Source of the DNA: a virus
Virus record (IMG/VR): IMGVR_UViG_3300030202_003496
Coordinates: 1-64,000 of that record
Direction: 5' to 3' (one strand)
DNA: 64,000 nt
The position numbers and the translations under genes were made by a program. Below are positions 1 through 64,000 of this stretch, in pieces. The notes below the pieces were generated by a model. The model worked only from the letters and a program-made list of their open reading frames with translations. It ran no database searches and had not been told where the DNA came from. The first letter of the stretch is position 1. Each line of letters begins with the position of its first letter.

Positions 1-333
1 GTAATTTTAGCTAAACACGCATTAAAAGCTAGACGTGCTATTGAAAAAGCAGGTGGTAATTCTACATCTAGAAAAATCCAAGATTTAATGTTTGATTTAA
101 GATACGAAGGTAATATAAAACTAAAGAATGTATTAGAAGCAAACCCTGATGGAACAATATCTAAAGACGAAGATAAAAAACGTGCAAAGCTTGTTAAAGA
201 TTCTGTTAAGAATATGGAAAAATTTGTAAAAGATATTCAAACACAAGCAGATAAAATTGGAGGCTCTTTTAGAAGTCCTGGTATTAGAGCAGAGGTTAAG
301 AAAGCAATTAAAGGTTTGTTTGAAAAATTATAA
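1..333 (+). CDS. 3' part of a hypothetical, probably virion/internal head, protein (open from window edge)
   Basis: Frame 1 is open from base 1 through the listed ATG at 88 to TAA at 333; Lys-rich. Confidence 0.6.
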   Translation, partial: VILAKHALKARRAIEKAGGNSTSRKIQDLMFDLRYEGNIKLKNVLEANPDGTISKDEDKKRAKLVKDSVKNMEKFVKDIQTQADKIGGSFRSPGIRAEVKKAIKGLFEKL

Positions 334-351
334 TAAAAAATAACAAAAATT

Positions 352-390
352 AAAAAAGTCCGGTATATATTTTTATATGTCGGATTTTTT
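352..390 (+). terminator. Intrinsic terminator-like hairpin overlapping a promoter motif
   Basis: aaaaaagtccggtatat / atatgtcggatttttt inverted repeat with G-U pairs, followed by a T-run. Confidence 0.55.
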
Positions 391-399
391 GTTTATATT
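376..399 (+). promoter_or_regulatory. Recurrent promoter-like motif TAT(G/C/A)TC-N12-TATATT (first of about 10 copies)
   Basis: Same spacing at 376, 22267, 24949, 25368, 29861, 34481, 39118, 42528, 46477 and 56012, all intergenic and upstream of + genes. Confidence 0.75.
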
Positions 400-433
400 A
401 GATATAAATTAAGTTTAACTAAAAATAATACAA

Positions 434-805
434 ATGGCTTATAACAGAAATCAAAAGCACAGAAATCACTCTTCTACAAATCAGAGAGGTGACAAACCAA
501 GAAAACAATTTAGAAAGAAATTAGGAAGACATGAATTTTTTCTAGAAGGAAATCCATCAGGTGTTAAGGTACCAGATGCTAGTTCAGGTACATTAGAGCG
601 AGCATTAAAATATCTTAAGCGTCAAATGAAAGATGAAGATGTAATAGGACAATATCGTTCTAGAAAAGAATACATAAAGCCTTCTCAAAGAAAACGAGTA
701 CAGAAAAATGAGGCTATAAGAAAAAACAAATACGAGCTTAAAAAACAAGCTATGATGGAAAAGAACTATGTATGGACAGCTATGGTCAAAGACAAGGCTC
801 AATAG
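434..805 (+). CDS. rpsU: Phage-encoded ribosomal protein bS21 with N- and C-terminal extensions
   Basis: Core LERALKYLKRQ...YRSRKEYIKPSQRKR matches the bS21 signature (ALrrFKr...R.yYeKPS..R); next to capsid genes as in described bS21 phages. Confidence 0.85.
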   Translation: MAYNRNQKHRNHSSTNQRGDKPRKQFRKKLGRHEFFLEGNPSGVKVPDASSGTLERALKYLKRQMKDEDVIGQYRSRKEYIKPSQRKRVQKNEAIRKNKYELKKQAMMEKNYVWTAMVKDKAQ

Positions 806-829
806 TTAAAAAAAGTTAATATTATTATT

Positions 830-859
830 AAAGAGAGGTAATTTTTATCTCTCTTTTTT
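830..859 (+). terminator. Intrinsic terminator after rpsU
   Basis: aaagagaggtaa / ttatctctcttt stem followed by a T-run. Confidence 0.7.
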
Positions 860-1008
860 AGTTTTTTATGAAAGTAGTATATACTTATATATACAACAGG
901 TATACAAAAATGTCACTATCTTCTATATAGTACAGTATACAGATTAAACACAATCTATTATAGGTCCTAATACCTATATTTCCAAAAACATATTTAAGGA
1001 GAGTAATA

Positions 1009-1962
1009 ATGTCAAAAGACTTATTAAAAGAAGCAATCGCTGATGCAAAGGCTGTTCGTTCAACTGCTATTGCAAACGCAAAACTTGCTCTTGAAGAAGC
1101 TTTCACTCCAAAACTACAATCTATGTTATCTCAAAAAATCGCTGAAGAGATGGACGAAGAGTTAGAAGAAGAAGAGGATTTAGAAACTACGGATACGTCA
1201 ATCGAAGATGACGAAGCTGCAGTTGCTGATACTACTGCTGACGCTGCTGACACTGGTTCTGCGGATGATGAAACAGAAGAAACTGGTGAAGATGTACCGG
1301 CTGATGAATCATACGAAGAAGGCGAAGAGGTAGAAGAAGAAATGTACGAAGGAGAGGAAGAAGTTGAAGAAGATTTAGAATTAGAATCTATCATTAAAGA
1401 ATTAGAAGCTGACGAAGTAGAAGAGACTGAAGAAGTTGAAGAAACTGAGGAAGTGGAAGAAGCTATGGAAGAGACTGAGGATGAATTATCTGAAACAGAA
1501 GAAGAGAAAGTTGAAGAAGAAGAGATGGATTTAGAAGAAATCATCAAATCTTTACAAGAAGATGAAGAAATGGAAGAATTAGAGGAAACTGAAGAGGTTG
1601 ACGAAACTGAAAAAGAACTTGAAGAAGCTTACAAAGTTATCAAATTCTTAAAAGGTAAAATCAATGAAGTTAATTTACTAAACTCTAAATTACTTTATTC
1701 TAACAAATTATTCAGAAGTAACAATTTGAACGAATCGCAGAAGGTGAAGGTTATCGAAACTTTCGATAGAGCAAATTCAGTAAGAGAAGTTAAATTAGTT
1801 TATTCTACTTTAGCAGAATCTTTAACTGCATATACTCCAAAGAAAAGAGTTAACGAAAACTTTGCATCTAGCACAACGAAATCTACGAAGCCATCGAAAG
1901 ATGTAATCGTCGAAGCTAATACATTTGCAACAAGAATGCAAAGATTAGCGGGATTAAAATAA
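1009..1962 (+). CDS. Prohead core/scaffolding protein
   Basis: Extremely Glu-rich coiled coil, C-terminal RMQRLAGLK, directly upstream of major capsid; strong SD (taaggag). Confidence 0.75.
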   Translation: MSKDLLKEAIADAKAVRSTAIANAKLALEEAFTPKLQSMLSQKIAEEMDEELEEEEDLETTDTSIEDDEAAVADTTADAADTGSADDETEETGEDVPADESYEEGEEVEEEMYEGEEEVEEDLELESIIKELEADEVEETEEVEETEEVEEAMEETEDELSETEEEKVEEEEMDLEEIIKSLQEDEEMEELEETEEVDETEKELEEAYKVIKFLKGKINEVNLLNSKLLYSNKLFRSNNLNESQKVKVIETFDRANSVREVKLVYSTLAESLTAYTPKKRVNENFASSTTKSTKPSKDVIVEANTFATRMQRLAGLK

Positions 1963-1988
1963 TTTTTAGAAAATAGGAGACTTATAAA

Positions 1989-3581
1989 ATGTCACAAATT
2001 AACAATTTATTACAAGATTCTCAAGCGCAATTTAAGGCTCAGAGAAACGAAACAAAAGGTCTTGTAACTAAATGGGAAGGCACAGGTCTTTTAGAAGGAA
2101 TTAGCACAGAGTATGATAAACATAATACTGCAATCCTTTTAGAAAATCAAGCTAAACAACTTATCTCAGAAGCTAATACTACTAGTACTAGTGCTGCAGA
2201 AGAGTGGAATGGTGTTGCGCTTCCATTAGTACGAAGAATCTTTGGCGAATTATCTGCAAAGGAATTCGTTTCTGTTCAACCAATGAATTTACCATCAGGA
2301 CTAGTATTCTGGTTAGACTTCAAATATGGTGGTTCGGCTGGACAAGGAAAAGGACGTCACGCAATCGGTGATTCACTTTTCGGCAACACAACTTCAAAAG
2401 GTAAAGCTGACTTAACAAAAGGACTTTACGACAACTTTGATTTAGGTTCAACTGGTGGACAGGTTGGATATTCTTTAGGGAAAGTTCGATCTGCTTCATG
2501 TGTAATTGAATCTGATGGTAGTGTACACGTACTTGATGCTGATGGTATCGATATGTCAATCTGGAATTCATTCTATGCTATTTCAGGTTCATCTCACAAA
2601 ATTGCAACAGCATCTAATGTACTTAACAACGGTGGTAATTCTAACGTAACAACTGCAGTTGCTCTTGGATTTGATAACACAACTCCAATTTCTGCAACAG
2701 GTGTTATGGATGTATATTACTATACTAACACTATCCTTGCTACTAAGAGAGGTGATTTTGAAGATAGAAATATTCCAGAAATCGGTGGTGCTGTTAGTAA
2801 CGCTGTTGGAATGGCAACTGCATCTAAAGGACTTGACCTTGAAATTCCAGAAATCGAAGTTAACTTAGCTCAAGAGGCTTTAGTTGCTAAGACTAGAAAA
2901 CTTAAAGTTAAGTGGTCACCAGAATTCGCTCAAGATTTGAATGCTTATCACTCAATCGACGCGGAAGCTGAATTAACTTCAATGCTATCTGAATACATTA
3001 CAATGGAAATCGATTTAGAAATCCTTGCAATGCTTCATTCAGCTGCATCTGGTTCAGGATTCAAAAGTGAATTTGCTGGAGCTGCTGCTGCAGGTGGTGA
3101 AACTTACCAAGACCAATACGCTAAGTTAGGTGTAGCTATGCAAGCAATGTCAAATGCTATCCATCAATCAACTATGCGTGGTGGTGCTAACTTTGCTGTA
3201 ATGTCACCAGCTATCGCAACTTACGTTGAGTCAATCCCAGGATATAACGCAAACACTGACGGTACTGCTGGACAGTTTGCAATGGGTGTAGAATCTATTG
3301 GTTCATTAAAGAACAGATGGACAATCTATAAAAACCCTTATATGACTGGTAATGAAATCTTAATGGGATATAGAGGAAATCAATTCCTAGAAACAGGTGC
3401 TGTATTTGCTCCATACATTCCGTTAATCATGACTCCACTAGTTTATGACCCAACTAACTTTACTCCAAGAAAAGGTGTGATGACTAGATACGCTAAGAAA
3501 GTTGTAAGAAACGACTTCTATGGTGTTATCAATTGTAATCTTGCTTCTGAATGGACATCAATAGGTGCTTTACCTTCATAA
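1989..3581 (+). CDS. Major capsid protein (T4 gp23-like)
   Basis: Motifs LLENQ, PLVRR, VQPMxxPSGLVF, AKTRKLK..WSPE.AQDL.AYH, APYIPL, GVMTRYA. Confidence 0.95.
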   Translation: MSQINNLLQDSQAQFKAQRNETKGLVTKWEGTGLLEGISTEYDKHNTAILLENQAKQLISEANTTSTSAAEEWNGVALPLVRRIFGELSAKEFVSVQPMNLPSGLVFWLDFKYGGSAGQGKGRHAIGDSLFGNTTSKGKADLTKGLYDNFDLGSTGGQVGYSLGKVRSASCVIESDGSVHVLDADGIDMSIWNSFYAISGSSHKIATASNVLNNGGNSNVTTAVALGFDNTTPISATGVMDVYYYTNTILATKRGDFEDRNIPEIGGAVSNAVGMATASKGLDLEIPEIEVNLAQEALVAKTRKLKVKWSPEFAQDLNAYHSIDAEAELTSMLSEYITMEIDLEILAMLHSAASGSGFKSEFAGAAAAGGETYQDQYAKLGVAMQAMSNAIHQSTMRGGANFAVMSPAIATYVESIPGYNANTDGTAGQFAMGVESIGSLKNRWTIYKNPYMTGNEILMGYRGNQFLETGAVFAPYIPLIMTPLVYDPTNFTPRKGVMTRYAKKVVRNDFYGVINCNLASEWTSIGALPS

Positions 3582-3613
3582 TAGGTAATAACACTTATAT
3601 AGTTGTTAATATT

Positions 3614-3642
3614 AAAGGCCCTACTTCGGTAGGGCTTTTTTT
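3614..3642 (+). terminator. Intrinsic terminator after major capsid gene
   Basis: gccctac-TTCG-gtagggc stem-loop followed by T7. Confidence 0.9.
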
Positions 3643-3681
3643 ATGTCTGCATATTTATACTAAATACAATGGAGGTTCATC

Positions 3682-4344
3682 ATGGCTAAACAGAATATAG
3701 AAAAAACACCACCGAAAGGAAACGTTAAGTTTTCAATAACACTATCAGAAGAGCAGAAAGCCGCAAAACAAGCAGTGCTACACCATCCTTATAATTTTAT
3801 AGTTGGTAAAGCAGGAAGTGGTAAAACTTTATTGGCATGCCAAGTAGCTTTAGATATGTTTTTCAAAAGAATGATTAACAAAATAATTATTACACGTCCA
3901 ACTGTTTCTACAGAAGATAACGGGTTCTTACCAGGTTCTGAAAAAGAAAAGATGGAGCCGTGGTTAGTGCCTATTAGGTCTAATATGAGAAAGGTATATA
4001 ATAAACCTACTATATTAGAGAAAATGGAAAATAACGAAGATATAGAACTTGTATCACTGGCACATTTTAGAGGTAGAACATTTGAAAATTCAGTCGTAAT
4101 AGTAGATGAGTTTCAGAATTTAACTAGGTCTCAATTAAGAATGGCATTAGGTAGACTAGGTAAAGGTTCTACAATGATATTTTGTGGAGATAATCAGCAG
4201 ATAGATTTGAAAGATAAAAACTATTCAGCAATACATGATATAGCAAAAGTCGCTGATTCTGAGTATGTATATAAAAGAATACTATTAGATAACCATAGAC
4301 ACCCAGCAATAGATGAAGTGTTTGAAATGTTAATGGGAATGTAG
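3682..4344 (+). CDS. phoH: PhoH-like ATPase
   Basis: GKAGSGKT Walker A, GFLPG, RGRTF, DEFQN, GDxxQxD, RHP motifs. Confidence 0.92.
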   Translation: MAKQNIEKTPPKGNVKFSITLSEEQKAAKQAVLHHPYNFIVGKAGSGKTLLACQVALDMFFKRMINKIIITRPTVSTEDNGFLPGSEKEKMEPWLVPIRSNMRKVYNKPTILEKMENNEDIELVSLAHFRGRTFENSVVIVDEFQNLTRSQLRMALGRLGKGSTMIFCGDNQQIDLKDKNYSAIHDIAKVADSEYVYKRILLDNHRHPAIDEVFEMLMGM

Positions 4345-4422
4345 TATAACAAATAGCTTGCTTCTTGATATTTATATAAAAAGGTAGACTTAGCGAATAT
4401 TGTAATATAAGGAGTGTTAAAG

Positions 4423-4884
4423 ATGGCAAACTTAAAGGTAACTATTAAAGAAGATATAGAATTAAACGGCTCACAGCAAGGTGGCGTTTTTGCAAAAACA
4501 TATACAAATATAACAGATATATATAAAAGAATATTTACTGCACCATCAAACACAGAAGTAAGCTTATATACTACTCACGCATCACAAACAGAAGGTAGTG
4601 TGTTAGATAAAGACTCTATAAAGTATGTAAGAGTAACTAATTTATCTACTCAATATACATCATCTGTACAAATAACTGCTGCTGACGACGGTGTAGCTTG
4701 GGTGCAAATTGCACCTGGAGCTAGTTTTATGTTATCAAATCATTCAGAAGGTATTGATACATCAACATCGGCAGATGTAACACAGCCTAATATAACTTGG
4801 AGCAATATAACATCTATGAGTGCAGCAGGCGTTTCTGGCTCAATGCAGCTAGAATTATTTGCAGCATCTACAACTAACGGATAA
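4423..4884 (+). CDS. Hypothetical virion-associated protein
   Basis: ATG 4423 follows SD aaggag; Ser/Thr-rich beta-type sequence within the structural module. Confidence 0.6.
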   Translation: MANLKVTIKEDIELNGSQQGGVFAKTYTNITDIYKRIFTAPSNTEVSLYTTHASQTEGSVLDKDSIKYVRVTNLSTQYTSSVQITAADDGVAWVQIAPGASFMLSNHSEGIDTSTSADVTQPNITWSNITSMSAAGVSGSMQLELFAASTTNG

Positions 4885-4896
4885 AGAGGATAATAA

Positions 4897-6054
4897 ATGG
4901 CAAATATAACAATATATGATGGTTCAGCAACTTCAATAAGCGGTAACACCCCTTTTGGTTTATATGATGCTGATTTGACATTTCAGAATGATGGTCCTAA
5001 GGTTGCTGATTGGTGCGCGCACCGTTTAGGATATCCTATAACAGATATAGAATTACAGGACGTTCAATTATTTGCCTGCTTTGAAGAGGCAATAACAGAG
5101 TACAGCTCTCAAGTAAATAGATTTAATATAAGAGAAAATCTATTAAGTGCAAAAGGTAATTCAACAGCATCAAATTTTACACAAAAGTTAATAACTCCTA
5201 ATTTAGGAAGACTAATAGGTTTATCAAAGCAATATGGTAGTGAAGTTGGAAGTGGTGGTTTGGTTGATTGGAAGTCAGGTTTTATAACAACAGTAACAGA
5301 ATCATCAGGAGCAAATACTGGCAGTTGGAAACAAGAATATGATTTAGCAACTTACTTAACAGGCTCTGATGGAATCGGCGTAACTAAAGACTTAGAAGTT
5401 AAAAGAATTTTTCACCAAAAATCACCAGCACAATCTAGACATTATGACCCACAGTTTGGTTCAGATTACGCATTAAATAGTATGGGTTGGGGAGGAACAA
5501 TGGCTGGATTAAATTATTTGATGTTACCTCTATACGATGATTTATTAAAAATTCAACAGGTAGAATTTACAGATACAATAAGAAAATCTCACTACTCTTT
5601 TGAGTTAATAAATAATAAATTAAGAATATTTCCTAGACCTAAAGAAGCATTCAGTTTGTGGATACAATATATTGAAACAGAGGATAGAGACACTCTTGTA
5701 GTTGAGGACGCTATTTCTGACTATTCTAACTTTGGTTATGACAATATGGTGTATTCAAATATAAATGACCCAGGAAAACAATGGATAAAGAAATATACTT
5801 TATCGTTGGTTAAACAAGTATTAGGTTCTGTAAGAAGTAAATATAGCTCTATACCAATTCCTGGTTCAGAAACAACTCTTGATGGCGATACACTTAGAAG
5901 TGAAGGGGCTGCAGAAGCTGAAGCTTTAATCGGTAATTTAAGAGAAGATTTAGAAGCTGCATCTCGTAGAAATTTAATGGAAAAAGAAAACGAAATAACA
6001 GATTTTCAACAAGGTATGCTTAATAAAGCACCGCTTAATATATACATAGGATAA
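4897..6054 (+). CDS. Neck/head-tail adaptor protein (T4 gp13-like)
   Basis: LGYP..DIEL...Q, W..kY..sL.K..LG..RSKY..IP.PG...LDG motifs; position after capsid genes. Confidence 0.8.
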   Translation: MANITIYDGSATSISGNTPFGLYDADLTFQNDGPKVADWCAHRLGYPITDIELQDVQLFACFEEAITEYSSQVNRFNIRENLLSAKGNSTASNFTQKLITPNLGRLIGLSKQYGSEVGSGGLVDWKSGFITTVTESSGANTGSWKQEYDLATYLTGSDGIGVTKDLEVKRIFHQKSPAQSRHYDPQFGSDYALNSMGWGGTMAGLNYLMLPLYDDLLKIQQVEFTDTIRKSHYSFELINNKLRIFPRPKEAFSLWIQYIETEDRDTLVVEDAISDYSNFGYDNMVYSNINDPGKQWIKKYTLSLVKQVLGSVRSKYSSIPIPGSETTLDGDTLRSEGAAEAEALIGNLREDLEAASRRNLMEKENEITDFQQGMLNKAPLNIYIG

Positions 6055-6055
6055 T

Positions 6056-6658
6056 ATGGCACTATTTGGTTCAGCAAGAGATATAAGCATGTTTAGACAT
6101 GTCAATAGGGAGTTAATCAATGAGATAATTGATACTCGCTGTGATATATACAAGCATTCTATTTTTGATAGCAAAGAAAATCTATATGGAGAAGCACTAA
6201 GAAAAGTATTTTTACCAGGTGTTAGAGTTGCAGGTCTTATAGAAAAAGAAGGTAAAGACTATACATCAAATTCTGAAGGTTCGGATTATACAAGACAAGT
6301 TAAGTTTTCATTTTTAAGAGATGACCTTGCAGCGTTAGAACTAGGTGATATAAACAATACCACTGACCCGAATGAAAATGCTCAACAAGCAAATGTATAT
6401 TTAGAAATTGGTGATGTATTACATTGGGATGGTAATTATCATGAAATAGATACTGTATCTCAAGGACAATATTTATTTGGCAAGAATCCAAGTACAGACT
6501 CTCTTGGTGGAACACACGGAGCTCAATGGTCTGTTATTGTAAATACACATGAAATGAGAAGAAGCAAAATAAACACTCTTGAAAATGTCAGAGCAGGATA
6601 TGATGAGTATGTTAAAGGAAATAAGATAGACGAGCAGAGAGGAGGATTATATGGTTAA
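6056..6658 (+). CDS. Neck/head-closure protein (gp14-like)
   Basis: ENLYGEA and IGDVL..D..Y.EI motifs; synteny with gp13 and gp15. Confidence 0.6.
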   Translation: MALFGSARDISMFRHVNRELINEIIDTRCDIYKHSIFDSKENLYGEALRKVFLPGVRVAGLIEKEGKDYTSNSEGSDYTRQVKFSFLRDDLAALELGDINNTTDPNENAQQANVYLEIGDVLHWDGNYHEIDTVSQGQYLFGKNPSTDSLGGTHGAQWSVIVNTHEMRRSKINTLENVRAGYDEYVKGNKIDEQRGGLYG

Positions 6659-7595
6659 TCGAGCCGACCAAATAAGACGTGACGATAAGATTAAAGACTT
6701 ATATGTAAATCTTTATGATGTAGATACTGTAATAAAATACTATTTTGATAATGTAATACAGCCAACTGTTATGGAAGGCGAGCAGAAAATAAATGTACCT
6801 ATAATATATGGTTCACCAGAAAGATGGAAATCAGTTCAAAAATCTGGATTGTTAAGAGATGCAAAAGGCAAAGTTCAATATCCTGCTATTGTATATAAAC
6901 GAACTAGTGTAGAGAAAAATAAATCACTAGGAAATAAAGTTGATGCAAAAAATCCATTATACGCATCTTTTCAAAAGCAATATACTGCAAGAAACAAGTA
7001 TGACAACTTTGAAGTATTAAATAATAGACAGCCTGTAAAACAATTCCATAGTGTAGTTGTACCTGATTATGTAAATTTAACATACACATGTATTATATTT
7101 TCAGAGTATTTAGAACAACTAAATAAGATAGTTGAAGATATAAATTATGCTGGAGGCCAATATTGGGGCCAGGATGAATCATTCAAATTTCTTTCTAAAA
7201 TTGACAGTTTTGACATTGAGTCTGTTGCTGAACAAGGACAAGATAGAATATCTAAAGCCAACTTTACACTTACCCTAAATGGATTTATAATACCAGATAA
7301 TATCCAGAAGTCTATGAGCAATTTCAGTTCTAAGACATTTAGTCAAGTTAAAGTTGAAGTACAAGCAGAATCAGTAAAAACATTAAATGAATTAAATAAT
7401 ATAGGTAGACAACAAACAAATAATATATTCAGTAGTCCTAGTACACCTCAGCAACAAGCGCAAGATTTTGATGGCGCTCAAGCAGACTCAGATAACCCTG
7501 CAGGAGGACCATATAATTATCCAGGAATATGGGACGAGTTAACGACTGAACAACAAGAAGACTGGATTGACCACGTGAATCAAGGTGGTTCGTAA
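6651..7595 (+). CDS. Tail terminator/sheath stabilizer (gp15-like)
   Basis: VPIIYGSPERW and P.YV.LTY..II motifs; synteny. Confidence 0.7.
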   Translation: MVNRADQIRRDDKIKDLYVNLYDVDTVIKYYFDNVIQPTVMEGEQKINVPIIYGSPERWKSVQKSGLLRDAKGKVQYPAIVYKRTSVEKNKSLGNKVDAKNPLYASFQKQYTARNKYDNFEVLNNRQPVKQFHSVVVPDYVNLTYTCIIFSEYLEQLNKIVEDINYAGGQYWGQDESFKFLSKIDSFDIESVAEQGQDRISKANFTLTLNGFIIPDNIQKSMSNFSSKTFSQVKVEVQAESVKTLNELNNIGRQQTNNIFSSPSTPQQQAQDFDGAQADSDNPAGGPYNYPGIWDELTTEQQEDWIDHVNQGGS

Positions 7596-7620
7596 CAATT
7601 AAATAAAGGAGAAAAAAGTT

Positions 7621-7890
7621 ATGGCACAAGTAAAAACAAATGAAGGCAAAAAATTTACAGAAGAAGAAATGAAAAAGGTTCAAGAGATTAAAACAAAGTA
7701 TAATGAAATACAAATAAATCTCGGTCAAATAGAATTAGATAAAATACTAATTGACGAACAAAGAAATACGCTTATGAAGGAGTATTCAGAAGTAAGAAAA
7801 GCAGAAGTAGAATATGCTAAGATACTATCAGACAAATATGGTTTAGGTACATTAGATATAGAAACTGGCGTTTTTATTCCTCAGCAATAG
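7621..7890 (+). CDS. Small coiled-coil hypothetical protein
   Basis: Strong SD; C-terminal KYG.GTLDIETG.F motif. Confidence 0.7.
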   Translation: MAQVKTNEGKKFTEEEMKKVQEIKTKYNEIQINLGQIELDKILIDEQRNTLMKEYSEVRKAEVEYAKILSDKYGLGTLDIETGVFIPQQ

Positions 7891-7979
7891 CAATTTTTGA
7901 GATTGAATCTTTATATTTATTATATGAATTAACGTGAATAATGTATCACAATTATTATACAATTTAAGGAGACGAATAA

Positions 7980-10316
7980 ATGGCTGAAAAAATAGTTAGC
8001 CCTGGTGTATTTACAAGAGAAAACGACCTATCTTTTGTGCAACAAGGAATAGGGGCAATCGGTGCTGCAATAGTAGGACCAACAGTAAAAGGTCCGGCAA
8101 TGGTACCAACAAAGGTATTTTCTTATACAGAATATCAAACTTTGTTTGGTGACTCATTCAAGTCAGGAAGTGATTATTTTCAATACTTCACATCAATAAC
8201 CGCAAAAGAATACTTAAAGCATGGAGGCCCGCTAACAGTTGTAAGAACACTGGCAGGTACTTATTCAAATGCTACAGCATCTTCACACTTGGCTAAAACA
8301 TCAACGCCATTAGTTGTTCCAGTAGTCTATACATGGAGTTTAGCAGACGGTGCAATGAACCAAACGTACAATATTGTTGATGGTACTCTAATACAATATA
8401 CTGCATCTAATGGTACAGCTTATTTATTCCAAGCAGAATCAGGTGTAATACCGGCTAACAACCCAACATATCCTACAAACGCTGCAGGAACAACCAAAGG
8501 TATTTATTATTTCGCAATCGGAGCTGCTTTAGATGTAGATGGTGGACAGGCTTTACACAGTACAGCTAATAATTTCTATGCAGGTAATACTGGTTCAGGT
8601 GGTGGTAGTTTTAATGCTATTACAGGTGATACGTTAACTTCTGCATCATTCGATACTTCACAGCCAATTGTAACGTGGCAAATAACAGGTTCAACTTCTG
8701 CAGTAGGTGATATTACAATTATATCAGGTTCAAATACATCACAATCATTAGAAGGTGGTATTGCTGGTGGTGCTTCAACTACATTTACAGCATCTGTTGG
8801 AGGTATTGGAATTCAATCAGGTGTACCTAAAGCTTTATCAAATCAAGGAGTTGCTACAACTTTTGATAACTTTACAGCATCATTCCACTTAAAAACAATT
8901 GGTGATGGTGAAGTTATGAATAGTACTCCAATTAACGACTTAAATGTAATTGATGTTGGTGCAAATGATTTATATACTTGGGGAAATAGAAAATACGGAA
9001 CAAAAGATAATTTAAGATGGGAAGTAAATACAGTATCTCAAACAAAAGGTACATTTACTGTACTTATTAGAAGAGGTGATGATACATCTAAACGTAAAGT
9101 TATTTTGGAAACTTGGAACGGTTGTTCATTAGACCCAGGTGCTAATAACTATATAGGAAATGTAATCGGTACTTCATTCAACATGATTGATACATCAGGT
9201 GCTACACCATTTATCCAGCCAGCTGGTAGTTATCCAAATCGTTCAAAATATGTATATGTAGACGAAGCAACAGTACTTCAAACAGTAGATTATTTAGATG
9301 ACAATGGAGACTTAACAGACGTAACAGCAACAGGTTCGCTACCATTGGAATCTTCTGGTTCATTTGGTGGAGGTAAAGATGGTGATGTTCAACATCCAAG
9401 ACTTATGTATGAAAACTATACACAGACAAATGTACAAGGATTAAACTTAGGCTTAGGTCAAACTGGTAATCAAGCTTATCTAGATGCAATATCTTTATTA
9501 GGTAATCAAGATGAATATGATATTAACCTATTGATTGCTCCAGGTGTTGATGATAACAACCATAACAACATTGTAGAACACATGCTTACTACATGTGAAG
9601 AACGTGGTGATATGATGACAATAGTTGACCCAGTACCTTATGGAATGGCTCTTGCAAATGCAGTAACAGAAGCTCAAGGAAAAGATTCGTCATACGGCGC
9701 AATGTATTGGCCATGGGTTCAAATAGCAGACTCACAAACAGGAAGATATATATGGGTTCCTCAATCGGCAATGATGCCAGGTATCTATGCTTTCAATGAT
9801 AAAGTAGCAGCTGAATGGTTTGCTCCTGCTGGTTTGAATAGAGGTGGTCAAGAAATAGTAGTACAAGCAGAAAGAAAATTAGCTCACGCTGATAGAGATA
9901 CTTTATATGAAGGAAATGTAAATCCAATTGCAACATTCCCTGGTGAAGGTGTTTGTGTATGGGGTCAGAAAACTCTTCAAAAGAAAGCATCAGCATTAGA
10001 TAGAGTAAATGTTAGAAGACTACTTATTAACCTTAAGAAATTCATCGCTTCAGTATCTAAATACTTAATCTTTGAAAATAATACAGCAACAACTAGAAAT
10101 CGATTTTTATCACAAGTTAACCCTTACATGGAATCTGTTCAACAAAGACAAGGTTTATATGCCTTCAAAGTTGTAATGGATGAATCGAATAACACTCCAG
10201 ATGTAATTGATAGAAATATCATGAAAGGAGATATATTCATTCAACCGGCTAAGGCAGCAGAGTTTATTGTTATTGACTTTAACATTATGCCAACTGGTGC
10301 AACGTTTAACGACTAA
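7980..10316 (+). CDS. Tail sheath protein (gp18-like)
   Basis: SPGVFTREND N-terminus; WFAPAG.NRG, WGQKTLQ, DRVNVRRL, P.KAAEFI. Confidence 0.95.
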   Translation: MAEKIVSPGVFTRENDLSFVQQGIGAIGAAIVGPTVKGPAMVPTKVFSYTEYQTLFGDSFKSGSDYFQYFTSITAKEYLKHGGPLTVVRTLAGTYSNATASSHLAKTSTPLVVPVVYTWSLADGAMNQTYNIVDGTLIQYTASNGTAYLFQAESGVIPANNPTYPTNAAGTTKGIYYFAIGAALDVDGGQALHSTANNFYAGNTGSGGGSFNAITGDTLTSASFDTSQPIVTWQITGSTSAVGDITIISGSNTSQSLEGGIAGGASTTFTASVGGIGIQSGVPKALSNQGVATTFDNFTASFHLKTIGDGEVMNSTPINDLNVIDVGANDLYTWGNRKYGTKDNLRWEVNTVSQTKGTFTVLIRRGDDTSKRKVILETWNGCSLDPGANNYIGNVIGTSFNMIDTSGATPFIQPAGSYPNRSKYVYVDEATVLQTVDYLDDNGDLTDVTATGSLPLESSGSFGGGKDGDVQHPRLMYENYTQTNVQGLNLGLGQTGNQAYLDAISLLGNQDEYDINLLIAPGVDDNNHNNIVEHMLTTCEERGDMMTIVDPVPYGMALANAVTEAQGKDSSYGAMYWPWVQIADSQTGRYIWVPQSAMMPGIYAFNDKVAAEWFAPAGLNRGGQEIVVQAERKLAHADRDTLYEGNVNPIATFPGEGVCVWGQKTLQKKASALDRVNVRRLLINLKKFIASVSKYLIFENNTATTRNRFLSQVNPYMESVQQRQGLYAFKVVMDESNNTPDVIDRNIMKGDIFIQPAKAAEFIVIDFNIMPTGATFND

Positions 10317-10353
10317 GGTGATATTTATATTAAATAAATAGGAGAAAAAAAGA

Positions 10354-10845
10354 ATGGCAAATTTAATCGACCCAACAGAAATGATGTTCACAGCCTTTGA
10401 GCCAAAGGTTAAAAATAGATACGTATTCTATGTGGACGGACTTCCTTCATATTTAATCAGAAAAGCTGCAAGGCCAAAGATTACGAATGGAGATGTAACG
10501 CTTAAACATATAAATAACGAAAGACACTTGAAAGGTAGAAGTTCTTGGGAAACTATTTCATTAGAAATGTATGACCCAATTGTACCATCAGGAGCACAGG
10601 CAGTTATGGAATGGGTAAGACTACACCACGAATCAGTAACAGGTAGAAATGGTTATGCAGACTTTTACAAAAAAGACTGTACAATCAATATTTTAGGACC
10701 TGTTGGTGATAAAGTAGAAGAATGGACATTGAAAGGTGCATTTATTGTAGATGCTGATTTTGGAGAAATCACATGGGAAAACGACAATGAAGCAGCAATC
10801 ATAACAATGACATTAAGATTTGATTACGCTATTTTACAATACTAA
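10354..10845 (+). CDS. Tail tube protein (gp19-like)
   Basis: FEPK..NR, YDPI.PSGAQAVMEW, W.LKGAF; follows the sheath gene. Confidence 0.9.
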   Translation: MANLIDPTEMMFTAFEPKVKNRYVFYVDGLPSYLIRKAARPKITNGDVTLKHINNERHLKGRSSWETISLEMYDPIVPSGAQAVMEWVRLHHESVTGRNGYADFYKKDCTINILGPVGDKVEEWTLKGAFIVDADFGEITWENDNEAAIITMTLRFDYAILQY

Positions 10846-10866
10846 TTAAAATTTAATAACGAAATT

Positions 10867-10895
10867 ATAGCCCAAGTTTTTTGGGCTATTTTTTT
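10867..10895 (+). terminator. Intrinsic terminator after tail tube gene
   Basis: atagcccaa / ttgggctat stem plus T-run. Confidence 0.85.
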
Positions 10896-10950
10896 GTTTA
10901 TATATATTTATATATACTAGTTATATTAAAAACAATAAAGGAGTATCATT

Positions 10951-11814
10951 ATGACAAAAGTGACGGATTCATATCCAGGAAAAGAACTAACTACTGAAGA
11001 ATTAAAAAAGCAGTTAGTAAAAGACACACAAGTAAAAGAATTAAAAGAATCTAAATTCCCTACAGAAATTATTGATTTACCAAGTAAAGGATTGCTATAT
11101 CCAAAAGAGCATCCATTATCTTCAGGTAAAATTGAAATGAAATATATGACAGCAAAGGAAGAAGATATTCTTACTTCTCAAAATCTTATACAAAAAGGTG
11201 TTGTTATTGATATGTTATTACGTTCTCTTATTGTAGGTAACGGTGAAGGTAAAAGAGTTAATTACGACGATTTAATTCTAGGAGACAAAAATGCTGTTAT
11301 GGTAGCTGCAAGAATATTAGGTTATGGTGCAGAATATCCAGTAGAATTAACGTGTCCTGCATGTGGTGCTAAATCTAAGGAAAATATAAATTTAGCAGAA
11401 TTGGAAAATAAGGTAGTTGACTATGAATTTAAGAATGAAAATAGATTCGAGTTTGTTTTACCTCTTTCAAAGAAAACACTTACATTCAAAATTCTATCTC
11501 ATTCAGATGAGTCTAAAGTTGCAGAAACTGCTAAAAGAATGAAAAAGCGTTCATTATCTAATCAGCAATCATATGAATTAACAAGTAGATTAAAAGCAAT
11601 GATTATTGCTGTTGACGGTGAAGAAGATAGAAAAACTATAGATAGTTTTGTTGACAATGAATTCATATCTAGAGATTCATTAGCTTTTAGAAAAGAGTTA
11701 GACAGAATTACACCTGATGTTGATATGAAGGTTTGGTTTGAATGTTCAGAATGTGGACATGAAGAAGCAATCACAATCCCATTAACCGTAGAGTTTTTTT
11801 GGCCTAGGGTCTGA
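10951..11814 (+). CDS. Baseplate hub assembly/tail assembly chaperone (T4 gp26-like)
   Basis: LPSKG..Y, MTAKEEDIL, two CxxC pairs, terminal FFWP; lies between tube and tape measure. Confidence 0.75.
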   Translation: MTKVTDSYPGKELTTEELKKQLVKDTQVKELKESKFPTEIIDLPSKGLLYPKEHPLSSGKIEMKYMTAKEEDILTSQNLIQKGVVIDMLLRSLIVGNGEGKRVNYDDLILGDKNAVMVAARILGYGAEYPVELTCPACGAKSKENINLAELENKVVDYEFKNENRFEFVLPLSKKTLTFKILSHSDESKVAETAKRMKKRSLSNQQSYELTSRLKAMIIAVDGEEDRKTIDSFVDNEFISRDSLAFRKELDRITPDVDMKVWFECSECGHEEAITIPLTVEFFWPRV

Positions 11815-12046
11815 ATACAGGCCCATTCTACACGAACAGATATTTCAGCTTCTGTATTTTTCTAATGGTGGGTTTACTCACGATGATGTATATACGATGC
11901 CTGTTTACCTTCGAGTGTTTTACTTTAAGAAATTAAACGAACAGCACAAGAAAGAAAATGAGGCTGCTGAAAAAGCTAGAAAAGGAAAGGGCTCATCACC
12001 TAAAGGAATAAACATCCCATCATTCGCGAAATCTCCAAAATCTTGA
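11801..12046 (+). CDS. Unlisted 81-codon frame (GLGSEYRPILHEQIFQLLYFSNGGF...MPVYLRVFY...), probably reached by frameshift from the upstream gene
   Basis: Open +1 frame starting right after the T7 run at 11794-11800; no early start codon. Confidence 0.6.
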   Translation, partial: GLGSEYRPILHEQIFQLLYFSNGGFTHDDVYTMPVYLRVFYFKKLNEQHKKENEAAEKARKGKGSSPKGINIPSFAKSPKS

Positions 12047-12084
12047 TATTTATATTAAACTAATAATATACAAGGAGACACGAC

Positions 12085-12360
12085 ATGAGTGACGAAAGTT
12101 TACGTGAATACATAAAAAAGAAAATCGCTACCGAAATGTCTGACAATCCAGATATCACAAAAGAAGGTGTTTTGGATTCGGTATTCAATCATATACAAAG
12201 TGTATTAAAAAAATCACGAGACAGAAAATTTGACGCTGCAATGGATAAACTTGCAAAGTCTGGTCCTGATGGTAAAAAAGCTGCAGACCATTATAAAAAA
12301 TCTGTTGATATGATAGATAAGCTTAATATAAATTACGATAAATTTGGTTGGGAAGATTAA
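12085..12360 (+). CDS. Hypothetical protein
   Basis: SD aaggag; preceded by TATTTATA motif. Confidence 0.65.
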   Translation: MSDESLREYIKKKIATEMSDNPDITKEGVLDSVFNHIQSVLKKSRDRKFDAAMDKLAKSGPDGKKAADHYKKSVDMIDKLNINYDKFGWED

Positions 12361-12370
12361 AATATAAGCT

Positions 12371-15300
12371 ATGGCATCAGATAGAAAGAAAGAACAAGAA
12401 GAAATAAACTCTTTATTAAGTGAAGAGTCTTCTGCATTAGAAAAGATTTTAGGTCTTCAGAATGATGTCAAAAATATGATGCAGCAAAAGCTGCAACTTA
12501 AAAACAAAGAGCTTCAAGAGCAAAAATCATTAACTCAATTTATTCAGTCAGGTTTAGATATTGAAACTAAACGAGTACAGAATGCTCGTGATTTATCTCA
12601 ACTTGGTAATAGGATATTACAAGGAAAGGTACAAGCACAAGCGTTAGATGACGCAAATCTTGCTAGTGCTCAGGCACAATACGATGCTGCAAATAAAAGA
12701 AAGCTTATAAATGATGCATCATATCAACAAGGTTTATTAGATGCAGAATTAAAGGACGGCATTGTTAGTATGGAGGAAGAAATCCTCGGTATACTTAGAG
12801 ATAAAAAGAAGCTTGAGGACCCTGCATTCAAAGCTAAACAAGAAGAACTTACTCAGTTAAAAAAGAAAGAGGAGTTCCAAAAGAAATCACAAGAGCATAT
12901 AGATTATATTAAAGATAAGTTTGATGATGTAACTGCATTAGCTACAGACCCTAAAATAGCAATGACAGTGTTTGGTGGTGTAATGCTAAATAATGCTTCA
13001 AAATTTGCAAATACTATGACAGAGGTTGGTGCGGATATGGGAGTATCACGAGACCAAGCGTTGGAGATGGGAGCTGCATTAGGACCTGCGTCAATTCAAG
13101 CTTTCGCAATGGGAATAAGTGCTAAAAAAATAGCAGAAGCTTATTCAGGAATTGCAGAGTCTATGGGGCCTATGACTCCTCAAATGGCAGGCATGGCCAC
13201 ACATGCTGCAAAAATGGCAAAAGAATTACAGATTGCTCCAAAAGAAGCAGGTAAGTTATTTGCTCTTACAGCTATGATTGAAGGAGGTACTGCAGAAACC
13301 GCTAAGGCTTCACTGAAAACAGTCGAAAATCTTGCAAGAGGAGCCAATGTTCCTATTGGAGCAGTTATGTCCGATGTAGCAAATAGTGCTGACTTAATTG
13401 CTCAGTATGGATATGACAATGTAGAAGCATTAGGTAAAGCTGCGGTTGAAGCTGCTAAGATGGGTACGTCATTAGACCAGATGGCTAAAACAGCAGACAA
13501 GCTTATGGATATCGACAATGCTAGAAATAATGCAATGCAGCTATCTGTATTATTAGGAAGAAATATAAACATTGATAGAGCTCAACAACTAATATATGAA
13601 GGTAAATTAGAAGAAGGATATAAAGAAATGCTTAATCAGCTTGGTGGTATTAACGCATTTAATCAAATGGATTATTACCAAAAGAAACAAGCGGCAGATT
13701 TAATGGGTGTGTCGGTTGGTGAACTACAAAAGCAGTTAAATTTACAGGCAGGTCTTACAGAAACAGGAGAGAAACAGGCTACAGGCTGGGCAAAGATTTT
13801 AGGTAATGTAAAAGATGGAGCTAAATTTGCAAAAGACAATATGACAACTTTAGCGTCTACACTATCAGTATTAGGCTCAATAAAAAATATGAAGATTGCA
13901 ACTTGGATTAAAGAGAAAGCTCACGCAATTTGGATGAAGACTTTTGGTGGAGGTAGTAAAGTTGCTCAGGCAGCCGCAGGTCCTCTAAAAGCTGATGGTA
14001 CTCCAGATATGAGATTTAAGGCTAATAAAGGATTGATAAGTAAGATTCAAAAACCTGTAGACTCAGGAAACAAACTTACAGATAAAATGGCAAAAACACC
14101 AAAAAAACAGGGTAATGTAATAACAAGGTTTTTTAACTCATTTAAGAAAGTAAATTGGTCTTCGATAGCTAAAGGAATAGTTGCTATGCTAGGTATGGCA
14201 GTTGCGCTAGTAGCATTCGTACCTCCATTCAAGATGTTAGCAGATGTACCAGTTCAAGGTATATTAGCAGGGATAGGTTCAATACTTGTACTATCACAAA
14301 CAATAGGTGCTATGGGTAAAGGAAGTACTAGTACTATGAAAGGCGCTGCAACAATGGCAATAATGGCTGCAGCTTTATTACCTATGGCACTATCTATGCA
14401 AATGATTGCAGGTATAAATCAAGATGCTATGTGGAACTTTACAGGAATAGCTACAGTATTAGGTTTGGTATTTGCAGGTATTGGAGCTTTAGGTGCAGCT
14501 ACAATAACAGGTGCGTTTGCAATGATTTTAATGGCGTCATCAATGATACCTATGGCATATTCAATGCAAATGATAGAAGGACTTTCTTATGCAGATATGT
14601 GGAATTTTACTGCAGTACTTACAGTATTAGGTTTGGTATTTTCTGGAATTGGCTATTTGGCATTATTACCTGTTGGAGCATTAGGTATGATGATGATGGC
14701 TGCTGCAATGATACCTATGGCATATTCATTCCAAATGGTTAACGGTTTACCTTTTGCTGATATGTGGAACTTTACTGGAGTACTTTCTGCACTAGGCTTA
14801 GTATTCTCAATATTAGGAGGCTTTCCTGGTATATTTGTAGGTGCTCTTGCACTGCTAATGATGGGCCCAGCAATGATAGCTATCGTATACGCAATGAAAA
14901 GCTTTGCAGGTCTTGATTGGAAAGCGGCACTTGATGTAGGAAAAACCATTGGAATGTTAGCACTGAGTGTAGCTGGAGTTGGTCTTATGTACCCACTTGT
15001 AATTGCAGGCTCTGTTGCAATGTTAATGGCTTCTGCAGGACTAATGGCCTTTGGCTTAGCAATGAAACAAATACCTACTGATTTACTTCAGGGCCAACAG
15101 ATGTTAATGATGGCTGCAGGTATGGGAGCGATGGGAGCCGCTGGTGTATCTATGTTGTTTGGTGCTCCAGGATTCTTTGCAATGTCTGCAGGACTTATTG
15201 TATTTGCCGGTGCGCTTGCTTTAATAGCACCGTTGTTGCCTGTTGTCGAAAAACTTGCTCAGTTAGGCATAATTGGAAATATGGAAGGAGCTGAAGGTGC

Positions 15301-15454
15301 AGGAGGTGCTGGAGGTGGAGATGAAGGTGAAAATGCAGTAATAGAAAAATTAGATGAACTAATATCACTTATTAGAAGTGGTGGTAAAGTTGTTATGGAT
15401 GGAAGAGAAGTAGGTAAAGTAGTTCAAATGGCAATAGGACCTCAGGGAAGTTAA
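12371..15454 (+). CDS. Tail tape measure protein
   Basis: 1027 aa, helical Ala/Met/Gly-rich with hydrophobic repeats; C-terminal V.MDGREVG; position. Confidence 0.85.
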   Translation: MASDRKKEQEEINSLLSEESSALEKILGLQNDVKNMMQQKLQLKNKELQEQKSLTQFIQSGLDIETKRVQNARDLSQLGNRILQGKVQAQALDDANLASAQAQYDAANKRKLINDASYQQGLLDAELKDGIVSMEEEILGILRDKKKLEDPAFKAKQEELTQLKKKEEFQKKSQEHIDYIKDKFDDVTALATDPKIAMTVFGGVMLNNASKFANTMTEVGADMGVSRDQALEMGAALGPASIQAFAMGISAKKIAEAYSGIAESMGPMTPQMAGMATHAAKMAKELQIAPKEAGKLFALTAMIEGGTAETAKASLKTVENLARGANVPIGAVMSDVANSADLIAQYGYDNVEALGKAAVEAAKMGTSLDQMAKTADKLMDIDNARNNAMQLSVLLGRNINIDRAQQLIYEGKLEEGYKEMLNQLGGINAFNQMDYYQKKQAADLMGVSVGELQKQLNLQAGLTETGEKQATGWAKILGNVKDGAKFAKDNMTTLASTLSVLGSIKNMKIATWIKEKAHAIWMKTFGGGSKVAQAAAGPLKADGTPDMRFKANKGLISKIQKPVDSGNKLTDKMAKTPKKQGNVITRFFNSFKKVNWSSIAKGIVAMLGMAVALVAFVPPFKMLADVPVQGILAGIGSILVLSQTIGAMGKGSTSTMKGAATMAIMAAALLPMALSMQMIAGINQDAMWNFTGIATVLGLVFAGIGALGAATITGAFAMILMASSMIPMAYSMQMIEGLSYADMWNFTAVLTVLGLVFSGIGYLALLPVGALGMMMMAAAMIPMAYSFQMVNGLPFADMWNFTGVLSALGLVFSILGGFPGIFVGALALLMMGPAMIAIVYAMKSFAGLDWKAALDVGKTIGMLALSVAGVGLMYPLVIAGSVAMLMASAGLMAFGLAMKQIPTDLLQGQQMLMMAAGMGAMGAAGVSMLFGAPGFFAMSAGLIVFAGALALIAPLLPVVEKLAQLGIIGNMEGAEGAGGAGGGDEGENAVIEKLDELISLIRSGGKVVMDGREVGKVVQMAIGPQGS
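14380..14830 (+). repeat. Three ~55-56-aa tandem repeats in tape measure (PMAxS.QM..G...DMWNFT.V...LGLVF)
   Basis: atgtggaa(c/t)ttta recurs at 14429, 14597 and 14762. Confidence 0.8.
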
Positions 15455-15455
15455 T

Positions 15456-18332
15456 ATGGCATTCAAATTTAATAATTTAGAAGAATATTTAGAGAAGATG
15501 AGTAAAGGCAAGCAGCCTGTAGGTACAAGCGTAAATCCTTTAGGTCAGTTTGCAATAAAGCCACTTCAGCAAGATATAAAACCAAACGTAAATTTTCCAA
15601 CACCAATAATACCTGATTGGAATTATGAAGTTAACCACCCTGCAAAGGATGGTGTAGCTGCAGAACCAGGTGTACCTCATACAACAGGAGATAAAGCTTT
15701 TGGAATTAAAGGTCCAGATGCGTTAGGTAAAATGCCTCTTCCTAATATAGAAGGAAAAGACCATACTACAGGAAATAAAGCTTTTTCAATACCAGGTGAT
15801 GACCACGAAGGTAGAAATAAAGCATTTAGCTTAGAAGGTTTGGCTCACTCAATGGAAGATAAAGTAAATAAACCTTATAAATTTACACCTCCATTTACAA
15901 CACAAGAGCCTGCTCAGCCTGTGCCAGGTCCAGAGCATACAACTAAGGATGCTGTTAATCCTAAGGTACCAGGACCTGAACATTCAACAGTTGAACCTAT
16001 ACCTAAAGTACCAGGACCTGCTCATTCAACACAAGAGCCTATAAAACCAAGAGCTGCAGCACCTGATTATCCTACACAAGAACCAATAAGTAGACCAGGT
16101 CCTCCTGATTATTCTACAGTTGACCCGGTATCTAGACCAGGAGCTCCTGATTATCCTACACAAGAGCCTATAAAAACACAGTATACTCAAACTCATAAAT
16201 TGGACAAGCTTTCACCAAGTGCAAACGGCGCATTATTAGAGTTGATTGTAAATAAACAATATAAAGATAGAAAAGAACTATTTGGTTCCCCAGAAAAAGA
16301 CGGCTTAATAAATCATCTAAATAACAATCAAAGTAATTATTTAACAATATCAGGTGCACCAGGAAATATGATGTTCAAATTTGGTACTAAAGATGACCAA
16401 GTACCTGCAGGAGGTTCTTCAATATGGACTCATACTAGATTAGGTGGTCCTACATCTCAAGGAGTTCAAGCTCGTAAATATATGGATAAATTTGCTAGAA
16501 TCAAAGATGCAACTCTAGCTCTTTCAGCAAAGGAAATAAATTACGATGGAAATTCAGTACCAGCAGCTGCGTTAATTAGAAGAGGTAATATATTAACAGA
16601 TGACGCACTGACAAAAGGTCTTTATGAAATGGTTGGTAAAAATAAATTTGTAAGTTTAAGAGATGAAGCTGCAAGAAATAACCCTAGGTCACCATTAGGT
16701 GAGTTAGCAAGACAGCCTTTTATACAAAGAGGTATACAAAAAGGACCTGGTAATGAAAATCCAGATTCACCAGGATTTTTACCTTCACTTGACCCGGTTA
16801 ATGGTTCTATAGGAATGTTAACAGCTCCAATGATTGATGCATTGAGAGTTGGTAAATACTTAATAAGTCCTAACGGCTTGTTATTTATGGCAAAGCAAGT
16901 AGGTCTTCAATTAACAAATCCTAGAAGTGAATGGAAAAAAGGTTTACATAGAGGTAGAATTTTTAATCCTTTATCATTCGCACTACAAGTTCCAGCTAAC
17001 GCTTTAGGTATACACATTGACAGACATTATCTAGGCCCGTTTAACGCAGAAGGTAGTAAATACGAAACTCTTGTTACAGATTTAGATAGAGAAGGAGAAA
17101 CACTTGAAGATTCTAAAAACAGGTTAGTAAAACTATTAGATGAGATGAGTGTTGGAATAATAGGTGTAGGCAAAACACCTGGTTCAAAAATAGATTTACT
17201 TTCAGGTCTTATGGGTCCTAAATCTTTATTTGGAATAGGACAAACAAGATTTTTCAAGCATAAATCTGGAATGGATGTGTTTTTCGATGCAGAGGCTGAA
17301 ACTGCTAAATACGAACCTGAAACTCCTTATGTAAAAGGGTTAGCTCACGGTGATGTCTCTGAAGCTTCAAAAGGAAGTGAGGTAGACTTAAAGCCTTTTA
17401 CAAATGATAATGACACAAGTAGAGTTGCATACGCAAGAGAAGATGCAGATACTTACTGGTCAGATAAAGTAGAAAGCGAAGTTAACTTCCCTGGAAATGC
17501 TCATATGTTTGTTGACCCTAAAGGTGAAACAAATGGCATGTTCAATGTTATGGACTATACAACTCTAGGATTATATAGAGATACAAAAAAGAAATTTAGA
17601 GATTTTAGACAAATAGATGGTGAGTACGATGAAGAAAATGCTTATGATGGAGAGGGTAGAGAAAATATAGTTAAAAGACTAGGTTTGGTAGATTGGGGAG
17701 CGTATTCACCAGGATATGGTGATGGTAGTGGTGAAGACATATATGATGAGTTTGAAGGTGAAGAAGCTGTAGATTATGTAAAGGTTACAATATCTAACGA
17801 AGATGATTCAAATAAATGTTATTTACGTGCATATAATTTAGAAATAACAGACAAATTAAATCCTCAATATAGTACAGTTGCATATTCAGGTAATCCTGCC
17901 GAGTCACATATATTTGATAAAATAGGTAGAGCTTGGACTCTTAAGCTTACAATGGCTGCGTTTACATCTAATGAGTTATTAAATAACTATAAAAAATTAA
18001 ATCAGTTAATGCAATTATCGTCACCTAAAATTATATCAGGATATGCTGGTGGACATATAACAAAATTAAATGTAGGCTCAATATGGAAAGACATGCCAAT
18101 TATTATAAAGAGTTTTGACTATCAAATAAATAACGATGCAGGTTGGGATATAGGTCATGGTAAAGAAGCAGGCTGGGATGATGGAACAGGTCATGCAGAA
18201 ACAACTACAAAAGAATTACCTATGATGTGGGATATAAATTTAGGAGGTGAATTCTTAGTTAATGCTGATGGAAATTTATGGACAAATGAATCTAACTTTT
18301 TTCAAAAAGAAATTTTAGGAGTTCAAGAGTAG
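15456..18332 (+). CDS. Large tail/baseplate protein with Pro/Thr-rich N-terminal repeats
   Basis: C-terminal tube-initiator-like domain (LRAY..EITD...Y.G..E..., WDI...LPM); position after tape measure. Confidence 0.6.
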   Translation: MAFKFNNLEEYLEKMSKGKQPVGTSVNPLGQFAIKPLQQDIKPNVNFPTPIIPDWNYEVNHPAKDGVAAEPGVPHTTGDKAFGIKGPDALGKMPLPNIEGKDHTTGNKAFSIPGDDHEGRNKAFSLEGLAHSMEDKVNKPYKFTPPFTTQEPAQPVPGPEHTTKDAVNPKVPGPEHSTVEPIPKVPGPAHSTQEPIKPRAAAPDYPTQEPISRPGPPDYSTVDPVSRPGAPDYPTQEPIKTQYTQTHKLDKLSPSANGALLELIVNKQYKDRKELFGSPEKDGLINHLNNNQSNYLTISGAPGNMMFKFGTKDDQVPAGGSSIWTHTRLGGPTSQGVQARKYMDKFARIKDATLALSAKEINYDGNSVPAAALIRRGNILTDDALTKGLYEMVGKNKFVSLRDEAARNNPRSPLGELARQPFIQRGIQKGPGNENPDSPGFLPSLDPVNGSIGMLTAPMIDALRVGKYLISPNGLLFMAKQVGLQLTNPRSEWKKGLHRGRIFNPLSFALQVPANALGIHIDRHYLGPFNAEGSKYETLVTDLDREGETLEDSKNRLVKLLDEMSVGIIGVGKTPGSKIDLLSGLMGPKSLFGIGQTRFFKHKSGMDVFFDAEAETAKYEPETPYVKGLAHGDVSEASKGSEVDLKPFTNDNDTSRVAYAREDADTYWSDKVESEVNFPGNAHMFVDPKGETNGMFNVMDYTTLGLYRDTKKKFRDFRQIDGEYDEENAYDGEGRENIVKRLGLVDWGAYSPGYGDGSGEDIYDEFEGEEAVDYVKVTISNEDDSNKCYLRAYNLEITDKLNPQYSTVAYSGNPAESHIFDKIGRAWTLKLTMAAFTSNELLNNYKKLNQLMQLSSPKIISGYAGGHITKLNVGSIWKDMPIIIKSFDYQINNDAGWDIGHGKEAGWDDGTGHAETTTKELPMMWDINLGGEFLVNADGNLWTNESNFFQKEILGVQE
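15880..16175 (+). repeat. Pro-rich peptide repeats (PGP.H[ST]T.EP / PDY[PS]T.EP)
   Basis: About 7 degenerate 14-16 aa units; cctgattatcctacacaaga occurs at 16062 and 16146. Confidence 0.8.
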
Positions 18333-18335
18333 AAT

Positions 18336-18659
18336 ATGAAGCGATACGAAGAAAATAAAAATAGAATTACAAAAAACTTTAATGATAAGCCTAAAAGAGT
18401 TTTTAATACAATTCTATATCCAAAGATAGAAAAAAGTGTAAATGATATTTATATTGAATCACGTCAAGGTGATAGGTTAGATAATTTAGCTTATCAGTAT
18501 TATAGAGATACAACTTTGTGGTGGGTATTAGCAGAAGCTAACCATATAGGTAAAGGTACAATGTATGTTGATACCGGTATGAAAATTAGAATACCGCATC
18601 CTCAACATGTATTTGAAATTGTAAATAAGTTATATGAAATACAAAATGAAAGGTTATAG
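18336..18659 (+). CDS. LysM/gp53-like baseplate wedge protein
   Basis: GDRLDNLAYQYY.D..LWWVLAEAN...G..IRIP. Confidence 0.8.
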   Translation: MKRYEENKNRITKNFNDKPKRVFNTILYPKIEKSVNDIYIESRQGDRLDNLAYQYYRDTTLWWVLAEANHIGKGTMYVDTGMKIRIPHPQHVFEIVNKLYEIQNERL

Positions 18660-18661
18660 TT

Positions 18662-19507
18662 ATGGCGATAAATCTATTTAACGGCTCAATACTATCAAAA
18701 AAAGTAAGGGAGATATTTGGCCAGAGGTCAAAAAACTCAGGAGCTCATCCGTGGATGCAAGAAAAGCGAGCTTGGATGCGGCTACACTCAAACTCTTCAA
18801 AAGGAATGACAATATCAGGTGAGTCTTCAACATGGAATCAAGCTGGTATGTATAAAGAAGATTCTACAGGTCGAATAACTGCAGCACCAACAATCGAAAG
18901 TATAAGTATTAAAACTACTGGTACAGCAGGCTCTATGAGAAAAGCAGACGTAAAATTTAAGGTATATTCATATGACCAGTTAAAGCAGGTACAAACTGCA
19001 TTTTTTATTCCAGGGATGTCTGCTGTTATAACTTGGGGTTGGAATATGAAAAGCGATGGCTCTCCTATAAATCCTTCCGCAGGTGTAGACAACGAAAGCT
19101 CTCTTAGAGGTATTACAAAAAAAATTAAAAAATGGGTTGAAAGAAATGATGGTAATTGCGATGGTATGGGAGGTTTGATATCAGACTTTGGTTGGTCAAA
19201 AGCGACAGGAGGAGGAGCTGATTCTTCAGGATTCGATTGTAGTATTACATTAGAATCACCTGCAAAAACATATATGACAGGACCTGTTAATATACCTACA
19301 TGTAAAGCATGTGGTTGTCCAGCTCAAGGAGAAGACGGTGGAGCAAAGGCTGCAGGAGGTTGGGTAAAACAAGCACTCAAGGACCAAGCAGAATCTGAGA
19401 TGAGTGTCGAAGGAGGTGAAGGTTCTCAATGGACAGCTCCAAATGGAGCGGTGATGGGATTCTCAATTAAGTTTGACCAAGAATATCAAGAAGAGCCGGA
19501 GGCATAA
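18662..19507 (+). CDS. Baseplate hub-like protein, N-terminal part
   Basis: P.IESISIK..G..GS.RKA.VKFKV.S..QL.....FF.PG....I.WGW motif; synteny. Confidence 0.55.
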   Translation: MAINLFNGSILSKKVREIFGQRSKNSGAHPWMQEKRAWMRLHSNSSKGMTISGESSTWNQAGMYKEDSTGRITAAPTIESISIKTTGTAGSMRKADVKFKVYSYDQLKQVQTAFFIPGMSAVITWGWNMKSDGSPINPSAGVDNESSLRGITKKIKKWVERNDGNCDGMGGLISDFGWSKATGGGADSSGFDCSITLESPAKTYMTGPVNIPTCKACGCPAQGEDGGAKAAGGWVKQALKDQAESEMSVEGGEGSQWTAPNGAVMGFSIKFDQEYQEEPEA

Positions 19508-19508
19508 T

Positions 19509-21539
19509 ATGGGAATATCATTAAAAAAAGAAGGAAATAACCTTTGTCTTACTGTATCATTCTATATAGATGTTGGAGTATGGTCTGGAACAATTGCACT
19601 TTCTAAAAGATGTATAGATTTAAGCTGGCTATTCAAAGCAGTCGATTGGGTAAAAGAACAATACAATAAAGTTAAAAATTGGGTAGACGAACAAATAGCA
19701 AAGCTTATGGCATTTTTAGGCTTTCCAACATTAAACTTTTTTGTAACATGGGACTGGTTCGAAACAATATGTGTTACAGATGGACTTTCTACTGTAGGTA
19801 AAGATTATGAGGCAGGTGCACTAGAAGCCTCAGGTCTTCAAGCAGATGACAGGTTTAGTAAAAATGTATGGAGATTAGACAGTACAGGTGTCACACTAGG
19901 ATATCCTGATGGTGATTTATTTGCGTCAACAAATCCTTGGGTGTGTATGTTACCTGGGATGTCACATTGGGATGTAGCAGTATCTTTAGGTGAACTGGAA
20001 GATGCAGAAGATGCAGGTATCAAAGCTACATCAGGATTCGATTCGCTACCAAAATGGAATGGTGATATAAAACAAATATTGTTAAATACAGGATATATAT
20101 GGGAAGTATATCTTCAATCAGAAACAATCAACGATTTTGTAATGAAAGTTGCAGAAGGAGTCAATGATGCATGTGGTGGATTCTGGGACTTAAAACTTGT
20201 TGAGGACCCGTTAGACCCATCAAGGTTAATGGTTGTAGATATGAAAGCTGTTAACTCTCAAAAACAAATACCTGTTTTAGATTTAGGTACAGTATCAGGA
20301 GACTATGCCGCTGGCTTTGACGATGGAATGCACGGCAGGTCAGTTGCAAGAGAGTGGGGTATGACATCTGATATTGATGATTCTATAAAACACTCTATAA
20401 TGATGGGTTCTAATGCAGGTTCTGACACTTCGCAAAACACAAGCGAGCCAACAAAGGTATGGTCAATATATGGTCAGAAAGTTACAGATAGAATGTATAA
20501 AGGATTAAGTTGCAATCCTGATTGTGCAGAAGAATCAAAGCGGGATAAAAATACAGACTGCTCAAATTCAGAAGGTGAAAAATCAGATTCAACAATAGAA
20601 GAAGATTTAGGTAAAGCTATGGAAGAGTTAGCTGATGATATTACAGATGAATCTATAGATACAGCAACAGCTGCAATGAAGACATATTATTCAGGTAAAA
20701 ACGAACAGTCAACTGCAGTATCAAATAAAGATGTTGTAATACCTATAGGTTTTGATGCTACATTTGACGGAATAGGGATGCTTTATTGGGGAGAGTCATT
20801 TGCAGTAAAGCAGATTGTCGATAATTCTTTACTACCTAAAGGGCATAGATTTATGATAACTGATATTGGCCACGAGATAAATAGAACTGATTGGACAACT
20901 AAAATTCAAACACGAATGGTTCTACCTCAAGAAGGAGCTTCACCAAGATATACAGGTGGTGGCTCTTCTGGTGGAGGTGGAAATACTCAAAGTTCATCAG
21001 CTACAGGTGGTAAAACAAAAACAACTAAAAACCCTGCAATTAGACAGCCTGTTGCAAATGAATTGAGAAAATGTATGGATGATTTAGGACCTAACATTTA
21101 TGAAAAAGGAGTGGAGATAGATAACGGTGGAGATATTACAGAATGCTTAAGAGACTATGCTTGTTCATTCTTTACATATATTTCAAAAAACTATCCTAAC
21201 CTTAAAATAAAAGTAACAGGAGCAAACGATGCTTTTCACCACACTCTAAATTATAAAAGTTCACATACTTCAGGTGATGGTTTAGATTTTATTGTAACGC
21301 CATATAGTAATGCAAATCTTGATATTGTTGTAAAAGCATTAGGAGGTTTTCATAAAGGAGCTCCAAGTAAATATCACTGGATAGATGAATATAGAAAGCC
21401 AACTGCTAAAGCGTCTGGTAAACACATGCATATGAGATGTGGAGTGGATACAAAAATGGAGAAGAAGTTAGGACACGGTAAAAAAGCAATAGCAGACGCA
21501 TCTGTACCTAAATTAACAGTAACACCTTATGTTGCATAG
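19509..21539 (+). CDS. Baseplate hub/tail-associated protein with C-terminal Zn-peptidase (M15-like) domain
   Basis: ATG 19509; FDGIG....G..F and H.I....WTT.I hub-like motifs; SH..G...D plus H.H in the C-terminal domain. Confidence 0.6.
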   Translation: MGISLKKEGNNLCLTVSFYIDVGVWSGTIALSKRCIDLSWLFKAVDWVKEQYNKVKNWVDEQIAKLMAFLGFPTLNFFVTWDWFETICVTDGLSTVGKDYEAGALEASGLQADDRFSKNVWRLDSTGVTLGYPDGDLFASTNPWVCMLPGMSHWDVAVSLGELEDAEDAGIKATSGFDSLPKWNGDIKQILLNTGYIWEVYLQSETINDFVMKVAEGVNDACGGFWDLKLVEDPLDPSRLMVVDMKAVNSQKQIPVLDLGTVSGDYAAGFDDGMHGRSVAREWGMTSDIDDSIKHSIMMGSNAGSDTSQNTSEPTKVWSIYGQKVTDRMYKGLSCNPDCAEESKRDKNTDCSNSEGEKSDSTIEEDLGKAMEELADDITDESIDTATAAMKTYYSGKNEQSTAVSNKDVVIPIGFDATFDGIGMLYWGESFAVKQIVDNSLLPKGHRFMITDIGHEINRTDWTTKIQTRMVLPQEGASPRYTGGGSSGGGGNTQSSSATGGKTKTTKNPAIRQPVANELRKCMDDLGPNIYEKGVEIDNGGDITECLRDYACSFFTYISKNYPNLKIKVTGANDAFHHTLNYKSSHTSGDGLDFIVTPYSNANLDIVVKALGGFHKGAPSKYHWIDEYRKPTAKASGKHMHMRCGVDTKMEKKLGHGKKAIADASVPKLTVTPYVA

Positions 21540-21548
21540 GAGAATTAA

Positions 21549-22259
21549 ATGTTAGTATTTAAGGAAAAACATATAACATATGATTGGACAAACGATAATT
21601 CATTAGTATTTGTCAAAGGTGATATGAAAGGGCAGATATATAATGGCCCGATAATGTTATATTTCAATAAGATATTTGCCGGCTCAAAAATGACAAAAGA
21701 AGTTGCAAAATGGAATGCTTTACAGCCTGCTGATGCGGGTGGAGATGCCGAGTATGATTTACTAAAACCTAAGTACGCCGACAAATTTAATTTTCCAGTA
21801 GACAATCCCACAGACCCTACACGAAAAGAAATAAAAGAAGGTAAATATAAAAAATACTTTGTAGAATATTGCGGAGATATATGCGAGGTTAATAAATGGG
21901 ACTATAAATATTTTAAGAAAAATTCTACTCCATATCACAAAGCAATAAAAAAGGTAGAGCTAGAATTAGGATTGAGTGTTTATGATATAGATAAAAATCT
22001 TGCAGCAATTGCAGAAGGTCGTAAAATAATAAAAGACTTAGATACGAGAATATCACCAACAGCTTATATGCAAGCAATTGAAAACTTAAATACAAAAGGC
22101 GGAGAGTTAGAATATGACGATGGAGCAGAGTATGTAGGTGATTATCATATACACCCTGAAAAAGGCCCTATGGTTGGAGCATATCATACAGACGTATATC
22201 ACCATAGATTATATTGGACTCGAAAAACAAGATATGTGCCTAAAGATTTAGTACCATAA
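21549..22259 (+). CDS. Hypothetical protein
   Basis: SD aggag; C-terminal YVGDYHIHPEKGPMVGAYH module. Confidence 0.6.
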   Translation: MLVFKEKHITYDWTNDNSLVFVKGDMKGQIYNGPIMLYFNKIFAGSKMTKEVAKWNALQPADAGGDAEYDLLKPKYADKFNFPVDNPTDPTRKEIKEGKYKKYFVEYCGDICEVNKWDYKYFKKNSTPYHKAIKKVELELGLSVYDIDKNLAAIAEGRKIIKDLDTRISPTAYMQAIENLNTKGGELEYDDGAEYVGDYHIHPEKGPMVGAYHTDVYHHRLYWTRKTRYVPKDLVP

Positions 22260-22296
22260 ATTTTATTATATCACAATTTTTTGTTATATTATATAC

Positions 22297-23304
22297 ATGT
22301 TAAATGAAACCAAAGAGCTTCTTAAAACAAAGCACTATTTATATCACAATAAACAAATAGAAGAAAGTACAATTGAACTTCCTATAAACAAGTTCTATAA
22401 AAGGTTGTATGGCGATAGATATAACATCTATGATATTATACCTCAATGCAAACAAGAAGAAGAAATAGAGTATCTACGCTCTCTCTCGCATGCTTTAGAG
22501 GGAGTGCCTGATAAGGATATTTTAGACTACAATGAAAATATAGTGGCCACCTTTAGAAAAATTGAAGAAAATGGTTTGTATACAAATGATGGTATGGAAT
22601 ATACTAAATATAATGTATATACAACTACAGGAAGACCTGCCAATTCAAATAATGGTATAAATTATGCAGCACTAAATAAGGAAGACGGCACACGTAAAAA
22701 ATATATAAGTAGATTTTCAGGTGGTTATTTGGCAGAATTTGACTATGACGCATATCATTTAAGACTAATAGCTTCATTGATAGGTATGGAACAGCCAGAA
22801 GGTAGTTTTCATAAATACTTAGGTAAGCTATATTTTGATTCTGAAACTCTTACAAAAGAACAATATAATGAATCTAAAAAAATAAGCTTTCAAATACTTT
22901 ATGGCGGTATACCAAAAGAGTTTTTGAGAATAGAATATTTTAATAAAATTTCATCATACATTTCTGAGCTATGGGATATTTATAATAGAAAAGGTTATAT
23001 AAAAACACCAATATTAAATAGAAGGTTATATAAAAGGAATCTAAATAATATGAATCCTCAGAAATTATTTAATTATTTAATACAAGCTTATGAAACAGAG
23101 ATGAACTGTAAAGCAATTAAAAATATTTTTGAGTTATTAGAAAACTATTCTAGTAAAATGATACTATATGTATACGATGCTTTTATATTTGATATAGCTC
23201 CAGAAGAAAAAGAGTTATTAAATAAAATTAAAGATTTAATGTCATTCCCTTCTAATCTTAAAGTTGGTAGAGATTATCATACTATGAGGTCTTTGGACCT
23301 TTAA
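22297..23304 (+). CDS. Compact family A DNA polymerase-like protein (polymerase domain only)
   Basis: TTTGR; motif A EFDYDAYHLRL; motif B K...FQILYG; motif C variant VYDAF. Confidence 0.8.
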   Translation: MLNETKELLKTKHYLYHNKQIEESTIELPINKFYKRLYGDRYNIYDIIPQCKQEEEIEYLRSLSHALEGVPDKDILDYNENIVATFRKIEENGLYTNDGMEYTKYNVYTTTGRPANSNNGINYAALNKEDGTRKKYISRFSGGYLAEFDYDAYHLRLIASLIGMEQPEGSFHKYLGKLYFDSETLTKEQYNESKKISFQILYGGIPKEFLRIEYFNKISSYISELWDIYNRKGYIKTPILNRRLYKRNLNNMNPQKLFNYLIQAYETEMNCKAIKNIFELLENYSSKMILYVYDAFIFDIAPEEKELLNKIKDLMSFPSNLKVGRDYHTMRSLDL

Positions 23305-23336
23305 TTTGATATTTATATAGATATAAAGGGAGTATT

Positions 23337-24530
23337 ATGAATTTTAATCATTTAGTTAGAGAATGGGCATATAGGGTAAATGATGGTATGCCTGACCCTA
23401 AAAAACGAAGTCATCTTGAATTATTAGAAGATGTCTTAAGACACTATAAATATAGCGAAAACTTTATATCTTCATACATTGATAGCTTAGAAAATATAAC
23501 AGAAGCTAATCTTGCTGGTCGTACAACAAACTATAAACAACCAACAGGTGCATTTTACAAATATGTAGAAATGAATCCTAAAAATGACCAGCCATTTAAG
23601 GCAGATAAAAATGCTGTGTTACTAGATGTCAATACTCAAGCAAAATCAATTGAAATCAAAAAAGGTGAAACATTTGATATGGTCACTAAAAAAGAAAAAG
23701 AATTGATTAAAATTGGTAGGTCTTATTATTGTAAAATTAGATATAAGAAAAAGCCATATCTGATTGCAACAAGTGCTATACTTAAACCTACAGGAAAACA
23801 AGTTGATTTTATAAAAGCTGATTTAACACAGAAAGTAAGAGGTGGCGTATTTAGAGATTTTAAGCCAGGTATCATACATGAAAAACAAATTGTAATGTTA
23901 TTTGTTAACGGCTCAGGTGGAAATTGGGAATTTCAGCACAATGGAAAAGAATATCATATTGAAGAATTAGGTGACCCTGAGTGGAAAGGTAGAGGTATGC
24001 CTAAAACAGATGTATACGTAAGATTAAGACAGGCTGTACCTAAGTTTGGAAAAGAATTAAAAATAAGTCTAAAACAAGATAATGCAGTATTTATTGATAG
24101 CTGGATGTTACCACAAAGATTTGAAGCTTTAGCAGGTAAGTCTGGTGCAAAAAAGATAATTTTAGATATGCTTAAGAAAGTTCAATCAGGAGAGGTTGGA
24201 GTAAGAAGTCCATTTATGTATTGGTTTGTTAAAGACAGAGCATATAATGGTCCTGAACTTTCAGCTGAGGCAAAATATGAAGCAGGTTCTGGTGAAAAGA
24301 AATTTGGAAAATCTTCACCAGCTGCATCAAACTGTTTTTTCAAAGGAGGTGTACCAAAGGATATTACAACTTTAATTAAAAATCTACAACCAATATCACA
24401 AGCTATAAAAAAAGCAGGCTATGCTACAAGAGGATATGGCTCTGATGGTAATGGAGCTTGTTATTTTAAGAACGAAAAAGGCGAGTGGAATGTAACACCA
24501 AAATGGAAAGCGTATTTCGGGATTAAATAA
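23337..24530 (+). CDS. Hypothetical protein, possibly PD-(D/E)XK fold
   Basis: N-terminal EWAYRV.DG.PD module; PKTDV...ISLK resembles a restriction-nuclease-like motif. Confidence 0.5.
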   Translation: MNFNHLVREWAYRVNDGMPDPKKRSHLELLEDVLRHYKYSENFISSYIDSLENITEANLAGRTTNYKQPTGAFYKYVEMNPKNDQPFKADKNAVLLDVNTQAKSIEIKKGETFDMVTKKEKELIKIGRSYYCKIRYKKKPYLIATSAILKPTGKQVDFIKADLTQKVRGGVFRDFKPGIIHEKQIVMLFVNGSGGNWEFQHNGKEYHIEELGDPEWKGRGMPKTDVYVRLRQAVPKFGKELKISLKQDNAVFIDSWMLPQRFEALAGKSGAKKIILDMLKKVQSGEVGVRSPFMYWFVKDRAYNGPELSAEAKYEAGSGEKKFGKSSPAASNCFFKGGVPKDITTLIKNLQPISQAIKKAGYATRGYGSDGNGACYFKNEKGEWNVTPKWKAYFGIK

Positions 24531-24931
24531 TGAAAACTCAATTATTATGTACATTTACAAAGACAAAGTTATTAACTAAGACAGTAGATAGAATCATACA
24601 GGCTTATGATATATTATACAATAAAATATTTGTATTGAATAATGAAGAAAACAGTAATGAATTGATGTGTACATATAATATTGACGCTTCAATAAAAACA
24701 GAAATACTTCCAGATACAATATCACTACATAGAAAAAAGCAGACAAATACTTTGTATACTATAAATGCACTTAATGAATGTATTAAAATAGTTAATAATG
24801 GTGTATTAGATACATCGTACCAATTAGATTGGGAAAACTATAGAAATAGTATATTGGTTACAAATGACGAAGGTTTACGAAGAATCGACACATCTATAAA
24901 AGAAGTCGTACATATAAAAATTAAAAAATAA
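24530..24931 (+). CDS. Phage hypothetical protein
   Basis: QLLCTF, TISLHRKKQTNTLYTINALN; translationally coupled to the upstream gene. Confidence 0.7.
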   Translation: MKTQLLCTFTKTKLLTKTVDRIIQAYDILYNKIFVLNNEENSNELMCTYNIDASIKTEILPDTISLHRKKQTNTLYTINALNECIKIVNNGVLDTSYQLDWENYRNSILVTNDEGLRRIDTSIKEVVHIKIKK

Positions 24932-25016
24932 TTGCTGAAAAATTTTTATATCTCGGAAATTTTGCGTATATTTATATATAAATAAAAATTACTTAATAAC
25001 AAAAGCGCAATAACGA

Positions 25017-25361
25017 ATGAAACAATTGACACTAGCGATAGTATTATTTTTCGCAGGCCAGACACTAATATGGCTACAGACCAATGGACAATTTCTTTGG
25101 AAATGGTTTGACAGAAATCCACTAATTTTATCTATATCATTTGGGACGATAATTTCGTATATGTTTATATATGCGACAAAACATGTTGTAGGTCACTTTG
25201 ATGGATTGTTGTGGCCAGGAAGATTTATAGGATTTGGTACAGGTATGATATCATTTGTATTATTAACTTGGTTTTTTATGGGTGAAGGCATAACTACAAA
25301 AACTGCAATATCACTTGTATTAGCAACAACTTTGGTATGTATACAAATTTTTTGGAAATAA
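25017..25361 (+). CDS. Small multi-pass membrane protein
   Basis: About 4 hydrophobic segments; SMR/DMT-like size. Confidence 0.65.
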   Translation: MKQLTLAIVLFFAGQTLIWLQTNGQFLWKWFDRNPLILSISFGTIISYMFIYATKHVVGHFDGLLWPGRFIGFGTGMISFVLLTWFFMGEGITTKTAISLVLATTLVCIQIFWK

Positions 25362-25398
25362 TTTCTCTATGTCAAATAAATTTATTATATTATAGAAT

Positions 25399-26412
25399 AT
25401 GGCAAAACAATTAGGATACGCATGTATTAACATGCAATTACGTAAACAAGGTATTTATACAGGTCGCTCAATGATTAGACGTACATTCGATACTAAAGGT
25501 CTAGGCTATGTATCAGAATTGTGTATCGAAAATACCAAAGACTTAATAAAAATCATACAGTGGAATGAGGACAACAACATCAAGGTTTTCCGTATGTCAT
25601 CGGACATATACCCTTGGATGTCGGAATACGAATTCAAAGATTTACCAGGTTATCATACAATCTGTAAACTCCTCAAACAGGCAGGTGACCTTGCTCAAGG
25701 CTATGGCCACCGCTTGTCATTCCACCCAGGTCAGTTTACTGTACTGGCTTCACCTACACAAAAAACAGTGGAAGGTGCTTGGAACGAACTTGACAAATCT
25801 GCACAAATCATGGACCTTATGGGTTTACCACGCACACGTATGGCAAAAATCAATATTCATGTTGGCGGTGCGTATGGAAACAAGGAAACTGCTCTTATCA
25901 GGTTCTGCAAAAATTTCGATAAATTATCAGAATCAGCAAAGTCTAGGCTAACAGTGGAAAACGACGACAAGGCATCAATGTACTCTGTATTGGATTTATA
26001 TAACGGTGTATACCAAAACACAGGTATACCTATTGTATTCGACTACCACCACCACAAATTTTGTACCGGCGGTCTTACTGAGGAAGAAGCACTAAAGCTT
26101 GCTGCTTCAACATGGAATGTAAAACCTTGCACTCATTATTCCGAATCACGTAGGCGCGAGCAATCATTGATTGTAGAAACATTCCTTAAAAACAGCAACA
26201 TAACATTAAACGAAATTAGCAATTTTCCTACTATGGAAAAAATGTATAAGGAATGCCAAAAAATTAAAGTACAGGCACACTCGGATTTAATTGTAGACGA
26301 AATCAACGACTATGGTTTGGATATCGATGTTGTTGTCGAGGCCAAGCACAAGGAATTGGCAATTGAAGGTTATAGAAAAAAATATGAAAAAAAATTAGCA
26401 AAAGTTTTTTAG
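25399..26412 (+). CDS. uvsE: UV damage endonuclease
   Basis: LGYACIN, FRMSS, HPGQF..L.SP, ENDD, FDYHHH, AHSD, EAK.KE. Confidence 0.93.
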   Translation: MAKQLGYACINMQLRKQGIYTGRSMIRRTFDTKGLGYVSELCIENTKDLIKIIQWNEDNNIKVFRMSSDIYPWMSEYEFKDLPGYHTICKLLKQAGDLAQGYGHRLSFHPGQFTVLASPTQKTVEGAWNELDKSAQIMDLMGLPRTRMAKINIHVGGAYGNKETALIRFCKNFDKLSESAKSRLTVENDDKASMYSVLDLYNGVYQNTGIPIVFDYHHHKFCTGGLTEEEALKLAASTWNVKPCTHYSESRRREQSLIVETFLKNSNITLNEISNFPTMEKMYKECQKIKVQAHSDLIVDEINDYGLDIDVVVEAKHKELAIEGYRKKYEKKLAKVF

Positions 26413-26464
26413 ATTAAGAAAGTTTTGTTATATTATAGTAATAATTAAAAAACAGGAGAAAACG

Positions 26465-26641
26465 ATGGCAGTATCAATTCAGGAATTGCAATCAATTTTG
26501 GAAAATATACAGACTGATGTAGACAAATTCAACAATGGAAATATGTCAGCTGGTACCAGAATTAGAAAAGCAATGCAAGAAATTAAAGGTAAAGCGCAAG
26601 ACCTAAGAAAAGATGTGCAAGAAATTAAAAATAATAAATAA
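26465..26641 (+). CDS. Histone H1-like (Hc1-type) small protein, 58 aa, missing from ORF track
   Basis: DVDKFNNGNMSAGTRIRKAMQEIK..AQ.LR; SD aggag. Confidence 0.8.
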   Translation: MAVSIQELQSILENIQTDVDKFNNGNMSAGTRIRKAMQEIKGKAQDLRKDVQEIKNNK

Positions 26642-26659
26642 TAATTAAAGGAGAAAACG

Positions 26660-27415
26660 ATGGCAATAGATTTAGATGCAATCAGACGTAAGTTGAATAA
26701 CTTACAAACACAAACAGGTAGACAAGATACTTTATGGAAGCCTGAACCAGGTAAGCAACAAATTAGAATTGTTCCTTATCAATTTAATAAAGACAATCCA
26801 TTTCAGGAATTGTACTTTCACTATGACTTAGGAAAGAAAAATTATCTTTCACCTATCACTTATGGTGAGGCAGACCCTGTAGAGGAATTTGCTCAAAAAC
26901 TTAGAGCTACTGGAAAATCTGATGATTTTCAATTAGCTAAAAAACTTACACCTAAGATGAGAGTTTATGTACCTGTATTAGTTAGAGGTAAAGAATCTGA
27001 AGGTGTAAAACTATGGGGATTTGGTAAGCAGGTTTATACAGAATTATTAGGATTCATTGCTGACCCTGACTATGGTGATATTACAGATGTAAAATCAGGT
27101 AGAGATGTTTCTGTAGAATTTACTCCAGCTGAAGGAGCAGGACAGTTTCCTAAAACTTCAATTAGAGTAAAGCCTAACCAAACAGCAGCTACAGAAGATT
27201 CTAATGTTGCAGAAAAAATCATCAATGGTCAAAAAGATATTTTTGAAATTTTCAGAAAAAATTCTTATGATGACTTAAAAGCTGTATTAGCAGAATGGTT
27301 AGACCCTGAAAGCTCTTCTGAAGAAGAAGCAAAGCCAGTTGCAACAGCAGCAGCAACAGGTGTAAAATCAACTGAAAATATCGAATCTGCATTTGATGAT
27401 TTATTTAACGAGTAA
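26660..27415 (+). CDS. ssDNA-binding protein (gp32-like)
   Basis: WKP..GK..IRIVP, WGFGK.VY, DITD...GRD, acidic tail ending FDDLFNE. Confidence 0.8.
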   Translation: MAIDLDAIRRKLNNLQTQTGRQDTLWKPEPGKQQIRIVPYQFNKDNPFQELYFHYDLGKKNYLSPITYGEADPVEEFAQKLRATGKSDDFQLAKKLTPKMRVYVPVLVRGKESEGVKLWGFGKQVYTELLGFIADPDYGDITDVKSGRDVSVEFTPAEGAGQFPKTSIRVKPNQTAATEDSNVAEKIINGQKDIFEIFRKNSYDDLKAVLAEWLDPESSSEEEAKPVATAAATGVKSTENIESAFDDLFNE

Positions 27416-27426
27416 GGAGAAAATTT

Positions 27427-28557
27427 ATGGCAAAGGCAAAGAAAACAAATAGAGATGAATTAGCCAGTGTATTAGCTGACTCATTAAACAAGCAGTTTAA
27501 GGGAATGAAAGTAGCATACTTTCTTGATGGTGCAGAAGATACACCAACAGACCTAACTGAATGGATAAGTACAGGTTCATCTATTCTTGACCTTGCTATT
27601 TCTAATAGGCCAAATGGTGGTTTACCTGTAGGTCGAATTACAGAAATTACTGGAATGGAGGCTTCTGGTAAATCACTATTAGCTGCTCACTTACTTGCCA
27701 ATACTCAGAAAAAAGGAGGGTTGGCTGTATACATTGATACAGAAAATGCTATGAATGAAGAGTTTTTAAGAGCTATCGGTATTGATATTTCTAAATTACT
27801 TTACATCCAACTTGAAACTGTAGAAGATATTTTTGAGGTAATCGAAAATATTATTCTTAAAATTAAAGAAAGTGATAAAGATAGACTTGTATCAATTGCA
27901 GTGGATTCTGTTGCGGCAGCAACCACAAAAGTTGAACAGGCTCAGGATTATGACAAAGAAGGTTGGGCAACATCAAAAGCAATTGTACTGTCAAAAGGTA
28001 TGAGAAAAATTACTCAGCTAATTGGTAGAGAGCGAGTGGCTTTAATCTTTACAAATCAATTAAGACAGAAGCTTGGAGTTATGTTTGGTGACCCTTGGAC
28101 AACAAGTGGTGGAAAAGCAATACAGTTTCACGCATCATGTAGATTAAGATTAAAAGCAGCTGGTCAAATTAAAGCGAAAATTGCAGGTAAAGAACAAACA
28201 ATAGGTATTAAAACAAAAGCAGTAGTAGTAAAAAATAGAATGGGTCCACCATTACGTACAGCTGAATTTAACATTTATTTCGAGTCAGGAATTGATGATA
28301 CAGGAAGTTGGTTACAAGTAATGAAGGATTATAATTTGTTGAAACAAGGCGGCTCTTGGTATACTTATAGTTGTGATGTTACAGGTGAAGACATTAAGTT
28401 TTTATCTAAGGATTTTGAAACTAAGGTGCTTTCAAATCCTGAAAGAAAAGAAAGTATATATAACAAAATTTGTGAAACAATGGTTATGTCATATAAAACT
28501 GATGATATTGGAATTGATGATATCGAAATTGGAGAAGATGACGTACCAGTAGGATAA
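27427..28557 (+). CDS. recA: RecA/UvsX recombinase
   Basis: GRITEITG.EASGKS, YIDTE, DSVAA, NQLR, GG.A..F.AS.R, KNR. Confidence 0.93.
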   Translation: MAKAKKTNRDELASVLADSLNKQFKGMKVAYFLDGAEDTPTDLTEWISTGSSILDLAISNRPNGGLPVGRITEITGMEASGKSLLAAHLLANTQKKGGLAVYIDTENAMNEEFLRAIGIDISKLLYIQLETVEDIFEVIENIILKIKESDKDRLVSIAVDSVAAATTKVEQAQDYDKEGWATSKAIVLSKGMRKITQLIGRERVALIFTNQLRQKLGVMFGDPWTTSGGKAIQFHASCRLRLKAAGQIKAKIAGKEQTIGIKTKAVVVKNRMGPPLRTAEFNIYFESGIDDTGSWLQVMKDYNLLKQGGSWYTYSCDVTGEDIKFLSKDFETKVLSNPERKESIYNKICETMVMSYKTDDIGIDDIEIGEDDVPVG

Positions 28558-28774
28558 TAATAATCAAACGCGTGGTGGAATGAACAGCGGCAGGACATAT
28601 AAAATCCTAAAGTTGTTCTCGGAAGACACCTTCCTAAGGGAAGTAAAATGAGGCAGTAGCGCTGACCCAATGTTCTTAAAGAGTACAAGGACATATAAGG
28701 CTTTTTTTAAGTTTTTAGCCTCACAATTGGTACTTGAAAAACTGTTGGTTCGAATCCAACCGCTGATTATTATT
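28556..28774 (+). ncRNA. tRNA-like structured RNA of ~200 nt
   Basis: Perfect T-arm gttgg-TTCGAAT-ccaac, D-arm-like TGGTGGAATG at the 5' end, 11-bp closing helix and several internal helices. Confidence 0.55.
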
Positions 28775-28796
28775 TTTTATTAAAAAGGAGAATAAA

Positions 28797-28991
28797 ATGA
28801 ACGATTTAATTATTAAAGCAATTATTGCAAAAGCAAACGCACAAGAGGCTGAAGCAAAAGCGAACTTGGCAAATTATATGTCAAATTCTGTAGGTGTTGG
28901 AGAACACCCAGGTGTTGTTGAAGAGTGTGAAAAATTAGTAAAACAAATCGCTGAAGCAAGAGAATTAAGAGAAACAGCAGAATCACTATAA
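28797..28991 (+). CDS. Small hypothetical protein
   Basis: SD aaggag; N.VGVGEHP motif. Confidence 0.75.
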   Translation: MNDLIIKAIIAKANAQEAEAKANLANYMSNSVGVGEHPGVVEECEKLVKQIAEARELRETAESL

Positions 28992-29003
28992 GGAGAAAAG
29001 GTT

Positions 29004-29201
29004 ATGGATATGTATTATTTAGCAAGAGTAAAAGTTGCAACAGATAATGGTAAAAAAGTTACGTGGAAAAAAGAAGCGTATCTTGTAAGTGCAGTATCAG
29101 TTACTGATGCAGAAGTAAAAGTTAATGAAGAGTTTGCAAATGACTCAATTGATTTTGAAGTTGTAGAAGTTAAAAAATCTGATGTGATTAAGGTGTTGTA
29201 A
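29004..29201 (+). CDS. DUF4494-like small protein
   Basis: E.YLV.A.S.TDAE motif recalled from Bacteroidota DUF4494. Confidence 0.6.
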   Translation: MDMYYLARVKVATDNGKKVTWKKEAYLVSAVSVTDAEVKVNEEFANDSIDFEVVEVKKSDVIKVL

Positions 29202-29342
29202 TATACACCTTTGTTCTGTGATAAAAGGCCACCTTCCCGTGGTACAGAATGTTAAGAGCTAAAAATCCTCACTACTATTAACGATTTATTTAGCCAACCA
29301 AGAGCCTTTTTTTTATTACTAACGTGATATTTATATATGATT

Positions 29343-29849
29343 AACGTACTAAGTGGGCGCTAATCATTAAAAATTATTTAAGGAGATTTATTATGACAAG
29401 ACAATTACTAGGTGAGAGACTCCTCTCGACCGATTTATTATTCAAAAACTTTTTCGATACAAACGTAGGATTTGGTTCTTTTATGGAAGCAAAACCTGAT
29501 TATCCGGTAGATGTATTTACTAAAAACGATACACTCTGCTTTGATATCGCTTGTGTCGGACTAGAGAAAAGCGACATTATGGTATCTGTCGAAGGCAACA
29601 CTTTGAAGGTTGCTTATAAGAAACCAAACATAGAATCAAATCCATCAGATGAAGAAGCTCCAGTATTTATGCATAGAGGTATAGCAAGAAGGAGTTTTGA
29701 TATGGGATGGAAAGTAAGTCCGGACTATGATTTAAGACAGCTGGACGCAACAATGAGAAATGGTTTATTACAAATCACGGTTCCAAAATCAGAAAAAGCG
29801 AAAGCTAAGGTTATAACAATAAAATAAAAAAAAGCCCACTTAGTACGTT
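29343..29849. repeat. Perfect 16-bp inverted repeat flanking hsp20
   Basis: aacgtactaagtgggc (29343-29358) and gcccacttagtacgtt (29834-29849). Confidence 0.95.
29393..29827 (+). CDS. Small heat-shock protein (Hsp20/IbpA family)
   Basis: YPVDV, HRGIARRSF, A.M.NGLL.I.VPK. Confidence 0.9.
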   Translation: MTRQLLGERLLSTDLLFKNFFDTNVGFGSFMEAKPDYPVDVFTKNDTLCFDIACVGLEKSDIMVSVEGNTLKVAYKKPNIESNPSDEEAPVFMHRGIARRSFDMGWKVSPDYDLRQLDATMRNGLLQITVPKSEKAKAKVITIK

Positions 29850-29890
29850 TTTTATTTTATTATGTCCGAAAAATTTGTTATATTATATAT

Positions 29891-30937
29891 ATGAAACAAA
29901 ATTATATAGACATTCTAAAAAGTCTTAAAGAGGAAGATACTTTAAGTCAAAATCCTAATGACAGGATTTTATTGATTGACGGATTGAATACTTTTATTAG
30001 AGCATTCGCTGTCAATCCAAGTACTAATGACGATGGTATACATATTGGAGGGATGACGGGTTTTCTGCAATCTATTGGTTATGCAATTAAAAACATCAAA
30101 CCAACTAGGGTAATTATTTGTTTTGATGGAAAAGGTGGTTCTAGTAAAAGGCGAAAACTCTTCCCGGAGTATAAGGCAAACAGAAAAGTTAGAAAGCGGT
30201 TAACCCGTCTAAGCTCCTTCAATAATCAAGAAGATGAACGTATATCTATGAGTCAACAAATAAGTAGACTTGTACAATATCTTGACCAATTACCTGTTAC
30301 TGTTCTTGCACCAGAAAATATAGAAGCTGATGATGCAATGGCTTATATTTCTCAACAAGTATATCCTAAAAGTCAATTCTATATAATGTCAACAGACAAA
30401 GATTTTTTACAATTGGTAGATAATCGAATTCAAGTTTGGTCACCTACAAAAAAGAAATATTATTTCAAAGATACAGTGCAAGAAGATTTTGATATACCTG
30501 CTCATAATTTTTTATTATATAGAACAATGAAAGGTGATTTATCAGATAATATACCAGGTATAAAAGGTGTAGGTGTAAAGACATTGGCAAAAAAATTACC
30601 AATACTGTTTGAGGATAAAAAAATTACAATTGACCAATTGATTGACCATGTAAAAAATTTAGATGATGATTCTAAAATAATTACAAATATAAAAAATAGC
30701 GAGGACATGATTCGCTTAAATTATGATTTAATGCAACTATCAAATGTAGATATAAATGGAAGCGTTAAATCACTTATTATAGACACAGTTAAAAAACCAG
30801 TTAATAGATTGGTTAAATATAAATTTCAAAAAATGATGTTAGAAGACAAATTAAATTCTGCAATTAAAAATCCAGATTTTTGGCTAAAACAATGCTTCTC
30901 ACATTTAGATGTAATGGCGGGTAAAACAAATGAGTGA
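29891..30937 (+). CDS. 5'-3' exonuclease/flap endonuclease (T4 RNase H-like)
   Basis: LIDGLN, FDG, YKANR, EADD, STDKDF.QL, GD.SDNIPG..G.G.KT. Confidence 0.92.
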   Translation: MKQNYIDILKSLKEEDTLSQNPNDRILLIDGLNTFIRAFAVNPSTNDDGIHIGGMTGFLQSIGYAIKNIKPTRVIICFDGKGGSSKRRKLFPEYKANRKVRKRLTRLSSFNNQEDERISMSQQISRLVQYLDQLPVTVLAPENIEADDAMAYISQQVYPKSQFYIMSTDKDFLQLVDNRIQVWSPTKKKYYFKDTVQEDFDIPAHNFLLYRTMKGDLSDNIPGIKGVGVKTLAKKLPILFEDKKITIDQLIDHVKNLDDDSKIITNIKNSEDMIRLNYDLMQLSNVDINGSVKSLIIDTVKKPVNRLVKYKFQKMMLEDKLNSAIKNPDFWLKQCFSHLDVMAGKTNE

Positions 30938-32282
30938 TAGATTAAGTGAGTTCGGTTATTCTTTTCAGATTAAAATTATAACATGTCTGTTAAAGAATAA
31001 AGAATTTTTGCAGCAGATAAACGATATTCTTGAAGATTCGTATTTTGAAAATGAATCAAACCAATTTTTGGTATCTACAATAAAAGATTATTTTAGAGAA
31101 TATAAATCACAACCTACAGCAGAAGTACTAAAAGTAAAGATATCTGAAATAACAGATGATGTATTAAAAAAGAGTGTTGTGTCAAATGTTAAAGATGCCT
31201 TTAGACATCTTGATGCTCCAGATTTAGATTTTGTAATGGAGCAAACTCTTGATTTTTGTAAAAACAAAGTATTGAAAAACGCTATCATGGATTCTGTTGA
31301 ACTTTTAGGCGCAGGTAAATATGACGCAATAAAAACTAAAATAGACAAAGCGATGACAGCAGGAGCAGAAAGAAATGTAGGTCATGAATATGTAGAGTCT
31401 GTAGAAGATAGATACAATCAAGCAACGCGGCATGTACAAAATACAGGTTGGGATGTTATTGATAATCTTATGGATGGCGGTTTAGGAAAAGGAGAGTTAG
31501 GTGTTGTTGTTGCACCAGCTGGTATTGGTAAGTCTTTTCTACTTGTTAATTTAGGTGCAAATGTAATTAAAAAAGGAAAAAATGTTTTACATTATACACT
31601 GGAATTAAATGAAGCCTATGTAGGATTAAGATATGATTCAGTTATAACAGGTATTGCAAATCAAGAATTAAAATATAATATAGATACAGTAAAAGAAACT
31701 GTCGAAAAAATATCAGGTAATCTTGTCATTAAATACTATCCAACAAAAACAGCTGCGATATCTACAATTGCTTCTCATGTTGAAAGATATAGAATACTAG
31801 GTAAAGAACCTGACATGATAATTGTTGACTATGCAGATTTATTACGAGGTTCTGGAGGAGGACATAAAGATTATAGACTTGAGCTAGGTAATATATATGA
31901 AGAGTTAAGAGGTTTAGCTGGACAGTTAGATGTACCTGTTTGGACAGCATCACAAGCAAATAGGTCTGCGCTACAAGAAGATGTAATCCAAGCAGATAAA
32001 ATTGCAGAATCATATTCTAAAATTATGACAGCAGATTTTGTTATGTCTTTAAGTAGAAAGATTGAGGACAAGGTTGGTGGAACAGGTAGAATACATGTTA
32101 TTAAAAACAGGTTCGGTCCTGACGGTATAACATTCCCTAGCCAAATAAATACAAATAACGGAAGCTTTGAAATTTTTGATGAGAAGTCTGTAAAAGGTGC
32201 AGAGCTAAAAGGACAGATGGCAAATCATCAAGAATATTTAAGAAAAGAAATGAAGAAAAGATTTGAAGAATTAGATGACTAG
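30930..32282 (+). CDS. Replicative DnaB-like helicase (gp41-like)
   Basis: APAGIGKS, TLEL, VDYADL, WTASQ.NR, KNRFG. Confidence 0.92.
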   Translation: MSDRLSEFGYSFQIKIITCLLKNKEFLQQINDILEDSYFENESNQFLVSTIKDYFREYKSQPTAEVLKVKISEITDDVLKKSVVSNVKDAFRHLDAPDLDFVMEQTLDFCKNKVLKNAIMDSVELLGAGKYDAIKTKIDKAMTAGAERNVGHEYVESVEDRYNQATRHVQNTGWDVIDNLMDGGLGKGELGVVVAPAGIGKSFLLVNLGANVIKKGKNVLHYTLELNEAYVGLRYDSVITGIANQELKYNIDTVKETVEKISGNLVIKYYPTKTAAISTIASHVERYRILGKEPDMIIVDYADLLRGSGGGHKDYRLELGNIYEELRGLAGQLDVPVWTASQANRSALQEDVIQADKIAESYSKIMTADFVMSLSRKIEDKVGGTGRIHVIKNRFGPDGITFPSQINTNNGSFEIFDEKSVKGAELKGQMANHQEYLRKEMKKRFEELDD

Positions 32283-32298
32283 GATATTTATACTAGTA

Positions 32299-32328
32299 GC
32301 CAGCCTAATTCAGGTTGGCAATTTTTTT
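32299..32328 (+). terminator. Intrinsic terminator-like hairpin after helicase
   Basis: gccagcct / aggttggc stem plus T7. Confidence 0.6.
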
Positions 32329-32359
32329 CAAAAATAAAACGAAATAAAGGAAGAGCAAA

Positions 32360-34219
32360 ATGGAGATATCAAATCAAATATTATCAGAAATCACTGTTTA
32401 TATGAAGTACGCAAAATTCGTACCAGAATTGAATAGACGAGAGAGTTGGGAAGAGTTAGTGACAAGAAATAAAGAAATGCACCAAAAGAAATTTCCTATG
32501 TTGAAAGACGAAATAGAGGAAAAATATAAATTGGTATATGATAAAAAGGTATTACCTTCAATGCGTAGTTTACAATTTGGCGGTAAGCCGATTGAAATAT
32601 CTCCAAATAGAATTTATAATTGCGCTTATCTTCCTATTGATTCAGTCGATGCTTTTAGCGAAACAATGTTTTTATTACTAGGTGGTACTGGTGTAGGTTA
32701 TTCTGTACAAAGGCACCACGTAAATAAATTGCCAATGATTCAAAAACCATATCCAAAAAGAAAGCGTAGATTTTTAATTGGAGATAGTATAGAAGGTTGG
32801 GCTGATGCAATTAAAGTTCTTATGAAATCTTATATGAATGGTGGTGGAAGCAGAATCGAATTTGATTATTCAGATGTTAGGCCTAAAGGTGCTATGTTAG
32901 TAACGTCAGGTGGTAAAGCTCCAGGACCTCAACCATTAAAAGAATGTATATTAAAGGTTAAAGGTATATTGGACACCAAAGAAACTGGTGATAGACTAAC
33001 GACATTAGAAGCTCATGATATTGTTTGCCATATTGCAGATGCAGTTCTTGCTGGTGGTATTAGACGTGCAGCACTTATTAGTTTATTCAATGCTGATGAC
33101 GATGAGATGATTGCTTGTAAATCAGGTAACTGGTGGGAAACAAACCCACAACGTGGACGTGCTAATAATTCAGCTTGTTTAATGCGTCATAAAATTACTA
33201 AAGACTTTTTTATGGATTTATGGAAAAGAGTAGAATTGTCTGGTGCAGGTGAACCTGGTATATATCTAAACAATGATAAAGATTGGGGAACAAACCCTTG
33301 CTGCGAAATAGCTTTAAGACCAAATCAGTTCTGTAATCTTTGTGAAGTAAATGTAAGTAATATAGAAGACCAAAATGACTTAAATGAAAGGGTAAAGGCA
33401 GCTGCATTTATTGGTACACTACAGGCTGGATATACAGACTTCCATTATCTTAGAGATGTATGGAAAGAGACTACAGAAAAAGATGCATTGATTGGTGTTT
33501 CAATGACAGGTATAGGTTCAGGTGTGGTACTTGGATATGATATGAAAAAAGCTGCTAGTTTAGTTAAAAGAGAAAATACTCGAGTTGCTAAAATTATAGG
33601 AATCAATAAATCTGCAAGGACAACAACTGTAAAACCTGCAGGTACTACAAGTTTAGTTTTAGGTACAAGTTCAGGTATTCACGCGTGGCATAATGATTAT
33701 TATATTAGACGTATACGAGTTGGTAAAAACGAGTCAATATATAATTACCTAAAAATAAACCATCCAGATTTAGTTGAAGATGAATACTTCAGACCTCATG
33801 ATACAGCAGTTATTCAAGTACCTCAAAAGGCGCCTGAAGGTTCTATTTTAAGAACAGAATCTCCTTTTAATACATTGGAAAGAGTCAAAAAGGTTGCAAC
33901 TGAATGGGTAACTCCAGGTCACAGAGCAGGTTCTAATACTCACAATGTCTCTGCTACAATATCATTAAAGCAAGATGAGTGGGAATTGGCTGGTGAATGG
34001 ATGTGGACTAACAGAAATCATTATAATGGCTTGTCCGTATTACCTTATGATGGTGGTACATATACACAAGCACCATTTGAAGATATTACAAAAGAAAAAT
34101 ATGAAGAAATGATGAAGTCACTTGCTGAAGTTGACTTGTCCAATGTTGTTGAAATAGAAGACAACACAAATTTATCAGGTGAATTGGCTTGCGCAGGAGG
34201 CTCTTGTGAAATACAATAA
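32360..34219 (+). CDS. nrdJ: Class II (adenosylcobalamin) ribonucleotide reductase
   Basis: YNC, GGIRRAA, NPCCE, KPAGT, C-terminal CAGGSCE; no beta subunit gene nearby. Confidence 0.88.
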   Translation: MEISNQILSEITVYMKYAKFVPELNRRESWEELVTRNKEMHQKKFPMLKDEIEEKYKLVYDKKVLPSMRSLQFGGKPIEISPNRIYNCAYLPIDSVDAFSETMFLLLGGTGVGYSVQRHHVNKLPMIQKPYPKRKRRFLIGDSIEGWADAIKVLMKSYMNGGGSRIEFDYSDVRPKGAMLVTSGGKAPGPQPLKECILKVKGILDTKETGDRLTTLEAHDIVCHIADAVLAGGIRRAALISLFNADDDEMIACKSGNWWETNPQRGRANNSACLMRHKITKDFFMDLWKRVELSGAGEPGIYLNNDKDWGTNPCCEIALRPNQFCNLCEVNVSNIEDQNDLNERVKAAAFIGTLQAGYTDFHYLRDVWKETTEKDALIGVSMTGIGSGVVLGYDMKKAASLVKRENTRVAKIIGINKSARTTTVKPAGTTSLVLGTSSGIHAWHNDYYIRRIRVGKNESIYNYLKINHPDLVEDEYFRPHDTAVIQVPQKAPEGSILRTESPFNTLERVKKVATEWVTPGHRAGSNTHNVSATISLKQDEWELAGEWMWTNRNHYNGLSVLPYDGGTYTQAPFEDITKEKYEEMMKSLAEVDLSNVVEIEDNTNLSGELACAGGSCEIQ

Positions 34220-34349
34220 CTGGATAGAGGAGTTATACTACAAAGAATTTTTGGTAAACAAAAATAACAAGGAGTACTCCGATGGACGTATCCAAATTAA
34301 ACGAAAAAATTCAAAAGCTAAAGAAGGAAATAAAGGAAATTCAAAATAG
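34206..34349 (+). CDS. Possible 47-aa ORF (MKYNNWIEELYYKEF...)
   Basis: GTG start preceded by GGAGG within the end of nrdJ; overlaps the next ORF. Confidence 0.3.
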   Translation: MKYNNWIEELYYKEFLVNKNNKEYSDGRIQIKRKNSKAKEGNKGNSK

Positions 34350-34473
34350 CTGTATACATAAAGAACAAGAAATAAAATTTACAAAAGGTTATGTTATGAG
34401 ATGGGTTTGTAAAAAATGTAATTTACCTACAAGATGGCCGTCTGATAAAGAAATGAAAAATTGGTTGAAATAA
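34282..34473 (+). CDS. Small hypothetical protein (CxH...CxxC)
   Basis: SD aaggag; possible Zn ligands. Confidence 0.6.
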   Translation: MDVSKLNEKIQKLKKEIKEIQNSCIHKEQEIKFTKGYVMRWVCKKCNLPTRWPSDKEMKNWLK

Positions 34474-34528
34474 ATTTTTATATGTCAAAAAAATTTGTTA
34501 TATTAGTACTAAATAAAGAGGTTACAAA

Positions 34529-35470
34529 ATGAAAGCAGAAAATTATATTTTAGGTGCAGGACCTGCAGGTCTTATTGCAGCGTATTACTTTGATGATTTT
34601 AAGGTAATAGACAAAAAGCCTTTGGGCCAATTAAATCTACCTTTTATACCAGGACCAAGATTATTACAAGCAACAGAAAATATGAAAGAGTTTGTAAAAT
34701 CTATATGTCCGGACTTAGAATTAAAGGAAGAGATTGCAATAATAGGTTTTCATGAAGACGGAAATGTTACTGACACTCCTTCTAAAAACTTCAAAGCAAA
34801 TTATGCAATGAAAACTAGAGGTAAAAATAAATCTGAATCAAGTTTTATGTCAGAAGGTATGACAGAAATCAAGCATATAGAAATTGCAGACTATGGAGAA
34901 GATAGCTACAAATTTTTATTTGAAAGTTTATTAAAAATAATTAAAGACCGAGGTCAGTTAATAGAAACAAGCGTAGAAAATATCGATGTATTTGGAAGAA
35001 AAATGCATCTTGAAAACGGAGATGTGTTGGAGTATTGGAACTTGATATCTACACTTAATGTTAACCTGTTAAAAAAACTATGTCCTAATATGAAAGACAT
35101 GCCTCATGACCTGTCAACGTCACCTAAATGTTTTTACAAAACAGAATATAACGAAGATTTAGATTCTATGATGTCGACAAAAAAACATCCTTCTCTTTGG
35201 TTTGACTATGTATATTCTATAGGCACTGATTGGACACGTCAAACATTTTTTAGAGATTATATTGTATATGAATCAGTAAATCCTATAGAAGGTACTCATA
35301 TTCAAGGCAATAAAATACTTATGAAGTTTGAAAATCTTCCCATACAAATAAAAGAAAGTTTAAGATTTGAAACAATAGATGGAATCAAAATGCTAGGAAG
35401 ATTTGCAGAATGGGACCATCAAGTAAAAGCAAATGAAGTTTTAGATAAAGTGAAGTCATGGATAAATTAA
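34529..35470 (+). CDS. FAD-dependent protein, UDP-galactopyranose-mutase/oxidoreductase-like
   Basis: N-terminal GAGPAG dinucleotide motif; C-terminal GRFAEW. Confidence 0.6.
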   Translation: MKAENYILGAGPAGLIAAYYFDDFKVIDKKPLGQLNLPFIPGPRLLQATENMKEFVKSICPDLELKEEIAIIGFHEDGNVTDTPSKNFKANYAMKTRGKNKSESSFMSEGMTEIKHIEIADYGEDSYKFLFESLLKIIKDRGQLIETSVENIDVFGRKMHLENGDVLEYWNLISTLNVNLLKKLCPNMKDMPHDLSTSPKCFYKTEYNEDLDSMMSTKKHPSLWFDYVYSIGTDWTRQTFFRDYIVYESVNPIEGTHIQGNKILMKFENLPIQIKESLRFETIDGIKMLGRFAEWDHQVKANEVLDKVKSWIN

Positions 35471-36417
35471 AAGAAATATTTGAAATACAAAAACAGTTTA
35501 CCGAAAAGTTTTTCGAAAAACAAGGTTTAACCGTAAATGAAGTCCTTAATAACAAGGAGCTTAAAGTAAAGTGGAACAAAGAGTACGTTCTGGCGCTGTC
35601 TAAAGAGGTGTATGAAGTATTAGATGAGATTGATTGGAAAATGCATACATCTAAAAATACTGAAGATATAAACGACAATGTATTAGAAGAATGCGTTGAT
35701 GTATTAAAATATCTATTTGGAATTGTACAGCTTAATGGATTTGACGTAAATGATTTATATGAAAAATTTGTAGATAAATCAAAAGTTGTAGAAGCTAAAT
35801 TTAATCAGGAAGAAGTAATGGCTAAAATTAAAGCTTCAGATAAGAAAATAGCTTTTATAGATATCGATGGTGTTCTTGCAGACTGGCCAGGTGGATTTTT
35901 GAAATGGGCAGGATATGATTCTCTTGCTCAATTCAAAAGTCAGGTTGATAAAAAGGAACAATACAGAATAAAATCTGAATATAGAACATGTGGCATAAAA
36001 GGCAAGCTTGATGTATTACACGGCGCAAGGACTTTTATGCAAGAGACTTGTAAAAATTATAATGTTGTATTACTTACAGCAAGGCCATATAAAAAATACT
36101 TTAGAATATATTCTGACACTCTAAGATGGTTAAAGGAAAATGACATTTGCTATGATGCAATTGTATTTGATGAAGAAAAAGAAAAATATATTATCAATAA
36201 TTTTGAACCTGAACAAGTTGCATTTTGTTTAGATGATGATATTGGTAATGCAAATAAATTACACGATAGTGGATTTAAGGTTTTCTTAAAAAAGAATCTA
36301 GGTTTATATACACATGAAATCTTGAATAAAAAATTAAATGAAGGCATACAAATAATTAACGGAAATATATTGGAGATAGTTTACAATGCAGATACGAATA
36401 AAGAAATTACACGATAA
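35458..36417 (+). CDS. All-alpha NTP pyrophosphatase (dimeric dUTPase/MazG-like) fused to a HAD phosphatase
   Basis: E..E.LDE..WK and EE.VD..KY; DIDGVLAD, TAR and DD HAD motifs. Confidence 0.75.
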   Translation: MDKLKEIFEIQKQFTEKFFEKQGLTVNEVLNNKELKVKWNKEYVLALSKEVYEVLDEIDWKMHTSKNTEDINDNVLEECVDVLKYLFGIVQLNGFDVNDLYEKFVDKSKVVEAKFNQEEVMAKIKASDKKIAFIDIDGVLADWPGGFLKWAGYDSLAQFKSQVDKKEQYRIKSEYRTCGIKGKLDVLHGARTFMQETCKNYNVVLLTARPYKKYFRIYSDTLRWLKENDICYDAIVFDEEKEKYIINNFEPEQVAFCLDDDIGNANKLHDSGFKVFLKKNLGLYTHEILNKKLNEGIQIINGNILEIVYNADTNKEITR

Positions 36418-36808
36418 AGCAGTAATACCATCATACGCTAAACAAGGCGATGCAGGTATGGATTTAACATGTGTAGGTTGGAAAACAACAGAAACTTATG
36501 TAGAATATGATACAGGATTGGCTATGGAAATACCTGAAGGTCATGTCGGATTTTTATTTCCGAGAAGCTCTGTATCTAAAACAAATTTGATGCTTGCAAA
36601 TTGTGTAGGCGTTGTTGACTCTGGATATAGAGGTCCAGTAAAACTTAGATTTAAGGAATTAAATGGTCCTATTGGTGGAAGATATAAAGAAGGTGATAGG
36701 GTAGGTCAGCTTATTATAATGCCTGTACCTAACTTTAATTGTGTAGAGGTAGAAGAATTAACAGAAACAAGTAGAGGAGAGGGAGGCTTTGGCTCAACAG
36801 GAAATTAA
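36386..36808 (+). CDS. dut: Trimeric dUTPase
   Basis: AGMDL, PRSS, GVVDSGYRG, RVGQL, RGEGGFGSTG. Confidence 0.95.
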   Translation: MQIRIKKLHDKAVIPSYAKQGDAGMDLTCVGWKTTETYVEYDTGLAMEIPEGHVGFLFPRSSVSKTNLMLANCVGVVDSGYRGPVKLRFKELNGPIGGRYKEGDRVGQLIIMPVPNFNCVEVEELTETSRGEGGFGSTGN

Positions 36809-37181
36809 AATATCGTTTACAAATATAGTAAAATTAACACTTTGTTTTTATGAGAACCCTGCTGCAAAGCAAGAAATAACATTTTGGGAAGGTCTTGTAA
36901 AAGATAAAATAAAAACAAAATCTAAAGTCAATGATATATGGAGCTACCATCTTAATGACGAAGAGGGTGATGAAGTTGTCGTGTGTATTCCAATAGAATT
37001 GACAGAAGAATTTAGAGATATATCTAATGTATCTAGACTTGCTGACAGTGAATTTGACAGGCACCAAGTTACCGGCAAGTTAAAATATGAAAAGACACTA
37101 ATATTTGGTAGAGTAGAATCTGCACAACTACAATTTATTACAGTAATGATGAACCTAATGAGTAAAGGAAAATGGCGCTAG
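36789..37181 (+). CDS. Hypothetical protein
   Basis: ORF overlapping both neighbours; start uncertain. Confidence 0.5.
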   Translation: MAQQEIKISFTNIVKLTLCFYENPAAKQEITFWEGLVKDKIKTKSKVNDIWSYHLNDEEGDEVVVCIPIELTEEFRDISNVSRLADSEFDRHQVTGKLKYEKTLIFGRVESAQLQFITVMMNLMSKGKWR

Positions 37182-37600
37182 TAAGAATATTACATATTGA
37201 TGGTCCGGATAAGACAGGAAAAGATTCTATAAGAAGGCAAGTTGTTAAAAATGGAAAAGGTAATACATTGGTTTATATTAGGTCTTTTTTATCACAAATA
37301 GTATATTCAAGGTTATACAACAGAAAAATAAATGAAAAAGTATTTTTTATGTCATGGGCAGAGGCAATTGTTCGAGGTGAAGAATTTTATTTTATAGACT
37401 GTTCTTATGAATTGGTAAAAGAAAGATTTATAAAACACGATGAAAAAGATTTGGACATCAAAGATTGGAAAGAACATAGACGAGTTTTTTATGATGTACT
37501 TAAAGAAGCTGAAGAACAATATGATATAGAAGTGATTAGAGTAGATACTACAAAAGACACAATAAAACAATCAGCAAATAAAATACAAAGGGAATTATGA
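37172..37600 (+). CDS. Nucleoside monophosphate (thymidylate-kinase-like) kinase
   Basis: IDGPDKTGKDS P-loop; R...S..VY...Y.R. Confidence 0.75.
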   Translation: MALVRILHIDGPDKTGKDSIRRQVVKNGKGNTLVYIRSFLSQIVYSRLYNRKINEKVFFMSWAEAIVRGEEFYFIDCSYELVKERFIKHDEKDLDIKDWKEHRRVFYDVLKEAEEQYDIEVIRVDTTKDTIKQSANKIQREL

Positions 37601-38661
37601 GAAAATTATTTATCACAGGCGAAAGTGGTATGCTAGCCACTTCAATAATAAAGGCATTAGAACAATCAGGCCAAGATAGATTTGAGGTTATGGATAACTC
37701 AGACATTGCAGAATATACAAATGAATTTAGTTATCTTAATGGAAAACTTGTAAAGGCTAAGGAGGTAGATGTTACAGACAGAAAAGCTCTAAATAAAGTA
37801 CAAGACAAATTAACAAAAGATGATATTATTATACATACCGCTGCGTATGTAAATACAGATAAATGTGATGACTTTTCTTACGAGGCAGTTAACTCAAATA
37901 TTATTAGTACACAATACTTAATTGATGTAGCAAATGCAGTTGGATGTAAGATGATTTATTTTTCTACAACAGCTGTATTTGACCCTGATGAATATATGAA
38001 AGATAATGGTGTATTTGATGAAACTGCTTCAATAGACCCTAAAACACTTTATGGTCTTTCTAAATATTCTGGAGAACTAGCTACAAAGCAATCTATAGAT
38101 TTTGAAAAAATGATGGTAATCAAACCTGTATTTATTTACGGCGATGCGCCATTTGATAATTCTTCTATGATTAGAAAAATTACAGAAAAGGTATATTGTG
38201 ATATGAATAACATACCTTATACTCTTTCACCTCTCAATGAAGATGGAAAGCTTGATGTATTATTGAATCCTGGTATTGAAAAAGACTATATGAGATATGA
38301 ATATTTTGCAGATATGTTTTTAGAATTACTTCTTATGGATAATGGTTGGGGTTATGATTTTATTATAAGTAAAGATGCACCTATACCATTTGCAGAATAT
38401 CTATATCTTATAGAAGAAGTTACAGGATGCGATGACTTATCAAACCATATAAATTTAATACCTGAAGGTGATTATCTTGAAAGACACAATGGAATATCAA
38501 AGAATTTTTATAAATTATTCCAGCATTATCAATTACCTGTATCGGCGTATAATAATAAAGAAGGTATAGAAAAAACATATAAATCAATAGTTGAGCATTA
38601 TGAAGAAAATAGTAAAGAAAATAACGAGCCTGTTAGAAAAACAAGACTCTTCCACATATAG
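37597..38661 (+). CDS. NAD-dependent NDP-sugar epimerase/reductase (extended SDR, RmlD-like)
   Basis: ITGESGMLA, HTAA, FST..V, YGLSK. Confidence 0.85.
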   Translation: MRKLFITGESGMLATSIIKALEQSGQDRFEVMDNSDIAEYTNEFSYLNGKLVKAKEVDVTDRKALNKVQDKLTKDDIIIHTAAYVNTDKCDDFSYEAVNSNIISTQYLIDVANAVGCKMIYFSTTAVFDPDEYMKDNGVFDETASIDPKTLYGLSKYSGELATKQSIDFEKMMVIKPVFIYGDAPFDNSSMIRKITEKVYCDMNNIPYTLSPLNEDGKLDVLLNPGIEKDYMRYEYFADMFLELLLMDNGWGYDFIISKDAPIPFAEYLYLIEEVTGCDDLSNHINLIPEGDYLERHNGISKNFYKLFQHYQLPVSAYNNKEGIEKTYKSIVEHYEENSKENNEPVRKTRLFHI

Positions 38662-39106
38662 GGAAATATATAATTTCAACTATGATATTGATGTTATACC
38701 TGAATATATGAACACACCAATACCTCCAGCACTTGAGGCAGATGAAACCGAAAGACAGGAGCTTATTGAAGGTATGGTTAAGCTGTGTGTTGAAAAAGGT
38801 ATTGAATCTAGGCAATGTGTACTTCATAAAAAATACCAAAATGACGATACACTTGCAGCATGTCTTTCTACAATACAGGCAATATCTAGAAACAATAAAA
38901 TAGATTTACATATATTTGTAAGAAGTCAAAATTTCGATAAGAATTTTTCTTATGACAATCAAACATATATGATGATTATGTGTGCATTACTAATGCAATT
39001 TCCTGAAAATGATTTTGGTAAAATATATGTTCATATCACATCACTACATAGATTTATGGAAAATGGCGAAAAACCTTTAACATATCTTGTTAATAACTTT
39101 TGCTAA
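38591..39106 (+). CDS. Minimal thymidylate-synthase-fold protein, dCMP-modifying type
   Basis: SRQ, catalytic-like Cys in ACLS.IQ, RSQN.......D, SLH; Asp at the position of E. coli ThyA Asn177. Confidence 0.65.
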   Translation: MSIMKKIVKKITSLLEKQDSSTYREIYNFNYDIDVIPEYMNTPIPPALEADETERQELIEGMVKLCVEKGIESRQCVLHKKYQNDDTLAACLSTIQAISRNNKIDLHIFVRSQNFDKNFSYDNQTYMMIMCALLMQFPENDFGKIYVHITSLHRFMENGEKPLTYLVNNFC

Positions 39107-39167
39107 AAATCCTTTCATATGTCGGAAAAATTGCCTATATTATAGTATATAATAAAAAAGATAAAAT

Positions 39168-42100
39168 ATGTGTGTAAAGTGCGACTACAAATTAAAATAC
39201 AAACAAGGTAAGAAATTCACCAGTTATATTCCACTGCATGGACATTCCACTTATTCTCAAGGGGATGGTGTTACGAAGATAGAAGATATAATGACGCGTG
39301 CAAAAGAGGTTGGTGCTCCCGGTATATCATTAACCGAACATGGTAATATGTCGTCCTTCTATAAATTCTACAACCATGCAGTGGAGACTGGAATAAATCC
39401 TATTGTAGGTTGCGAATTATATACAAATGACCTGTACCATTCAGACAATGAAAAGTTCCTTGAATTAAAAAGAGGTACTGCAGATGTAATAGGTGATGCA
39501 GGTGAACATTTGGATAAAACAGATGCAGCAAATAATCACACACTAGTATATGCAAAAAATTATGAAGGTGTAAAAAATCTTCTTAATATATCTAATGAAG
39601 GTTTTGACAATTATTATAGAAAGCCTCTTTCAAGTATGGAAAGAGTATATAATGGACTTAATGAAAATAACATAATTACAACAGGCTGTTTACAGTCAAA
39701 GTGGAATCAACTTGTTTTGGCAGGTAAAGAGGTCGAGGCGTTAGAGTTAATTAAAAAATATCGAGATAAGTTTGGTGATGATTTTTATTTGGAGGTCCAG
39801 TTAAATAATTTAGACATTCAAATGACGTGTAATAATTTCTATAAAAAGGTTTATGAAAAAACAGGAATCAAACCTGTATTTGCACTTGACTATCACTATG
39901 CAAATAAAGATGATTGGTATATACAATATCTACTTTATGTAATACGTCAGCGTGAAACTGTTAAGTCATATACACCACAGGATTGGTTTTATACTGTACA
40001 TTCATTATACATAAAACAAATAGATGAGATTTATGCAGAGGCAGAAAAATATGGTATGGATAAAAAATTCCTTGAACTATCAATTGATTCTACTTTCGAA
40101 ATAAATGACAAGGTAAAGATAGAAATGCCTAAATATCCAGATAATTTTCCAAAGTATCATGAGGATAAGTCATTAAGCGAATCTGAATTCATGTCAAAGT
40201 TAAAAGTAAAATGGGTTGAAAAAATACAAAACGGTTTACTTCCTGACAACAACAAAGAATATACAGACAGACTTAAATATGAATTGGATATTATTAAATC
40301 AAAAGGTTTTATAGACTATTTCTTAATTTTAGATGACTTACTTAATAACTTTGTATATAAGGTAGGCGGTGCAACTGGTGCAGGTCGTGGTTCTGCTGGT
40401 GGCTCTCTTGTATTATTTGTATTAGATATTACAAAAATTGACCCAATAAGACATAATCTAATTTTTGAAAGATTCTTAAATCCTGCTCGTATCGACCCTG
40501 CCGACGTTGATTTAGATATAGATTCTGATACTCAAAAGAAATGTGAGGATTATCTAAAGGACAAGTTTGGTAAACAACGCGTCTGTCATATTGCAAACTT
40601 TGGTAAATTTGGTGCCAAAACTACAGTAAAGGATTTATGTAGAATACATGAACTAGACTTTGTATTATCAAATAAACTTACAGGATATTTTAGCGATGAC
40701 CCGAATTCACCTATAGATTTTGAAATGAAAAATGCATTTAATATTGCACAGAAAAAAGGCGAAAAGGATTTAATGCAGTTCATTAAGGACAACAAAGAAT
40801 TATTCTTAAAAATTGCACCTAAAATGGTAGGTATGGTTAGGCAAACAGGTAGGCATGCATCAGGTATTTTGGTAAGCAATAAAGACTTAAATTGTTCAGA
40901 AATACCTTTATTAAGACTTAAAGGTGAAACTGTTACAGGTGTACAAGAAGGTGGTGATGAACGTGAGGTTAGTGAACTTGGATATTGTAAGTTGGATATT
41001 CTTGGACTTAAGGCGGCGTCCGTTATTAACGATACTTTCAAACTCATTGAGAAAAAGCATGGTGAATCTGATTTAGAACAAAGAATTCTTAAATCTAATT
41101 TTGATGATAAAAAGGTATATGATGAATTTGAAACAGGTAACTGTAAGGATATCTTTCAATTCGGTTCGGACAATATGATAAATTTAATTAGAACAATTAA
41201 ACCTAAAAGTATTGTTGACTTATCTTCTATCAACGCAATGTTTAGGCCTGCTATAATCCAGGCAGGAGGAATTGACGAATATATTAAAAACCGCGAAAAT
41301 CCGGAAGAGGCAAAATTTTTGCTAGACCAAAAATCTCCAATGCTATGGGATATACTTGGTGAATCATTTGGCGTACCTATATTTCAAGAGCAGATTATGT
41401 TTATTCTACAAAAGATTGGCGGCTTTACACTTGCTGAAGCAGATGGTGGTAGGAAAATATTAAAGCTACTTCATAAAGGTAATCAAGACAAAAAGGATAA
41501 TTTTTATGACATGCTTGATAGATTCAAAAAAGGTGCCAAAGCAAATGGTATGAAGGATAGAGATATAGATGAACTGCTTGATGTACTAGGTAAATATTCA
41601 GAATATTCATTTAATAAATCTCACTCTTTGGCATATGCAATGAATGCTTATATATCAATGTGGCAAAAGGTACACTTTCCTTATGAATATTATACTGCTC
41701 TTCTTAACCACTCAACAAATGCAGAATTAAGCTGGTTTGTAAAACAAATTAAAAAGAAAGGTATAAAGTTTAATGAATTTGAAATAGGTCAGACTGGTAA
41801 TAGTTTTGAAATAGATTATGACAATAAATCAATAAAATTTGGTCTTAATCTTGTAAAAGGTATACCAGATAAAGATGCTGCAATTATAAATTCTGTAAAA
41901 CCTGGCGATGTAAATACATTAACAGAGCTTGTTGATTTTATTCTTGACAACAAAATTACAAAGCGTACATACGAACCTTTATGTAGGTTAGGATATTTCA
42001 AAGGAATCATGAAAAATTCAAGAGTTCTTGAGGATATAGTAAATGCATGTAGAAACAAAAAGAAATCTCAGACAATTCAAGGTATTATTGACCAGATAAT

Positions 42101-42521
42101 GGAAGATACTGTTGGTGAAAAGGATTGGGATAAGACACAGAAGTTTGAATGGGAAAAGAAATACTTTGACTTTTATTTTAATGAACATCCTTTTGCAAAA
42201 TATAAAGAGTTTTTCTATGACCACGCACCAGATATTATAGCACAATTGACAAGTCCTAAACAAATTCCAGACGAAACAGAAAAAGGACAATTTCAATTGT
42301 ATGGAATTATTAACAAAATTATTATTAAAAAATCTAAGAAAACAGGTAGAGAATTCTATAAGATAGCTTTAGAAGACGACCAAAAACAATTGTATATAAC
42401 AATATTCAATACAAGGGATATTGCAGGTTTGTCTGAAGGTGAATTCGTATTGATACCTGCATCTAAAAACAAATTTGGTTTTACAAAAAGTAAAAACTCT
42501 TCGATAAAAAAGTTGATATAA
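39168..42521 (+). CDS. dnaE: DNA polymerase III alpha subunit (family C)
   Basis: PHP domain H.HSTYS, GRGSAGGS, FERFLNP.R, DVDLD, KLDILGL, FQEQIM, YSFNKSH. Confidence 0.95.
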   Translation: MCVKCDYKLKYKQGKKFTSYIPLHGHSTYSQGDGVTKIEDIMTRAKEVGAPGISLTEHGNMSSFYKFYNHAVETGINPIVGCELYTNDLYHSDNEKFLELKRGTADVIGDAGEHLDKTDAANNHTLVYAKNYEGVKNLLNISNEGFDNYYRKPLSSMERVYNGLNENNIITTGCLQSKWNQLVLAGKEVEALELIKKYRDKFGDDFYLEVQLNNLDIQMTCNNFYKKVYEKTGIKPVFALDYHYANKDDWYIQYLLYVIRQRETVKSYTPQDWFYTVHSLYIKQIDEIYAEAEKYGMDKKFLELSIDSTFEINDKVKIEMPKYPDNFPKYHEDKSLSESEFMSKLKVKWVEKIQNGLLPDNNKEYTDRLKYELDIIKSKGFIDYFLILDDLLNNFVYKVGGATGAGRGSAGGSLVLFVLDITKIDPIRHNLIFERFLNPARIDPADVDLDIDSDTQKKCEDYLKDKFGKQRVCHIANFGKFGAKTTVKDLCRIHELDFVLSNKLTGYFSDDPNSPIDFEMKNAFNIAQKKGEKDLMQFIKDNKELFLKIAPKMVGMVRQTGRHASGILVSNKDLNCSEIPLLRLKGETVTGVQEGGDEREVSELGYCKLDILGLKAASVINDTFKLIEKKHGESDLEQRILKSNFDDKKVYDEFETGNCKDIFQFGSDNMINLIRTIKPKSIVDLSSINAMFRPAIIQAGGIDEYIKNRENPEEAKFLLDQKSPMLWDILGESFGVPIFQEQIMFILQKIGGFTLAEADGGRKILKLLHKGNQDKKDNFYDMLDRFKKGAKANGMKDRDIDELLDVLGKYSEYSFNKSHSLAYAMNAYISMWQKVHFPYEYYTALLNHSTNAELSWFVKQIKKKGIKFNEFEIGQTGNSFEIDYDNKSIKFGLNLVKGIPDKDAAIINSVKPGDVNTLTELVDFILDNKITKRTYEPLCRLGYFKGIMKNSRVLEDIVNACRNKKKSQTIQGIIDQIMEDTVGEKDWDKTQKFEWEKKYFDFYFNEHPFAKYKEFFYDHAPDIIAQLTSPKQIPDETEKGQFQLYGIINKIIIKKSKKTGREFYKIALEDDQKQLYITIFNTRDIAGLSEGEFVLIPASKNKFGFTKSKNSSIKKLI

Positions 42522-42578
42522 TTTCACTATGTCGGAAAGTTTTGTTATATTTATATTATATAAAAAAGGTTACGAAAT

Positions 42579-43391
42579 ATGGAAAAATTAAGTTATGACG
42601 TGGTTGAAAACCTGAGAATTGTAATGGGAACATTACCTGAGGAACAGCCATTATTAAAAACAGAATTCAAATTATTACAAGACGAGGTTGAGGTTACATT
42701 AGAAGACCACATGTCAAACCCTTATAAGTCTATGTTTGTGACTAGCACTTCTACTTGGGGTGATAATGAATTTAAGAGAAAATGGCCAATTACATCTCCT
42801 GAAGGAAAGCTTGAAGTTGTAAAGGCAGTACTAACTCACAATACTTTACCTCAGGCAAGAGAAATGGTACAGTTTATATTTAGAGTTAGAGGTGTACCAA
42901 GATGGTTATTTGACTATCATACACAAACACCGTTCACAAGCTTTATGAGTATAGGATGTCGAGATAATAATAAGTCAGATGTTGATATTGTTACATTAGA
43001 TGAGTTACCTGAAAAACATAAGAATGTAATGAAGCGACTTAAATCTCTTTATTCATCTGCTCTAAAAACAGACCAAGCATCATGGCAATCAGCAAGGTCC
43101 TTTTTGCCTCAAAGCTATCAGCACTCATATCATTTTGGCCAGAATCTATTGTCACTTGTAAGCATGAGAGGTTTTAATGCGTCAGGAAAATTTGATAATG
43201 TTGATAATAAAGAATGGGCAATGAGTGAATTATATAAAAAAGTTGTTGAGGTCGTTGCTGAAAAATTTCCTTTAATAGGAGAATATCTTAATGTAATACA
43301 TAATGATACAGAAGAAGTTTTAGAATATATTAAGAATATAAAATACGAAAATTTAAGTGAATCAGATAAAAAGTTGTTTACAGATGAATAA
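42579..43391 (+). CDS. Divergent ThyX-like (flavin-dependent thymidylate synthase fold) protein 1
   Basis: E.V.F.F.V.GVPR and Q.AR..LP; canonical RHRxxS motif absent. Confidence 0.55.
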   Translation: MEKLSYDVVENLRIVMGTLPEEQPLLKTEFKLLQDEVEVTLEDHMSNPYKSMFVTSTSTWGDNEFKRKWPITSPEGKLEVVKAVLTHNTLPQAREMVQFIFRVRGVPRWLFDYHTQTPFTSFMSIGCRDNNKSDVDIVTLDELPEKHKNVMKRLKSLYSSALKTDQASWQSARSFLPQSYQHSYHFGQNLLSLVSMRGFNASGKFDNVDNKEWAMSELYKKVVEVVAEKFPLIGEYLNVIHNDTEEVLEYIKNIKYENLSESDKKLFTDE

Positions 43392-44096
43392 AGTTAATAT
43401 AAAAAAAGGTATAGAATGTTTGGATGTAGAAATACTTAGTTGGAATCCAGATTCTCAAATGATAACATATAAAATTACAGGAACACCTGTATGCCAATAT
43501 GACCAGCATTCAAGAGCTAGAGTAGGTATAAAGTTTAAGGATTATAAAGTTAGTGAAAAACCTAACTACGTTGTATATACACAAGTTTGGGAAACAATGG
43601 AAAAAGACCCTTCATTTAAGAAAGAGGTTATTGATACATTACAAGAACTTGAAGATTTAAGAAACGAAAATGATGAGGTGTTTTCTCAAATAGAAATGTC
43701 ATCACTTAACTTAATGTCAAGAGAATGTAGCTATGTTGTAGAACAAAATATAGGTTCATTACGAGGACAGATGGCAAGGCGACTGCAATTTTGTGAAGAG
43801 GAGTTTATTGTAGGTTTGCACTGGTTATTAAGACAGAAAATGATAGACGCAGGAATTGATTTGGCAAATGGATTCAAGCCTATGTGTGATGTAACAAAGA
43901 AATGTGAATATGCAAAAGCTGATTATCTATCAAATGCTTTTGGTTGTTTATTCGCAGGTTGCGGAAGATGGAAATCACATACAGAATTTGCTTCATTCAA
44001 CCAGTCTTGCACTACACCAGAATTAGTAAAAGAACAAACAGGTGTCACCTGTACAAAATCAGAATACGAATTAGAATTATTAAAAGAGGAAAAATA

Positions 44097-44097
<1 letters not shown>
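43357..44097 (+). CDS. Divergent ThyX-like protein 2 (likely start 43385)
   Basis: DQHSRAR.G (RHR-like), RRL.FC, Cys-rich C-terminus (P.C....C). Confidence 0.5.
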
Positions 44098-46009
<1,912 letters not shown>

Positions 46010-46010
46010 A

Positions 46011-46259
46011 ATGGGAAAAGAGATTAAGATGAATCAGAATAATATGAATCAACAACAGCAGATACAATTAAATCCAAATGACTTGGAGGATGTTGTTTGT
46101 GAAAAATGTGGTTGCCAAACATTTCAATCTGTATTTTTATTTAAGAAATTATCAGCAGTGCTTGCTCCAACGGGAAGAGATACATTGGTACCAATGCAGA
46201 CATATAAATGTACTGATTGCGGACATATCAATCAAGAGTTTTTGCCTAAAGAACAATAA
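46011..46259 (+). CDS. Zn-ribbon protein
   Basis: CEKCG ... CTDCGH. Confidence 0.7.
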   Translation: MGKEIKMNQNNMNQQQQIQLNPNDLEDVVCEKCGCQTFQSVFLFKKLSAVLAPTGRDTLVPMQTYKCTDCGHINQEFLPKEQ

Positions 46260-46465
46260 TGTCAAAGGATAACGTAAAACATCCAGAGCACTATACTCAA
46301 GGAATTGAGATGTGGGAATATGCAAGCTCTCACAATCTCGATTTCTTTGAAGGTAATATAATAAAATATGTTACAAGATGGAAGCACAAAAATGGTATCG
46401 AAGACCTTCTTAAAGCAAAGCAATACCTTGATAAGTTAATTGAAAATAATAAAAAAAAGTCGTAA
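46259..46465 (+). CDS. DUF3310 family protein
   Basis: V.HP.HY, GNIIKYV.R...KNG.EDL.KA..YL. Confidence 0.85.
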   Translation: MSKDNVKHPEHYTQGIEMWEYASSHNLDFFEGNIIKYVTRWKHKNGIEDLLKAKQYLDKLIENNKKKS

Positions 46466-46511
46466 AATAATTTTTTTATCTCGGAAATTTTGCGTATATT
46501 AGTAGTATAAT

Positions 46512-47435
46512 ATGATTCTAAAAACACCTAAAGATTTAGCTATAAAGGCCCGCAAAATGGGCAAAAGGACAATATCTTATAGTCAACTTAACATGTATAA
46601 GAACTGCCCTCTTCAATGGAAACTGTCTTATCTAGACGGAATCAAAGAATTCGAGCCCAATATGTTTTTGGTTTTCGGTACTGCAATGCATGAGGTACTT
46701 CAGAAATATATACATACTATGTACAATGAATCAATAGTATCTGCAGACAAATTAGATTTACATAAAATGTTATCAGATAATATGTCGTCAGAATATAAAT
46801 TGCGAGTAGAAGAATATGAAGGCAAACACTTTAGTTGCAAGGAGGAGATGGAAGACTTTTATCATGACGGTGTTGCAATAATAGATTATTTCAAGCGCAA
46901 GCGTGGTGCTTATTTTTCTAAAAAAAATACAGAATTGGTAGGTATAGAAATGCCAATTTTATATGATGTCGAAGGCAATGATAAACTTATGGTTATGGGT
47001 TTTGCAGACCTTGTTATAAAGGAAGGTGAAAGGTTAAAAATTATAGATATTAAAACATCATATATGGGTTGGAAACCTAAGAAGAAAAAACAAGAAGGTG
47101 ACCAGTTAAGGTTATATAAAAGATATTTTTCAAAACAATATGGTGTTGACGAAAGTCTAATCGATGTAGAATACTTTATTGTAAAACGTAAGTTATATGA
47201 AAACCTAGACTTCCCACAAAAAAGAATACAGCAATATAAGCCAGCTGCAGGAAAGCCATCTATGAATAAAACAACCAAGTTGTTAACAGAGTTTATATCT
47301 AATTCATTTACAGCTGATGGAAAGAAAAACAAAGAAGGTGATTATCCAGCATACAAAACAGGTTGTACATATTGTCCATTCAAAAAACGACACGACTTAT
47401 GTCCACCAAAAAATAGAATGGCAGCTGCAGTATGA
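46512..47435 (+). CDS. PD-(D/E)XK nuclease (RecB/AddB/Cas4-like)
   Basis: SYSQ....CP, G.A.H, G..D, DIKT, QL..Y, C..CP......C. Confidence 0.85.
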   Translation: MILKTPKDLAIKARKMGKRTISYSQLNMYKNCPLQWKLSYLDGIKEFEPNMFLVFGTAMHEVLQKYIHTMYNESIVSADKLDLHKMLSDNMSSEYKLRVEEYEGKHFSCKEEMEDFYHDGVAIIDYFKRKRGAYFSKKNTELVGIEMPILYDVEGNDKLMVMGFADLVIKEGERLKIIDIKTSYMGWKPKKKKQEGDQLRLYKRYFSKQYGVDESLIDVEYFIVKRKLYENLDFPQKRIQQYKPAAGKPSMNKTTKLLTEFISNSFTADGKKNKEGDYPAYKTGCTYCPFKKRHDLCPPKNRMAAAV

Positions 47436-47833
47436 AAATAGGTATAATAGGAAGTAGAGATTATCAAAACTTTAGAAAAGTTAAAGATACTATTTTTGCA
47501 TTAAAAAATAAATTCGAACCTGATTTAACAATAGTATCAGGAGGTTGTTTAGATGGAGCAGATAGATTTGCAAAGAAGTATGCAATAGAATTAGAATGTA
47601 ATTATATTGAATTTAATCCTGCGCATACACCTAAAAACCTATATTCTGCATTGCACGAAAACTACTATGGAAAAATTTATCAGCCTAAGAACTTTTTTCA
47701 TAGAAATAAAATGCTTGCTAATTATGTAGATTGTTTAATTGTGTTTATACCTGAAGGATATAAATCAGCTGGAAGTGAACACACAATAAAAGAGGCGAAA
47801 AAAATGAATAAAAAAGTCGTAATTATTTCATAA
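47432..47833 (+). CDS. SLOG/YspA-like (DUF2493) protein
   Basis: IIGSRDY, IVSGG..GAD..A, RNK.L, S.G..HTI. Confidence 0.8.
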   Translation: MKIGIIGSRDYQNFRKVKDTIFALKNKFEPDLTIVSGGCLDGADRFAKKYAIELECNYIEFNPAHTPKNLYSALHENYYGKIYQPKNFFHRNKMLANYVDCLIVFIPEGYKSAGSEHTIKEAKKMNKKVVIIS

Positions 47834-47879
47834 TAAAAATATATAAGTATATATTTATATATTGTATGGAGAATAAGTT

Positions 47880-48086
47880 ATGGCAAAACAAAAATTAACA
47901 TCTGTAAAGGTTAACGAGGAGTCTTGGAATAATTTCAAGAAAATGTCGATAGATGAAAAAATTACATTTAGACAATTGGTTGATATATCAATTGAAGAGT
48001 TTATTAACAACAAGAGTTTTAGAAACACAATAAAAGAAAAGGTTATAGAAAATGGCAAAAAAGAAAATACTATTACTATCAGATGA
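47880..48086 (+). CDS. Small ribbon-helix-helix-like DNA-binding protein
   Basis: LTSVKV....W..FK pattern; first gene of the glycosyltransferase operon. Confidence 0.55.
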   Translation: MAKQKLTSVKVNEESWNNFKKMSIDEKITFRQLVDISIEEFINNKSFRNTIKEKVIENGKKENTITIR

Positions 48087-49455
48087 TTTAAGAATTCATT
48101 CTGGTGTTGGAACAATGTCAAAATCTTTTGTATTAGGTACGGTTAAACAATTTGACTGGGTACAAATGGCAGGTGCAATTAAACATCCTGAAAAAGGTAA
48201 GATTGCAGATTTATCTGAAGATACAAATAAAATATTAGGAATTGATGATGCTTATATAAAGCTTTATCCTGTTGACGGATATGGAAATCAGGCTATATTA
48301 AGAGAAGTTATGGCAATAGAAAAGCCTGATGGCATTATGCACTTTACTGACCCAAGATTCTGGGATTGGTTATACGCAATGGAGCATGAGATTAGAAAGA
48401 ATATTCCTATTATGTATTATAATATATGGGATGACCTTCCTTTCCCACATTGGAATGAAAATGCTTATGAATCTTGCGATGGTTTAATGGCTATTTCAAA
48501 ACAAACATATAACATCAATAAACATGTTTGCCAAAGAAAACCTAGAGTAGAAGGAAAGGACTTGTTTTATGTACAACATGGTATAAACGAAAATGTATTT
48601 TTCCCTATATTAGGAGAAGATGCTGAATTTCAAAAGTTTAAGAATGAAGTATTACAAGGGAAAACTTACGACTTTGTAGCGTTTTTCAATAGTAGGAATA
48701 TAAGACGTAAAGGTACCTCTGATTTGCTATCTGCGTTTGGAAAATTCAATAGAGAAATGACAGAAGAGCAGGCATCGAAAACAGCAATCATATTACATAC
48801 AGACCCAGTCGATACAAATGGTACTGATTTACCTGTATTGATAGAAAAGCTATACCCTAATATGAATGTTATATTTAGTACGCAGAAATTGGCACCTGTA
48901 CAAATGAATTGGCTGTATAATATTGCAGATGTAGTTTGTAACCCTTCTTCAGCTGAAGGTTTTGGATTGAGTCACATGGAAGCTATGATGGCTGCAAGAC
49001 CTACAATTACAACTGTTGTTGGAGGTTTACAAGACCAATTAGGTTTTAAGGTTGATGGTGAAGAATTATCTGTCAAACATTTTACAGCAGAAATTCCAAG
49101 TAATTCTACAGGAGAGATATCAAAAGAACATGGCGAATGGACATATCCATTGTGGCCAAATCAAAGTTTACAAGGCTCACCTCCTACTCCATATATCTAT
49201 GATTCTAGACCTGAAATAAATGATATTGCATCGGGATTAAAATATTGGTATGGACAATCTAAAATGGAGAGAACTAGAAAAGGAATCTTAGGAAGGAATT
49301 GGGCTATAGAAAATAAATTTACAGAAGATGGAATGAATGAGGCTATGCTCAATGCAATTCAAACTACGTTTGATAATTTCAAACCTAAAGCAAATTATGA
49401 ACTTATAGATTTAGACGCAACAAATAAAGTCTATCCAACAGGAGTATTAAGATAA
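48052..49455 (+). CDS. Glycosyltransferase (GT-B, GT4-like)
   Basis: RNIRRK, EGFGL...EAM. Confidence 0.88.
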   Translation: MAKKKILLLSDDLRIHSGVGTMSKSFVLGTVKQFDWVQMAGAIKHPEKGKIADLSEDTNKILGIDDAYIKLYPVDGYGNQAILREVMAIEKPDGIMHFTDPRFWDWLYAMEHEIRKNIPIMYYNIWDDLPFPHWNENAYESCDGLMAISKQTYNINKHVCQRKPRVEGKDLFYVQHGINENVFFPILGEDAEFQKFKNEVLQGKTYDFVAFFNSRNIRRKGTSDLLSAFGKFNREMTEEQASKTAIILHTDPVDTNGTDLPVLIEKLYPNMNVIFSTQKLAPVQMNWLYNIADVVCNPSSAEGFGLSHMEAMMAARPTITTVVGGLQDQLGFKVDGEELSVKHFTAEIPSNSTGEISKEHGEWTYPLWPNQSLQGSPPTPYIYDSRPEINDIASGLKYWYGQSKMERTRKGILGRNWAIENKFTEDGMNEAMLNAIQTTFDNFKPKANYELIDLDATNKVYPTGVLR

Positions 49456-50753
49456 TGAAACCAAGATTAGTTATAAGCTGCCCATCAACAAGCAGAAGTG
49501 GTTATGGAGACCATAGTAGAGATTTAATTAGAAGTTTAATTGATATGAATAAATTTGATATTCATGTTTTTGACCAAGTTTGGGGTACTTGTCCTAAAGA
49601 CGCATTAGGTAAAGATGATAAAGATATAAGTTCTTTAATTATAAAAAATCCTCAGCAATTTATGTCTGAAAAGCAGCCAGATATATGGATTCAGGTTACA
49701 GTACCAAATGAATTTCAACCTGTAGGTAAATATAATATAGGTATTACTGCAGGAATAGAAACAACTCTTTGCGATTCTACGTGGATTCAAGGCTGTAATA
49801 GAATGGATAAAGTCATAGTACCTTCAGAGCATGCAAAATATGTATTTCAAACTGCAAATTATAAAGCAATCAATCCTCAAACAGGACAGGAAGATACAAG
49901 CGCACCTGAATTAAAATTAGAGGTACCTGTTGAGGTTTTGTTTGAAGGTCTAGATATGGACTTTTTCAAAAAGACTAGTGAAATACCTGGTACAATAAAA
50001 TCATCTTTAGATTCGATAAAAGAAGATTTTTGCTTTTTATTTTGTGGCCATTGGCTGCATGGTATTATGGGACAGGATAGAAAAGATGTAGGTATGACAA
50101 TTAGAGTTTTCTTGGAAACGTTCAAAGGAAAGTCAAAAAGAAATATGCCAGCTTTAATACTTAAAACTTCTTCTGCAGGTTTTTCAATTGGAGAAAGAGA
50201 AGATATAATTAAGAAAATAAAACAAATAAGAAGTTACGTACAGCATCAAGGTGATTTACCTAGTATATATTTCTTGCATGGTGACTTAACAAAAGAAGAA
50301 CTTAATGGATTATATAACCATCCTAAAGTAAAAGCTATGGTGTCGTTTACAAAAGGTGAAGGATTTGGTAGACCGTTGTTAGAATATAGCGTTACAGGTA
50401 AGCCTACAATAGCTTCAAATTGGTCTGGTCATATAGACTTTTTATCTGCTTATGGTGTAATGCTTCCAGGTAAATTAAATAAGGTTCATGAATCAGTTGT
50501 TTGGGATAAAGTTATATTAAAAGATTCTGAGTGGTTTACTGTAGACTATGGATATGCATCTGGTATACTGAAAGATGTACATAAAAATTATAAAAAGTAT
50601 CATGAAAAATCTAGAAAGCAAACACAATATGTAAAAGATAATTTTACTCTGAAAGAGATGACAAAAAAGTTTGAAGAAATAATGGATAATTCTGTTCTAC
50701 CTTCATTCGATGTTAAACTTCCAGCTATAGAGGAGATGCAAACTTATGAATAG
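49455..50753 (+). CDS. Glycosyltransferase (GT-B, GT4-like)
   Basis: SGYG..SR, DRK, GEGFGRPLLE, SGH.DF. Confidence 0.88.
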   Translation: MKPRLVISCPSTSRSGYGDHSRDLIRSLIDMNKFDIHVFDQVWGTCPKDALGKDDKDISSLIIKNPQQFMSEKQPDIWIQVTVPNEFQPVGKYNIGITAGIETTLCDSTWIQGCNRMDKVIVPSEHAKYVFQTANYKAINPQTGQEDTSAPELKLEVPVEVLFEGLDMDFFKKTSEIPGTIKSSLDSIKEDFCFLFCGHWLHGIMGQDRKDVGMTIRVFLETFKGKSKRNMPALILKTSSAGFSIGEREDIIKKIKQIRSYVQHQGDLPSIYFLHGDLTKEELNGLYNHPKVKAMVSFTKGEGFGRPLLEYSVTGKPTIASNWSGHIDFLSAYGVMLPGKLNKVHESVVWDKVILKDSEWFTVDYGYASGILKDVHKNYKKYHEKSRKQTQYVKDNFTLKEMTKKFEEIMDNSVLPSFDVKLPAIEEMQTYE

Positions 50754-51204
50754 TGATATGAATTGGATTGAAAGTCCGCAGACAAAGAAATTGATGGTGA
50801 TGCAGGAATTTGATAATAAGAATGGAGTATCAAAAATAGATTTAAGTACAGGGTATTATACTAATGAATATCCACTTAATTATAAAAAGCATCCAAATTT
50901 TGATATAGAAAAATATGAAGAAGGAATGCCAGGTGTGGTAAAAGGTAATAGATATGATGATGGTGAATCTTATTGGTACCCTTCGACGATAAGAACTTCA
51001 AAAGAAATGGTGTTTCCTCACGGATTCGGTGAAGATATGATATGGTGCTATGCAAAAGTGAAACCTTTGACAGAAGAAGAAAAGAAAAAGTATTCTGCAG
51101 ATGTAAACTTTGAATCATTTTTAGACATGGCAAATGCAGAAAATTTTGATAGCTATTTAGAAGCGGCAAAAAAATGTAATGGGTTTAGTTTAGGCGATTT
51201 ATAA
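50746..51204 (+). CDS. Hypothetical protein
   Basis: Coupled ORF with SD. Confidence 0.6.
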   Translation: MNSDMNWIESPQTKKLMVMQEFDNKNGVSKIDLSTGYYTNEYPLNYKKHPNFDIEKYEEGMPGVVKGNRYDDGESYWYPSTIRTSKEMVFPHGFGEDMIWCYAKVKPLTEEEKKKYSADVNFESFLDMANAENFDSYLEAAKKCNGFSLGDL

Positions 51205-51671
51205 TGAATTTTTTTAATCAACATCTCACATTCAAGCAGTCTGCTGTAATCATACCAAAACATCAGTTACAGAAAGGTATGGTTGTACAGAATAGATATA
51301 AAAATCAGAAAGGAGAGACAAAAGATTATATGTTTCTTATATTGAATCCTGATTATTATCAAAAGGTTCATGTATTAAGCTTAAATGAATTTAGTAATAT
51401 GAGATTTAACGACCTTGCAAGAGATACAGGTATAAGGTTACTGCCTAGATTCAAAAAGAGAGGCTTAATTATACCTCGACTTACAATGATAGAATCTTCA
51501 CAAAGATTTTATTACGGAAGGCTTGCTGTAAATATGGAAAAATTATATAATAACAGTTACAGAACTCTTTTCCTAAGAAATATGAACCTTGTACAGCTTA
51601 TAGATTATAGGTTTGACCAAGACATAGAAGATACTTTAGATAGAAATCCAGGAAAAATAACAACTAATTAA
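51204..51671 (+). CDS. Hypothetical protein
   Basis: Coupled ORF (TAATG overlap). Confidence 0.6.
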   Translation: MNFFNQHLTFKQSAVIIPKHQLQKGMVVQNRYKNQKGETKDYMFLILNPDYYQKVHVLSLNEFSNMRFNDLARDTGIRLLPRFKKRGLIIPRLTMIESSQRFYYGRLAVNMEKLYNNSYRTLFLRNMNLVQLIDYRFDQDIEDTLDRNPGKITTN

Positions 51672-51681
51672 GGGAACGAAA

Positions 51682-54522
51682 ATGAAGGTAATTTTTATAG
51701 CTGATTTTTTTGTAAATCAAGTTTTTGGTGGGGGTGAGCTTGTTAATGAGGAGATAATAGACGGATTAAAAGCAAGAGGTATAAATGTAGAAAAAATAAA
51801 TTGCGAAAATTTTGATGCAAGCAAATCAGACAAAGATGCAGAATATTTAATAGGTAATTTTATATCTCTTACACCTTTCAGTAAAGATTATATAAAAAAC
51901 AATCTAAATTATTCAATTATAGAACATGACCATAAATATGTAACAGATAGAGATGTTTCAGGATATGAAAATTATATTGCACCTTCATATAAAATAATAA
52001 ATTCAGAATTTTATAAAAAAGCTAAAAGAGTTTATTGTCAATCATATTTACATAGTAACGTTGTATCAATGAATTTAGGATTGGATAATGTTGTAAACCT
52101 TTCAACAAGTATATGGTCTAAAGAACACTTGGACTTAATAGAATCTTATTGTGATACGCCAAAGAATAATAAAACTATGATTTTAGGTTCTAGCAATAAG
52201 ATAAAAAATACGCAAGGATGCATTGACTACTGTAATAACAATAACATCGACTATGACGTTGTAGGACCTCTTCCTTATAATGAGTTAATGAAAGAGATGT
52301 CAAAATATAAAAGCGTTTTGGTTTTACCAGGAGTACTTGAAACTTTTAATAGATTTTTGGTTGAGGCGAGAATGCTAGGCTGTACTATAAAAACAAATAA
52401 TAAGAATGGTTGTACTTCAGAAAGCTGGTTCCCTAAATTAAAAGGAAAAGAGCTTATAGATTTTATTAGAAAATCAAAAGAAGATTTTATAGAATCATTT
52501 ATATCAGAAGAACAAAAATTTCATAAGATAAACTATGGTAATGAAAATCATTTTAAGATTATTATACCTCTTTATAATGTAGAAAAGTGGATTGATAGAT
52601 GTTTAGGCTCTGTTATGTCACAGAATTATAAAAATTTCGAATGTATAATATTAGATGATATATCTACTGACAAGAGTGTAGAAGTAATTAGAAAAACTAT
52701 CAAACAAGATTCTAGATTTACGCTTATTGAAAATAAAGAAAAAGCTCTTGCTCTTAAAAATATATACGATGGTATAAAATATTCAAAGCCAGATGGAGAA
52801 GATATAATTGTAACGCTTGATGGTGATGATTGGTTTGAAAATGACAATGTGCTTACAAGATTAAATTCTATATATAACAATGATGATTGTTGGATAACAT
52901 ACGGAAGCTATATAGAATATCCTTCAAATACAAAAGGTAAATTTGCAAGGCAGGCACCTCAAAATATAATAAATGAAGGTTCATATAGAAAAAATGAATG
53001 GTATTTTTCTCATTTAAGAACATTCAAATATCATTTGTGGAACAGAATTAAAAAAGAAGATTTATTAGATTCTGAAGGTAATTTCTATCCTATGGCTTGG
53101 GACCTTTCATTTATGTTTCCAATGTTAGAGATGTCAGGTAACAAAAGTAGATATATCGACGATATCATGTATGTATATAATCTTACAAATCCTATAAACG
53201 ACCATAAAGTCAATCATGGTTTGCAGCAAAGGTTAGAAAATGAAATAAGAAACAAAAAACCTTATAAAAATCTAAATAAAAACAAATTAAATTTATTTAA
53301 TTGGAGTAGATTTGATTTGCCTATAAAAAGTATATTTCTTAATATGCTAGGTAAAAATACAGCATTTGGTAAAGATATATACAAAGAGCACTTGAGATTG
53401 TGGAATGGATTTAAGGAATACAACAATCCAAATAAAAATACATACGACGCATTTGAATTAGATTTTATTAAAATATATAATGACATGAAATCAAATAACT
53501 TTGATTGGAATAAGTCACCAGTTGTTGTCGATAATGAAGATTATCTTCTTAATGGCTCTCATAGAACTGCAGCTGCATCAAAGCTAGATATAGAAGTAAA
53601 AACAGTAGAAGGTAATAATATAAAAGACGGTCAAAAAGTATGTGATTATAATATGTTCCAAAAGCTAGGACTTAATCAGGATTATATGGATGCTGCAGCA
53701 CTTGAAATGGTAAGAAAAAACAAAGACTTGCTTGTTGTAAATATATTCCCTGCAGCAGTGGGCAATAGAAGAGAGTTAGAGAGCATATTAAATCAGACGT
53801 GTAATATTGCATACAAAAAACATATCAATTTTAACACAAAAGGGGCTCTGAATTATATGTTTCAATTATATAAAGGAGAACCCTGGGCTGGAAATAGAAA
53901 TAATAATTTTGCAGGTTTTAGAGAGAAGATGGGATATTGCTTTCCAAGCGATGGCGATATGACAATGTATTTAATAGAACTAAAAGACAAATCATTAGCA
54001 GTAAATATAAAAGAAAGAATAAGAAAAATATATGGAATAGGAAATCATTCAATTCATATTAACGATACCTACGAAGAAACATTAAGACTTTCTCGATGCT
54101 TATTAAATAAAAATAGTATTCACTTTCTAAATAATTCTCAGTTTAGAGACTATCCTAAATTTTATAATTCATTAAAATATTATGAAGACTACATTGATAA
54201 AAATGGATTAAACCACGAAGATTATTGTATTACAGCTAGTGGAGTTTTATCTTTATATGGATTGAGAGAAGCTGCTGATGTAGATTATATTCACGATTGT
54301 GCTCATGAGGTTATAGACCCTACAGACAACATACATTCTCATAATAAATACGGAGTAGGCATATATAAAAAATCTTATCATGATATTATACATAATCCAG
54401 AAAATCATTTTTATTACGGAAATATAAAGGTTGCATCACTAGATGTTATAAAACAACTAAAAGAATATAGAGGTGAAGAAAAAGACAAGATAGATGTTTC
54501 ACTTATGGAGAAAGTAATATGA
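51682..54522 (+). CDS. Multidomain glycosyltransferase (GT-B-like + GT2 + C-terminal domains)
   Basis: GGGEL..., ETF.R..VEA; IIPLYN, DD.STD, LDGDD; later LLNGSHR and GLRE..DVD. Confidence 0.75.
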   Translation: MKVIFIADFFVNQVFGGGELVNEEIIDGLKARGINVEKINCENFDASKSDKDAEYLIGNFISLTPFSKDYIKNNLNYSIIEHDHKYVTDRDVSGYENYIAPSYKIINSEFYKKAKRVYCQSYLHSNVVSMNLGLDNVVNLSTSIWSKEHLDLIESYCDTPKNNKTMILGSSNKIKNTQGCIDYCNNNNIDYDVVGPLPYNELMKEMSKYKSVLVLPGVLETFNRFLVEARMLGCTIKTNNKNGCTSESWFPKLKGKELIDFIRKSKEDFIESFISEEQKFHKINYGNENHFKIIIPLYNVEKWIDRCLGSVMSQNYKNFECIILDDISTDKSVEVIRKTIKQDSRFTLIENKEKALALKNIYDGIKYSKPDGEDIIVTLDGDDWFENDNVLTRLNSIYNNDDCWITYGSYIEYPSNTKGKFARQAPQNIINEGSYRKNEWYFSHLRTFKYHLWNRIKKEDLLDSEGNFYPMAWDLSFMFPMLEMSGNKSRYIDDIMYVYNLTNPINDHKVNHGLQQRLENEIRNKKPYKNLNKNKLNLFNWSRFDLPIKSIFLNMLGKNTAFGKDIYKEHLRLWNGFKEYNNPNKNTYDAFELDFIKIYNDMKSNNFDWNKSPVVVDNEDYLLNGSHRTAAASKLDIEVKTVEGNNIKDGQKVCDYNMFQKLGLNQDYMDAAALEMVRKNKDLLVVNIFPAAVGNRRELESILNQTCNIAYKKHINFNTKGALNYMFQLYKGEPWAGNRNNNFAGFREKMGYCFPSDGDMTMYLIELKDKSLAVNIKERIRKIYGIGNHSIHINDTYEETLRLSRCLLNKNSIHFLNNSQFRDYPKFYNSLKYYEDYIDKNGLNHEDYCITASGVLSLYGLREAADVDYIHDCAHEVIDPTDNIHSHNKYGVGIYKKSYHDIIHNPENHFYYGNIKVASLDVIKQLKEYRGEEKDKIDVSLMEKVI

Positions 54523-55337
54523 AAAAATTAAGTGTACCTTTTTATGTTTCTACAAACAATAAAAATATGAGATGTCTACAGGTTTTTGTAGAATTATTTA
54601 ATAAATTTACAAATAAAAGTGAGCTTATTATATTGGGATATGACAAGCCAGATTTTGAACTTACCGAGAACTGCAAATTTGAGTCTATGGGAACTCAAGG
54701 ACCTGTTGAAGAATGGTCAACTGATTTGAGAAAATATTTTATAAAATATGCTCCTAAATATTTTATATATGGTACAGAAGACACATTTTTTTATAAAGAA
54801 ATGAACCACGATTATATAAACTATTTGACAGAGGTTGTAAAACTAAATCATCAAATTGGCAAGGTTCAGCTATGTGATGTAGCAGAAGAAAATGGATTTG
54901 CAATAGAAGAAAATCGTCATTATAAATCTAGAATATTAACAAATGTTAACGTACCTGAATTAAATATTGACTTTGATATGCATGTATTGATGAAATCTAA
55001 TTATTCAATAAACTGTCAACTTTCGTTATGGAATAAAGAATTTTTATTAAAATATTTGGAAGATGGTTATTCACCTTGGGATTTTGAAATAAAAGGCTCA
55101 ATTGCAGCGTATGATGAGACAGAATGGTATTCAATAATACTTGATAGACAATTTGGTATATTTAAGAAAGAAGGTTTTAGTGGTGGTTTAGATATTAAAG
55201 AACAGTGGACTTATAAAGAATATTGGTTTGATAAATTAGAAAATGAATGGCTTAAGACACAAATAAGCGAATGGGGAAACCCTATACTGGCTGGGCCAAA
55301 TGGACAGTTCGGAACATCGAAAATTAGCGAAAGGTAA
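54519..55337 (+). CDS. Hypothetical protein, probably glycan-related
   Basis: ED.F, Q.SLW.K, SPW.FE motifs; operon context. Confidence 0.5.
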   Translation: MKKLSVPFYVSTNNKNMRCLQVFVELFNKFTNKSELIILGYDKPDFELTENCKFESMGTQGPVEEWSTDLRKYFIKYAPKYFIYGTEDTFFYKEMNHDYINYLTEVVKLNHQIGKVQLCDVAEENGFAIEENRHYKSRILTNVNVPELNIDFDMHVLMKSNYSINCQLSLWNKEFLLKYLEDGYSPWDFEIKGSIAAYDETEWYSIILDRQFGIFKKEGFSGGLDIKEQWTYKEYWFDKLENEWLKTQISEWGNPILAGPNGQFGTSKISER

Positions 55338-55338
55338 T

Positions 55339-56001
55339 ATGAAAAATATAGTTATATTAGCAGCAGGTCCACCAAAGCCAAATAGAAATAGACATTTAGA
55401 ATTATATAAAGGTCAAAAAATTATTGACATAGTAATTAAGAAATGTACAATTGAAAATACAAAATTATATGCTGTTGTTGATGAGAGAAATATCGAACTA
55501 ATAAACCATATAAAGGACAGAGTAAAATTACTTTACCCTAAAGATGGTAAAATATATAGTACATTTGAATCTGCTCTTTCTGTAGAAGGAGACACAATTA
55601 TGGTTGTCGGAGACCTTGTAGGATTAAAAGAAGGTGATATAAATAGATTTGTAGAATCGAAATACAAATCAGCAACTTGTATATATAAGCAGGCATGGGG
55701 TTTACATATAAAGTCTAAATATCCTAATCTAATAAGACGAGGTGATTGCGGTGATTGTATATCAATGATAGGTCAAGAACATAAAAAAGAATTTTTAGGT
55801 GAAAAAAATCAAATTGTGTATAAATGGCTATTTCATCAATTTTATCCAGAAAAAGAAATAAACCACGAAATTTATAATGATGTAGGAACATTTATGTCAT
55901 ACGCATTTTTTCAAAAAATATGGTCGAATCCATTATGTAGTGAATTCGGTGACAAAGGCTCTGTATATTTTGAACACAAAGTATATGCAGATAACGACTA
56001 A
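55339..56001 (+). CDS. Nucleotidyltransferase-like (NTP_transf fold) protein
   Basis: MKNIVILAAG N-terminus and V.GD motif. Confidence 0.5.
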   Translation: MKNIVILAAGPPKPNRNRHLELYKGQKIIDIVIKKCTIENTKLYAVVDERNIELINHIKDRVKLLYPKDGKIYSTFESALSVEGDTIMVVGDLVGLKEGDINRFVESKYKSATCIYKQAWGLHIKSKYPNLIRRGDCGDCISMIGQEHKKEFLGEKNQIVYKWLFHQFYPEKEINHEIYNDVGTFMSYAFFQKIWSNPLCSEFGDKGSVYFEHKVYADND

Positions 56002-56058
56002 AATATTTTTATATGTCGTAAAAATTTATTATATTAAATAAAAACAGAGGAATTAAAG

Positions 56059-56928
56059 ATGAAGACGATTAAAGAATTATTAAACGACAGTTCTAAAACT
56101 AACATAGTTATTGGAGCAAACAATGCTATGATAGCTGAAATAGCTTTACGAGCTGGTTATGATGGTGTTTGGGTATCTAGTTTCGAATCACATGCTTGGA
56201 ATCTATTACCAGATGCAAACATTCTAAATACTGCAGATTATTTTGACACAATCAGTAAAATTAGTGACAGAATAAGTATACCTATTTTAGTTGATGCAGA
56301 TGAAGGCGGGCCAAGTTCTATCAATACAATTAGAATGGTTAGAGAATATGAAAAGGCAGGAGCTTCTGCAATGTGTTTTGAAGACAATCCTTCTCCAAAG
56401 AGATGTTCTTTTTATGGAATGAAGCAGAGTTTAGAGACACCAGAGATTATGTGCGGTAAAATTAAAGCTGCAGTAGAAAAAAGATTGGATAAAGATTTTG
56501 CTATAATTACTAGAACAGAAGCGTTAATTCAAGGACATGGACATGATGTTGCAATGGAAAGAGCTAGAATGTATAATGATGCTGGCTGCGATGCTTTCTT
56601 GATTCATAGTAAAAGTAAGAATCCTGACGAAGTATTAAAATTTGCAGATATGTATCATAAGGCAGGGTTAAGAGCTCCACTTGTATGTGTACCTACAACT
56701 TATAATACAGTAAATATAAGTGAATTAAATAGTGCAGGATTTAGTCTTGTTATATATGCAAATTATTCTGTTAGAGCTGCTGTAAAATCTATAGAAGATG
56801 TATTTGCAAAAATGAAAGAAGGTGGTTCGCTATCTCATGCAAATGATGATATTGTTTCTATGGAAGATATATTCGATTTAATTAGAGTTGACCAATTAAA
56901 AGAAAATCAAGAAAAATATGGCTCTTAA
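56059..56928 (+). CDS. pepM: Phosphoenolpyruvate mutase
   Basis: G.WVSS, PDA, DAD.G, EDxxxPKxxS loop, R.EALI.G.G, LIHSK, VPTTY, IYAN; adjacent Ppd genes. Confidence 0.85.
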   Translation: MKTIKELLNDSSKTNIVIGANNAMIAEIALRAGYDGVWVSSFESHAWNLLPDANILNTADYFDTISKISDRISIPILVDADEGGPSSINTIRMVREYEKAGASAMCFEDNPSPKRCSFYGMKQSLETPEIMCGKIKAAVEKRLDKDFAIITRTEALIQGHGHDVAMERARMYNDAGCDAFLIHSKSKNPDEVLKFADMYHKAGLRAPLVCVPTTYNTVNISELNSAGFSLVIYANYSVRAAVKSIEDVFAKMKEGGSLSHANDDIVSMEDIFDLIRVDQLKENQEKYGS

Positions 56929-57349
56929 TAAATTATTTGATAAGTTATACGAAGAAGGTTATAGGTTTTTTACAGGTGTACCTGATAGCTTACTTAAGCC
57001 TTTTCAGGATAGTATTGATGGTGATAGCAAGGCGTCTTTTAATCCTAAAGCTTTACCTGATTGGAAACATATTATTGCAACAAACGAAGGTCAAGCAATA
57101 GGCATGGCTGTAGGTGCTGAACTGGCTGGAACTAAATCTTGTGTATATTTACAAAATTCAGGTTTAGGAAACTGCATAAACCCTTTAACAAGTTTATGCA
57201 TACCTTATAATATAAAACCTTTATTAGTAATAGGCCATAGACACACACTACCTCAGCATAAAGTTATGGGTGAGACAGATGAGGCTATGCTAAAGTTAAT
57301 TGGTTATGAAAATTATATGATAATCAAAGGAGATAACAATGTCGGATAA
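56918..57349 (+). CDS. Phosphonopyruvate decarboxylase, N-terminal (alpha) subunit
   Basis: FFTGVPDSLLK, NEG.A.G.A.G, YLQNSGLGN..NPL.SL, PQH..MG. Confidence 0.88.
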   Translation: MALNKLFDKLYEEGYRFFTGVPDSLLKPFQDSIDGDSKASFNPKALPDWKHIIATNEGQAIGMAVGAELAGTKSCVYLQNSGLGNCINPLTSLCIPYNIKPLLVIGHRHTLPQHKVMGETDEAMLKLIGYENYMIIKGDNNVG

Positions 57350-57836
57350 GACAGTAAGCAGAGAAAGAGCAATACAAATAATATTTCAAAAACATGGAAA
57401 GTATGCTATTTATGTGACAAATACAGGTTATATATCTCGAGCTGTATATAAACTGTTTCCTGATATGGAAAATATATTTTATATGCAAGGAAGTATGGGA
57501 CTGGCACCAGCGATAGGCTTAGGAATTGCCGAGCATACTGACAGACCTGTCGTAGTATTAAGCGGTGATGGCGCTCTGTTAATGCATTTAGGAATCACAC
57601 ATACAATTAGAGACACATACAGTAAAAATTTATATGTATATGTTTTAGATAATGGTTCACATGAATCAGTGGGGGATTATCCTGTATCTCAACTACAGCG
57701 TGATGTTGCAGGGCAGTGTTCATATCCAGGTATAGATAAAATATTAAAAATAAAAAAAGATGGAAAGCTTCCTAGAGTAGGAATTGATTGTGTACAGAAT
57801 GCAATAAATATTAAAGAAGAAATAAAAAATGGGTAA
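57339..57836 (+). CDS. Phosphonopyruvate decarboxylase, ThDP-binding (beta) subunit
   Basis: TG.ISR, FYM.GSMG, GDGA.LM.LG, DNG.HESVG. Confidence 0.88.
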   Translation: MSDKTVSRERAIQIIFQKHGKYAIYVTNTGYISRAVYKLFPDMENIFYMQGSMGLAPAIGLGIAEHTDRPVVVLSGDGALLMHLGITHTIRDTYSKNLYVYVLDNGSHESVGDYPVSQLQRDVAGQCSYPGIDKILKIKKDGKLPRVGIDCVQNAINIKEEIKNG

Positions 57837-58800
57837 ACTATTATTAAATCCAGGGCCTACAAATACTAGGTTTAGAACAAAACTTGCTCAATGGCTTGGT
57901 TCTGATATCTGTCATCGAACAGATGAATTTGATAATATTCTTTCTGAAACAAAAAATATTTTACTTAAAGGATTCGAAAACCACCACGCTGCAATAATTG
58001 GAGGTAGCGGTACTACTGCTATGGAAGCAATGATATCCTCTCTTGTCGAAAACATAACTGTTATAAATGCTGGTATTTATGGCCAGCGCGCAGTTGATAT
58101 GATGGAAGTTTATGGAATAAAATATAAAGAAATAAAATGTACTTCCATTGATGAGTTAAAACAAAATAAAAAAATAAAAAATTTATATTTTGTTGAAAAC
58201 GAAACAACAACTGGTGAAAAATTCGACGTAAATAAAATTTCAGAATTATATCCAAATGCTAATTTGTTTATTGATACAACATCTGCATTTGGTGCTTCTG
58301 ACTATTCTAATATTAAAATAGCCGCAATGTGTTTTTGCAGTAATAAATGTTTACAGTCTACTCCAGGTCTTGGTATTGTTATTTTTAATAAAGATTTGAA
58401 AATTAAAAAAAGGTCTTATTATCTAAATCTTGAAAAATATATAGGTAAAGACATACCTTTTACATTACCAGTTCAATCTGTATGTGCCTTAAATAAAACA
58501 CTAAAAATATCTAAAAATAATAAAGATGATTTTGATATTAGAAAAGATAGACTTATTAAAAAGTTTTCAGAAATAGGAATACAATGTATCAATAAAAATC
58601 CTAGTAATTCAATTATAGGTTTTGTGCATCCTAAAATGAGTTATGAAAAGTTGAGAGATTTTTTATTAAACGAAAACATTGTTATTTATGCTGGAATAAA
58701 AGGTATTAAAAATAGTTTTAGAATATCTACTATGAGTACAAAATTTGATAAAAACTTTAATAGAATTATAGGATTGTTTCATGAAACGTGTTTATTCTGA
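57829..58800 (+). CDS. 2-aminoethylphosphonate transaminase (PLP class V, PhnW/AepZ-like)
   Basis: LLNPGP, GSGT.AME, G.YG.R, ETTTG, D..S.FG, SNKCLQ..PG. Confidence 0.85.
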   Translation: MGKLLLNPGPTNTRFRTKLAQWLGSDICHRTDEFDNILSETKNILLKGFENHHAAIIGGSGTTAMEAMISSLVENITVINAGIYGQRAVDMMEVYGIKYKEIKCTSIDELKQNKKIKNLYFVENETTTGEKFDVNKISELYPNANLFIDTTSAFGASDYSNIKIAAMCFCSNKCLQSTPGLGIVIFNKDLKIKKRSYYLNLEKYIGKDIPFTLPVQSVCALNKTLKISKNNKDDFDIRKDRLIKKFSEIGIQCINKNPSNSIIGFVHPKMSYEKLRDFLLNENIVIYAGIKGIKNSFRISTMSTKFDKNFNRIIGLFHETCLF

Positions 58801-59173
58801 TATTGTGGGGGACCTGTTTCATATTGGACATATAAATATGTTTAAGCAGGCTAGAGAATATGGTGACTATTTAATTGTAGGTGTGCACTCTGATAAAACA
58901 GTAGAATCATATAAAAGAAAGCCTGTAATATCAGAGAATGATAGATACGAAATTGTAAAAAACTGTAAATTAGTCGATGAGGTAATTATAGATGCACCTT
59001 TGGTAATTACACAAGATTATATAAAAGAAAACAGAATAGATATTATAATACATGGCGACGATAATCTTTTTTTAGAAAATTATAAGATACCAATAGAGAT
59101 GGGGATTATGAAATATACAAAGTATACAAAAGGAATATCAACATCAGAAATTATTGAGAGGATAAAGAAATGA
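58781..59173 (+). CDS. Cytidylyltransferase (HxGH family)
   Basis: DLFHIGH, YKR.P, HGDD, ISTS.II.RI. Confidence 0.9.
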   Translation: MKRVYSDIVGDLFHIGHINMFKQAREYGDYLIVGVHSDKTVESYKRKPVISENDRYEIVKNCKLVDEVIIDAPLVITQDYIKENRIDIIIHGDDNLFLENYKIPIEMGIMKYTKYTKGISTSEIIERIKK

Positions 59174-59574
59174 AAATATATTCAAAGGTTGACGGTAGGT
59201 TATTACATATTATAAACAGAATTCATGACTTTCAAGGTAGAAAAGAAATGATACCCGAGGATAATTTTTTACAATGTGCTACATTAAGAATGGAAAAAGG
59301 AAAGACGTTCCCTCCACACAAACATATTATAAAAGATAGACATTATCCAGAACAGATTGCTCAAGAGTCATGGGTGGTAATCAAAGGAAGCGTAAAATGT
59401 ATATTCTATGACATTGATGATAAAATAATTGCTGAACCTATATTAAAACCAGGTGATGCTAGTTTTACTTTATACGGTGGTCATACATATGAAATATTAG
59501 AAGATGATACTTTGGTATATGAATATAAAACAGGGCCTTATGAAGGACAGAAATTAGACAAGGAGTTTATATAA
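59170..59574 (+). CDS. Cupin-fold protein (WbuC/sugar isomerase-like)
   Basis: PHKH, QE...V..G, GGH, E.K.GPY. Confidence 0.7.
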   Translation: MKIYSKVDGRLLHIINRIHDFQGRKEMIPEDNFLQCATLRMEKGKTFPPHKHIIKDRHYPEQIAQESWVVIKGSVKCIFYDIDDKIIAEPILKPGDASFTLYGGHTYEILEDDTLVYEYKTGPYEGQKLDKEFI

Positions 59575-60266
59575 TGACTGATAAAGAAATAAATAAAGAA
59601 TTATTTTTAGACTTTTTTGTAAATAAAAAAGATTTAACAATTATGGATGTAGGGACATACGATGGTAAGGATAGTATGGAATTTAGCAAATTATTTCCTC
59701 AATCAGAAATATACTCTTTCGAGGCAGACAAAAGGTCTGTAGATGTTTTTAATAAAATTGCAGGAGATGTAAAAAATATAAATTTAATTGAAACTGCTCT
59801 ATCAAATGTTGATGGCGAAATAGATTGGTATGCTAGCGATAGTGATACGCGAAGACATTATGATTTTGAAAACGGATGGTCGGCATCAAGCTCGATTAAA
59901 AAACCTGATAATCATTTGAATATATTTAAGGACGTTTCGTTTAACAAAAATTCAAAAGTAAAATCTATGAAACTAGATACTTGGATGAGTGAAAATAAAA
60001 ATATAAAAAATATAGATATAATGTGGGTAGATGTTAACGGAGGTGAAAAAGAGTTTATAGAAGGTGCAATATATACATTAAAAAATAAGGTAAATTATTT
60101 ATATATAGAATTTAATGGCGTTGACAATAGAAAGCTATATAAAGATTGCCCAACAGCAGATGATATAAAAGAAACACTAAGTACATTTTCAGAAATTGGA
60201 ATATACAATTTTATGGGAAATTTTGGAAACATATTATTAAAAAATGGAGCATTAAATGAGCTTTAA
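59574..60266 (+). CDS. FkbM-family SAM methyltransferase
   Basis: DVG...G, FEAD, ALS, SSS, LD, DV.G.E. Confidence 0.85.
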   Translation: MTDKEINKELFLDFFVNKKDLTIMDVGTYDGKDSMEFSKLFPQSEIYSFEADKRSVDVFNKIAGDVKNINLIETALSNVDGEIDWYASDSDTRRHYDFENGWSASSSIKKPDNHLNIFKDVSFNKNSKVKSMKLDTWMSENKNIKNIDIMWVDVNGGEKEFIEGAIYTLKNKVNYLYIEFNGVDNRKLYKDCPTADDIKETLSTFSEIGIYNFMGNFGNILLKNGALNEL

Positions 60267-60888
60267 TAAAATAGCAGAGTTCGAAAATAAGATAGCAGAG
60301 TTTTTTGGTGCACCTCATGCAGTTGCTGTCGATTGTTGTACTCACGGAATAGAGCTATGTTTAAGATATCAAAATCTTTCATATATCAATGTTCCTAGAC
60401 AGACATATATTTCAGTTCCTTTTTTATCAAAAAAATTAAATATAGAATTACAATGGACAGATGAAAAATGGAAAGACTATTATTGTGTTAACGAACATTT
60501 TATACCAATATATGATGCAGCAGTACTATGGAAAAAAGATAGTTATATTCCAAAAACTTTTATGTGTATTAGCTTTCAATTTAGAAAACACCTAAGTTTA
60601 GGAAGAGGTGGTGTTATATTATGTGATAATAAGAAAGACGCATTAGAATTAAAGAAAATGACATATGATGGAAGACATCCAGATATCCCTTGGAGAGACC
60701 AAAATATAAGCACAATGGGGTATCATTATTATATGACACCAGAAACAGCAGAATTAGGTTTGTCAAAACTACAAAAAGCAATAGAAACAAAACCTGTGCA
60801 GTGGAAAATTGATGACTGGCCAGATGTTTCAAAGATGGAAATATTTAACAAAAAAGAAGAGGTAGACCCTTACTTACAAACGAGGTAA
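60256..60888 (+). CDS. DegT/DnrJ-family sugar aminotransferase (short)
   Basis: FE..IA, AVAV..CT, DAA, SFQ..K.L..G.GG. Confidence 0.8.
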   Translation: MSFNKIAEFENKIAEFFGAPHAVAVDCCTHGIELCLRYQNLSYINVPRQTYISVPFLSKKLNIELQWTDEKWKDYYCVNEHFIPIYDAAVLWKKDSYIPKTFMCISFQFRKHLSLGRGGVILCDNKKDALELKKMTYDGRHPDIPWRDQNISTMGYHYYMTPETAELGLSKLQKAIETKPVQWKIDDWPDVSKMEIFNKKEEVDPYLQTR

Positions 60889-60890
60889 TT

Positions 60891-61862
60891 ATGAAAAAAG
60901 CATTTATAACAGGAATATCAGGTCAGGATGGAAGTTATCTTGCAGAATATTTAGTAGAGCTAGGATATGAAGTTCACGGTATTGTTAGAAGAAATTCTAC
61001 ACCAGAAAACCAACATAATAGAATAGACCATTTAGATGATAAGATACACACGTACTATGGAGATTTATTAGACCAGGGAAGTGTAGAAAGACTTTTAGAC
61101 AAAATTCAGCCAGATGAAATATATAATATTGCAGCACAATCACATGTAAGAATTAGTTTTGACATTCCTCAGTTTACAGTTCAGACAAATGCTTTAGGTG
61201 TCTTGAATATGTTAGAGGCGTATAGAAGAGCATGTCCAGATGCAAAGTTCTATCAAGCTAGTTCATCTGAAATGTTTGGTCTTTCTGTAGAAGAAGATAA
61301 TTTTCAAAGAGAAACTACAATTATGAATCCTGTTTCTCCTTATGGCTGTTCAAAGGTATTTGGATATAATATAGTTAGAAATTATAGACGTGCTTATGGA
61401 TTGCATGCAACAAATGGAATATTATTTAATCATGAGTCACCAAGACGAGGTAGTAATTTTGTAACAAACAAAGTTGTAAAAGCTGCTGTAAGAATAAAGC
61501 TAGGACTACAGGATAAGTTAGAACTTGGTAATATGGATTCTTATAGAGATTGGGGACATTCATACGATTATGTTAGAGCAATGCATTTAATGATGCAGCA
61601 TGATGAGCCAGGTGATTGGGTTGTTTCTACTATGGAAACACATTCAGTAAGAGAGATGTGTGAATTGGTATTTAATTATTTGGATTTAGATTATAAAGAT
61701 TATGTAGTACAAAATCCTAAATTTTTAAGACCTGAGGAATTACCGTACTTAAAAGGTGATTCTACAAAAATAAGAACAGAATTAGGATGGAAACCAAAAT
61801 ATACATTCAAAGAAATGATGGAAGAGATGACAGAGCATTGGTTGGAGTTATATAAAAAATGA
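60891..61862 (+). CDS. gmd: GDP-mannose 4,6-dehydratase
   Basis: ITGISGQDGSYLAE, AAQSHV, QASSSEMFG, SPYG.SK, FNHESPRRG, RDWG. Confidence 0.95.
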   Translation: MKKAFITGISGQDGSYLAEYLVELGYEVHGIVRRNSTPENQHNRIDHLDDKIHTYYGDLLDQGSVERLLDKIQPDEIYNIAAQSHVRISFDIPQFTVQTNALGVLNMLEAYRRACPDAKFYQASSSEMFGLSVEEDNFQRETTIMNPVSPYGCSKVFGYNIVRNYRRAYGLHATNGILFNHESPRRGSNFVTNKVVKAAVRIKLGLQDKLELGNMDSYRDWGHSYDYVRAMHLMMQHDEPGDWVVSTMETHSVREMCELVFNYLDLDYKDYVVQNPKFLRPEELPYLKGDSTKIRTELGWKPKYTFKEMMEEMTEHWLELYKK

Positions 61863-62029
61863 AAAAATTCGATAAATTAGATAAACCTGTCACTATGAAG
61901 GTATATACGAAAAAACCTAAAAAATGGACACTTATAGATGAAGAAACAGGTCAGATATATAGAGGTGATGAAGAATTGGCAAAGAAAGAAGGCCACAATG
62001 GTTGGAGGTTTATAGGAAATAAAAAATGA
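61859..62029 (+). CDS. Small hypothetical protein, 56 aa, missing from ORF track
   Basis: ATGA overlaps on both sides; KW.LIDEETGQIY.G. Confidence 0.6.
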   Translation: MKKFDKLDKPVTMKVYTKKPKKWTLIDEETGQIYRGDEELAKKEGHNGWRFIGNKK

Positions 62030-62271
62030 CGTATTTTATTATGATGCCAGGTGATACAGAGAAAGAAGTATATTTTGATTCTAATCTTTTAGGTGAAAAT
62101 ACAGGCTTTGGAATATTTTGGGCTGGAGCAGGGTTAAAAATTTTAATGAAAATGGTTGATAGCAATCCTGAACTACTACCAGATGTAAGAATAAAAACAG
62201 ATAAAGGAAATCAACTAACAGTTGAAGAATTTTTAACAGAAATAAAAGGACTTAAGGTCAGAGTAAATTAA
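62026..62271 (+). CDS. Hypothetical protein
   Basis: Coupled ORF. Confidence 0.6.
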   Translation: MTYFIMMPGDTEKEVYFDSNLLGENTGFGIFWAGAGLKILMKMVDSNPELLPDVRIKTDKGNQLTVEEFLTEIKGLKVRVN

Positions 62272-62276
62272 AAAAA

Positions 62277-62420
62277 ATGGAAAAGTTATTAGAAAGAATC
62301 GAGTACGTTAAACAGCAAATTGCTGCAGCAGGTCGACATGATGGTTGGGTTGTTGAAGGAATGAAATCCGAACTGGAAAGATTAGAAAGAAAATTGGCTA
62401 AACGCACAAAGAAAAAATAA
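62277..62420 (+). CDS. Small hypothetical protein, 47 aa
   Basis: MEKLLERIEYVKQQIAAAGRHDGW...; fills the intergenic gap. Confidence 0.5.
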   Translation: MEKLLERIEYVKQQIAAAGRHDGWVVEGMKSELERLERKLAKRTKKK

Positions 62421-62440
62421 AATATATATTTATATATACT

Positions 62441-62692
62441 ATGGGGAAAAAGGAAAAATACGGAAGCTATTTATGTAAAATTGGTTATTTCGATGTGAGA
62501 CAAAAAATTGAAATGCCAAGAACTAGAAGACTAAATAATGGAGAAAAACAAACAATTCCAGGAAAAGTTGAAGTATTTGTTTATCACGGTAAAAATAAAG
62601 TATCAGGACCGTTTGAGTCTCATATAAAAGCAATAGAATCTGCTAATGTATTGTTAGGTAAGAATTATAAATTTAATAAATTTGATAAATAG
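62441..62692 (+). CDS. Hypothetical protein
   Basis: Follows a TATTTATA motif. Confidence 0.6.
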   Translation: MGKKEKYGSYLCKIGYFDVRQKIEMPRTRRLNNGEKQTIPGKVEVFVYHGKNKVSGPFESHIKAIESANVLLGKNYKFNKFDK

Positions 62693-62695
62693 GTT

Positions 62696-62881
62696 ATGGA
62701 AGGTAAAAAAGCAATCGCTACTAAAGATATACCATCGTCAAATGGTATGTTATATAAAAATTCAACAGTCACTATAATAAAACAAGAATGTTCTTGCAGC
62801 CACGGCAGTCAAAATATATTGATTCAAGATGATACTGGAAGAGAATTTTGGGTAAGTATCCACGATATTTTAATTCAGTAA
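62696..62881 (+). CDS. Hypothetical protein
   Basis: Short ORF directly after the previous stop. Confidence 0.5.
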   Translation: MEGKKAIATKDIPSSNGMLYKNSTVTIIKQECSCSHGSQNILIQDDTGREFWVSIHDILIQ

Positions 62882-62933
62882 ACTGATATTTATATTCATA
62901 TAGAATAATGTTCGAAATTTAAGGAGAGCTAAT

Positions 62934-64000
62934 ATGTCAATATTGACGAAAATGGTTGAAAGCGAATTAAGTAAGCTTTCAGAACAAGAAAGAGAATTAC
63001 TTAAAGACAAGCTTAAATCAAAAAAGTCTGTGACTATGTCTGAGCTTTCTAAAATCATAGAAGAAGAATACGAATCTTATATTAACGAGCGAAGAGGTAA
63101 AAAGGTCACTAAGCAATGGTGGAAAAAAGCTAGTGAAGATGATAGAGAAAGAGCGATGCTATCTGTTGTTAAGGACCCTGATGATATCGATTATGATTTG
63201 GTTGATGGTAAATGGGAAGACCTTGAAGGATGGATGCAGAGAGATATGTACTTTTTTGAAGGTCAATTAGATGAAAAAGGAAAAGGACTTTGGCATAATA
63301 TTAGAGCTAAAAGAGCTAGAGGAGAAAAACCTGCAAGAAAAGGAAGTAAGGCTTACAAAAAAGCTAAAAAGGCTGCAGATGATATTAACGCATCAGAAGG
63401 CAAGAAAAACGAAGGAGCTTATGGATGGCAAACTATGGACATGTCATCATTCAAAGGTTTGAAAACTGCTAAAAAAGGTTCAAAAGCTACTGGTGGTGGT
63501 TATGGCCCTTTTATAAAAATAGGAAGTGACTCTTGGAAAAATCCAAAAACAGGAAGACTAATGCATAGCAAAGCTCTTGCAAGCCATATTGGCGGATTCA
63601 ATGATTTTATAGTAGAAGTTAAAGAGAAAGGCGCTGACGGTAAGGCATGTTGGAAAGGATATAGATATGCAGGTACTGAAGATGGCAAAGACAAATGCGT
63701 TAAAATTGGTGAAGGTGAATTAAATGAAAGAACTGCAAAAGCTACATTAGAAGATGCAGTAAAAGCTTTGATGAAAACATTTGCTGGTAAAAAATTAGAC
63801 CAAAGATATGTTAAAGACTATCTAAAATCTATGGAAAGATTGGCAAGAAAAAAGCCAATGGATTTTGTAAAAGACTATGGAGATTTTAAGGTTAAAGATT
63901 GGATTGAAGATGTAGAATATAATTTACAGAATGAAGCTAAATTAGAAAAAGAAAAGTTTACTGAACCTGAGCAGATGAAAATGTATGAAATCAAAAAAGG
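62934..64000 (+). CDS. Partial long ORF, probable modular internal head protein (runs off the window)
   Basis: TATTTATA motif and SD aaggag upstream; open for more than 350 codons; charged modules separated by (I/L)xE sites. Confidence 0.7.
   Translation, partial: MSILTKMVESELSKLSEQERELLKDKLKSKKSVTMSELSKIIEEEYESYINERRGKKVTKQWWKKASEDDRERAMLSVVKDPDDIDYDLVDGKWEDLEGWMQRDMYFFEGQLDEKGKGLWHNIRAKRARGEKPARKGSKAYKKAKKAADDINASEGKKNEGAYGWQTMDMSSFKGLKTAKKGSKATGGGYGPFIKIGSDSWKNPKTGRLMHSKALASHIGGFNDFIVEVKEKGADGKACWKGYRYAGTEDGKDKCVKIGEGELNERTAKATLEDAVKALMKTFAGKKLDQRYVKDYLKSMERLARKKPMDFVKDYGDFKVKDWIEDVEYNLQNEAKLEKEKFTEPEQMKMYEIKK

Follow-up and report, generated by a model that had tools for sequence, protein, structure and literature searches.

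Does a bacteriophage carry a pathway of its own for making compounds with a carbon-phosphorus bond? The question was raised by five open reading frames (ORFs) at 56059-59173 of the 64,000-nucleotide stretch of a viral contig analysed here (the window), which the original prediction had read as an apparently complete operon for the biosynthesis of 2-aminoethylphosphonate (AEP). Much of the dissolved organic phosphorus in the sea consists of phosphonates, and this pool is tied to the ocean phosphorus cycle as well as to aerobic methane production. The most likely reading of our results is that a marine T4-like phage with a conserved five-gene set makes AEP and activates it with CMP.

The contig is truly that of a phage. 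It carries genes for a T4-like major head protein, tail sheath, ribonucleotide reductase (RNR), DNA polymerase and GroEL, and the listed window ORFs of at least 200 aa lie on a single strand. The record is a metagenome-derived fragment (CheckV completeness estimate 46%). A 98%-identical gene set was found on an independent 115.6-kb contig with the same layout, at a window-like distance from the capsid gene (about 55 kb), which bears out the predicted phage origin; contig G001 is colinear with the window across about 55 kb. Searching viral databases for the same synteny revealed the PepM type of the window on 11 distinct IMG/VR contigs (64-99% identity). The two decarboxylase genes and the transaminase gene follow it in 9/11 and the cytidylyltransferase gene in 8/11, the missing genes being absent because those loci end before them. 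The dN/dS values against the 98%-identical contig L002 were 0.040-0.056 for four of the five cassette genes, as L002 ends before the cytidylyltransferase. In more distant pairs synonymous sites were mostly saturated (pN 0.08-0.31).

Table 1. Cassette, promoter-like motif and surrounding glycan island in the window
Feature	Position	Strand	Basis or remark
Two GT4-type glycosyltransferases, start of the glycan island	48052-49455, 49455-50753	+	PF00534, PHROG 2170
946-aa multidomain protein, candidate transferase	51682..54522	+	GT2 PF00535, 83.1 bits, residues 293-435
272-aa protein	54519..55337	+	Conserved beside the cassette on related viral contigs
Divergent MobA-like (PF12804-type) nucleotidyltransferase	55339..56001	+	ESM Atlas, homologues, hhalign
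Phage promoter-like motif ATATGTCGTAAAAATTTATTATAT	56011..56034	+	Perfect copy of the motif
PepM-like enzyme, EDN...PKRCS subfamily, 289 aa	56059-56928	+	PF13714, TIGR02320, 5unc, tree
Phosphonopyruvate decarboxylase (Ppd), N-terminal (alpha) half, 143 aa	56918-57349	+	TIGR03297
Phosphonopyruvate decarboxylase, ThDP-binding (beta) half, 165 aa	57339-57836	+	TIGR03297, TPP_enzyme_C
Class V aminotransferase, AEP transaminase type, 323 aa	57829-58800	+	TIGR03301, 6pd1
HxGH cytidylyltransferase, ethanolamine-/choline-phosphate type, 130 aa	58781-59173	+	PF01467, 3elb
WbuC-like cupin, FkbM methyltransferase, short DegT-like aminotransferase, GDP-mannose 4,6-dehydratase	59170..61862	+	Overlapping run

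The ORF list of the window confirmed five genes behind a promoter motif of their own, as predicted. Each gene overlaps the next (by 11, 11, 8 and 20 nt), and the cassette forms genes 1-5 of a nine-gene tightly packed run downstream of the promoter-like motif, the other four of which reach to 61862. A Shine-Dalgarno-like site, AGAGGA, follows the motif at 56046-56051. The motif ATATGTCNNAAAAATTNNNTATAT gave 7 matches in the window at up to three mismatches, on the + strand without exception, against a chance expectation of 0.35; this number was reached in 0/100 shuffles. It lies 49-52 nt upstream of the ATG of the ORF at 34529, the DNA polymerase gene (39168) and the PepM-like gene (56059), where the regions align, and the same motif was found upstream of the ThyX, UvdE and exonuclease genes. 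Because the operon has this motif in common with replication and repair genes, it is probably expressed with them and not with the structural genes. The GC contents of the two 2-kb bins of the cassette (0.327 and 0.280) are within the window range of 0.280-0.391, so that AT content as well as the motif are common to genome and cassette, as had been stated.

The predicted gene identities were backed by Pfam, NCBIfam and PDB-chain matches. PEP_mutase, TPP_enzyme_C, Aminotran_5 and CTP_transf_like passed their Pfam cut-offs, whereas TPP_enzyme_N (21.2 bits) fell below its cut-off of 26.8. Among the NCBIfam models, those of the AEP pathway outscored every alternative for the five cassette proteins, with all best-model scores below the curated equivalog cut-offs.

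The PepM-like protein matched PEP_mutase (PF13714) with 132.4 bits (cut-off 31.5) over profile positions 3-239 of 240. TIGR02320 was the best of six superfamily models (247.3 bits, under the equivalog cut-off of 319.55), followed by models including phosphonopyruvate hydrolase (195.9 bits) and prpB (152.9; cut-off 354.4), and the closest PDB chain was the PEP mutase 5unc (E 1.9e-58). An adjacent phosphonopyruvate decarboxylase pulls the unfavourable equilibrium of PEP mutase, and here the next two genes, both Ppd halves, overlap the PepM-like gene in series. The family match and the tree placement described below thus agree with the predicted PepM, whereas the signature motif does not: the loop EDNPSPKRCS, which had not been foreseen, departs from EDKX5NS at two positions (K116N and N122C in mussel numbering). 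In PMC8931226, PMC6697681, PMC8942020 and PMC12723261, EDKX5NS is the discriminating test for PEP mutase. Because this motif is not matched, we infer the name PepM from context and not from membership. Comparison with the mussel enzyme (1m1b) revealed that D58, D85, D87, E114, K120, S123, R159 and H190, which we take to be metal- or phosphoryl-binding, are identical in the aligned PepM-like protein. Part of this residue list comes from PMC7916636. Among the best 120 marine relatives, these eight residues as well as the variant N110 and C116 are kept in 117-120 of 120 sequences per position, the loop Cys being invariant (120/120). This Cys aligns with the Cys in the KRCGH loop of the lyases. 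The lyase pattern K[KR]CGH is nevertheless absent, KRCS being followed by FY, and the LIHSKS stretch around H190 is kept, which is absent from methylisocitrate lyase. Replacement of Asn122 by Cys may mark a mechanistically distinct handling of the migrating phosphoryl group; our literature search found no assayed enzyme of the Cys-loop subfamily.

In a quick IQ-TREE phylogeny (148 rows, rooted on methylisocitrate lyase), the protein fell inside a clade of 40 rows, most of which have EDN-type loops (23 Cys, 11 EDN/other..NS). The sister group is a 98-row clade, mainly EDK..NS, which contains the single EDK..TS row. The deep splits have SH-aLRT values of 87-94 and are not starred. Asn- and Cys-loop versions are interleaved within one PepM clade, and the lyase outgroup is far away (end branch 1.52). 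The check for clustering with lyases or hydrolases therefore placed the protein inside the PepM radiation, apart from methylisocitrate lyase and from one hydrolase-type (EDK..TS) representative. Among the Cys-type relatives, P0124, P0125, P0127 and P0132 carry a fused nucleotidyltransferase domain of PF12804 (PntC type) and P0131 a fused ThDP domain; according to PMC6697681, both kinds of partner are typical of true Ppm. The variant loop occurs in 420 cellular loci, Sorangium and many Actinomycetota included. A Ppd-like neighbour was found in 57/80 cellular loci with the pattern EDNx[FSY]PKRC; where at least 3 kb of downstream sequence was present, 52/67 had such a neighbour and 15/67 gave no Ppd-like match. 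In 15/80 loci, every one from Actinomycetota, the complete five-gene set was detected with its order and spacing unchanged. Marine metagenomes contain more than 100 90%-identity clusters of the Cys-loop enzyme, and its marine clade is 62-100% identical; no protein more than 55% identical was found in species-representative cellular genomes.

The two following genes encode the halves of a split Ppd. For the alpha half, TIGR03297 gave 106.6 bits (model positions 2-122 of 360) against 62.2 for sulfopyruvate decarboxylase alpha; for the beta half it gave 107.2 bits (positions 170-299) against 93.0 for sulfopyruvate decarboxylase beta, and this half also matched TPP_enzyme_C with 35.3 bits. Both TIGR03297 scores are far under the whole-protein cut-off (312.5), which the separate halves of a split gene would be expected to miss. 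For the aminotransferase, the PhnW-AepZ model TIGR03301 was best (163.8 bits, below the cut-off of 360.8), with 24.4 bits for Aminotran_5 (cut-off 21.5). Its best PDB relatives are enzymes of phosphonate pathways: the top match was 6pd1 (E 5.1e-21), deposited as "Nucleotidyl transferase/aminotransferase, class V", and next came 1m32, a 2-aminoethylphosphonate-pyruvate aminotransferase. The SNK lysine stretch was aligned. The cytidylyltransferase matched CTP_transf_like (PF01467) with 89.3 bits (cut-off 21), ethanolamine-phosphate cytidylyltransferase 3elb as top PDB chain (E 1.8e-39) and also 5x3d, deposited as phosphoenolpyruvate phosphomutase (E 9.2e-12). Both HIGH (residues 14-17) and KGISTS, which lies close to the C-terminus, could be aligned with 3elb and 3hl4; we take HxGH and (R)TxGISTS-type stretches to be motifs of the ethanolamine-/choline-phosphate branch of PF01467. 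Its position in the operon and the conserved order in the 15 Actinomycetota loci point to AEP as the substrate, although phosphoethanolamine could be used instead.

The cassette is embedded in a glycan island (Table 1). The GT4-type pair scored 46.2 and 21.6 bits on PF00534, the second under the cut-off, and belongs to the glycosyltransferase family PHROG 2170. The 946-aa protein ends in a C-terminal module of ~407 aa, which gave no Pfam or PDB sequence match; elsewhere it is found either by itself (~415 aa) or joined to GT2, GT25 or a methyltransferase, and it adjoins the cassette on viral loci too. The 272-aa protein had no Pfam, NCBIfam or PHROG match; its tblastn identity was 92-93% on L002/L007, 50% on L003/L004 and 25% on L005. 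The MobA-like ORF is callable from 55300, with the conserved start at Met 55339, and dN/dS against L002 was 0.151. The protein itself had no Pfam match; its best ESM Atlas clusters were PF12804 (score 0.95), 9/35 aligned homologues matched PF12804 (best E 1.2e-5), and hhalign related it to the C-terminal fusion domains of PepM relatives (Prob 79.6, E 1.5e-5). It is a sixth pathway-type gene just upstream of the cassette, which the prediction had not included. Downstream, the cupin scored 39.2 bits on TIGR04366 (cut-off 42), the FkbM methyltransferase 69.4 on TIGR01444, the DegT-like protein 54.2 on PF01041 and the GDP-mannose 4,6-dehydratase 396 on PF16363.

We consider it probable that the cassette is a working, phage-owned pathway in the infected cell, leading from PEP to CMP-AEP as a donor for glycan decoration. 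The PepM-like enzyme would rearrange PEP to phosphonopyruvate, which the two-subunit ThDP decarboxylase would convert to phosphonoacetaldehyde, rendering the preceding step irreversible. The PLP transaminase would yield AEP, and the ethanolamine-phosphate-type cytidylyltransferase would form CMP-AEP from AEP and CTP. This donor would decorate a glycan from the neighbouring phage genes (GT4, GT2, GDP-mannose dehydratase, DegT-like aminotransferase, FkbM methyltransferase). Profile and PDB sequence searches recognised no CMP-AEP transferase, LicD-type or other, among the cassette-region proteins, and the glycan fate is therefore proposed from the neighbourhood. The two departures from EDKX5NS, the lyase-like position of the loop Cys, the scores under the equivalog cut-offs and the 15/67 cellular loci with no Ppd-like match weigh against the pathway reading. 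DNA is the least supported target of a phosphonate decoration.

A different chemistry would follow if the Cys-loop enzyme were not a PEP mutase, for example conversion of sulfopyruvate to sulfoacetaldehyde and its amination to a product other than AEP. The failed EDKX5NS motif, the lyase-like KRC and the equivalog cut-offs missed by all scores are consistent with this, as is the splitting of the decarboxylase in the manner of sulfopyruvate decarboxylase, with beta-half scores as close as 93.0 and 107.2 bits. Moreover, most authors tie an exchange of Asn for Thr at the same loop position to hydrolase activity, a cause that the review PMC7916636 doubts. A hydrolase ahead of phosphonopyruvate decarboxylase would, however, destroy the substrate of the latter. 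The position inside the PepM radiation, away from the lyase and the EDK..TS row, the retained H190 and LIHSKS, the interleaving of Asn and Cys versions, the fusion partners of true Ppm and the preference of both decarboxylase halves and the transaminase for phosphonate models make this alternative improbable.

It is likewise unlikely that AEP or CMP-AEP is made for a phosphonolipid head group, a protein, phage DNA or as a free metabolite, with incidental adjacency of the sugar genes. The relation of the cytidylyltransferase to the CDP-ethanolamine-making enzyme, the missing match to a CMP-AEP:glycan transferase, the one Actinomycetota five-gene locus examined, which had no obvious glycan cluster, and the motif shared with DNA replication and repair genes would fit such a fate. 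On the other hand, the cassette is translationally packed in one run with the cupin, FkbM, DegT-like and GDP-mannose dehydratase genes, three genes with glycosyltransferase domains precede it, and related viral contigs show the same layout; the window ORFs scanned included no gene for a CDP-alcohol phosphatidyltransferase or for DNA hypermodification. The giant virus of PMC8942020 also has aminosugar genes directly after its AEP core. That the island is host DNA misassembled onto a phage contig, or the contig non-viral, is very hard to believe even for an incomplete metagenome-derived fragment: phage genes lie on both flanks (nuclease and DprA-like upstream, endolysin-like downstream), the island has the strand and GC of the rest of the contig and a perfect promoter-like motif ahead of the operon, the same junctions are present on contigs from other samples, G001 is colinear, and no species representative genome has a protein above 55% identity.

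The window thus contains a conserved gene set under purifying selection; its first enzyme fails the EDKX5NS filter, yet all other hallmarks of a phosphonate pathway are present. Phosphonate producers have been counted by way of PepM sequences that match EDKX5NS perfectly (PMC8931226, PMC12723261). If the enzyme is active, such censuses undercount, missing phages as well as the 420 cellular loci with the variant loop, and phages would make C-P compounds during infection, probably altering a surface glycan. We tentatively propose, at somewhat less than even chances, that enzymes with the Cys loop (EDN..PKRCS) are genuine PEP mutases thrown out by all censuses filtered on EDKX5NS and that the 62-100% identical marine clade is also phage-only; if both hold, phage-infected cells are an uncounted marine source of phosphonate.

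A literature search retrieved no published bacteriophage phosphonate pathway, in agreement with the claim that none has been characterized; the nearest precedents are a giant-virus MAG (PMC8942020) and an annotation in Vibrio phage Va2. The giant virus encodes an AEP core with amino-sugar genes directly after it, which its authors read as a viral phosphonoglycan. It differs from the phage cassette by a eukaryotic host and by a Ppm that passes EDKX5NS and is fused to Ppd. According to the same study, the EDKX5NS filter yielded no other viral Ppm when applied to RefSeq viruses and to 364 genomes of huge phages. The PepM-like tblastn matched 5/50,697 phage records and gave no match in T4-like cyanophage records such as P-SSM2. 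These cyanophages likewise carry nucleotide-sugar genes, and the GDP-mannose dehydratase region of the window has 69.5% nucleotide identity to P-SSM2. In the cultured, 128-kb Va2 (MW073017; a "phage Va2" is named in a Vibrio context in PMC10746027), GenBank lists a "phosphoenolpyruvate mutase" as well as a "thiamine pyrophosphate-binding protein", for which Ppd is the top-scoring model (152.4 bits). The Va2 mutase matches 65% of the query at 31% identity, scores 89.3 bits on TIGR02320 and has the loop EDK + 6 residues + NS; RNR genes separate it from the Ppd-like gene, with no transaminase or cytidylyltransferase annotated nearby.

The bacterial Pnt/AEP pathway (PMC6697681; 6pd1) uses the same gene families for the same four chemical steps that are predicted here, and has a nucleotidyltransferase within a few genes of ppm in about two-thirds of clusters. 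The phage cassette similarly has a nucleotidyltransferase near PepM, glycosyltransferases nearby and a transaminase closest to 6pd1. Unlike the Pnt clusters, it is carried by a phage, has EDNPSPKRCS for EDKX5NS, a decarboxylase split into two genes and no recognised LicD-like transferase nearby. Its cytidylyltransferase is of the PF01467 ethanolamine-phosphate type instead of PF12804 PntC, with the divergent PF12804-like gene upstream. A five-gene cassette of this kind is also present in the Actinomycetota MAG loci L008-L019 and L022-L024. These stem from Acidimicrobiales, Solirubrobacterales, Thermoleophilia and Frankiales. They are cellular and high-GC and are without the upstream 946-aa glycosyltransferase, 272-aa protein and MobA-like gene, and their transaminase is only 22-29% identical to that of the phage. 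However, they share the order and spacing of Cys-type PepM, both Ppd halves, transaminase and PF01467 cytidylyltransferase, with identities of 45-55% for PepM, 48-60% for the Ppd halves and 44-52% for the cytidylyltransferase, and the Actinomycetota and viral PepM clades, each monophyletic (99, 99), stand together in one starred clade (97).

The five genes of the putative 2-aminoethylphosphonate (AEP) cassette overlap one another by 11, 11, 8 and 20 nt in order, and their predicted identities (PepM-like protein, Ppd alpha and beta, class V aminotransferase and HxGH cytidylyltransferase) were borne out by Pfam, NCBIfam and PDB matches. The Pfam matches, in cassette order, were PEP_mutase (132.4 bits), TPP_enzyme_N (21.2 bits, below the cut-off), TPP_enzyme_C (35.3 bits), Aminotran_5 (24.4 bits) and CTP_transf_like (89.3 bits). 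In NCBIfam, the PEP mutase model came first for the PepM-like protein (247.3 bits; hydrolase 195.9, prpB 152.9), the two Ppd halves scored 106.6 and 107.2 bits with phosphonopyruvate decarboxylase versus 62.2 and 93.0 bits with sulfopyruvate decarboxylase, and PhnW-AepZ was the top model for the transaminase (163.8 bits). The phosphonate models were top-ranked in each case, yet every score was below the curated equivalog cut-off. Searching the PDB revealed PEP mutase 5unc as the first match of the PepM-like protein (E 1.9e-58), with phosphonopyruvate hydrolase next and the mussel PEP mutase third. The transaminase matched best 6pd1 ("Nucleotidyl transferase/aminotransferase, class V"; E 5.1e-21) and then the AEP-pyruvate aminotransferase 1m32, and the cytidylyltransferase matched best the ethanolamine-phosphate cytidylyltransferase 3elb (E 1.8e-39), followed by choline-phosphate cytidylyltransferases; chain 5x3d, deposited as phosphoenolpyruvate phosphomutase, was matched as well. 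AEP corresponds to phosphoethanolamine, its phosphate ester analogue, and a cytidylyltransferase of the ethanolamine-phosphate type would therefore be a natural fit for making CMP-AEP.

Coordinates of the cassette genes and of the promoter-like motif copies in the window
Feature	Position	Strand	Remark
PepM-like ORF	56059-56928	+	ORF listing
Ppd N-terminal half ORF	56918-57349	+	ORF listing
Ppd ThDP half ORF	57339-57836	+	ORF listing
AEP-type transaminase ORF	57829-58800	+	ORF listing
Cytidylyltransferase ORF	58781-59173	+	ORF listing
Motif copy 1	24948-24971	+	ahead of ORF at 25017
Motif copy 2	25367-25390	+	ahead of UvdE, start 25399
Motif copy 3	29860-29883	+	ahead of 5'-3' exonuclease, start 29891
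Motif copy 4	34480-34503	+	ahead of ORF at 34529
Motif copy 5	39117-39140	+	ahead of DNA polymerase, start 39168
Motif copy 6	42527-42550	+	ahead of ThyX, start 42579
Motif copy 7	56011-56034	+	ahead of PepM, start 56059

The gating loop of the PepM-like protein reads F-E-D-N-P-S-P-K-R-C-S-F-Y in the HMMER and MAFFT alignments, the corresponding stretches being L-E-D-K-L-F-P-K-T-N-S-L-H in the mussel enzyme and M-E-D-K-T-F-P-K-D-T-S-L-R in the hydrolase. The PepM motif EDKX5NS is thus altered at two positions, Lys116 to Asn and Asn122 to Cys (mussel numbering; N110 and C116 in the window protein). In the MAFFT alignment this Cys falls on the Cys of the lyase loop KRCGH, which we take to be the catalytic Cys of the lyases. 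A perfect EDKX5NS is demanded for a PepM call in PMC8931226, PMC6697681 and PMC8942020, and likewise in a 2025 actinomycete screen (PMC12723261) and a Pantoea preprint; since the window protein fails this test, it is not a PepM by the field's own criterion. Most authors put the difference between mutase and hydrolase down to Asn122 to Thr, a view on which the review that relates it is itself sceptical (PMC7916636).

Comparison of the remaining residues revealed that D58, D85, D87, E114, K120, S123, R159 and H190 are retained in the window protein, as is the LIHSKS stretch around H190, which is absent from the lyase. Across the top 120 relatives in the database (identity 62-100%, for the most part from marine metagenomes), each of 16 tracked positions was conserved in 117-120 and the Cys corresponding to C116 in all 120. 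The dN/dS values of cassette genes 1-4 were 0.048, 0.052, 0.056 and 0.040 against the nearest viral contig, which stops short of the cytidylyltransferase gene.

A first tree of 148 rows, obtained by a quick search and rooted on methylisocitrate lyase, was used to place the protein; 11 of 159 rows, the Vibrio phage protein among them, were left out because less than 85% of the domain was covered. The window protein belonged to a fully supported marine clade nested in a 40-row clade with mostly EDN-type loops, in which 23 rows carry Cys and 11 combine a residue other than Lys at position 116 with Asn-Ser. The sister of this clade comprised 98 rows, including 90 EDK..NS rows and the sole EDK..TS row, a relationship that is probable rather than firm given deep supports of 87-94 (SH-aLRT) in a quick search. 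In keeping with the original prediction, no clustering with lyases or phosphonopyruvate hydrolase occurred, the window protein standing apart from the lyase root and from the EDK..TS row. The Cys label required seven changes on this tree, at least two of them forced by starred branches, and the Asn and Cys versions were interleaved, which argues that both residues serve the same enzyme. Fusion partners of the Cys-type relatives are PF12804 nucleotidyltransferase domains or a ThDP domain, and such fusions are found almost only on motif-positive Ppm (PMC6697681). Overall, there is evidence from these sequence comparisons that the Cys-loop protein probably works like a PEP mutase.

In a second tree, also a quick search, one starred clade (97) united the marine viral clade (7 rows, support 99) with an Actinomycetota clade (18 rows, support 99), neither being nested in the other. 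A cellular scan with the pattern EDNx[FSY]PKRC, in one genome per prokaryote species, returned 432 stretches, 420 of them relatives. Carriers among these 420 loci include Sorangium cellulosum So ce56, Minicystis rosea, many Polyangiaceae, Planctomycetota, Acidobacteriota and Actinomycetota, and all 420 would be thrown out by genome mining based on EDKX5NS. A Ppd-like neighbour was present at 57 of the best 80 cellular loci and at 52 of the 67 that have at least 3 kb of flank; no Ppd match at the other 15 of these 67 may reflect a divergent query or a real absence. All five genes in the order and spacing of the window occurred at 15 of the best 80 loci, every one from Actinomycetota, and the one Actinomycetota locus scanned for context (L009) gave no clue to the acceptor. 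No species-representative genome encoded a protein with more than 55% identity to the PepM-like protein; the marine clade therefore looks phage-specific within the collections covered.

The window covers the initial 64 kb of an IMG/VR record of 74,780 bp, which is estimated to be 46% complete. Among the genes of the window are those for a T4-type major head protein, tail sheath, class I-like RNR, DNA polymerase, GroEL, gp32-like and RecA-like proteins, a DnaB-like helicase, 5'-3' exonuclease, UvdE and ThyX, whereas an endolysin-like protein is encoded past its end; every listed ORF of at least 200 aa is on the + strand and no tRNAs were found in the contig. The closest cultured capsid relatives were Flavobacterium phage vB_FspM_immuto (46.6% identity) and Microcystis phage Mel-JY01, and Flavobacterium was dropped as host because this capsid identity is too weak to name one. 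The same PepM type was found on 11 distinct IMG/VR contigs (64-99% identity), with the following genes present wherever the locus was long enough. Two of five such contigs searched contain a capsid gene, the other three being fragments without a capsid match: the first is 87% identical, and its cassette follows the capsid gene by ~55 kb, the arrangement also seen in the window, and the second represents a different T4-like lineage (38-48% identity). The T4-like structural and replication genes, the single coding strand and this colinear contig support the phage origin claimed for the cassette. PepM proteins of other types, with Ppd-like and cytidylyltransferase-like genes nearby, are encoded on three further putatively viral contigs; on one of these the loop is the canonical EDK..NS. 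A useful negative contrast is a methylisocitrate-lyase-type gene (~6001-6831) with the loop EDQ..KRCGH and no Ppd neighbour on a 192-kb IMG/VR contig that is maybe cellular (L104). In four sequencing runs beyond the two possible source runs, the share of sampled words present was at least 0.68; these four are labelled marine metagenome and come from two studies, and no RNA run was among the runs listed with shared words.

The bipartite promoter-like motif ATATGTCNNAAAAATTNNNTATAT has seven + strand copies in the window versus 0.35 expected, one of them ahead of the operon as originally proposed. Two 15-nt motif searches were each not above chance, only the combined bipartite pattern exceeding it, and a sigma-70 scan gave no signal (96 sites versus 98.1 expected). 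The two ORFs at 25017 and 34529 that follow a copy are of unknown function. The motif is common to replication/repair genes and PepM, which indicates that the operon is wired into the phage's own regulon; it looks like a replication-phase promoter of the phage, and the operon would then apparently be expressed in the replication phase.

Past the cassette, the packed run comprises four more genes as far as 61862, which encode a WbuC-like cupin, an FkbM methyltransferase, a short DegT-like aminotransferase and a GDP-mannose 4,6-dehydratase. On its upstream side, the cassette is preceded by genes for two GT4 glycosyltransferases, by two small unknown ORFs and by the genes for a GT2-domain protein of 946 aa, an unknown protein of 272 aa and a protein of 220-233 aa. 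With glycosyltransferases and unknowns on one side and sugar genes on the other, the five genes form the centre of a ~14-kb glycan-type island (48052-61862). The DegT-like aminotransferase (60256-60888, 210 aa) matches two separate parts of the 360-position Pfam model, which gives it the look of an internally shortened protein, and has 64% identity on two related viral contigs. A phage-encoded GroEL-type chaperonin (44384-46009; PHROG 5725, 518.6 bits) lies just 5' of the island, and a second nucleotide-sugar enzyme (RmlD/epimerase family, 354 aa; 37597-38661) is located within the replication module, far from it.

Several lines point to the protein encoded at 55339-56001, which has no Pfam match of its own, as a putative divergent MobA-like nucleotidyltransferase. 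An Atlas feature search gave viral PF12804 clusters (score 0.95, 158 shared features, below the tool's safe level), PF12804 was matched by 9 of its 35 aligned homologues, and some JGI records call homologues MobA or CobU-type guanylyltransferases. By hhalign, its family matched an alignment of 60 domains fused C-terminally to PepM relatives (Prob 79.6, E 1.5e-5, 100 columns); against one single fused protein it gave Prob 0.38, which is no informative match. The dN/dS of the gene was 0.151 against the nearest viral contig. The MobA-like family includes characterised AEP cytidylyltransferases (PMC6697681), and either of the two nucleotidyltransferases of the window may act on AEP. On a related viral contig (L100, 1806-4535) a 909-aa protein with a GT2 domain ends in a MobA-like domain, a fusion that physically links the nucleotidyltransferase to a glycosyltransferase.

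Sequence searches of Pfam, PHROG and PDB gave no match for the 272-aa protein or for the 407-aa C-terminal module of the 946-aa protein, and Atlas returned solely unnamed, mostly viral clusters for them; they are candidates only for a CMP-AEP transferase. The module (53299-54519) is conserved, with invariant NGxHR, HIND and GxRx3DxD stretches; mostly from viral records, it is found either as a free-standing protein (~415 aa) or joined to a GT2, GT25 or methyltransferase domain. Its GS...DxD stretch, judged by eye, may be pol-beta-like.

In the proposed pathway, the Cys-loop enzyme would convert PEP to phosphonopyruvate, a step whose equilibrium is unfavourable; ThDP-dependent decarboxylation would yield phosphonoacetaldehyde, PLP-dependent transamination AEP, and cytidylylation CMP-AEP. 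The genes around the cassette would provide a glycan of the GDP-6-deoxy-amino-sugar type and transferases, and CMP-AEP would be added to that glycan, which may sit either on the envelope of the infected host or on the virion, by a transferase not recognised among the window genes. Of the possible targets DNA is the least probable, as no hypermodification genes were seen among the window ORFs scanned.

There is one published case of a virus-encoded AEP pathway with amino-sugar genes behind it, in a giant-virus MAG, and that study, which applied the EDKX5NS filter, gives no other in RefSeq viruses or 364 huge phages (PMC8942020). This case was the sole virus-encoded phosphonate pathway in our literature search, judged by titles and abstract openings in sources mostly outside subscription journals. 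In a 2026 survey of the phosphorus genes that viruses encode, those for phosphonate degradation are listed, and pepM appears only as a community gene (PMC13188868). The closest bacteriophage case is a partial parallel: the cultured Vibrio phage Va2 (MW073017) has a GenBank PEP mutase with a Ppd-like gene nearby, and the literature search found no paper on the former. The two genes (1101-2201 and 5902-7206) flank the Va2 RNR genes on either side, and the 434-aa PEP-mutase-like protein has a loop of EDK, six residues and NS, and an extra C-terminal domain. The earlier statement that no phage phosphonate pathway is characterized thus stood for bacteriophages, none having been found in this literature search, and has to be qualified by the giant-virus MAG in print and the Va2 annotation. 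Searches for the Cys-type loop (PKRCS etc.) gave unrelated papers only, again mostly outside subscription journals. The predicted chemistry has the textbook AEP route and nucleotidyl activation in common with the systems in PMC6697681. What appears to be new here, as predicted from sequence, is a recurrent bacteriophage AEP/CMP-AEP cassette and a Cys-for-Asn122 loop common to a large phage clade and the 420 cellular loci, whose enzymes current censuses throw out through the EDKX5NS filter.
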